23,841 bases of DNA, from assembly GCA_964403475.1 (NCBI GenBank), contig CAYOFR010000024.1, positions 1-23,841 of the forward strand. Direction: 5' to 3'. The notes below the pieces were generated by a model, which saw only the letters and a program-made list of their open reading frames with translations, had not been told where the DNA came from and did no database searches. Each line of letters opens with the position of its first letter. Positions within the stretch are counted from its first letter, which is position 1. Positions 1 through 23,841 of the stretch are shown piece by piece. Origin of the DNA: an uncultured Candidatus Saccharibacteria bacterium (GTDB lineage Bacteria; Patescibacteriota; Minisyncoccia; Phycocordibacterales; CALRHW01). Both the position numbers and the translations under genes were made by a program.

Positions 1-1823
1 GAAGCAGCTATCTTGTATGCAATTTCAGATGAGTCCACATCGTGGTAAGAACCGAATGTAAGTTCACAAGAAATATTTACCATTTTGTATCCAGCGACTA
101 TTCCTCTGTCCATAGCTTCTTTTACACCCTTTTCTACAGCAGGGATAAATTCTTGTGGAATCACACCTCCCTTAATAGAATCTATAAACTCAAACTCATC
201 ATATCGCTTTACGTTCTTAGGCACTTTCTCCCCTTCTGCAACCTTTTCCATAGGCTTGATGTTGATCTTTACGTGACCGTATTGACCTTTTCCTCCAGAC
301 TGCTTGATGTACTTGTGTTCTGCCTCGGCTGTACCTGTAATAGTTTCTTTGTATGACACTTGAGGTTTACCAACGTTTGCTTCTACAGAAAACTCTCTTT
401 TCATACGATCAACCATGATTTCTAGGTGCAACTCTCCCATTCCTGAGATGATAGTTTCTCCAGTGTCAGCATTTGAACTGATCTTAAATGTTGGATCTTC
501 GTCAGAAAGTTTCTTTAGAGCCATACCCATTTTTTCTTGATCAGCTTTTGTCTTTGGTTCAATACGCAAAGAAACCACTGGCTCAACGAATTTAATAGGA
601 TCTAGAACGATAGGATTATTTTCGTCACAGAAAGTATGAGATGTTTTTGCTGTTTTTATACCCACAGCAGCAGCGATTTCTCCAGCAAACACTTTCTTTA
701 CCTCTTCACGCTTATCAGCTTGAAGTCGCACGATACGGCCAAGTCGCTCTTTTTCACCTGTTGTTGAATTGTAAATATATGTTCCAGCTTCTATTGTTCC
801 AGAGTAAACACGGAAGAAAGTAAGCTGACCTACGAAAGGATCGTTTTGAAGTTTGAAAGCAAGAGCTGCAAATGGCTCTGAATCAGAAGGTCCACGCTCT
901 ATTTCATTTCCAGTCTTTGGATCAATTCCCTTTACAGGAGGCATATCTAAAGGAGAAGGAAGGTATCTTACAACGGCATCGAGAACAAGCTGTACTCCCT
1001 TGTTTTTCAAAGCAGAACCAGCGTAAACAGGAATCAACTTTACAGCTAGAGTAGCTTTTCTTAGGGCAGAGTGAAGAGCGTCCATTTCTGGCTCTTTTCC
1101 ATCAAGATACATACTCATGAGAGCATCGTCTGTCTCAACGATTTTCTCTATAAGCTCTGCGCGGAATTTTTTCGCTTCTTCTAAGTACTCAGCAGGAATT
1201 TCATCTTCTCGGATAGTGTTACCCATTGTTCCCTCGAAATAAAACGCCTTCATCTTTAGCAAATCAATAACTCCAAGGAAATTTTCTTCAAGACCGATAG
1301 GAATTTGCATTCTAACGGCATTTTTGTTTAGACGATCAATGATAGATTTGTATGATCGTTCAAAGCTTGCACCCATACGATCAAGCTTGTTTATAAAACA
1401 GATTCGAGGCACCTTTCCATCGTCAGCATATCGCCAATTTGTTTCTGATTGAGGTTCTACTCCAGCTACACCGTCGAAAACCACCACAGCACCGTCAAGA
1501 ACACGTAGAGAACGCTTCACCTCAGCGGTAAAGTCAATGTGTCCAGGAGTATCAATGATATTAAAACGATGCTTGAAAGAAGTATCAGCACCCATGAATG
1601 TTGGATTCCAGAAACATGTGATAGCAGCCGCAGTAATAGTAATACCTCGCTCTCGCTCCTGCTCCATCCAGTCAGTAGTGGTGTTTCCTTCATGCACTTC
1701 ACCTATCTTGTGACTTTCTCCTGTGTAATAAAGTACGCGCTCTGATGTGGTCGTCTTTCCCGCGTCGATATGCGCAATGATTCCAAAATTTCTAACTTTC
1801 TCTAATGGGTAGTCTCGATTCAT
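1..1823 (-). CDS. fusA: Elongation factor G, 5' portion. The start codon ATG is the complement of 1821-1823. The gene continues past the window start and its 3' end is not in the window.
   Basis: Manual minus-strand translation from 1823 gives [35 protein letters not shown]...[12 protein letters not shown]...NKLDRMGA..., i.e. the G1-G4 GTPase motifs and EF-G domains II-IV. The gene lies directly downstream of rpsL-rpsG, which is the classic str operon order. It is absent from the ORF track only because there is no stop codon inside the window. Confidence 0.93.
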
Positions 1824-1860
1824 AAAATATTATTTTTTAATAATTATATTTAAAATTTAA

Positions 1861-1959
1861 GTTAAAACATAATTTGCGGAGACTTGCGAGCGTGTCGACG
1901 CGAGCACGAGGAATTTTTTAGCAAAAAAATATCCGTGCTCCGTAAATTATGTTTTAACG
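1861..1959. repeat. Nested inverted-repeat / quasi-palindromic element in the rpsG-fusA spacer. The 21-bp arms are 1861-1881 and 1938-1958, with one mismatch. They enclose a GC-rich core.
   Basis: Left arm gttaaaacataatttgcggag, right arm ctccgtaaattatgttttaac. The 56-nt interior contains gcgagc...gtcgac...gcgagc and a T6-agc-A6 mini-hairpin. The interior is GC-rich while the spacer around it is AT-rich. Confidence 0.6.
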
Positions 1960-1963
1960 GAAA

Positions 1964-2434
1964 TTACCAAGCAAAGTGAGCAAAAGCCTTGTTTGCTTCA
2001 GCCATTTTGTGGGTATTTTCTCGTTTCTTCACAGCCTCACCTTCGTTCTTGCTTGCTGAGATTATTTCATCAGCCAATCTGATGTGCATAGGAGAGCCCT
2101 TTTTTGCACGTGCAGCTTCGATAATCCATTTCATAGACAAAGCAAGCTTTCTTTCTGGTCTTACTTCTCGAGGAATTTGGTAGTTGGCACCTCCCACTCG
2201 GCGAGATCGCACCTCCATCAAAGGACCAGTATTTTTCAAAGCCATATCAAGAACCTCAATAGGATCTTCTGTCTTTTGCTTCTCTTTTATTTCATTTAAA
2301 GCACCATAAACTATCTTTTGAGCAGTTTGTTTCTTTCCACTCTCCATTACATAGTTGATAAGCTTACCTATCTTTACTGAATCGTATGTAAAGTCTGGAC
2401 CTACTATATTTCTATTTTTTACTTTTCTTCGCAT
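1964..2434 (-). CDS. rpsG: 30S ribosomal protein S7
   Basis: 156 aa: MRRKVKNRNIVGPDFTYDSVKIGKLINYVMESGKKQTAQKIVYGA...ANKAFAHFAW. This is the canonical S7 family sequence, and the gene sits between rpsL and fusA. Confidence 0.95.
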   Translation of the reverse strand: MRRKVKNRNIVGPDFTYDSVKIGKLINYVMESGKKQTAQKIVYGALNEIKEKQKTEDPIEVLDMALKNTGPLMEVRSRRVGGANYQIPREVRPERKLALSMKWIIEAARAKKGSPMHIRLADEIISASKNEGEAVKKRENTHKMAEANKAFAHFAW

Positions 2435-2453
2435 GGGAAAATTTCAGTTTATT

Positions 2454-2864
2454 TTATTTCTTTGGTTTTTTAGCTCCGTACACAGATCGACTTGTCATTC
2501 TGTCTGCAACGCCAGTAGCATCAAGTACTCCACGTACAATAGTGTATCTTAGACCTACGTCCTTTACACGTCCACCTCTTATCATCACCACTGAATGCTC
2601 TTGTAGGTTGTGACCTATACCTGGGATGTATGCTGTGACTTCCATACCGTTTGTAAGGCGAACACGAGCGATCTTTCGGATAGCTGAGTTTGGCTTTTTA
2701 GGAGTCTTTGTTGTTACTTTTGTACATACACCTCTCTTGAAAGGAGCTGGATAGTATACTGGTCGGTTTTTAATAACGTTAAAACCACGAGAAAGAGCTG
2801 CGGCTTTTGATTTCCTTTTGTTTTTGTTTCTTTTTCTTTTTACAAGCTGATTTATGGTTGACAT
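2454..2864 (-). CDS. rpsL: 30S ribosomal protein S12. It has an insertion of about 10 aa in the N-terminal region relative to E. coli S12.
   Basis: 136 aa: ...[70 protein letters not shown]... This is a near-universal S12 core and includes the RGGRVKD motif. Confidence 0.95.
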
Positions 2865-2875
2865 ATATAAATTAA

Positions 2876-2893
2876 AAACCGCCTAGCGGAATA
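2876..2893 (-). terminator. Small hairpin, ccgc-cta-gcgg followed by a T5 run on the minus strand. It lies between the M50 stop codon and the rpsL start codon. It is either a weak intrinsic terminator or a structure in the rpsL leader.
   Basis: The minus-strand read is tattCCGCtagGCGGtttttaatttatatATG. The 4-bp GC stem is short, hence the low confidence. Confidence 0.3.
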
Positions 2894-2936
2894 CCACACA
2901 CTTTAATATGTAACCATAAAAAATGCAAGCACCCAT

Positions 2937-3596
2937 CTATATCCTAAACCCCGTAATAAGTGAAAAGAAGAAAGTTGTAATAGGATTCAAAAAACCCGAT
3001 AGAAAAAATATAAACACCAGAACTATAATAAAACCATAAGATTCAAAAGCTCCTCTAAAGCGCTGAAGGTGATACGGTAACAATGCAAACAATATTTTTG
3101 AGCCGTCTAAAGGCGGAATTGGTACTAAATTAAAGATAGCCAACATTAAATTCAATAATACGAGTACAGCAGATATAGATATAAATTCTGACGATAATAG
3201 ACCGGCACCACCAGCAAATCTAATAATTAACCCAAAGACCAAAGCAATAGCAATGTTTGAAGCGGGTCCAGCTATCGCCACTATCGCCTCTCCCCATTTT
3301 TGATTTCTTAAATTATAAGGATTAAAAGGCACTGGCTTTGCCCAACCAAATAAAAACTTTGAACCAGTTATAACCAAAAACACTGGAATGATTATGGAGC
3401 CCCACAAATCTAAATGTTTTAATGGATTTAAGGTAAGCCTTCCTTGATGTTTAGCGGTAGGATCACCCAATAAATAAGCAGCATATCCGTGAGAGACCTC
3501 ATGAACCACAACCGACATTACTAGGAGTGCGATTTGAAAAATTGTTTCCATATACTTGCTAAATATAAAACATATGATAGCATACAGAACATTCAT
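2937..3596 (-). CDS. Peptidase M50 (site-2 protease family) integral membrane zinc metalloprotease. An alternative start at the internal ATG ending at 3551 (METIFQ...) is perhaps more likely, because rpmB starts only 8 bp beyond 3596.
   Basis: HEVSHG (HExxH) in a hydrophobic helix, then ...RLTLNPLKHLD..., a later LDG motif, and multiple TM segments. This is the typical M50B layout. Confidence 0.72.
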   Translation of the reverse strand: MNVLYAIICFIFSKYMETIFQIALLVMSVVVHEVSHGYAAYLLGDPTAKHQGRLTLNPLKHLDLWGSIIIPVFLVITGSKFLFGWAKPVPFNPYNLRNQKWGEAIVAIAGPASNIAIALVFGLIIRFAGGAGLLSSEFISISAVLVLLNLMLAIFNLVPIPPLDGSKILFALLPYHLQRFRGAFESYGFIIVLVFIFFLSGFLNPITTFFFSLITGFRI

Positions 3597-3604
3597 TTAA
3601 AAAC

Positions 3605-3847
3605 ATGGCTAATACATGCGAAGTTACAAAAAGAGGCTCAATTGTTGGCGGTGGCTATAGCAACCGTACTCGTGCTACACAATTCAATCCAACAGGAAAA
3701 GTCCGAAAATATCTAAATCTTCAAAAGAAGAAAATCTACGTGCCTGAATTAAAAAAGTACGTAAACTTAACATTGTCTACAAGAGCAATAAAGACAATAA
3801 ACAAAAACGGAGCTTTCGCAACACTAAAAAAAGCGGGGCTTATCTAA
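3605..3847 (+). CDS. rpmB: 50S ribosomal protein L28 (bL28)
   Basis: 80 aa: MANTCEVTKRGSIVGGGYSNRTRATQFNPTGKVRKY...NLTLSTRAIKTINKNG... This matches the L28 pattern C.VTGK..(x)G...S...R.F.PN...VTLRVSAKGMR.I.K.G. A clean intrinsic terminator follows. Confidence 0.62.
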   Translation: MANTCEVTKRGSIVGGGYSNRTRATQFNPTGKVRKYLNLQKKKIYVPELKKYVNLTLSTRAIKTINKNGAFATLKKAGLI

Positions 3848-3867
3848 ATTTTATAAAAACTTTCCAA

Positions 3868-3892
3868 AATTCCGCCTTCTGGCGGTTTTTTG
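3868..3892 (+). terminator. Rho-independent terminator of rpmB. The stem is ccgcc/ggcgg, the loop is ttct, and a T6 run follows.
   Basis: ccgcc at 3872-3876, ggcgg at 3881-3885, tttttt at 3886-3891. Confidence 0.8.
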
Positions 3893-3919
3893 TTGTAAAT
3901 AAATTTAGATTCATCACTC

Positions 3920-3947
3920 TTGACTTATCTTATAAACACTGTATTGT
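3920..3947 (+). promoter_or_regulatory. Candidate sigma70-type promoter. The -35 element is TTGACT, followed by a spacer of 16-17 bp and a -10 element TATTGT.
   Basis: TTGACT is at 3920-3925 and tattgt at 3942-3947. The site is downstream of the rpmB terminator and about 70 bp upstream of the GC-rich gene. Confidence 0.4.
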
Positions 3948-3965
3948 GTCGAAAGATTTGAATAG

Positions 3966-3986
3966 ACGCCAACGTGGCGTTTTTTC
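3966..3986 (+). promoter_or_regulatory. Terminator-like hairpin (acgcca-acg-tggcgt plus a T6 run) placed between the candidate promoter and the RBS of the flotillin-like gene. It is either a leader attenuator or a second tandem terminator for rpmB.
   Basis: A 6-bp stem at 3966-3971 and 3975-3980, a T-run at 3981-3986, then caaaaacAGGAGActtcttaATG. Confidence 0.5.
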
Positions 3987-4016
3987 AGTCCTTTCACAAA
4001 AACAGGAGACTTCTTA

Positions 4017-6074
4017 ATGACGCTGTCCTCTACACTGGAATGGCTAAGCCACAATTGGTTGTGGGTGATCATTCCCATCCTTTTGATCGTCTTTTTCAAG
4101 ATTTGGGTGCGCTTCTTTGGCGTAGTACTGATCCCAAACGATTCCATCGGCATCGTCACCAAGCGATGGGTGCTCATGGGCAACAACCGACGCTTGCCCG
4201 ACGGCAAGATCATCGCTCTCAATGGAGAAGCCGGCGTCCAAGCAGACACGCTTGCACCCGGACTGCACTTTGGCTATTGGCCTTGGCAGTACTCGATTGA
4301 CACAGAAGAGTTCGTGGTCATTGAGGAAGACAAGATTGGTGTCGTTGAGTCGCGAGACGGAAAGCCCCTTGAGGCTGGACGTGTTCTCGCCAAGAAGGTC
4401 GCTTGCGACTCATTCCAAGATGCCAGAGCATTCCTTATTGGTGGTGGTGAGCGTGGTCCTCAAATCACGATTATCCCACCAGGTACGTACCGAATCAACA
4501 CCCAGCTCTTCACAGTAAGTGAGGTGCCTGTCCTCGAAATCGCGGACAACAAGATCGGCATCGTCACCACCAAGGAAGGTGCGCCGCTCCCATCAGGAGA
4601 AATTGCAGGCAAGGTCATCGAAGGACACAACATGTTCTGCGATGCCCAAGTCTTCATTGATGGCGGTGGTACCAAGGGTTTGCAAGAGCAAGTGATGCTT
4701 GCTGGTCGGTACTTCCTCAATCCCAATTTCGCAACCGTGGAAATTACGGAGATGACTGTGGTGCCGATTGCACACGTGGGTGTCGTTATCGCCTACGTGG
4801 GTGCGGCTGGAACAGACCTTTCTGGTGCTGCTTTCCAACACGGCAACTTGGTGGCACAGGGAGAAAAGGGTGTTTGGGCTAAGCCCTTTGATCCGGGCAA
4901 GTACCCGATCAACACCATGACTCACAAGGTAGAAAATGTGCCGACAGCCAACGTCGTGCTCAACTGGGCAACCGGTAAGACCGAGTCCCACAAGCTAGAC
5001 GAGAAGCTGTCCACTATCACAGTCCGGTCTTCAGACGGCTTTTCGTTCAATCTGGACGTTAGCCAGATCATCCACATTCCAAGCAACGATGCCTCCAAGG
5101 TTATCGCTCGCTTCGGAAGCGTGGCGAATCTGGTGACACAGGTCCTTGAGCCCACCATTGGCAACTATTTCCGCAATGCGGCTCAAAGCTCTGACGTCAT
5201 TGAGTTCCTCAAGAATCGTCAGGCTCGTCAGAACTCAGCGAAGGAAGCAATTGCTGAAGCTCTCAGGGAGTACAACGTCGTCGCCGTGAATACTTTGATC
5301 GGCGACATCGCTCCTCCTACAGAGCTAATGAAGACTTTGACTGATCGCAAGATTGCTGAACAGCAGAAGCTGACATTTGAAACTCAGCGAACAGCAGAAG
5401 AAACTCGAAAGTCACTCGAGCAGGCCAAGGCGCAAGCCGCTACACAGGCGGGCGTCGTGACTGCAGAGCGATCTGTCGAGATTGCAAAGTTCACCGCTGC
5501 GGCTGCTGTTGAAACAGCCGAGGGTGAAGCCAAGTCCAAGACCATCAATGCCAAAGCTGATGCTGAGGTGACGACGGTGACTGGCACTGCCCTGGCTACC
5601 AAGACGGCGGCAGTCGGTACTGCAGAAGCAACAGTCATTCGTTTGAAGACTGAGGCTGTCGGCCAAGACAACTTTGCTTTGATCGAGGTCGGTGGTGCAC
5701 TTGCCAAGAGCGGTCAGCGACTCACGCCAGACTTTGTTGTTGGCGCGAGCACTGGTCCCGACGGCAAGGGTGGCACTCTCGTTGATGTGTTGCTTGCTGG
5801 TCTCGTTCGCGAAAGCGTGAAGAAGGATGGTCACACTGTCCTTCCCAAGCCCACAACGACCGAACCCGCAGGAAGCACTGACGCTGATACTGCCACTGGA
5901 GCCACTCCGGCCCCAGCTCTGACGGCTCCAACACCGGAAACAGGAAGTCCTGCTCCGGCAAGTGGTACTGGTGACAAATCGGAGATCAAGTTGCAAAGTG
6001 ACGACTCTGCCCAAACGGGTAGCAAGAAGCCTGACAACAAGAAGGATCCGAAGAATCCAGGCAACAACAAGTAG
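4017..6074 (+). CDS. Flotillin-like SPFH/band-7 family membrane protein (YqiK/FloT-like). It has an N-terminal TM helix, two duplicated roughly 70-aa beta-rich modules, an SPFH domain, a long Ala/Glu/Gln-rich coiled-coil, and a Pro/Thr/Ala-rich C-terminal tail ending in a Lys/Asn-rich segment. The coding sequence is GC-rich (about 52-58 %), unlike the rest of the window.
   Basis: 685 aa. The TM helix is WLWVIIPILLIVFFKIWVRFF. The duplicated segments are DKIGVVESRDGKPLEAGRV...FLIGGGERGPQ and DNKIGIVTTKEGAPLPSGEI...FIDGGGTKGLQ. The SPFH-like stretch is ITVRSSDGFSFNLDVSQIIHI...VIARFGSVANLVTQVLEPTIGNYFRNAA, followed by the coiled-coil KIAEQQKLTFETQRTAEETRKSLEQAKAQAATQ.... Codons are GC3-rich (GGC, GCC, ATC, CTC, AAG) against an AAA/GAA/ATT-dominated background. 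Confidence 0.85.
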   Translation: MTLSSTLEWLSHNWLWVIIPILLIVFFKIWVRFFGVVLIPNDSIGIVTKRWVLMGNNRRLPDGKIIALNGEAGVQADTLAPGLHFGYWPWQYSIDTEEFVVIEEDKIGVVESRDGKPLEAGRVLAKKVACDSFQDARAFLIGGGERGPQITIIPPGTYRINTQLFTVSEVPVLEIADNKIGIVTTKEGAPLPSGEIAGKVIEGHNMFCDAQVFIDGGGTKGLQEQVMLAGRYFLNPNFATVEITEMTVVPIAHVGVVIAYVGAAGTDLSGAAFQHGNLVAQGEKGVWAKPFDPGKYPINTMTHKVENVPTANVVLNWATGKTESHKLDEKLSTITVRSSDGFSFNLDVSQIIHIPSNDASKVIARFGSVANLVTQVLEPTIGNYFRNAAQSSDVIEFLKNRQARQNSAKEAIAEALREYNVVAVNTLIGDIAPPTELMKTLTDRKIAEQQKLTFETQRTAEETRKSLEQAKAQAATQAGVVTAERSVEIAKFTAAAAVETAEGEAKSKTINAKADAEVTTVTGTALATKTAAVGTAEATVIRLKTEAVGQDNFALIEVGGALAKSGQRLTPDFVVGASTGPDGKGGTLVDVLLAGLVRESVKKDGHTVLPKPTTTEPAGSTDADTATGATPAPALTAPTPETGSPAPASGTGDKSEIKLQSDDSAQTGSKKPDNKKDPKNPGNNK

Positions 6075-6100
6075 TGAAGTTCTTTTCGCACATTTAACCC

Positions 6101-6142
6101 ACAGGGTTCCTAGTCAAGTGACTGGGAACCCTGTTTTCATTT
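6101..6142 (+). terminator. Intrinsic terminator after the flotillin-like gene. A 10-bp stem acagggttcc/ggaaccctgt flanks a 14-nt loop and is followed by tttcattt. It abuts the stop of the convergent MBL gene.
   Basis: The stem halves are at 6101-6110 and 6125-6134. The U-rich tract is on the plus strand only. Confidence 0.6.
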
Positions 6143-7039
6143 CCTCAACCACCTCTCCCCATTTGATTCAAATACAATAGTTCCCTGCTCGTACGTGCCA
6201 AGAATCGGAATTTTATTTTGCGTCAGGCGGTCGGTAACTTCGGGGCTCGGATGTCCATAAGAATTATTTTTTCCAGCAGAAATAACTGCGTACTTAGGTA
6301 AAACTTTTTGCAAAAAATCCTGACTTGTAGAAGTCTTTGACCCATGATGCCCCACTTTTAAAATATCGCTATTCAAGTGAGCCGTACTAGTAGATGACAG
6401 ACCACTCTCCAATTCAACCAAATATTTTTCTGTTTTTTCTGGAGCGTCACCAGTGAGCATTATAGATGTGTTTTTATACACCAACTTCGCGACTATCGAG
6501 CCGTCATTTGTAGAAAAAGTCGATACGTCTTTGTCAGGAAAAAGTATGAATAGATGCACGTCAGTATCAAGTAAAAAATCCATACCGCGGCGAGCTATTA
6601 CTTTTTTCGCATTTACACCTTTTATATCTTTTTCCAAATCAATAGCTTTTTCTAAATTTTTATAGACCTGTGTTTGCGTGACTGTCCCCGGCTCGACCAC
6701 CAAACCAACATCAAACTTTTTTAAAACACTAAGAAAACCTTCTATATGATCCCTGTCAGGATTTGTTACGACAATCATGTCTATTGAATCATCAAAAAAA
6801 GACATCCGCTTTGATAATTCACCAATGACATTATTACCAGGCCCACCATCTACAAGAATCTGATTTCCGTTGGGTGTTTCAATAAAAATAGCGTCACCTT
6901 GTCCAATATTTAAAAAAGCAACCTCAAGCAAACCACTGCCTTTGCTAGAAAAGATAAAAACCTGATACCAGACAAGCATTGAAGTAATAAAGAAAAATGT
7001 TATTAGCGAAAGTCGTGGGTATTTAAGTAAGTTTTTCAT
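6137..7039 (-). CDS. Membrane-anchored MBL-fold metallo-hydrolase, ComEC/Rec2 C-terminal-domain-like. It is a standalone gene.
   Basis: 300 aa. The N-terminal TM helix is LSLITFFFITSMLVWYQVFIF. The protein then has LNIGQGDAIFIETPNGNQILVDGGP...TNPDRDHIEG...KVGHHGSKTS...YGHPSPEV, which is the ComEC-type metallo-beta-lactamase signature. Confidence 0.78.
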   Translation of the reverse strand: MKNLLKYPRLSLITFFFITSMLVWYQVFIFSSKGSGLLEVAFLNIGQGDAIFIETPNGNQILVDGGPGNNVIGELSKRMSFFDDSIDMIVVTNPDRDHIEGFLSVLKKFDVGLVVEPGTVTQTQVYKNLEKAIDLEKDIKGVNAKKVIARRGMDFLLDTDVHLFILFPDKDVSTFSTNDGSIVAKLVYKNTSIMLTGDAPEKTEKYLVELESGLSSTSTAHLNSDILKVGHHGSKTSTSQDFLQKVLPKYAVISAGKNNSYGHPSPEVTDRLTQNKIPILGTYEQGTIVFESNGERWLRK

Positions 7040-7070
7040 GGTAATAGTGATTTTGAGAACATGACCTTAA

Positions 7071-7085
7071 ATCAAATAATTTGAT
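7071..7085. promoter_or_regulatory. Perfect 7-1-7 palindrome ATCAAAT-A-ATTTGAT in the divergent spacer. It lies 12 bp upstream of the SOD ATG and inside the spacer of a putative -35 (ATGACC, 7061-7066) / -10 (TATGAT, 7085-7090) promoter. This is a candidate repressor operator. The -10 position suggests a leaderless mRNA.
   Basis: Read directly from the sequence at 7061-7099: atgaccttaaATCAAATAATTTGATatgataaacacATG. Confidence 0.4.
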
Positions 7086-7096
7086 ATGATAAACAC

Positions 7097-7696
7097 ATGA
7101 AACCATACACAGAACAAAAATTTAATATCGGTGAGCTTGAAGGTATTTCTAAAAAAAATATTGAGGAACACTTCAAGCTCTACGCGGGATATGTCAAAAA
7201 TACAAATTTGATAATGGAAAAAATGGCTGAGCTTCGAGCAGACAGCGAAAAAAATGCTTACATGATCGGTGAGCTTCAAAGACGTTTTGGTTTTGAATTT
7301 GATGGAATGAGTAACCATGAATATTATTTTAAAAGCTTAGAAGGCGGACACTCAGATCTCAGCGCAGGCGACCTAAAGAGTATGATTGAGTCCCAGTTTG
7401 GTAGCTTTGATACTTGGCTTGCTACATTTACAGCCATGGCAATGACTCGAGGAGTGGGATGGGCAATGCTTTACTACGATCATCATGCAGGACAGCTCGT
7501 ACACGCTTGGGTAGAAGAGCAACATCTCGGACATCTCACCGGTCTACAGCCAGTCCTCGCTCTCGATATTTGGGAGCATGCATATGTATATGACTATGCA
7601 ACATCTGAAAAGAAAAAATACATCGAAGCTTTTTTCAAAAATCTAAACTGGAGCGTAATAGAGAAAAATTTTATGGAGGCAAAGAAGCTTGTTTAA
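7097..7696 (+). CDS. Fe/Mn-family superoxide dismutase
   Basis: 199 aa with GGH, GWAML, ALDIWEHAYVYDY (D-x-W-E-H ligand motif) and an N-terminal LEG.S....EEHFK..AGYVKNTN region. The second-sphere residues equivalent to E. coli MnSOD His30/His31 are Leu/Tyr here. Confidence 0.85.
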   Translation: MKPYTEQKFNIGELEGISKKNIEEHFKLYAGYVKNTNLIMEKMAELRADSEKNAYMIGELQRRFGFEFDGMSNHEYYFKSLEGGHSDLSAGDLKSMIESQFGSFDTWLATFTAMAMTRGVGWAMLYYDHHAGQLVHAWVEEQHLGHLTGLQPVLALDIWEHAYVYDYATSEKKKYIEAFFKNLNWSVIEKNFMEAKKLV

Positions 7697-9143
7697 GTTT
7701 TTTTCTAACATACAAAAAAGAAAAAATTAAATACAAAATAAAAACTAGCCACGGGGAAACCTGTGGCAAGTTTATGTAAGCGAAAGGTAAACCGGAAAAT
7801 ATTTCAACGACCAAAAGCATATACTGCAACAATAAATAAGAAAAATAACCAAAAATTAAAGAAAGAAAACCGCTAAAAAAACCTACCATACCAGTGACAA
7901 AACTCAGCGCCATCGCTATTGGCACAGCCAATAGTACAAGTAGATTGGTGACAAGAGAAACAATAGATACCATACCTGTCATATAGATAAGTAAAGGCAA
8001 AAGAAAAATTTGCGTAGCAAGTGTGGAAGCAACAGTAGAACGAATACCAAATTTTTCAGGCAAAAAACAAAGTTTTTTCTCAAAAAATGGAGAGCAAACC
8101 ACAAGAGCAAATGTTGCCATACAAGAGAGCTGAAAAGATGGATCTGATAAAAGGATAAGTGGGTTATGAAAAACCATTACAGAAGCAGCGAGAAAAAGTG
8201 CGCGCAAAATATCGTAATTACGTCCAGTCGCTCTACCAACAAGAGCAATACATGACATTATCGAAGCGCGCACCACAGTCGCCCCACTACCAGTAATAAG
8301 GGCAAAAGCAAAAATGCCCAAGATCCCACCGATAACTCCAGCAAACTTTGGTAGAAAAGAGAAAACTTTTACGATAAACTCAGCCACTATCGTCACGTTA
8401 TATCCAGATAGCACCACGACATGAACAAGTCCAGACTGACGAAAAGCATCAGTGAGCTCCTTACCCAAAGAATGTTTAGCACCAAGTAAAATACCTCCAG
8501 CGAGAGAAGAATGTGGCTCAGGAATAACTTTTTGTATATTCTCAATAAAATATTTTTTAAATCTAAAAAGATAATTCAAGAGAAAATTTCCATGACCACG
8601 ATCTATTATAAAAATGTCCGGCCGATAAATCTGATATCCTATACCATCTTTTTTTAAATAAGAAATATAATCAAACTCCCTACCGGTATTTGTCTCAAAA
8701 TTTTCAGGCAACTCTAAAAGACCCGATATTTTTACTCTGTCGCCATAAGCAAAATCATTGCCCAGTGGAACATTTACCAAGATTTTATATTTAGAATCAT
8801 CTGGAGCCACAACCAGACGCATACCACTTTCTCTGACATCGGGCTCATCTACCAAAATACCGCTGATTTCTATTTTTTCACCGACATAATCCTCAAAAAT
8901 ATCTTTTGTAAAAGGATGAGCAACAAAAGAATGCCTGGTAACACCAGCAAATATACAAAAAACTAAAACACTAAATAAAAATATTGAAGGAAATTTTTTC
9001 CTAAGAAAAGTAAAGGTTAAAAACAAAAGAAAAGAAACAAGAAAACAGTACAAACAAAAAATAAAAGAAAATTTTAAGAGAGAATCGATAGCAACGCCAC
9101 ACAAAAAACCAATCAAGACAACATAGAGAAAATTATCGCGCAT
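7671..9143 (-). CDS. comEC: ComEC/Rec2 DNA-uptake channel protein (DUF4131 OB-fold region plus competence membrane domain). It lacks the fused MBL domain. Its 3' end overlaps the convergent SOD gene by 26 bp.
   Basis: 490 aa, polytopic. The competence-domain region is ...LAGGILLGAKHSLGKELTDAFRQSGLVHVVVLSGYNVTIVAEF...GSGATVVRASIMSCIALVGRATGR... The ORF ends at 7671 while the SOD ORF ends at 7696. Confidence 0.8.
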   Translation of the reverse strand: MRDNFLYVVLIGFLCGVAIDSLLKFSFIFCLYCFLVSFLLFLTFTFLRKKFPSIFLFSVLVFCIFAGVTRHSFVAHPFTKDIFEDYVGEKIEISGILVDEPDVRESGMRLVVAPDDSKYKILVNVPLGNDFAYGDRVKISGLLELPENFETNTGREFDYISYLKKDGIGYQIYRPDIFIIDRGHGNFLLNYLFRFKKYFIENIQKVIPEPHSSLAGGILLGAKHSLGKELTDAFRQSGLVHVVVLSGYNVTIVAEFIVKVFSFLPKFAGVIGGILGIFAFALITGSGATVVRASIMSCIALVGRATGRNYDILRALFLAASVMVFHNPLILLSDPSFQLSCMATFALVVCSPFFEKKLCFLPEKFGIRSTVASTLATQIFLLPLLIYMTGMVSIVSLVTNLLVLLAVPIAMALSFVTGMVGFFSGFLSLIFGYFSYLLLQYMLLVVEIFSGLPFAYINLPQVSPWLVFILYLIFSFLYVRKKLKQASLPP

Positions 9144-9187
9144 TCATAAAATATAGTGCGTCGATATAAATTTTAATTAAATAAATA

Positions 9188-9922
9188 TTAAAGTTTTTTC
9201 CAATCAGCGATTATGCTTTTTTCTTCTGTCTCGCTAAGGGCTTTTTTAAATTTTGCACCTCGCACACCCTTTACACGGCCTTCACATTCCCCCCAAGTAG
9301 AATGCGTCTCTATCACTCCATTTACCATACTTATATATGAATAAGCTTTCGCTTTGGATCTGTTTTTTGCTTCACTTCTATCTTTTTTTTGTGCCAACTG
9401 TTCATCATCCATAGAAATGTTTTTGACATCATATTTGTAGTCAGAAATATTTCCAGAAAAAAGCTGAGGCACTTCATTTGTAGCAAATCCAGATGCTATC
9501 TCATCAACCCTTTCGTTGCCAGCAATCCCTATGTGACCACCAACATAATTCCATTTAATTTTCCCAATAAATTTTTGAGTAAATAAATCTAACTTTTCCC
9601 ACAAATCCCTATTTACCACATCATCTTTCTGTAAAGTCTTCCAACTTCTTTTTTTCCAACCGAAAATCCATTTTGTAATTCCATTTATTACGTACCTTGA
9701 ATCCGTATAAATACTTATTTCAGAAATATCTATATTTTTTTTCGATATATTTTCAAGAGCAGAAATGGCACCAACAAGCTCCATTCTGTTGTTGGTTGTG
9801 TGTTTTTCTGCGCCCCCAAGCTCTGTCACACTATCTCCCACCACCAACACAGCACCCCAACCACCAGGACCTGGGTTACCTTTTGACGCACCATCACTAA
9901 AGATAATTACTTTTTCTTTCAT
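9188..9922 (-). CDS. rnhA: Ribonuclease HI with a C-terminal extension of about 90 aa that resembles an RNase H1 hybrid-binding domain (HBD).
   Basis: The N-terminal 150 aa read IIFSDGASKGNPGPGGWGAVL...TNNRMEL...IYTDSRYVINGITKW...W.K..W.....V.N.DLWEKL......W.YVGGHIGIAGNERVDEIA, i.e. the DEDD RNase HI catalytic core. The tail reads ...KAYSYISMVNGVIETHSTWGECEGRVKGVRGAKFKKALSETEE..., which matches the HBD pattern W-ec...V.G...A.fK.f. Confidence 0.85.
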   Translation of the reverse strand: MKEKVIIFSDGASKGNPGPGGWGAVLVVGDSVTELGGAEKHTTNNRMELVGAISALENISKKNIDISEISIYTDSRYVINGITKWIFGWKKRSWKTLQKDDVVNRDLWEKLDLFTQKFIGKIKWNYVGGHIGIAGNERVDEIASGFATNEVPQLFSGNISDYKYDVKNISMDDEQLAQKKDRSEAKNRSKAKAYSYISMVNGVIETHSTWGECEGRVKGVRGAKFKKALSETEEKSIIADWKKL

Positions 9923-9924
9923 TT

Positions 9925-11658
9925 CTAAACAATAATATCAACGACCCTCAAACGCAATTCTGGATAATTTTTAAACATAGACTTTTCAAAAGTCGCGACT
10001 AGGTTTATTTTCATACCAGCAGTGAGACTTTCTCTACGTTGCACAGAAGCAAAAAAACAAATAGCCGACACGCTCTTTCCTTGGGAAGGAGTAAAACGAA
10101 GTTCTAAATGGTTTTTTTCTTTACCAAAAATTTTGGCTTCTTTTATTACGATTTGCTCAAATAGAAAAAGAGGTTTTGGATTACCTACACCAAAAGGCGC
10201 GAGTTTCTCTATCATTTTATAAGTATTCCAATTCACATCATCAATAGACAACTTTCTATCAATCAATATCTTTTCCATATCATAGGCACCAGACTTTTCA
10301 CGAAGTTTTTCATAAGCTTCTACTATTTTTTCTTCTAGTGTATGAATATTTTCATGAGAGACCGCAAAACCTCCAGACATCTTGTGTCCACCGAAATGCA
10401 AAAAAGAATCTTTTGTTGCCTCCATTAATTCAACGACACTTATTGATCCATCAGAACGACATGAGCCCTTTATAGTAGAACCACCCTCTCGCCCCCACAG
10501 AAAAACAGTGGCTCCGTAATCATCCTTTAATGTGTTTGCCGCCAAACCGAGCAGAGAAGGTTTCCAATCGGGATTACCTATTACCACCACTTTTTTCATG
10601 GTGCCATTTTCTACACGATGAGTAAGAATTTTTTTTATTTCTTTTACCATTGAAGCCACTATCCCCTTTCTTTCATCATTTATATTATTTAAATGAGCGC
10701 TCAGCATTCCCGCTTCCACAACATCACGAGTGGAAAGAAGTTTGAAAGCGTCGAGAGGAACACCCATTCTAGAAGCCGCATTTATACGTGGAGAAATCGT
10801 AAAGCCAATATCATCCTCAGAAATGTGACGCTGATTTGTTTTTACTGTGCTCAAAAGTTTGAGCAATCCGACACGTGGAGAAATACGTAACACCTTTAGA
10901 CCATAGAAAGCAAAAACACGATTTTCACCAATCAAAGGCACCATATCAGAAAGAGTTGCTAGCCCAACCATATCAAGAAGCCACTTTTCCCAACCATGAC
11001 GCATTTCTTTTACCATGTCTCTTTGTCGCATTGTATAAACAAGACCCTGAACAAACTTAAAAATCACACCAGAACCACAAAGTATTTTTTCTGGATACTG
11101 ACAATCTGATTGTTTAGGATTTAAAATTGCATAAGCATTTGGAATATCACTACCAGCTTCATGATGATCTGTAATAATTACATCAATACCGAGCTCTATA
11201 GCCCTTCTTACAGCCAGAACGTCTGTTATACCGCAATCAATTGTGATGACTAGATTTGCCCCATTTTTTGCAAACTCATCTATGGCTTCTACATGCAGAC
11301 CAAAACCCTCATCGATGCGATGCGGTATATAATTTTCAAAATTTTCATAACCAATTTTTTTAAAAAGATCATGGAGAACAACAGCACCAGGAATACCATC
11401 AGCATCATAGTCACTATAAATAATTACCTTCTGTTTTTCTGCTATAGCTTTTAGCACACGCTCGACAGCCTTTTCCATATCTTTCATCCTAAAAGGATGA
11501 TGATTGTCACGATCATAGTCTGGATTTAAAAATTGTTCTGCTTGTTCACGATTAGATATACCCCTAGCACGAAGCAAATCTCGAAGTAGCTCAGGGTAAA
11601 CATTCATTTCATCTTCTAGTGTCTGCGGAAAGTTTTCCCTAAGTAAATATTGATTCAT
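9925..11658 (-). CDS. recJ: Single-stranded-DNA-specific exonuclease RecJ (DHH/DHHA1 phosphoesterase plus C-terminal OB fold)
   Basis: 577 aa with IIYSDYDADGIPGAVVLH (DHH motif I), ITIDCGI, IITDHHE (DHH motif), and the GGHKMSGGFAV motif of the DHHA1 domain. It sits 2 bp upstream of rnhA. Confidence 0.9.
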   Translation of the reverse strand: MNQYLLRENFPQTLEDEMNVYPELLRDLLRARGISNREQAEQFLNPDYDRDNHHPFRMKDMEKAVERVLKAIAEKQKVIIYSDYDADGIPGAVVLHDLFKKIGYENFENYIPHRIDEGFGLHVEAIDEFAKNGANLVITIDCGITDVLAVRRAIELGIDVIITDHHEAGSDIPNAYAILNPKQSDCQYPEKILCGSGVIFKFVQGLVYTMRQRDMVKEMRHGWEKWLLDMVGLATLSDMVPLIGENRVFAFYGLKVLRISPRVGLLKLLSTVKTNQRHISEDDIGFTISPRINAASRMGVPLDAFKLLSTRDVVEAGMLSAHLNNINDERKGIVASMVKEIKKILTHRVENGTMKKVVVIGNPDWKPSLLGLAANTLKDDYGATVFLWGREGGSTIKGSCRSDGSISVVELMEATKDSFLHFGGHKMSGGFAVSHENIHTLEEKIVEAYEKLREKSGAYDMEKILIDRKLSIDDVNWNTYKMIEKLAPFGVGNPKPLFLFEQIVIKEAKIFGKEKNHLELRFTPSQGKSVSAICFFASVQRRESLTAGMKINLVATFEKSMFKNYPELRLRVVDIIV

Positions 11659-11695
11659 GCATTTATTTTATCACAGCGAAAGGTATAATACAGAT

Positions 11696-12058
11696 ATGGA
11701 AAACTGTATTTTTTGCAAAATAGTAAAAGGAGACATACCTTCACATAAAGTTTACGAGGACAAGGACTTTTTAGCATTTTTAGATATAAATCCACGCTCA
11801 CCAGGACACACACTAGTGATACCGAAAGAACACTATCGCTGGGTGTGGGATGTACCAAACGCCGGAGAATATTTTGAAATTGCAAAAAAGATTGCCACAG
11901 CACAAAAAAAGGCATTCAAAGTAGATCTAGTCGAGGTCAAAGCTGTGGGAGAAGAAGTGCCACATGCTCACATATGGATATTTCCAGATACCAAAAAAGC
12001 TATTGGCGATAAAAAAGATTTTGAGGAAAATATGAGAGTAATAAAAGAAGCTATTTAG
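11696..12058 (+). CDS. HIT-family (histidine triad) nucleotide hydrolase. The start is at the ATG ending 11698. The ORF-track start at 11657 is probably an upstream extension.
   Basis: MENCIFCKIVKGDIPSHKVYEDKDFLAFLDINPRSPGHTLVIPKEH...VPHAHIWIFP, which carries the H-x-H-x-H-xx triad motif. It is divergent from recJ and its 3' end overlaps pgk by 4 nt (convergent). Confidence 0.85.
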   Translation: MENCIFCKIVKGDIPSHKVYEDKDFLAFLDINPRSPGHTLVIPKEHYRWVWDVPNAGEYFEIAKKIATAQKKAFKVDLVEVKAVGEEVPHAHIWIFPDTKKAIGDKKDFEENMRVIKEAI

Positions 12059-13185
12059 TTTTTATTTTTCAAAGCTTCAATACCTGTCAAAGTCCCATTT
12101 GCGAGAAAATCTAGCATTGCACCACCACCAGAAGAGACAAAATTAAATTGCTTTTCTAAACTCATAGAAGCAATGGCAGCAAGAGTATCAGCGCCACCAA
12201 CTACAGACTCAGAAGCACTGTCTGCTATTTTACCCGCCAATTCAAGTGTTCCCTCCTTAAAACCAATTTCAAAATTACCGAGCGGGCCATTCCATAAAAC
12301 ATATTTTGCATCATTAACAAGCTCTGAAAGTTTTAAAAGTGTTTCTGCGCCAGCGTCTACTATTATTTCGCCGTCCCCTACCTCAGAAATAGTTTTTATA
12401 GAAATCTCGTCGCCATTTTTTACAACAACATCAGTCGGTAAAATAATTTTCTTTGTATCAAGCATTTCCTTTAAACCAAAATCACCATCAGACACCGTAG
12501 ACGCGCCTATGTTGTACCCAAGCTCTCTGAAAAAATTGTGAGCAAGAGCCCCACCGACAAATACAATATCGGCGATTTGTAGAAACTTTTTAATCAAAGG
12601 AATTTTTGTATCAAACTTCGCTCCACCTAAAATAAAAACAAAAGGGTGTGGAGGACTAAAGGTTTTTGATAGATGCTCTACTTCACTTTGTAAAAGTAGT
12701 CCCATAAAACCAGGTATATATTTAGGAATTCCAACTATAGAAGCGTGCTCCCTATGTGAAGAAGAAAAAGCCTCGTTTACATAAAAATCGGCCAAATCTG
12801 CTAATGATTTTGCAAAATCCTGATTGTTTTCTTTCTCTCCGGGATAGTTTCTTAGATTTTCAAAAAGAACACTTTCACCGTCTTTTAAATTATTAACAAC
12901 TTCTACAGTATTTTCATCTACATATTTTTCAACAAAAGAAATTGGCATTCTTTCTTTTAGATAATCAAATACTGGCTTTAGTGTTGAAGATTCTTTACCT
13001 TCGCAATGACTCAAAATTATTATTCTTGCGCCACGAGACTGTAAAAGCTCGATAGTTGGCATTGATTTCCTAATACGAAAATCGTTGAAAACTTTTCCAT
13101 CTCTCAGAGGCACATTTAGATCGAGACGCAGAATGACCTTCTTGCCACGCACATTTGTCATTTCTGTAACAGAGTGTGGATTCAT
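12055..13185 (-). CDS. pgk: Phosphoglycerate kinase
   Basis: 376 aa with RLDLNVPL..G, IILSHCEGK (the order-equivalent of the HLGRP motif), and C-terminal GGGA...DTLAA.. motifs. Confidence 0.93.
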   Translation of the reverse strand: MNPHSVTEMTNVRGKKVILRLDLNVPLRDGKVFNDFRIRKSMPTIELLQSRGARIIILSHCEGKESSTLKPVFDYLKERMPISFVEKYVDENTVEVVNNLKDGESVLFENLRNYPGEKENNQDFAKSLADLADFYVNEAFSSSHREHASIVGIPKYIPGFMGLLLQSEVEHLSKTFSPPHPFVFILGGAKFDTKIPLIKKFLQIADIVFVGGALAHNFFRELGYNIGASTVSDGDFGLKEMLDTKKIILPTDVVVKNGDEISIKTISEVGDGEIIVDAGAETLLKLSELVNDAKYVLWNGPLGNFEIGFKEGTLELAGKIADSASESVVGGADTLAAIASMSLEKQFNFVSSGGGAMLDFLANGTLTGIEALKNKN

Positions 13186-13189
13186 TTTT

Positions 13190-13966
13190 TTATTTTACCT
13201 TACTTACAATTTTTACTATATCACCAAAACTCACGGGCTCTAGACTTTGTCTTCCAACCAAAAATCCATCTACCTGACCTGCCTCGATAATATCTTTTGC
13301 ATTTATAGGTGCTACTGACCCACCATACAATACAGGTATCTTTGCAGAATCATCTTTACCATAAATATCTGAAAGTACTTTCTTTATAAAAATAGAAACT
13401 TCTTGTACATCCTTTCCGGCCATCGCATTACTATAGCTCTTCCCTATAGCCCAGACTGGCTCATAGGCAATGATAATGTTTTGTAAATATCTCTTTGGCA
13501 CTTTAGCCAGAGATTCTGTTATCTGATTTTTTAAAAAATCTAAATATTCCCCATTTTCGTTTCTTGTTTTTTCGCCGATACAAAGTATAACTTTCAGATT
13601 TTTCTCTACAGAAGCTCCAACCTTCCTAGCCACAACATCGTTTGTCTCGCCAAGCTCTCTGCGCTCAGAGTGGCCGACAATAACATACTTGCAACCAACA
13701 TCAAAAAGCATTTGAGCACTCACTTCCCCTGTAAAAGAACCGTTCTCTTCCCAAAAGACATCTTGCGAACCAATAGAGATTGATCCGGATGTTTTGTATA
13801 GAGGATAAATAAAAGAAAATGGAGGGCAAATGATTAATTCGACATTTTTTATATTATCTGTAACCCTCCTAATACCTTTAAAAATTTTACGCGCATCTTC
13901 TAAAGTCTGTGGGTTCATCTTCCAGTTACCCACCACAAATCTCTTTCTCTTTGTTACTTTTGCCAT
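13190..13966 (-). CDS. tpiA: Triosephosphate isomerase
   Basis: 258 aa with VVGNWKMN, IVGHSERR, IAYEPVWAIGK and YGGSV, the canonical TIM motifs. Confidence 0.93.
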   Translation of the reverse strand: MAKVTKRKRFVVGNWKMNPQTLEDARKIFKGIRRVTDNIKNVELIICPPFSFIYPLYKTSGSISIGSQDVFWEENGSFTGEVSAQMLFDVGCKYVIVGHSERRELGETNDVVARKVGASVEKNLKVILCIGEKTRNENGEYLDFLKNQITESLAKVPKRYLQNIIIAYEPVWAIGKSYSNAMAGKDVQEVSIFIKKVLSDIYGKDDSAKIPVLYGGSVAPINAKDIIEAGQVDGFLVGRQSLEPVSFGDIVKIVSKVK

Positions 13967-13982
13967 TCAGTTATTTTAACAC

Positions 13983-15458
13983 CTATTCAATCTCTTCCCA
14001 AGACAATATGGTGTATTGATCAGAAGTGAGTGGAAAACTCGGTGGTGGCCCATATAAAAGGCTGGCATCATAGTTTATCTGTCTAGTGTCGTATCCAGTA
14101 CCATCAGTATAGGCAAAACCGTATCTATTATAAGTAGCAAGCATGCCAAACAGAGTGATGGAATTTCTCGTATACCAATTGTTTCCACCAGATTTACAGC
14201 TGGTTCCATAATAATACCTTCCCACTCTACCGTTTTGAGCCACCAAAGCAGCATCTATACGTAGATCGTCTTCACTAACCATACCGACATTTATATCTTT
14301 TTGTGCAATCAGAGAAAGAACATCCTGACCATCATAATTTGTATATTTAAGATCATTGTTCACTGTAATACTTGTCCTAGTAGATGAGTTGTCTGGAAAC
14401 TTACCTGAAGCGATAGTAAGACGAGCTGTGTTTATTGTTCCTTCTATCCATAAATTATCCTCGACAAAAATTATTCCGTTTGATGGAAAGTTTTGGTTTG
14501 ATTGCAAAAGCGTTGTGCCGTTTACACTCCAAGTACCCCACCCGGTCTGACTTTGAGAATTAGAACATCCGTTTGGAGTAGAAACCATTGTATTTACTCT
14601 ATATATATCAAATTTATCTGTAGTCTTTAAAACAATCTTGTACCCCAAGGCGCCAGATCCAGCAAAATACCTACCAGAGGACTGAGCGTCTGATTTCATT
14701 TGTGCTAAATCAGCTGTTAAACCTGTAAAGTCTACTGCTGGCACAGGAAACTGTCTTCCTGCCTCAAAAACGTCAGGTCTACTTGGCACAGGGCTTGTAG
14801 GTGGTGCTTCGGCAGAACGAAATGTATCATTTACGCCACTTGATGGTGGTGCATTTACGTGAGTATGCACAGCAAACTCATTGGCACCACTATGATCTGG
14901 ATCGTCATAAGAAGATAGCGCACTTGATATAACATTGTGCGCCAACCCATCAAATCTTATACCTCCATTTGAGTGTATTGGACCAAAGACTTCTGTACCT
15001 TCTCCAAAACGCATATCTCCATTTGATACAAAAGCAAATTTTGCAAAAGACGCTATCGCAAGTGTTGATTCTATTGTTCTAGATGCACTTGGATCAGCTA
15101 ACACATTTCCAGTGGAACGAATTTTCACAATTGTAGTACCAGTCGGTGGAGGAGTAATTGTTAAAACAAAATTTCCAATAACATTTCCATCTTTATCTGT
15201 AAAATCATGAGTATATGGACCTGGTTGACCAGTGCCATCTTTGTAGTCTTGAGGCGCATGTGCTAAGTGCCATCTATAATAATCAATACCCGCCTCTGCT
15301 ATCTGTATGGCCTGCTCTCTATAAACAGCTCTTTTAGAAAGTTTTATATTAGAAGCACCCCACATTATTAATCCACCCATCACGACGACAGAAATAGAAG
15401 CAAAAACCAAAACCTGTATCACCAAAAAACCACTTTTTTTATATTTTTTAAAAATCAT
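13983..15458 (-). CDS. PilX-N-domain-like large pilus-associated protein (a candidate minor pilin or tip/priming-complex component). It has an N-terminal hydrophobic anchor and no canonical prepilin Glu+5.
   Basis: 491 aa. The N-terminus is KKSGFLVIQVLVFASISVVVMGGLIMWGAS...REQAIQIAEAGIDYY, matching the PilX_N motif ...A.q.AEAGl. The rest is Ser/Thr/Asn/Gly-rich and extracellular. The start ATGA overlaps the upstream pilin gene stop. Confidence 0.55.
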   Translation of the reverse strand: MIFKKYKKSGFLVIQVLVFASISVVVMGGLIMWGASNIKLSKRAVYREQAIQIAEAGIDYYRWHLAHAPQDYKDGTGQPGPYTHDFTDKDGNVIGNFVLTITPPPTGTTIVKIRSTGNVLADPSASRTIESTLAIASFAKFAFVSNGDMRFGEGTEVFGPIHSNGGIRFDGLAHNVISSALSSYDDPDHSGANEFAVHTHVNAPPSSGVNDTFRSAEAPPTSPVPSRPDVFEAGRQFPVPAVDFTGLTADLAQMKSDAQSSGRYFAGSGALGYKIVLKTTDKFDIYRVNTMVSTPNGCSNSQSQTGWGTWSVNGTTLLQSNQNFPSNGIIFVEDNLWIEGTINTARLTIASGKFPDNSSTRTSITVNNDLKYTNYDGQDVLSLIAQKDINVGMVSEDDLRIDAALVAQNGRVGRYYYGTSCKSGGNNWYTRNSITLFGMLATYNRYGFAYTDGTGYDTRQINYDASLLYGPPPSFPLTSDQYTILSWEEIE

Positions 15459-16072
15459 AAATTATCTTTCAAATTTCTTAGAGATACCTGAGAAGTTACT
15501 GTAGAAGGTCCAGGTGGACGGTTTGTATCTTTATCAATTGTAACTAATATCTTTATAAGTCTCACCGAAAGAGTGTTTATAGGTAAAGACATCGGGGATG
15601 TTGTCCCAGAATAACTTGAATCAAAATAACTAAATATCGGTGAGCTTGTAGAATTAACAACACTTGTAATCAACGTTTCTACCTTTTCTGTACCAGTGTA
15701 TCCGACAGGGCTTCCAGAAGGATCAGTCACACCTTTTTTAAGAGTTCCACTTTGTAAAAAATATCTTACCTTCTCTTTTGACCCATCGTTATCTATATCA
15801 CTATAAAAAGTTAGTGTGTTTGTAGCCGCTTGAGCTATAGGATAAGACCCCGCAGCAGAAGGAGACATTGACCTCATCTCACCAACCATTAGACGCAACA
15901 CTCTACCGCCTTCAAACTGAGCGTTCATGCTCCCCTGTAAACTAGAATTGAGAGAAAAAATATCTTTTTGAAATGTAGTAATGCCGACAATAACAAAAGA
16001 CAATATTCCAACCACAACCACAATCTCGGCCAAAGAAATACCTCTATTCTTTTTTGAAATTTTTAAAATCAT
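15455..16072 (-). CDS. Type IV pilin-like protein with a class III (prepilin) signal, PilW/GspJ-like minor pilin
   Basis: 205 aa. The N-terminus is MILKISKKNRGISLAEIVVVVGILSF, with G-ISLAE matching the G-FTLIE cleavage/methylation motif and Glu at +5. A later ...VRYFLQSGTLKKG resembles the GspJ/PilW R.Yyl..g.L.r motif. Confidence 0.65.
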   Translation of the reverse strand: MILKISKKNRGISLAEIVVVVGILSFVIVGITTFQKDIFSLNSSLQGSMNAQFEGGRVLRLMVGEMRSMSPSAAGSYPIAQAATNTLTFYSDIDNDGSKEKVRYFLQSGTLKKGVTDPSGSPVGYTGTEKVETLITSVVNSTSSPIFSYFDSSYSGTTSPMSLPINTLSVRLIKILVTIDKDTNRPPGPSTVTSQVSLRNLKDNL

Positions 16073-16074
16073 TT

Positions 16075-17853
16075 TTATTCTGGCAATAGAACAACATCAT
16101 GCTGTTGCCAATTTGCACTTACGGGTACAGACTCAGTAAAATCTTCATAACCAGATCTAGACACTACTACATCATAAGTACCAGCAGAGAGATCTGAGAA
16201 AAAAGCTTGTCCAGGAGGTACACAAGATGAAGTATAGGTAAAGGAAATTTGTGCAATATTTGGAGTCAAAGTCGTACTTGCTGTATTTAGAAAAAGTTTA
16301 TATCTCAAAAATTCTTTTCCAGAATGAACAGAACTCAAATCTGGAGTAGAGATTGTGTAGTATGATCCAGCTGTTCCATCTGGACCCACAAAATTCCAAG
16401 TTGCATTATCATTGTTTGTTGCAACCTTAAACCTTACATTGTCAGCTCCGGTATCTGCTGGCTGACCCACAGGTTCCCATAATATTTTATTAAAATTACT
16501 TGTTGTACCAGTATCAAAAGTAGAACTCGTCAAAACACCATCTGTCACATAAATGCCAAAAACATTTCTCAACCTTAACTCACCAATAGGATTGTCTGTT
16601 TCAATATTTCCGTCAGAAGAAAAATATTGCGTATTATTTACAAAATCAGCTTGTCCGCTACCACCAGACCAATCACTCTGAGTAGAAAATCCTTGTCCGG
16701 TAATATGAGATTCTGTAAAAGAACCTGAAGTAATAGTCACATCAGCACCAGACACAGGAAGCATTGTGCTAGCATCTCTTACTGATATCAAAAGGCTTTT
16801 TGTGTTTTTAGGAACCACAATCAAATCAACATCTTGAGAAGAATTCGCAACTAGATTAAATGGGTTGGGAGGATTCATACCCACCAGATCATACGCACTA
16901 TCTGTAAGAGATACTGTGTATGTATCCCAACGCATATCAGAAACAGTCTTTCTTCCAGAAGAGTTTGTGAATAAACTTTGAGAATATTTTTTAACATCTG
17001 GATTTGCACCTATAGAAGTAGCGCCTGTAAGACTAAAATCAATATTGGGCACAATGCCACAAGACGGTGTAATACTTGAGAAATTGATAGTACTTACTCT
17101 ATCTATCACAAATGTAACTTGGGTAACTTGTTGCACAGCAACAGTAGCGTGCGGTTTTATTGGATTTGGATTGCCAACATCGCCAGATGTATATGTTTGA
17201 TCAGTTGTATATCCATCTTTACTTACAGTTATTTGATAAGACTCTATTCCGGGAGGCACATCAACCACCTGCAACATTCCAGATGTATTTGTAACATCAT
17301 CTATTACCAAATCTGGATTCGGTGTCGTATTTACTATATGAACATCAGCACCCTCTAGCGGCTGACCGTTTGAATCAAGAACTTTAATAAATAAAGCTCC
17401 GTTGGTAGAAGCCGTCTCTAGATTTTTAGGCGCAACCCTAGAGGTAATAGTCATACCACTAAAACTTTTACACGAATCACAAGTAACCTCTATTTCTACG
17501 AGACGATAATCAGCTGGCGACAGATCGTTTGGTGATTGACCGAGCTGTCCATCAAAAGGATCATCTATATTTCTTACAGTTGTAATAACATTAAAAGAAA
17601 TACCGTCTCTAACTATTGTCTGTTCGTGGGTCAAAACGCCAGCCGGCACAGAATTTACAATACCGACATCTGAATATTTAAGATTGCGAATTATTTCAAA
17701 TTGTTCGTTTATCAAACTTGCTGCAGTAATCTTTACATGCGATGCGCCCACAACCTCATATATAGAAGTAAAGCCCTTATAAATACTTACAGAAACAAGT
17801 AAAAACAAAGCGACGCCTACCAGTACCTCTACTAAAGTTAGTCCTTTGTTCAT
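16075..17853 (-). CDS. Large (592 aa) prepilin-type protein. It has a PilV/GspI-like N-terminal pilin module fused to roughly 500 aa of extracellular beta-rich domains and is a candidate pilus-tip adhesin.
   Basis: The N-terminus is MNKGLTLVEVLVGVALFLLVSV (G-LTLVE with Glu+5) followed by ITAASLINEQFEIIRNL. The C-terminal region is rich in T/S/N/G/D/V with repeated ...V.V..G...VTITSG...-like carboxypeptidase-regulatory-like stretches and a Cys pair (VTCDSCKS). Confidence 0.6.
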   Translation of the reverse strand: MNKGLTLVEVLVGVALFLLVSVSIYKGFTSIYEVVGASHVKITAASLINEQFEIIRNLKYSDVGIVNSVPAGVLTHEQTIVRDGISFNVITTVRNIDDPFDGQLGQSPNDLSPADYRLVEIEVTCDSCKSFSGMTITSRVAPKNLETASTNGALFIKVLDSNGQPLEGADVHIVNTTPNPDLVIDDVTNTSGMLQVVDVPPGIESYQITVSKDGYTTDQTYTSGDVGNPNPIKPHATVAVQQVTQVTFVIDRVSTINFSSITPSCGIVPNIDFSLTGATSIGANPDVKKYSQSLFTNSSGRKTVSDMRWDTYTVSLTDSAYDLVGMNPPNPFNLVANSSQDVDLIVVPKNTKSLLISVRDASTMLPVSGADVTITSGSFTESHITGQGFSTQSDWSGGSGQADFVNNTQYFSSDGNIETDNPIGELRLRNVFGIYVTDGVLTSSTFDTGTTSNFNKILWEPVGQPADTGADNVRFKVATNNDNATWNFVGPDGTAGSYYTISTPDLSSVHSGKEFLRYKLFLNTASTTLTPNIAQISFTYTSSCVPPGQAFFSDLSAGTYDVVVSRSGYEDFTESVPVSANWQQHDVVLLPE

Positions 17854-17861
17854 AGTTTAAA

Positions 17862-19082
17862 TTAGATTGCATCTGCCAATGAATACATCGGGCCGAGCAT
17901 TGATATAGCAAAAAATCCTACGCCAATACCAATCACAACCATCAAGAACGGTTCGATAATTGTCGACATATCTTTTGTCTTTTGATCTACTTCATCTTCA
18001 TAAAACTGAGCGACATTTTTCAACATTTCTGATAATTTTCCTGTCTCCTCTCCAATACTTACCATCTCCCCCACAAAGACTGGATAAAGATTTTCGTGTT
18101 TTAGAAAAATATTAGAAACTGGATCACCTTTTTCTATGTTTACCTCTGCCTCTTTCAAAACTTTTTTGTAATAAGAATTTTGTATAACATCCTGTGTAAT
18201 ACGCACAGCCACAAGTACATCGACGCCAGAAGACAAAAGAGAAGAAAATGTGCGCGCTGTGCGAGCAGAGTTTAAATCTTTTACGATTGCAGAAATCACC
18301 GGAATACGCAAAACCAAAGTGTCTAATATTTTTTTACCTTTCTCTGTTTTGATAAACAAATAAGAGCCAACACCAGCAACCAATAAAACAACAAGATTAA
18401 TTAAAACGTTGTTTTTCAAAAAATCAGAAAACCAGATAACCATTTTTGTAGAAGTTGGTAGATTTACATTCAACTCTCTGAATGTAGCAGTCAATGTCGG
18501 CACCAAATATATAAGCATCAATATACCGATTGTGATCATTATTGATAAAATAATCGCTGGATATATCATTGCACCACGAACTTTTTTTGTAAGTTGATAA
18601 GCTTTTTCAAGCTGAGCAGAAACCACTTTCAAAGATTGTGTGAGACTGCCACTTTCCTCACCAGATTTAACCATAGATATAAAAAGTGTAGAAAAAACAT
18701 CATTATGTTTAGCCATAGCTTCGCTAAGAGCACTACCCTTTCCTATATCAGAATTGAGTTCATTTATAATTTTCTTAAATTTTTTATTTCTCGTTTGTCG
18801 CTCCATTACAGAAAGAGCTCTTGCTAGAGGAAGCCCGGCATCAATCATTGTGCCGAGATTTTTAGCAAACATTATTTTATCTATAATTTTTACGCCGCCC
18901 AGAAAACTGCCAAATTTCACATTCTTTAAAAAACTCACGCCAACTTTTTCTTCTTGGGCAAATGTGACAGTGTCCCCTTCCAAGCGTATTTGTTGATACA
19001 AAGCAGATTTGCTCTCTGCTTCTTTTACGCCCTCATATTTTTCTCCTGTTTTTTTGACTGCTTTAAAGTTAAATTTTGGCAT
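17862..19082 (-). CDS. pilC: Type IV pilus / T2SS platform protein PilC/GspF family
   Basis: 406 aa with two T2SSF-like repeats, three TM segments and an N-terminal cytoplasmic domain. It lies immediately downstream of the PilB ATPase gene. Confidence 0.85.
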   Translation of the reverse strand: MPKFNFKAVKKTGEKYEGVKEAESKSALYQQIRLEGDTVTFAQEEKVGVSFLKNVKFGSFLGGVKIIDKIMFAKNLGTMIDAGLPLARALSVMERQTRNKKFKKIINELNSDIGKGSALSEAMAKHNDVFSTLFISMVKSGEESGSLTQSLKVVSAQLEKAYQLTKKVRGAMIYPAIILSIMITIGILMLIYLVPTLTATFRELNVNLPTSTKMVIWFSDFLKNNVLINLVVLLVAGVGSYLFIKTEKGKKILDTLVLRIPVISAIVKDLNSARTARTFSSLLSSGVDVLVAVRITQDVIQNSYYKKVLKEAEVNIEKGDPVSNIFLKHENLYPVFVGEMVSIGEETGKLSEMLKNVAQFYEDEVDQKTKDMSTIIEPFLMVVIGIGVGFFAISMLGPMYSLADAI

Positions 19083-19101
19083 GATAAAAATTTATTAAAA
19101 A

Positions 19102-20856
19102 CTATTCTGAGATAACACGTAATATTTCTTCGATTGTTGTTTGACCTTGGACGGCTTTGAAAATTCCATCTTCTATCATAGAAAGCATCCCTTCAGCTTT
19201 TGCCTGTTTTTCTATTTCTTTATCTGTTTTTCCCTGCATCACAAGTTCTTTTATTGCAGGAGAAACTTTTAACACTTCATATATACCTACACGACCACTA
19301 AAAGCTTGCTCTGGATCAATGCCGGCTTTTGGTCTATACAAAGGAATCTTGTCCCAAGTGACTTTACCCTCTACAACCTTTTCTTCTTTCAAAAATTTCA
19401 AAACACGATCGAGATCAACAGTCTTTTTTAAGGTTTCGATTTCTGCATCTGTCAAAAAATATTTTTCTTTTTTATCTGTAAGTTTGCGTACGAGACGTTG
19501 TGCGATGACCACATTTAAAGTAGACACGATAAGGAATGGCTCGACTTTCATATCAATCAGACGCGGTATTGCACCAGCAGCTGAGTTGGTATGCAAAGTA
19601 GAAAGCACCAAATGACCAGTAAGAGATGCGTTTACAGCAAGAGCCGCTGTCTCTCCGTCACGAATTTCTCCCACCATGATGATGTCAGGATCCTGACGAA
19701 CAAGAGTTCGCAGACCGTTACTGAATGTAAGACCAATTTCTGATTTCACCTGTGTTTGATTGATACGGTTCATCTGATATTCCACAGGATCTTCAATAGT
19801 AGAGATGTTTACATCTGGAGTATTTAAAATATCAAGCATTGTATAAAGAGATGTTGTTTTTCCTGAGCCTGTTGGTCCAGTGGTGAGTATCAAGCCAGTC
19901 GTCTGATTCATCGCTTTGTGTATTTGTTCCAAAGCTTCTCCATGATATCCAAGTACTTCAAGTGTAAATCCAGACGCAGTCTCTCTCAAAAGACGCATAA
20001 CAGTTTTCTCTCCGTAATAAACAGGTAAAGTAGAAACACGGAAAGAAACTTTCTCCCCATTCATATCTATCTTGAAACGTCCGTCTTGCGGTAAACGCTT
20101 TTCATCCAGCTTTAGGTTTGCCAAAACTTTTATGCGAGCGGTGATACTTGTAGAAATATCTTTTGGTAAAGTCATTGCGTCATGCAACATTCCGTCTATT
20201 CGATATCTGACTATCACCTGATTTTCTAGTGGCTCTATATGTATATCAGAAGCATTTTGAATAATTGCATGCTTTAAAAGGGTATCTACTATACGCACCA
20301 CGGGCATATCTTCTGCCAATTTCTTCAAGTCACTTTCAGAAACATCTTCCCCATCCACACCATCAGCAACAGCTTTTATAGAGACAGACTCTTTTTGAAT
20401 AATATCTCCGAATTCTGCTTTCAAACTCTTTTGATATTGTAAAAGAGCGCTCTTCATTGATTCATTATCAGTAAGTCTAGGAAGAATTTTTAAACCAACT
20501 TTCTTTTTTACAAAATCAATAGCAGTCAAATTTGCGATATCAAGCATTGCAACCTCTAGACCACCGGGTACTTTTTTATAGCCAACAATGTTGTGGTTGC
20601 GCGCAATCGGTTCTGGTATTAAAGCCAGGACATCAAAATCAATTTTCTGACCCTTTAGATCTACAAAAGGAATACCTAAAATGTTTGCTTGGATTTTTCT
20701 GAGATCATCTTCACCAACCTTTCCTCTGCTTACCAATATATCTCCTATGTCAGTGTCATTTTCTTTTGCTTCTTTTTCTGCATCAGCAAAATCGACTTTC
20801 GATACTAGTCCAGAATCTAAAATAAAATCTTTAAATTGTTTTTCTTCAATGTGCAT
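19102..20856 (-). CDS. pilB: Type IV pilus assembly ATPase PilB/GspE family. The start is taken at the ATG ending 20856. The ORF-track TTG start at 20874 would add 6 aa.
   Basis: An N-terminal GSPII_E_N-like domain (...DDLRKIQANILGIPFVDL...), Walker A GPTGSGKTTSLYT, the Asp box, Walker B IIMVGEIRD, and the His box LVLSTLHTNSAAG. The usual C-terminal tetracysteine Zn motif is absent, since there is no Cys after the His box. Confidence 0.9.
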   Translation of the reverse strand: MHIEEKQFKDFILDSGLVSKVDFADAEKEAKENDTDIGDILVSRGKVGEDDLRKIQANILGIPFVDLKGQKIDFDVLALIPEPIARNHNIVGYKKVPGGLEVAMLDIANLTAIDFVKKKVGLKILPRLTDNESMKSALLQYQKSLKAEFGDIIQKESVSIKAVADGVDGEDVSESDLKKLAEDMPVVRIVDTLLKHAIIQNASDIHIEPLENQVIVRYRIDGMLHDAMTLPKDISTSITARIKVLANLKLDEKRLPQDGRFKIDMNGEKVSFRVSTLPVYYGEKTVMRLLRETASGFTLEVLGYHGEALEQIHKAMNQTTGLILTTGPTGSGKTTSLYTMLDILNTPDVNISTIEDPVEYQMNRINQTQVKSEIGLTFSNGLRTLVRQDPDIIMVGEIRDGETAALAVNASLTGHLVLSTLHTNSAAGAIPRLIDMKVEPFLIVSTLNVVIAQRLVRKLTDKKEKYFLTDAEIETLKKTVDLDRVLKFLKEEKVVEGKVTWDKIPLYRPKAGIDPEQAFSGRVGIYEVLKVSPAIKELVMQGKTDKEIEKQAKAEGMLSMIEDGIFKAVQGQTTIEEILRVISE

Positions 20857-20889
20857 AATAGTGTTACAACACAATTATTATATCAGAAA

Positions 20890-20924
20890 ACAAAACACAC
20901 ATCTGTGGAGATGTGTGTTTTGAA
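20890..20924 (-). terminator. Intrinsic terminator on the minus strand between the upstream secreted-protein gene and pilB. A 12-bp stem aaacacacatct/agatgtgtgttt flanks a 4-nt loop, and gttttct follows on the minus strand.
   Basis: Stem halves at 20893-20904 and 20909-20920. A TATAAT-like element (gatataataatt on the minus strand, about 20877-20888) follows and could be the pilB promoter. Confidence 0.6.
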
Positions 20925-20944
20925 AAGTTTTAACAAAATATTTT

Positions 20945-21904
20945 TTATAGAGAACCAATTCTCATAACCAAGACATCACCGTTACAATTCTTGTATCCGG
21001 CACCAAAATTCCACCACTGCCATTGACCGTTAGTATAATGTAAAAGAGTTCCAGCAAGTGTCGGAGCACCTTCACCAACAGTATTAATACAGTTTACAGC
21101 TCTCCATGATCCGTCTCCGGTTCCATTATTTGCTTCAGCTGAATCACATGGAACAGTGTTACTTGAATTAGAACACAATACAGCCATAGGCTCCCAAGTA
21201 GCCTGTCCACCGGTTCCGTTTGCCACAAGTGCATCACCAGACTTTGCACCACCACCACGAATTCTTATTGTTCCGTTTATATCAAGAGTATCTGATGGTT
21301 GTTGACCTGATTGTGTGTTGTTAAAAATAGAACCTATACCAACCTTAGATTGATTATAATAAATATTTGTATTAGCCAAGCTTGCAGAGCCCGAAAACAT
21401 AGGAACCTGATTTGCTGTACCAGAACCACTCACTCCTCCACCAGATCCGCCTGACCCACTAGCAGGCAACCTCCATTCTGCCAAACCACCATTACCCACC
21501 GCAGTTAAAACAGCACCTTCACTGACTGAATTATATTCTTGGCCTGGCAAAACTGGTCCGTCACCACCACCACGGATTCTTATTTTTCCGCCAACATCCA
21601 AAGTAGCTTGGCCGGTCAAATCTTCTAGATTTCCTATAGCAACTCTTCCATTTCTCACATAAAGACCTACTTGAGATATACCGCCAGTTAAATCCTGACC
21701 AACAGTAAGTCCTCCTGATTTGATCTGACCAGACAAGCCAACATGAATAGGTGCATCACAACCAGCTTGTCCACTAGTACAATTTGGCGGAGTGCTTTGT
21801 GGACCCGTCCAAGCTGTAAGCTGACTAATTCCCAAACTCAACACAAGAGCGAGAATTATTATTTTAAAACTATTTACTATTTCTTTTTTTGTTAAAACTT
21901 TCAT
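20945..21904 (-). CDS. Secreted glycine-rich protein with two tail-fibre-like repeat modules (hypothetical)
   Basis: 319 aa. The signal peptide is MKVLTKKEIVNSFKIIILALVLSLGISQLTA, followed by WTGPQSTPPN. There are two repeats of about 100 aa: ...VAIG...LDVGGKIRIRGGGDGPVL...GNGGLAEWRLP and ...KVGIGS...LDINGTIRIRGGGAKSGDAL...GTGGQATWEPM. The C-terminal region is Cys- and Trp-rich (NGQWQWWNFGAGYKNCNGD). Confidence 0.6.
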   Translation of the reverse strand: MKVLTKKEIVNSFKIIILALVLSLGISQLTAWTGPQSTPPNCTSGQAGCDAPIHVGLSGQIKSGGLTVGQDLTGGISQVGLYVRNGRVAIGNLEDLTGQATLDVGGKIRIRGGGDGPVLPGQEYNSVSEGAVLTAVGNGGLAEWRLPASGSGGSGGGVSGSGTANQVPMFSGSASLANTNIYYNQSKVGIGSIFNNTQSGQQPSDTLDINGTIRIRGGGAKSGDALVANGTGGQATWEPMAVLCSNSSNTVPCDSAEANNGTGDGSWRAVNCINTVGEGAPTLAGTLLHYTNGQWQWWNFGAGYKNCNGDVLVMRIGSL

Positions 21905-21944
21905 GTTATTAATTTGGATTGCTATTAACTATTAATATTATATC

Positions 21945-22274
21945 TTATTTCACACTCGTTGCATCAAGTATTTTCTTTCTCTCTGCTTCACTAGTGGAAT
22001 TCGCGCCGGATTTTGCTGTTGTACTGTTTATTATCTCTTTCATTTCTTCAGCACTCACATTTACTTTATTTTTTGCTGAAGTCGCTTCTATTATCTTCTC
22101 CTCTTCTGTCATTTCATGAACAGGAGAGATGTTGATCATTTGTTTTTTAAATATAGTCACCACAGCGACAACAACAATCAAACAAGCAATGAAAATTATT
22201 ATCCAGCGAGCTTTATTGTGATTTTTTGTGGGAACAGGAGCCGGGTTGAAAATTGGGTTGTTTGTATAATCCAT
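21945..22274 (-). CDS. Small single-pass membrane protein with a triple 'E-E-x-K-x-I-x-x-T-S-A-K' repeat (hypothetical)
   Basis: 109 aa. The TM helix is WIIIFIACLIVVVAVVTIF. The repeats are TEEEKIIEATSAKNKVNVS, AEEMKEIINSTTAKSGANSTS and EAERKKILDATSVK. Confidence 0.45.
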   Translation of the reverse strand: MDYTNNPIFNPAPVPTKNHNKARWIIIFIACLIVVVAVVTIFKKQMINISPVHEMTEEEKIIEATSAKNKVNVSAEEMKEIINSTTAKSGANSTSEAERKKILDATSVK

Positions 22275-22290
22275 AATATTTATTTATTTT

Positions 22291-23841
22291 TTAAAACTCA
22301 TTTACATTTGGACGCACTATAACCGTTGCAGAAGGACTACAATTTACCAGCAAAGAAGAGCTGTTTGAAGTATCGGTGACAACCACAGAAGCTGTTTTTA
22401 TACCAGTAGTAGAATAAACCTTAACAACACTTTGATCGGTTCCAGTTAATCCATTATCACCAGACCAACTATATGTAAAAGGTCCGACTCCTATAAGCGA
22501 AGCTGGGTCAACTGTCCATGTAATAGGAGAATTGACTATATAAGGTGGATTTTCTAAAGGTTTACAAGTTGCTGATACTGTAGAAGGTACAATTACAGTA
22601 ACCGTCTTTGCTGCAGAGCTTGGAGTGTTTTGACTTCCAGAAACGGTAATGACATATGTTCCTGGAGTTGTTGTTGTCTGCGCAGTTATAGAAAGTTTTT
22701 TCTGACATGATGGCTCACAACTAGATCCATCTGTGAAAGAAGATGTGATTGGATTACTAGCAGTTGAGGTATTGTTTGCTCCAGGTGCTGTAAAGGTCAT
22801 AGATTTAGAAAGTGTCACTGTTTCTGTTTTTCCAGAAACCAAATTTATAGATATATCAGATTCTTTTGTTGTATTTTGTGGATTTTGCCAAGAAAAGACA
22901 GCTGGATTTATAGAAATAGAATAATCAAAAGGAGCAGGGATACCGTAAGTTACTTTGTGGCGATTGTTTACTGGATCATCAAACCTAATCCAGCCAATAG
23001 CTTCTCCACCCCAAGCAGAGCCGACTATTCTTCCAGTGTTTCTGTTATATGTCAGACCAGCGTCACCGTCTTCATGACCAACTCCTGTAGCATGATTTGT
23101 TCCTGAAAGATGTATCCATCCATCAAAACCAGGTGTTGTATCACCGCTTATTACTCTAGCCCAACCAACAATACTTCCCACAGCACTACTTACATTTGTA
23201 AGAGAGCCAGCGGTACCAGCACCCTCTGCTCCAGAAGGTCCAGTTTGTCCACCAAAATTAATCCAACCCACAGCATCGCTCCAAGCATGACCCGATAAAG
23301 TTCCTGATCCACCCATTGTGCCATTATTATTTACCTTTACACCAAAGCTTGTAGATTGACCTGGAGCATTTGCATCACAAGGACTATCAGCAACGCCGTT
23401 TTGATCATCGTCTGTACAACTATTCATTTTTATCCAGCCGATGTTATCAGACCATGCCCAACCAAAAACATTACCCTCTTCATTTTCCACACACTGTCCA
23501 TTTGAATATGAGGAATTTCCCTGACATTTTGCTTCACACTTTGGAGAACTTCCGGCCGGTGTACTGCAGTTTTCCACTGCGGTATATGGCGTGTTTGCTG
23601 TAAGACCAGAATCATCTCCAGAACAAAGAGATGAATTTGCTGGCAAACTACCAGTACAAGAAAAAGTTTGTCCTCCCCCTCCACCACCATTTGAGCCATC
23701 ATTACCGTTACCATTACCAGAATCCGACTTCTTTCCACCGCCAGACAAAGAATCATCCTGACCAGGATTGTTAACACCATCTGAATCAACATATGTTACT
23801 TCCTGACAGGTACCAGCAACACCCTCTTCACAAGAACTACC
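22291..23841 (-). CDS. Large Cys-rich secreted protein with repeated 'GWAWS-x3-GWI-x-F' motifs and a C-terminal PKD domain. The reading frame stays open to the window end, so the 5' end is not in the window. The ORF-track start at 23748 is an internal TTG.
   Basis: Manual translation of the complement of 23749-23841 in frame gives GSSCEEGVAGTCQEVTYVDSDGVNNPGQDDS with no stop. The repeats are VFGWAWSDNIGWIKMN, SGHAWSDAVGWINFG, IVGWARVISGD...FDGWIHLSG and VGSAWGGEAIGWIRFDD. The PKD-like segment is PFTYSWSGDNGLTGTDQSVVKVYSTTGIKTASVVVTD (W.FGDG-type motif). Confidence 0.7.
   Translation of the reverse strand, partial: GSSCEEGVAGTCQEVTYVDSDGVNNPGQDDSLSGGGKKSDSGNGNGNDGSNGGGGGGQTFSCTGSLPANSSLCSGDDSGLTANTPYTAVENCSTPAGSSPKCEAKCQGNSSYSNGQCVENEEGNVFGWAWSDNIGWIKMNSCTDDDQNGVADSPCDANAPGQSTSFGVKVNNNGTMGGSGTLSGHAWSDAVGWINFGGQTGPSGAEGAGTAGSLTNVSSAVGSIVGWARVISGDTTPGFDGWIHLSGTNHATGVGHEDGDAGLTYNRNTGRIVGSAWGGEAIGWIRFDDPVNNRHKVTYGIPAPFDYSISINPAVFSWQNPQNTTKESDISINLVSGKTETVTLSKSMTFTAPGANNTSTASNPITSSFTDGSSCEPSCQKKLSITAQTTTTPGTYVITVSGSQNTPSSAAKTVTVIVPSTVSATCKPLENPPYIVNSPITWTVDPASLIGVGPFTYSWSGDNGLTGTDQSVVKVYSTTGIKTASVVVTDTSNSSSLLVNCSPSATVIVRPNVNEF

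Follow-up and report, generated by a model that had tools for sequence, protein, structure and literature searches.

YqiK of E. coli and FloT of B. subtilis (COG2268) combine an N-terminal membrane anchor and a Band_7/SPFH domain with a long helical stretch rich in Ala and Glu. Their genes are accompanied by NfeD neighbours, and neither protein is known to contain beta modules of the kind described below. Phage 'morons' are autonomous units that sit between other genes, each with a promoter, an ORF and a terminator, and that stand out by an atypical composition. In the SPFH cages of HflK/C-FtsH, QmcA-YbbJ, prohibitin, erlin, stomatin and flotillin, the membrane-binding element stands directly before the SPFH domain (PMC13100048).

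The gene analysed here lies in a window of 23,841 nucleotides, which is the whole stretch of DNA that was studied. Its product resembles YqiK and FloT in its anchor, SPFH domain and long helical region, but about 215 extra residues, forming three beta modules, separate the transmembrane (TM) anchor from the SPFH domain. In the solved SPFH cages no such modules intervene; here they would raise the height of the wall. The protein also differs from the SPFH-NfeD operon pairs (QmcA-YbbJ, YqiJ-YqiK) in having no adjacent NfeD gene. Pfam searches detected no such partner in the window, where its absence had already been remarked upon, nor beside the homologues L004, L059, L060 and that on the P0042 contig. 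With the phage morons the insert shares its own promoter, a single ORF, its own terminator, an atypical GC content and the lack of a mobility gene; unlike them, it is not part of a prophage but is located in a chromosome, flanked by housekeeping genes.

The explanation preferred here, to which a probability of about 0.75 is given as a whole, is that positions ~3893-6136 (~2.2 kb) would be a self-contained single-gene cassette, consisting of promoter, hairpin leader, Shine-Dalgarno (SD) sequence, 685-codon ORF and terminator. The source would have been a much more GC-rich genome or mobile element, and the recipient a genome of the Parcubacteria/Paceibacteria type (CPR), where the cassette occupies a variable slot between rpmB and a ComEC-type metallo-beta-lactamase (MBL) gene. 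The features of the locus are the following.

3605-3847, + strand: rpmB (ribosomal protein L28; Pfam Ribosomal_L28), native left flank.
3872-3885, + strand: intrinsic terminator of rpmB, hairpin and T-run (terminator scan), native; left edge of the insert.
3920-3947, + strand: sigma-70-type promoter TTGACT-16-TATTGT (promoter scan, 9/12 matches), assigned to the inserted cassette.
3955-3990, + strand: 5' leader stem-loop (RNA fold), with a core stem at 3964-3982 followed by a U-run.
3992-4002, + strand: A-rich motif TTTCACAAAAA, between hairpin and SD.
4004-4009, + strand: Shine-Dalgarno sequence AGGAGA, 8 nt upstream of the ATG, atypical for the host genome.
4017-6074, + strand: SPFH-family ORF of 685 aa, of foreign composition along its full length.
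6101-6134, + strand: intrinsic terminator of the cassette (terminator scan), a 15-bp stem followed by TTTTCATTT; repeat I2.
6137-7039, - strand: stand-alone ComEC-type MBL (Pfam Lactamase_B), native right flank.

The first-pass annotation had described a jump in GC at the start codon, lasting through the terminator and followed by a return to the host level, together with a switch to GC3-rich codons. Both were confirmed on recomputation, and the statistics along the window were not uniform. Windowed GC was 0.35 at positions 3601-4000, 0.51-0.58 at 4001-6000 and at most 0.395 from 6201 onwards; the ATG (4017) and the end of the stop codon (6074) were exactly where they had been placed. The ORF has a GC of 0.540 (GC1/2/3 of 0.590/0.446/0.583), compared with 0.35-0.42 for the 19 other genes of the window, the GC3 of which ranges from 0.21 to 0.365 (mean 0.279, sd 0.038), giving a z of 7.9 for the SPFH gene. 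Measured against the remainder of the window, its synonymous-codon KL divergence is 0.41, with no other gene above 0.23. Every segment of the ORF, from TM helix through tail, has a GC3 of 0.51-0.71, and the tail (0.51) is still foreign. The 169-bp spacer upstream of the ORF is AT-rich (GC 0.33). High GC is not intrinsic to the family, since the homologue L077 has a GC3 of 0.15 between flanks of 26 % GC and GC3 tracks flank GC across the family (r = 0.80, n = 56, a regression that is weakly constrained at its low-GC end). In a test for amelioration by regression over 60 homologues, the GC3 of the SPFH gene, 0.59, is 1.4 sd below the 0.70 predicted from GC1+GC2.

The slot is bounded by two convergent genes. 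rpmB is conserved in the relatives L061, L062 and L001, and in L144 and L062 it is followed by a homologous hairpin with the same tail, GGTTTTTTG, as in the window. Homologues of the MBL carry the names Parcubacteria, Nomurabacteria, Taylorbacteria and ComEC, and the lineage of the host is read from these. In L061 (MBL 71 % identical) rpmB lies directly beside the MBL gene with a gap of 4 bp, so that the slot is empty, an arrangement that had been suggested as a synteny check. The slot is occupied in L144 (MBL 90 %) and L062 (MBL 75 %) by an unrelated ORF of 217 and 225 aa, respectively, on the opposite strand, and by other ORFs in the P0131 contig and L145. The SPFH gene was thus absent from the slot in 5/5 relatives with MBL identities of 64-90 %.

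The slot ORFs of L144 and L062 are homologous to each other (34 % identical), have GC3 values of 0.60 and 0.64 and are preceded by a conserved leader. As both are GC-rich, the slot is one that can keep such genes or acquire them repeatedly, which counts for the alternative that the SPFH gene is a long-standing resident whose high GC was kept by selection or biased conversion and which was lost from the relatives. That alternative is nevertheless judged very unlikely in view of the five relatives without the gene, the nearest homologues, which are mostly from outside the CPR, and the fact that a protein of this family can be encoded at the low GC3 of L077.

An assembly chimera or binning artefact, joining CPR DNA to a fragment of a GC-rich organism, could likewise produce sharp composition steps at both ends in metagenomic data such as these. 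However, an ENA assembly has the identical junction sequences, and so do the Logan runs SRR6837549 and SRR6837555, each assembled separately. One 24-kb contig carries the whole gene, along with a promoter, SD and terminator of its own, exactly between two intact native genes; because the insert ends at gene boundaries on both sides, a chimera is considered the least credible of the alternatives.

The initial suspicion that the gene is foreign is supported by its atypical composition, by the five relatives that lack it at the slot and by its nearest homologues, most of which are in non-CPR contigs. Its horizontal acquisition as a cassette is very probable. No integrase marking the insertion was present among the window genes, no terminal direct or inverted repeats were found by a repeat search of the cassette ends, the window contains no tRNA, and no phage or plasmid genes adjoin the cassette. 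The transfer itself is ordinary and the donor is unsampled. The locus offers a clean, well-controlled case of single-gene entry into a streamlined CPR genome, with an empty site for comparison.

The signals upstream of the gene had been described as AT-rich and host-like, with the coding sequence fitted into a host intergenic frame. Their AT-richness held (GC 0.33), but native genes have neither a comparable SD nor a TTGAC promoter, and the notion of a host frame was not borne out, the empty site of L061 having only 4 bp. The promoter at 3920-3947 is the sole intergenic match to TTGAC-N15-19-TAnnnT within the window. A comparable SD was found in 0/19 native window genes and in 0/18 genes of the relative L061; a few window genes have weak matches of 4-5 nt only, at atypical spacing. 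In L004, L060, L062 and L144, the genes of unusual composition that were inspected do have SD sequences. Because native genes are without such signals and the gap in L061 is so short, promoter, leader, SD and terminator are placed inside the insert, and the rpmB terminator is the only native signal in the intergenic stretch. At the other end, the terminator stem reported at 6101-6134 was found again (15 bp); its T-run shares bases with the stop codon of the MBL gene (6137-6139), and the hairpin makes a good terminator only when read from the SPFH side. The gene is presumably expressed in its host. A canonical SD and sigma-70-type signals, where native genes have neither, constitute a second, independent marker of foreignness, by which acquired genes could be recognised in lineages of this kind.

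Compared with shuffled sequence, the leader hairpin shows no significant gain in stability (overall z only -1.5), and an attenuator or riboswitch reading of it is not claimed. No Rfam family was matched in the window or in the leaders of the relatives' slot ORFs.

The leader, with its GC of 0.33 unlike that of the ORF, resembles the leaders of two other Parcubacteria copies of the gene, L060 and L004. Both have a TTGACT promoter upstream of the SPFH gene and a hairpin at the matching relative position, and the 11-mer TTTCACAAAAA recurs identically in the L060 leader at equal distance to the ATG, a coincidence estimated at ~0.01 per leader pair and regarded as suggestive. The three copies (window, L060, L004) are 71-76 % identical and lie at unrelated loci, each being GC-richer than its flanks and preceded by promoter, 5' hairpin, A-rich tract and SD. 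L060 and L004 pair in the tree with 76 % bootstrap support. Such resemblances count for a cassette that came not directly from a free-living bacterium of high GC but from a mobile pool (phage, plasmid, other Patescibacteria) of 'moron-like' units, from which the leader with promoter and SD would also stem. Ralstonia megaplasmids do carry family members, as do an uncultured phage record of 642 kb and an IMG/VR viral contig of 77.6 kb. According to a survey (PMC12455944), Patescibacteria receive most of their detected transfers from other Patescibacteria, which also counts for such a pool. Against it, the copies on mobile elements share no more than 55-58 % identity with the window protein, and there are no phage or plasmid genes beside the cassette. 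GC3 values of 0.82, 0.58 (the window) and 0.49 among three copies with 71-76 % identity are hard to square with a long shared residence at low GC. An origin from a mobile pool is thus considered unlikely, though a good deal less so than long residence or a chimera, and acquisition from a genome or mobile element of higher GC is retained as the preferred reading. The window leader has no similarity to the upstream regions of non-CPR homologues, so its co-transfer from the sampled type of donor is not demonstrable.

The best non-self homologues are 68-72 % identical to the window protein; nothing above 72 % was found in scans of genomes, metagenomes and viral contigs or in a search of 5.8 billion proteins. 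The best homologues with known context lie on contigs of 55-73 % GC (a Vicinamibacteria MAG, soil metagenomes) or are the two other Parcubacteria copies. In a neighbour-joining tree the window protein forms an isolated branch beside a two-module clade, a placement with 23 % bootstrap support, and the members of this clade are mostly found in mid- or high-GC contigs of soil bacteria, including the Vicinamibacteria MAG. The donor-clade search proposed in the first-pass annotation thus returned a foreign placement with mostly non-CPR neighbours, but not a close donor, the best identity being 72 % and the node weak. Since no donor closer than 72 % was found, direction and route of the transfer are read from composition and synteny.

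The protein encoded by the cassette is composed of the following parts.

4056-4121, + strand: N-terminal transmembrane helix, ~residues 14-35 (hydropathy maximum 2.2; AF2 helices 14-33).
4122-4325, + strand: module u0, residues 36-103, degenerate copy of the beta module (hhalign; AF2 beta strands).
4326-4544, + strand: module u1, residues 104-176, putative vault-repeat-like beta module (Foldseek, hhalign).
4545-4766, + strand: module u2, residues 177-250, putative vault-repeat-like beta module (Foldseek, hhalign).
4767-5426, + strand: SPFH/Band-7 domain, residues 251-470 (Pfam Band_7 at residues 284-464).
5427-5711, + strand: long alpha-helical (coiled-coil) region, residues 471-565 (AF2 helices 435-474, 481-548 and 550-564).
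5778-5819, + strand: conserved C-terminal hydrophobic helix TLVDVLLAGLVRES, residues 588-601 (AF2 helix; conserved columns).
5823-6071, + strand: low-complexity T/P/K/A-rich tail, residues 603-685, predicted disordered (pLDDT <50).

All parts that had been read from the translation, namely TM helix, duplicated beta module, SPFH core, coiled-coil and low-complexity tail, were recovered. The proposed band 7 assignment was verified by a match to PF01145 at residues 284-464 (96.5 bits against a curated cut-off of 23.6, E 2.6e-27). Pfam searches with single modules and with the tail, and NCBIfam, gave nothing informative. The bulk of the protein is probably cytoplasmic, because K28 and R32 stand at the C-terminal end of the TM helix (positive-inside rule). 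Among PDB sequences, the family profile matched flotillin-2 residues 248-402 (E 8.5e-5), QmcA and HflC, in each case in their helical parts. In the C-terminal hydrophobic helix, L588, V589, V591, L592 and L593 are near-invariant alignment columns, and by analogy this helix is a candidate cap-closing element. The tail varies, with relatives of 605 aa lacking it and other homologues having different tails.

The internal repeat was missed by self-BLASTP and found by profile-profile comparison. Residues 104-176 and 177-250, a duplicated module of ~73 aa, align in hhalign with a probability of 98.8 % (E 5e-17), and a trace of the duplication is left at the DNA level in u1 and u2 at a spacing of 219 nt (repeats D2, D5). 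The degenerate u0 aligns with u1 and u2 at a probability of ~89 % (E ~2e-6). The first SPFH strands (u3) are homologous to the modules as well (u1 versus u3, probability 88 %, E 3e-6). These alignments show the repeats to be duplicates of the first SPFH beta segment.

The architecture had been called unusual for an SPFH protein. It is in fact the norm in a family with more than 8,000 database matches and 2-14 modules per protein, to which the window protein almost certainly belongs. At E <= 1e-10 the module-bearing proteins fall into 864 clusters, in which as many as 13-14 modules stand in tandem ahead of the SPFH domain, and a Band_7 match was obtained in 50/50 aligned homologues. The common build is a TM helix, tandem beta modules of ~72 aa, SPFH domain, long helix, hydrophobic C-terminal helix and variable tail; giant forms have an additional C-terminal VWA domain. 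Database labels are 'YqiK' (JGI) or 'SPFH domain-containing', and cultivable hosts include Niveibacterium and Ralstonia (plasmids). This module-bearing SPFH subfamily is large and uncharacterised.

A role as a dedicated scaffold for the competence/type IV pilus machinery, or as a component of anti-phage defence, had also been put forward. Genes for ComEC, PilB, PilC and pilin are found at distances of up to 15 kb, and SPFH proteins generally organise membrane complexes, but PADLOC gave no match (E <= 0.1), the slot is variable and flanked by native housekeeping genes, and no conserved partner gene recurs among the homologues that were inspected for their surroundings. Such a role is accordingly held to be very improbable.

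Searched with Foldseek, the full-length AF2 model had the major vault protein (MVP) as its 12 best matches (E 4e-7 to 1e-4); prohibitin, erlin, HflK/C, flotillin and stomatin ranked lower. With the model of the modules alone, 15/15 of the top matches were MVP, at marginal E values of at least 0.018. Mean pLDDT was moderate, 65 for the full-length model, in which the SPFH core is poorly modelled, and 67 for the module-only model; the latter was used for the domain-level searches despite its lower confidence, residues 61-250 reaching ~72-93 in the full-length model. In the models, tandem MVP-type beta repeats before an SPFH shoulder and a cap helix were found both in fold and in order. The Pfam Vault/MVP models, including MVP_shoulder, matched no single module (E <= 10) and 0/50 family members (E <= 1), and a sequence profile search of the PDB did not reach MVP. 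In the absence of a Pfam Vault/MVP match among the 50 members, homology between modules and MVP is not established by sequence. Going by the models, a vault-repeat-like fold of the modules is nonetheless rather likely.

From these elements the following assembly is proposed. The N-terminal beta segment of the SPFH domain would have been duplicated several times in succession to give the modules, which would fold like MVP repeats. By analogy with HflK/C, QmcA, flotillin, prohibitin, erlin and vault, the chains would oligomerise side by side into a ring, pinned to the membrane by the TM helices. The stacked beta modules and SPFH domains would make up a tall wall, with the long helices closing the dome. 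This membrane-attached 'half-vault' would enclose a membrane patch, most likely at the cytoplasmic face, and may corral or shield membrane proteins. A membrane-attached cage of this kind is judged, by analogy, to have a slightly better than even chance. A soluble closed cage of two halves does not fit, the TM N-terminus being incompatible with N-to-N dimerisation of free half-cages.

Compared with MVP, the window protein has the same succession of tandem small beta repeats, SPFH 'shoulder', long helix and C-terminal disordered region, with 2-14 repeats in the bacterial family and nine in MVP. It differs in its N-terminal TM helix and in its modules, which at ~72 aa and with a short helix are unlike MVP repeats. 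MVP has no described membrane motif, and its half-vaults dimerise via the N-terminus (PMC13100048). The repeat domains of MVP are regarded as unique to the vault in the vault/SPFH literature, which for every other SPFH protein takes an anchor immediately before the SPFH domain to be the rule (PMC13100048). If the modules are truly homologous to them, this 'unique to the vault' domain has a bacterial membrane-bound precursor. The family would then be an architectural link from the canonical SPFH cages to the vault, with the vault wall originating from duplication within SPFH, and the combination of a bacterial TM anchor and vault-like repeats would make that origin testable. Tall, membrane-attached bacterial cages would moreover be expected as a new class, some of them in cultivable hosts.

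Prokaryotic MVP homologues reported earlier, from Myxococcales, Cytophagales and Oscillatoriales together with ten Asgard proteins, contain repeat, shoulder and cap-helix parts, as does the window family (10.1101/872010; PMC12962969). Vault-like repeat modules in a membrane-anchored SPFH protein have not been described previously. A large unrecognised bacterial family of membrane-anchored 'half-vaults', with TM helix, 2-14 MVP-like repeats, SPFH shoulder and cap helix, is put forward tentatively, the window protein being one of its small members. The earlier homologues are few and can be detected by BLAST or as reciprocal structural best matches to MVP, whereas the window family has many members, carries a membrane anchor and goes under the SPFH label alone.

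The reading frame at 4017-6074 (+), which encodes a protein of 685 residues, differs sharply in composition from the rest of the window. The GC content was 0.35 at 3601-4000, 0.51-0.58 over 4001-6000 and at most 0.395 from 6201 onwards. Calculated per gene, this SPFH gene had a GC of 0.540 and a GC3 of 0.583 (z = 7.9), against a GC of 0.35-0.42 and a GC3 of 0.21-0.365 (mean 0.279, sd 0.038) for the 19 other window genes. Its synonymous-codon divergence from the rest of the window (KL 0.41) exceeded that of all other genes (at most 0.23), and GC3 was elevated all along the ORF, with values of 0.71 for the TM helix at one end and 0.51 for the tail at the other. The GC rise and the codon-usage switch described in the first-pass annotation were thus confirmed, as were the terminator at 6101-6134 and the AT-rich upstream spacer (169 bp). 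The exact protein was also found on an ENA assembly contig (24.4 kb) and in the separately assembled runs SRR6837549 and SRR6837555. A 300-bp segment over the upstream junction was identical in 3/3 contigs and the downstream junction in both contigs extending that far; since the junction sequences agree across separately assembled contigs, an assembly artefact was rejected. That the composition island is real is well supported.

High GC is not intrinsic to the SPFH family, as members occur in very AT-rich DNA: a 47 % identical one (contig L077, 1657-3411) has a GC3 of 0.15 between flanks of 26 % GC. This copy shows how far composition ranges within the family. In a set of 56 homologues, gene GC3 tracks flank GC (r = 0.80).

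Two further window ORFs, 20945-21904 and the PKD-domain ORF 22291-23748, have a total GC of 0.41-0.42 with local windows up to 0.47. Their GC2 is high (0.52-0.57) but their GC3 low (0.21-0.23), which indicates an effect of amino-acid composition, and 20945-23748 was rejected as a second island.

The neighbouring genes in the window are rpsG, rpsL, an M50 peptidase gene, rpmB, a stand-alone MBL gene (ComEC C-terminal type), SOD, ComEC, RNase H, RecJ, HIT, PGK, TIM and type IV pilus genes. The MBL protein has named homologues in Nomurabacteria, Taylorbacteria, Yonathbacteria, Parcubacteria and Patescibacteria, hence the host is a Parcubacteria/Paceibacteria-type CPR bacterium. ComEC is split in the window, with a DUF4131 and Competence part at 7671-9143 (-) and the MBL-domain part at 6137-7039 (-). 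The SOD gene at 7097-7696 (+) lies between them, its 3' end overlapping that of ComEC by 26 nt. The split arrangement is kept in the relatives L061 and L145.

The slot between rpmB and MBL was compared in five contigs from relatives (identity of the MBL protein to that of the window):
L144, 90 % (closest relative): slot holds an unrelated ORF of 217 aa on the MBL strand
L062, 75 %: slot holds an ORF of 225 aa, homologous to that of L144, on the MBL strand
L061, 71 %: slot empty, 4 bp between MBL and rpmB
P0131 contig, 67 %: slot holds a different ORF of 236 aa
L145, 64 %: a different ORF follows MBL; the contig stops before rpmB

The SPFH gene was absent from this position in all five relatives, and their varied content shows the slot to be variable. 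By this comparison the gene is confined to the window lineage, which gained it once it had diverged from that of L144. The native rpmB terminator (3872-3885) also occurs in L144 and L062; all the sequence between about 3893 and 6136 belongs to the insert.

The slot ORFs of the relatives (L144:1017-1821, L062:1397-2235, L145:6910-7717) were also inspected. The 217/225-aa ORF encodes a membrane protein, and its L062 copy gave no Pfam match. The L144 and L062 proteins are 34 % identical, yet both genes are GC-rich (GC3 0.60 and 0.64) in AT-richer surroundings (L144 MBL gene GC 0.37; L062 flanks GC 0.45). A TTGACT-type promoter (TTGACT-17-TATAAT in L062) and a conserved leader of about 110 nt precede each of these two genes. 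The leader shows seven compensatory pairs among three sequences and matched no Rfam family, which makes it a candidate for an unknown cis-regulatory RNA.

The inserted cassette comprises the following elements:
3920-3947, predicted promoter
3955-3990, 5' hairpin
4004-4009, Shine-Dalgarno sequence (SD)
4017-6074 (+), SPFH ORF
terminator, its T-run overlapping the MBL stop codon

The AGGAG Shine-Dalgarno lies 8 nt upstream of the start. None of the 19 native window genes has a comparable SD, a few showing weak 4-5-nt matches at atypical spacing, and none of the 18 genes of L061 carries one. The promoter is the sole intergenic match to TTGAC-N15-19-TAnnnT in the window. The first-pass annotation took the gene to be driven by native, host-like signals; this was wrong, and because the signals are unlike the native ones the cassette is self-contained. 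The atypical GC-rich genes examined all have strong AGGAG-type SDs: the SPFH genes of two other CPR contigs, L060 and L004, three more genes in the island of L004, and the ORFs that fill the slot in L062 and L144. Native genes of the Parcubacteria contigs (window, L061, L062, L004, L060) are essentially without SD. In this lineage the presence of an SD may flag acquired genes. The AT-rich window leader resembles those of L060 and L004 (TTGACT -35 box, hairpin, A-rich tract) and shares an identical 11-mer with that of L060; leaders of non-CPR homologues showed no resemblance to it. Neither repeats nor an integrase or tRNA gene were found at the cassette borders.

At least 8,000 homologues of the window protein were retrieved. 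Among the matches listed, the best were 68-72 % identical, and the donor is not among the sampled sequences. The best matches include 605-aa proteins with neighbours resembling those of large-genome bacteria; one contig of this type, L059, has flanks of 71 % GC. A copy in a Vicinamibacteria MAG reaches about 70 % identity in its best tblastn segment but about 60 % over aligned columns. Some soil-metagenome copies form a group (gene GC 0.55, GC3 0.64, flanks 58 % GC) that comes near the window gene in composition.

Two copies lie in other Parcubacteria. The three CPR copies occupy unrelated loci, each GC-richer than its own flanks:
Window copy: GC3 0.58; native genes mean 0.28
L060 copy: GC3 0.82; neighbouring genes 0.33-0.56
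L004 copy (Harrisonbacteria): GC3 0.49; most flanking genes about 0.42

In an NJ bootstrap tree the window protein formed an isolated branch beside a two-module clade (23 % support for its position), and the L060 and L004 copies paired inside that clade (76 %). At 71-76 % protein identity, such a spread of GC3 values speaks for independent acquisitions from GC-richer sources and against a single ancient entry.

The L060 gene (3906-5771, 71 % identical) forms a sharper single-gene island between flanks of 44 % GC; its contig was assigned to Parcubacteria by a flavoprotein neighbour with Parcubacteria/Paceibacterota homologues. At L004:10001-15463 the SPFH gene is the first in a row of four SD-bearing genes whose GC3 is raised (0.49, 0.53, 0.87, 0.59), of which 12969-13766 has a GC of 0.66.

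Family members were encoded on Ralstonia megaplasmids (plasmid hits H1-H6, 56-58 % identity), on a 642-kb uncultured-phage record (LR756502.1:343892-345580, 55 %) and on a 77.6-kb putative viral IMG/VR contig (L075 = L146, IMGVR_UViG_3300021363_000001, 55 %), making mobile vectors plausible for the spread of the family. Horizontal movement of SPFH genes is known in Pseudomonas (PMC13086221). Transfer into Patescibacteria is documented mainly from other Patescibacteria, recent cross-phylum transfers being described as rare (PMC12455944). The foreign origin of the SPFH gene is well supported; acquisition of a foreign gene alone is an ordinary kind of event.

The protein belongs to the SPFH superfamily. 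Band_7 (residues 284-464) was its only Pfam match, and PDB sequence searches gave weak matches to QmcA, flotillin-2 and HflC. It has an N-terminal hydrophobic helix, tandem homologous modules, long helices, a conserved C-terminal hydrophobic helix (588-601) and a disordered tail. The proposed internal duplication was recovered by hhalign, residues 104-176 matching 177-250 (probability 98.8 %, E 5e-17). A degenerate copy (36-103) matches both modules (E about 2e-6), and 104-176 also aligns with the opening strands of the SPFH domain (251-330, E 3e-6). These alignments show the modules to have arisen by serial duplication of the SPFH domain's N-terminal beta segment. The architecture had been thought unusual, but the same build is found family-wide: the 605-aa forms have as many modules as the window protein, the 672-aa forms one more and the 769-aa forms two more. 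Searching 1.84 billion representatives with residues 36-255 (phmmer) returned 1,574 clusters at E <= 1e-3, 864 of them at E <= 1e-10. Among the proteins recovered are giant members (P0366, P0367, P0368; 1,638-1,802 aa) in which 12-14 tandem modules of about 72 aa lead up to the SPFH domain and a von Willebrand factor A (VWA) domain forms the C-terminus.

The full-length AF2 model had a mean pLDDT of 65, with about 72-93 over residues 61-250, most of the modules. In Foldseek against the PDB, its 12 best matches were all major vault protein (MVP; E 4e-7 to 1e-4), ahead of prohibitin, erlin, HflK/C, flotillin and stomatin. With a module-only model, MVP made up 15/15 top matches at marginal E values (0.018-0.26). 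The Pfam Vault/MVP models matched neither the modules nor any of 50 family members, so the protein is not in the MVP sequence family.

By the positive-inside rule, K28 and R32, which lie at the inner end of the TM helix, suggest a largely cytoplasmic protein. By analogy with solved SPFH cages and the vault, subunits would pack side by side into a ring fixed to the membrane by the TM helices, with modules and SPFH domains as the wall and the converging helices as the dome. The product would be a membrane-attached half-vault whose height is set by the number of modules. The default expectation from the superfamily is a role in sequestration or quality control of membrane proteins. The phage-defence and pilus-specific roles raised earlier found no support: PADLOC gave no match for the protein, and the homologue contexts examined held no conserved partner gene.

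In other SPFH proteins the membrane motif immediately precedes the SPFH domain in the chain (PMC13100048), and prokaryotic MVP homologues have been reported only from a few Bacteria and as ten Asgard proteins (PMC12962969; 10.1101/872010). No description of a TM-anchored, repeat-bearing SPFH family was found in the literature searched. Like the window protein, MVP runs from beta repeats through an SPFH shoulder and a long helix to a disordered C-terminus. On the moderate-confidence structural models, the family unexpectedly looks related to the vault in design, with a membrane anchor.

Follow-up and report, generated by a model that had tools for sequence, protein, structure and literature searches.

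Three co-oriented minus-strand genes, P3, P2 and P1, were found upstream of pilB-pilC by ORF translation of the window, the whole 23,841 nucleotide stretch of DNA analysed, which derives from a genome of the Paceibacterota (Parcubacteria/CPR). With a probability of about one half, they represent one copy of a recurrent surface fibre or adhesin cassette of Paceibacteria (CPR) that works alongside type IV pili. The cassette comprises a GW-hairpin protein, a small bitopic protein and a fibre with an 'A|WTGP' leader. So far it appears to be previously undescribed, and no description of the GW, P1-leader or CPR tail fibre/S74 families was found in the literature. A role in adhesion or host recognition may be proposed from the gene sequences.

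Host recognition by ultra-small, host-dependent CPR bacteria is little understood beyond a few cultured Saccharibacteria. Type IV pili have been implicated in CPR host attachment (PMC13293708, PMC9894109) and, in cultured Saccharibacteria, in the recognition and holding of the host (PMC9894109, PMC11623550, PMC13293708). The cassette brings together three linked, very widespread families for which databases hold no model and which look like variable-tip surface fibres, often beside the pilus motor. If these are host-recognition devices, they would be candidates for the prediction of host range from metagenomes, for antibodies or tags with which to find hosts, and for work in the only cultured relative (Minisyncoccus). 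At a minimum, Pfam or NCBIfam models are warranted for the GW-hairpin domain, for the fibre leader A|WTGP and for the repeat protein P2.

Gene content and predicted products

Table 1. Features of the cassette and of the adjoining pilus genes, in nucleotides of the window
Feature	Position	Strand	Basis
P3, predicted GW-hairpin/Ig-like/PKD surface protein, 3' 516 codons and stop	22291..23841	-	ORF, translation, 34 homologues
P3 aa 1-55, disordered linker, Gly/Ser/Asn/Asp-rich	23677..23841	-	pLDDT below 50
P3 aa 60-120, six-Cys module (C62, C73, C92, C102, C106, C117)	23482..23664	-	Cys positions, pLDDT 84-94
P3 aa 121-300, GW-hairpin domain, four Trp-rich beta-hairpins	22942..23481	-	invariant G/W columns, AF2 beta-hairpins
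P3 aa 303-420, Ig-like beta-sandwich domain	22582..22935	-	
P3 aa 423-510, PKD domain	22312..22575	-	
P3 C-terminal tail ...PNVNEF and stop, conserved x-E-F end	22291..22311	-	E515 at least 90% conserved
P2, predicted 109-aa bitopic membrane protein	21945..22274	-	hydropathy, repeats, positional homologues
P2 aa 24-42, TM segment	22149..22205	-	KD19 = 3.26 at aa 24
P2 aa 55-109, three helix-cap repeats	21948..22112	-	
P1, predicted 319-aa exported tail-fibre-like protein	20945..21904	-	ORF, homologues, family alignments
P1 aa 1-31, Sec-type signal peptide, predicted cleavage LTA|W	21812..21904	-	conserved Ala-Trp
P1 aa 32-105, family-defining mature N-terminus	21590..21811	-	conserved in alignments A1, A4, A5, A8
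P1 aa 76-144, internal repeat 1	21473..21679	-	self-alignment
P1 aa 176-237, internal repeat 2	21194..21379	-	self-alignment
P1 aa 240-319, variable four-Cys distal domain	20948..21187	-	alignment A1, pLDDT 60-83
Terminator-like hairpin, 14-bp stem, then T run, between P1 stop and pilB	20891..20922	-	
pilB (T2SSE/MshEN ATPase)	19102..20874	-	Pfam T2SSE, E = 3.5e-124
pilC (T2SSF platform protein)	17862..19082	-	Pfam T2SSF, E = 4.5e-58
Three pilin-like genes (592, 205 and 491 aa)	13983..17853	-	Pfam, sequence

The arrangement described by an earlier, sequence-only reading, three co-oriented genes separated from pilB by a terminator, was recovered in full (Table 1). The presence of the terminator-like hairpin suggests that the cassette probably has its own transcription, apart from that of pilB. 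The pilB start given in that reading, TTG 20874, was revised, ATG 20856 probably being the true start. Among the pilin-like products, that of 592 aa carries N_methyl and CarboxypepD_reg/PEGA matches, that of 205 aa an N_methyl match and that of 491 aa the leader KKSG|FLVIQ. P1, P2 and P3 gave no N_methyl match and lack a G|FTLIE class III signal, and were rejected as type IV pilins or pseudopilins. Neither pilM, pilN, pilO nor pilQ was seen in the window or in syntenic loci. Rfam and tRNA scans identified no RNA genes in the window, and no other phage genes were found there. Exact-protein matches were limited to two short contigs, neither of which takes the 5' end of P3 past the window; one of them (L001) begins at the same base.

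All three products are predicted to be extracytoplasmic or membrane proteins, because P1 has a Sec signal, P2 a transmembrane segment and the homologues of P3 an N-terminal anchor or signal. The secretion features anticipated in the sequence-only reading were thus present in P1, in P2 and in full-length homologues of P3, and no match to an enzyme family, or to a profile of any well-characterised enzyme, was obtained for the three proteins.

The reading frame of P3 is open at its 5' end, beyond the window, in keeping with the earlier estimate of at least 516 aa. A total of 34 homologues was collected, with identities down to 26% over the aligned segment, of which the full-length members are 697-776 aa long and begin with a hydrophobic anchor or signal. 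Alignment with these suggests that about 85-95 aa are missing from the window and that they would include a TM/signal anchor. The AF2 model of P3 had a mean pLDDT of 80.9. Cysteines, noted previously as numerous, total 14, including the six of a module that is duplicated in homologues P0002-P0004. The units of the GW-hairpin domain take the form G[WYH]AW[SG]..[IV]GWI.F and were located as GWAWSDNIGWIKM at 127, GHAWSDAVGWINF at 184, GWAR...DGWIHL at 226-246 and GSAWGGEAIGWIRF at 274; where 'four or five' repeats had been counted, four stood and no fifth was found. Across 30 homologues no G/W position varies, and the repeats are therefore not due to chance. The C-terminal PKD domain was borne out by a PKD_4 match (E = 2.2e-6, 28.0 bits, cut-off 27), this profile score above gathering and a beta-sandwich of ~85 aa placing the C-terminus of P3 within the PKD domains (PF18911/PF00801).

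Profile searches with the GW domain returned 6,989 protein cluster representatives (50% identity clusters) at E<=1e-10 and 9,241 at E<=1e-3, so that the motif, for which a wider search had been recommended, marks a widespread family. The best 150 matches included 140 newly returned representatives, 125 of which have an N-terminal hydrophobic segment. The usual order in these 140 is the hydrophobic segment, directly followed by the GW domain and then by Ig, PKD or fn3 domains, with xEF or xEI as the commonest C-terminal ends. No enzyme domain was found among them, and a pilin-like motif in only one. Short members of the family have a cleavable signal peptide and no membrane anchor. The GW-hairpin is an uncharacterised domain family: it has no relative in Pfam, NCBIfam or the PDB, as the failure to assign the motif on first reading had implied. 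The best match of a PDB profile search (E = 0.95) was irrelevant, and 19 GW-domain segments gave no Pfam match to CW_binding_1, ChW, GW_SH3 or SLH at E<=1. The fold was likewise unmatched. All fold matches came from the Ig-like and PKD domains, and a binding function of the GW domain is therefore without structural support.

P2 is an orphan family with no Pfam or PDB match. Computation returned both features previously ascribed to the 109-aa protein, a strong, single TM segment and three repeats, the latter of the form E-E-x-K-x-I-x2-T-S/T-A/V-K. Positional homologues occur at loci L003, L005, L006 and L008, and 22 of 28 small same-strand ORFs adjoining GW genes encode TM or P2-like proteins, many with two or three P2-type tandem repeats. 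Two candidate identities were rejected. The topology is bitopic, as in PilN and PilO, yet neither appeared among the best 25 of 55 weak families matched by 18 P2-type proteins (Pfam, E<=0.1). The LTXXQ family of Spy/CpxP chaperones was also absent from those best 25, and Spy chains in the PDB gave only insignificant matches (E = 0.5-0.9).

The leader of P1 ends in ...SQLTA|WTGP and is followed by AWTGPQSTPPNC. Ala31 is invariant and Trp32 nearly invariant in the family alignment, and relatives have AxA-like sites, e.g. VYA|W and VFA|W; cleavage probably occurs at A|W. The mature N-terminus reads W-T-G-P-x3-P-P-x-C..GC-D-A-P-I-H-V-G..G-Q-I-K-x-G-G-L ... V-x-I-G ... L-D-V-G-G. The two copies of a VGIG..LDV module reported in the first reading were found again as ...VGIG...LD(V/I).G.IRIRGGG...G.A.W, with a self-alignment score of 91 against 32 +/- 6, maximum 70, in 500 shuffles. 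The four-Cys distal domain is common to the closest homologues only. P1, like P2, has positional homologues, and BLASTP gave P0036 (50% identity) and P0037 (38%) as homologues. The AF2 model of the P1 monomer was poor (pLDDT 52).

Likeness to tail fibres, also claimed earlier for P1, holds at the level of the family and not for P1 itself. Among 56 proteins sharing the P1 leader, 8 carry Peptidase_S74, 8 Gly_rich_2, 3 collagen and 1 Gp38. A word-indexed profile search with the leader returned 10 proteins, half of them with Peptidase_S74; copies were traced better by HMM on fetched loci. P1 itself gave no Pfam match at E<=0.01, carries no S74, collagen or Gp38 domain, and in the absence of the C-terminal chaperone domain does not belong to the Peptidase_S74 fibres. 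Nothing meaningful was obtained for P1 or P2 in NCBIfam or PHROGs, the best match being a PHROG of unknown function at E = 0.014. The N-terminus of P1-type proteins is conserved and the C-terminus variable, and 2-6 paralogues stand in tandem at L003, L053, L056, L074 and L084, which is the pattern of receptor-binding fibres.

Recurrence of the cassette and linkage to pilus genes

The gene order of 78 GW loci, drawn from different genomes, was counted using our own ORF calling. A P1-type gene lay within three genes of the GW gene at 36 loci and was adjacent to it at 24, and the rate of P1-type genes was 58/408 near a GW gene versus 3/502 more than five genes away. Adjacency and co-orientation of all three gene types were found in the window and at L003, L005, L006 and L008.

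A same-strand pilB was present within 10 kb downstream of the GW gene at 19/78 loci, and at 14/45 when only loci having at least 6 kb of downstream sequence were counted. The order P3-type, small TM protein, P1-type, pilB-pilC recurred in five independently fetched loci with pilB identities down to 67%, and linkage to pilB extends to relatives in which P3 identity falls to 29%. At L054 the layout differs, pilBC and pilins flanking the cassette on both sides. The linkage to the pilus suggested by the sequence-only reading is therefore upheld in that it recurs in relatives, but it concerns only about a quarter of GW genes, three quarters not being beside pilB, and lies in a block whose gene order is conserved (NusA ... 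TIM, PGK, HIT, RecJ). Since this block includes the housekeeping genes NusA, TIM and PGK, the linkage may in part reflect inherited gene order rather than function. The cassette also lies between NusA and TIM without pilBC at L014, L030, L039, L048 and L074. Pilin-like genes are not enriched within four genes of GW genes (8/507 vs 8/487). The link between GW, P1 and P2 genes is stronger and more general than any link to pilB.

Proposed mechanism and alternative explanations

In the preferred explanation, P3 would be an exported protein that stays attached to the membrane through an N-terminal anchor like that of its full-length homologues, its Ig-like and PKD domains forming a stalk from which the four-hairpin GW domain is presented. 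P1 would leave the cell via Sec, probably be cleaved at A|W and form a tail-fibre-like, probably trimeric structure. Its conserved mature N-terminus would dock to a conserved partner, most economically the GW protein or else another envelope component, while the variable distal part would bind a ligand. P2, tethered in the membrane and bearing three short amphipathic helices on the outer side, may help in assembly or serve as a tether. Together the three would form surface fibres or adhesins which, with the adjacent type IV pilus, may attach to host cells or particles. A bolder version appears improbable: that exchangeable tail-fibre-like receptor-binding proteins are displayed on the Paceibacteria type IV pilus or on a GW dock, with the P1 N-terminus (WTGP-x3-PP-x2-N-x2-APINVG-x3-Q-K-G-L) as a universal docking or secretion signal, the GW domain as the receptor for that signal, or as a novel fold that binds wall or glycan, and tandem paralogues setting host range. 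If true, the largest radiation of uncultured bacteria would possess a cellular counterpart to the host-range cassettes of phages.

The products may instead be structural proteins of the cell envelope, of S-layer type, in which the GW domain anchors to the cell's own wall polymer, the Ig-like and PKD domains and fibres make an outer coat and the adjacency to pilB is inherited; this is possible, although doubtful. SLH, choline-binding and Listeria GW modules anchor proteins to the cell's own wall polymer, and the aromatic hairpin repeats recall such wall-binding repeats. The short GW members, having cleavable signals and no anchor, need another means of retention, and both the housekeeping genes of the conserved block and the five genomes with the cassette between NusA and TIM but no pilBC are consistent with inheritance. 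On the other hand, matches to S-layer folds were generic Ig-like matches (TM 0.13-0.19), none of SLH, CW_binding, ChW or GW_SH3 was matched in Pfam even at E<=1, and the multiple copies, variable C-termini and paralogous fibres suit recognition better than a uniform lattice. Proximity to pilB, at 24-31% versus a roughly estimated expectation of 2-3%, also weighs against it. An unlikelier explanation makes P1-type fibres, and perhaps the GW protein, cargo or tip passengers of the pilus. After Sec export, the mature N-terminus of P1 (WTGP..PP..N..APINVG) would be recognised by the pilin-like proteins of large size, and the fibre would next be extruded by the pilus or displayed on it. A parallel is offered by TcpF and CofJ, which type IVb pili secrete via an N-terminal signal that binds a minor pilin at the tip. 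The conservation of the P1 mature N-terminus against a variable remainder, the position of the cassette directly upstream of pilB-pilC and then of unusually large pilin-like genes, and the S74 and collagen domains of P1 relatives, which suggest three-fold symmetric fibres, would all fit. However, numerous P1-type genes are remote from pilus genes, P1 resembles neither TcpF nor CofJ in sequence, and the GW-P1 link is much stronger than that between P1 and pilB.

That the three proteins are lineage-specific stand-ins for missing pilus parts, either the PilM/N/O alignment complex or a wall-spanning conduit, is very unlikely. The missing pilM, pilN, pilO and pilQ, the bitopic topology that P2 shares with PilN and PilO and the conserved place beside pilB speak for it; set against these are the lack of profile similarity to PilN, PilO or PilQ (among the best 25 of 55 families in the P2-type Pfam scan), a P2 half as large as either PilN or PilO, C-termini that vary and domains of tail-fibre type, neither of which suits a conserved machine part, and a multi-copy cassette often far from pilus genes. 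Least credible is the remnant of a prophage tail-fibre module. S74, Gp38 and collagen domains in P1 relatives and Foldseek matches in BFVD to phage tail and decoration proteins point in that direction, but the latter were generic Ig-like matches (TM <= 0.23), no PHROG matched at E<0.01, the window holds no other phage genes, the proteins carry Sec signal peptides and their place in a housekeeping block does not change from genome to genome. In addition, neither the GW domain nor the P1-leader motif was found in 2.9 million viral contigs, the leader being sought with a strict DNA pattern that, as a positive control, detected 10 sites in CPR loci. The earlier suggestion of co-opted phage-like receptor-binding proteins is thus no more than partly apt, P1 itself also lacking the S74 domain.

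Relation to known systems

The closest known systems include the S74 phage fibres and endosialidases (T5 pb1, K1F endosialidase) and the Gp38 adhesins, in that relatives having both the P1 leader and its VGIG...LDV.G units have Peptidase_S74 at their end, or else a collagen or Gp38 domain. As in phage fibres, members of the P1 family are conserved N-terminally, vary distally and occur as tandem paralogues. P1 differs in having none of the three domains and no baseplate or tail genes nearby, a search of viral contigs did not recover its leader motif, and all family members start with a Sec-type signal, which points to export from a cell and not virion assembly. TcpF of V. cholerae, CofJ of ETEC and the modular adhesive pilins of Streptococcus sanguinis (PMC8179133) are likewise non-core adhesion proteins in or beside a type IV pilus locus; they differ in that P1, P2 and P3 are not pilins and the cassette also occurs away from pilus genes. 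A conserved N-terminal segment that may be a recognition signal is a further point of likeness.

Ig-like and PKD surface proteins (S-layer Sap and SbsC, the Methanosarcina YVTN-PKD protein 1l0q, and the PKD domains of ColH and PrtV) are also among the closest systems, but have no counterpart of the N-terminal GW-hairpin domain or of the six-Cys module of P3, the module, like the GW domain, being without a relative in Pfam or the PDB. The tandem Gly-Trp/aromatic hairpins of the GW domain we take to resemble the CW_binding_1, ChW and Listeria GW modules of exported proteins, from which they differ in a unit spacing of ~45-55 aa and in the motif G.AWS..IGWI.F.

Organisation of the gene block

ORF calling placed three co-oriented genes at the 3' end of the window, upstream of pilB: P1, encoding a tail-fibre-like protein, P2, encoding a small transmembrane (TM) protein, and P3, encoding a protein with Trp-rich beta-hairpins (GW motifs), an Ig-like domain and a PKD domain. 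They are followed on the same strand by pilB, pilC and pilin-like genes, and beyond these by TIM, PGK, HIT, RecJ, RNase H and ComEC. The search for RNA genes in the window came out negative. The nearest loci belong to metagenome-assembled genomes of Candidatus Paceibacterota (Parcubacteria, CPR). PilB is 95% identical to proteins of GCA_046350795.1 and of a JGI contig, and the only identical copies of P1 are on two short contigs, neither of which reaches past the window.

Candidates for the terminator and the promoter region that the sequence-only reading had placed between P1 and pilB were both located, as a hairpin with a T run and a TATAAT sequence. The longest pilB ORF starts at TTG 20874; ATG 20856 (MHIEEKQF...) is a better fit to homologues of 584 aa and is most likely the start. 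The position of TATAAT between the hairpin and this ATG suggests that pilB has its own promoter.

Features of the gene block and domains of P3 (P3 residues assigned from the AF2 model, the last row also from alignment)
Feature	Position	Strand	Description
SPFH/Band_7 gene	4017-6074	+	685 aa
ComEC	7671-9143	-	Competence + DUF4131
RecJ	9925-11658	-	
491-aa ORF	13983-15458	-	no Pfam match; pilin-like N-terminus MIFKKYKKSG↓FLVIQVLVF
205-aa pilin-like protein		-	downstream of pilB
592-aa pilin-like protein		-	downstream of pilB; N_methyl + CarboxypepD_reg/PEGA
pilC		-	T2SSF
pilB		-	downstream of P1; T2SSE + MshEN, E = 3.5e-124
TATAAT	within 20856-20922	-	after hairpin and T run, before pilB start
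Hairpin	20922-20891	-	14-bp stem, then T run; between P1 stop and pilB
P1	20945-21904	-	ORF, 319 aa
P2	21945-22274	-	ORF, 109 aa
P3	22291 to window end	-	516 codons, 5' end open
P3 residues 1-55		-	disordered Gly/Ser/Asn linker
P3 residues 60-120	23482-23664	-	six-Cys module
P3 residues 121-300		-	four long beta-hairpins, G.AW...GWI.F motif in each
P3 residues 303-420		-	Ig-like sandwich
P3 residues 423-510		-	PKD domain
P3 residues 511-516	22291-22311	-	conserved ...NEF end (...RPNVNEF)

The place of the 491-aa ORF behind the pilin-like genes of 592 and 205 aa is kept in four fetched relative loci (L003, L008, L040 and L071), and on account of this conserved position it probably encodes a third, giant minor pilin; its leader, in which Gln replaces Glu5, runs into a PilX-like helix. 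The SPFH/Band_7 protein, which has a long C-terminal tail rich in Ala, Thr and Pro, is encoded in a sharp GC island (GC 0.53 against approximately 0.37 in the remaining window, GC3 0.58 against 0.28 in pilB), and its gene looks like a horizontal acquisition or an assembly chimera.

Domain anatomy of the three proteins and their relatives

The repeats described earlier in P1, P2 and P3 are all present. For P3, 34 homologues were recovered. Full-length members (697-776 aa) start with a basic stretch and a hydrophobic segment of approximately 20 residues, and in shorter ones (approximately 410-450 aa) the GW region comes directly after a classical signal peptide; alignment with the homologues indicates that only some 85-95 N-terminal residues of P3 are missing from the window. 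An AF2 model built with a 30-sequence alignment was confident and all-beta (mean pLDDT 80.9, pTM 0.66), with the hairpin Gly and Trp invariant in the 30 sequences. Where four or five GW repeats had been counted, P3 has four, together with 14 Cys. Its C-terminal PKD domain, also predicted earlier, was recovered as a PKD_4 match barely over the Pfam threshold, the sole membership in a known family found among those tested for P1-P3. Several homologues (P0002, P0003 and P0004) have two copies of the six-Cys module (C-x-G-x-x-P-x-N-S-x-x-C...K-C-E-x-x-C), and a beta domain of approximately 130 aa present in the closest relatives (P0001-P0004) is absent from the P3 of the window; the family is therefore modular in its N-terminal half. 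A C-terminal x-E-F or x-E-I is very common among GW-domain proteins, the Glu being at least 90% conserved in close homologues, and none of the known sorting signals fits this end.

The GW region alone gave no Pfam match even at E <= 1, the wall-binding repeat families included, no NCBIfam match and no sequence relative in the PDB; the sequence-only reading had likewise been unable to assign the motif to a characterised family. In an exhaustive search of 1.84 billion cluster representatives, a profile built on 19 GW segments matched 9,241 at E <= 1e-3, 6,989 at E <= 1e-10 and 1,455 at E <= 1e-30. Among 140 newly returned representatives within the 150 best matches, 125 possess an N-terminal hydrophobic segment and one a pilin-like motif; they have a median length of 482 aa, mostly two to four hairpin motifs and, in many cases, an x-E-F or x-E-I end. 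Pfam analysis of 85 of these yielded only PKD, Ig-like and fn3-type companions, and none of the enzyme domains that the sequence-only reading had named as evidence against an adhesin. In GTDB, with one genome per species, at least 553 GW relatives were confirmed; the best 80 are throughout from Patescibacteria or unnamed MAGs (Paceibacterota, Nomura-, Taylor-, Kaiser-, Wolfe-, Wildermuth- and Terrybacteria).

The two P1 modules (VGIG...IRIRGGG...W) align to each other with a score of 91 against 32 ± 6 for shuffles. Relatives were few in word-indexed searches; positional homologues share a defining N-terminus in which a basic n-region and a hydrophobic h-region lead up to an invariant Ala with Trp after it, a putative AxA-type signal peptidase site with predicted cleavage at A↓W. 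The mature start reads W-T/S-G/A-P-x3-P-P-x2-N-x2-A-P-I/L-N-V-G/S-x3-Q-x-K-x-G-x-L and is followed by V-G-I-G-T..P...L-D-V-x-G units, beyond which divergence is complete; the four-Cys distal domain of P1 is common only to its closest homologues. Pfam analysis of 56 proteins with this leader (signal and conserved mature N-terminus) from GW-containing loci found Peptidase_S74 in eight, Gly_rich_2 in eight, Collagen in three and Gp38 in one, and Peptidase_S74 was present in five of 10 leader profile hits. Tail fibres and endosialidases have Peptidase_S74 as their intramolecular chaperone, and Gp38 is an adhesin of tail fibres. In locus L010 the protein in the P1-equivalent position has the leader, collagen repeats and S74 together. 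The suggested kinship with phage tail fibres holds for the leader family as a group; P1 itself gave no Pfam match and did not qualify as an S74 fibre. A strict DNA pattern for the leader found 10 sites in six of the 90 CPR loci examined and zero matches in the viral contig collection. The monomer model of P1 was poor (pLDDT 52), which would be no surprise if P1 is a trimeric fibre.

In P2, a single strong TM segment is accompanied by three E-E-x-K-x-I-x2-T-S-A-K units. Positional homologues of P2 (91-133 aa) consist of a short cytoplasmic N-terminus, a single TM segment and two or three tandem units (L-T/S-x-E-E-K/Q-x-x-I-L-x-x-L-S) with Ser/Thr-rich linkers between them; each unit is a helix-capping box that leads into a short amphipathic helix. 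The P2-type proteins showed no recurrent Pfam family, and PDB matches were insignificant (protein A B domain, E = 0.009; Spy, E about 0.5). P2 was rejected as a member of Spy/CpxP or PilN/O, neither of which is among the 25 best of the 55 weak Pfam families for 18 P2-type proteins (E <= 0.1), and all three proteins were rejected as pilins.

Gene neighbourhoods in relatives

Five loci fetched via P3 homologues, with P3 identity from 60% down to 29%, share a common order: NusA on the opposite strand, the GW protein, a TM protein of approximately 105-115 aa, one to three leader-type fibres, pilB and pilC, then pilins and/or TIM-PGK-HIT-RecJ-RNase H. In a variant (L010), the GW gene abuts pilB and is preceded by an S74 fibre and two small proteins. 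ORFs of 80 genome loci were called and labelled with HMMs of the three families and PilB/PilC, a GW ORF being present in 78. A leader-type gene lies within three genes of GW in 36 of the 78 and is adjacent in 24; such genes account for 58 of 408 ORFs within three genes of a GW gene against 3 of 502 more than five genes away. Of 28 small ORFs that flank GW genes on the same strand, 22 have a TM segment, and many have P2-type repeats. Tandem fibre paralogues with a shared leader but unlike distal parts are common (L003, L053, L056, L074, L084). On the one contig that comprises L003 and L011, a second, smaller set (GW, 373 aa; P2, 91 aa; fibre, 291 aa; L011 1-3400) lies approximately 9 kb upstream of the pilB-linked cassette, so the cassette is multi-copy.

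Downstream pilB on the same strand within 10 kb was found for 19 of 78 GW loci, and for 14 of the 45 having at least 6 kb of downstream sequence, with gaps of 37 to 8,575 bp; the chance expectation, roughly estimated by us for about 800 genes and one or two pilB genes, is 2-3%. The proposed linkage to pilB recurs in relatives, in about a quarter of the GW loci. The layout differs in L054, where pilBC and pilins surround the cassette. The pilB-linked cassettes sit in a conserved-order block that also holds housekeeping genes, and in five genomes (L014, L030, L039, L048, L074) GW genes with one to three fibre genes occupy the NusA-TIM slot without pilBC; either loss or relocation has removed the pilus genes from this slot, or the cassette is independent of pilB/pilC. 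No enrichment of pilin-like genes was seen up to four genes from GW genes. Given these counts and caveats, the three-gene association is robust and the pilus association real but weaker; the latter may partly be inherited gene order.

Proposed function of the cassette

What the analysis showed, namely gene conservation, features of export, the domain make-up, tail-fibre domains in relatives and the co-occurrence statistics, is best fitted by a cell-surface fibre or adhesin cassette. The GW-hairpin/Ig/PKD protein would be anchored or retained at the wall and the P2-like protein would serve as a membrane-tethered helper. The P1-type proteins, exported and presumably trimeric, would dock via their conserved N-terminus to a conserved partner, leaving the variable distal domains to bind ligands. 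The frequent position of the cassette directly upstream of pilB-pilC and large pilin-like genes suggests that it might cooperate in attachment with the type IV pilus, known as the organelle by which cultured CPR bacteria attach (PMC9894109, PMC11623550, PMC13293708).

Alternatively, these could be envelope or S-layer-type structural proteins, the GW domain serving as a wall anchor. The fibres may also be displayed or secreted by the pilus through their N-terminal signal, for which TcpF/CofJ provide a precedent. Replacement of missing PilMNO/Q parts by the three proteins is poorly supported, as is a prophage remnant; no GW-domain relatives were found in 2.9 million viral contigs.

For the surface cassette, the kinds of protein involved are already known: surface proteins of the Ig/PKD type, and tail-fibre-like proteins bearing S74 chaperones, in cellular genomes. 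Neither the searched literature nor Pfam, NCBIfam or PHROGs yielded the GW-hairpin domain, the A↓WTGP leader, the P2 repeat protein or the three-gene cassette beside CPR pilus genes. These families are of very large size and specific to a major uncultured radiation, and the function proposed for them is directly testable. Kuroda et al. (2024) reported a highly expressed Ig-like and PKD protein, PMX.108_01191, in Ca. Minisyncoccus cultures (PMC10936435); as a lead only, this might be a GW-family member. In the window, ComEC and RecJ are encoded a few kb from the pilus genes, which is consistent with the DNA uptake proposed as a role of CPR pili (PMC13293708).
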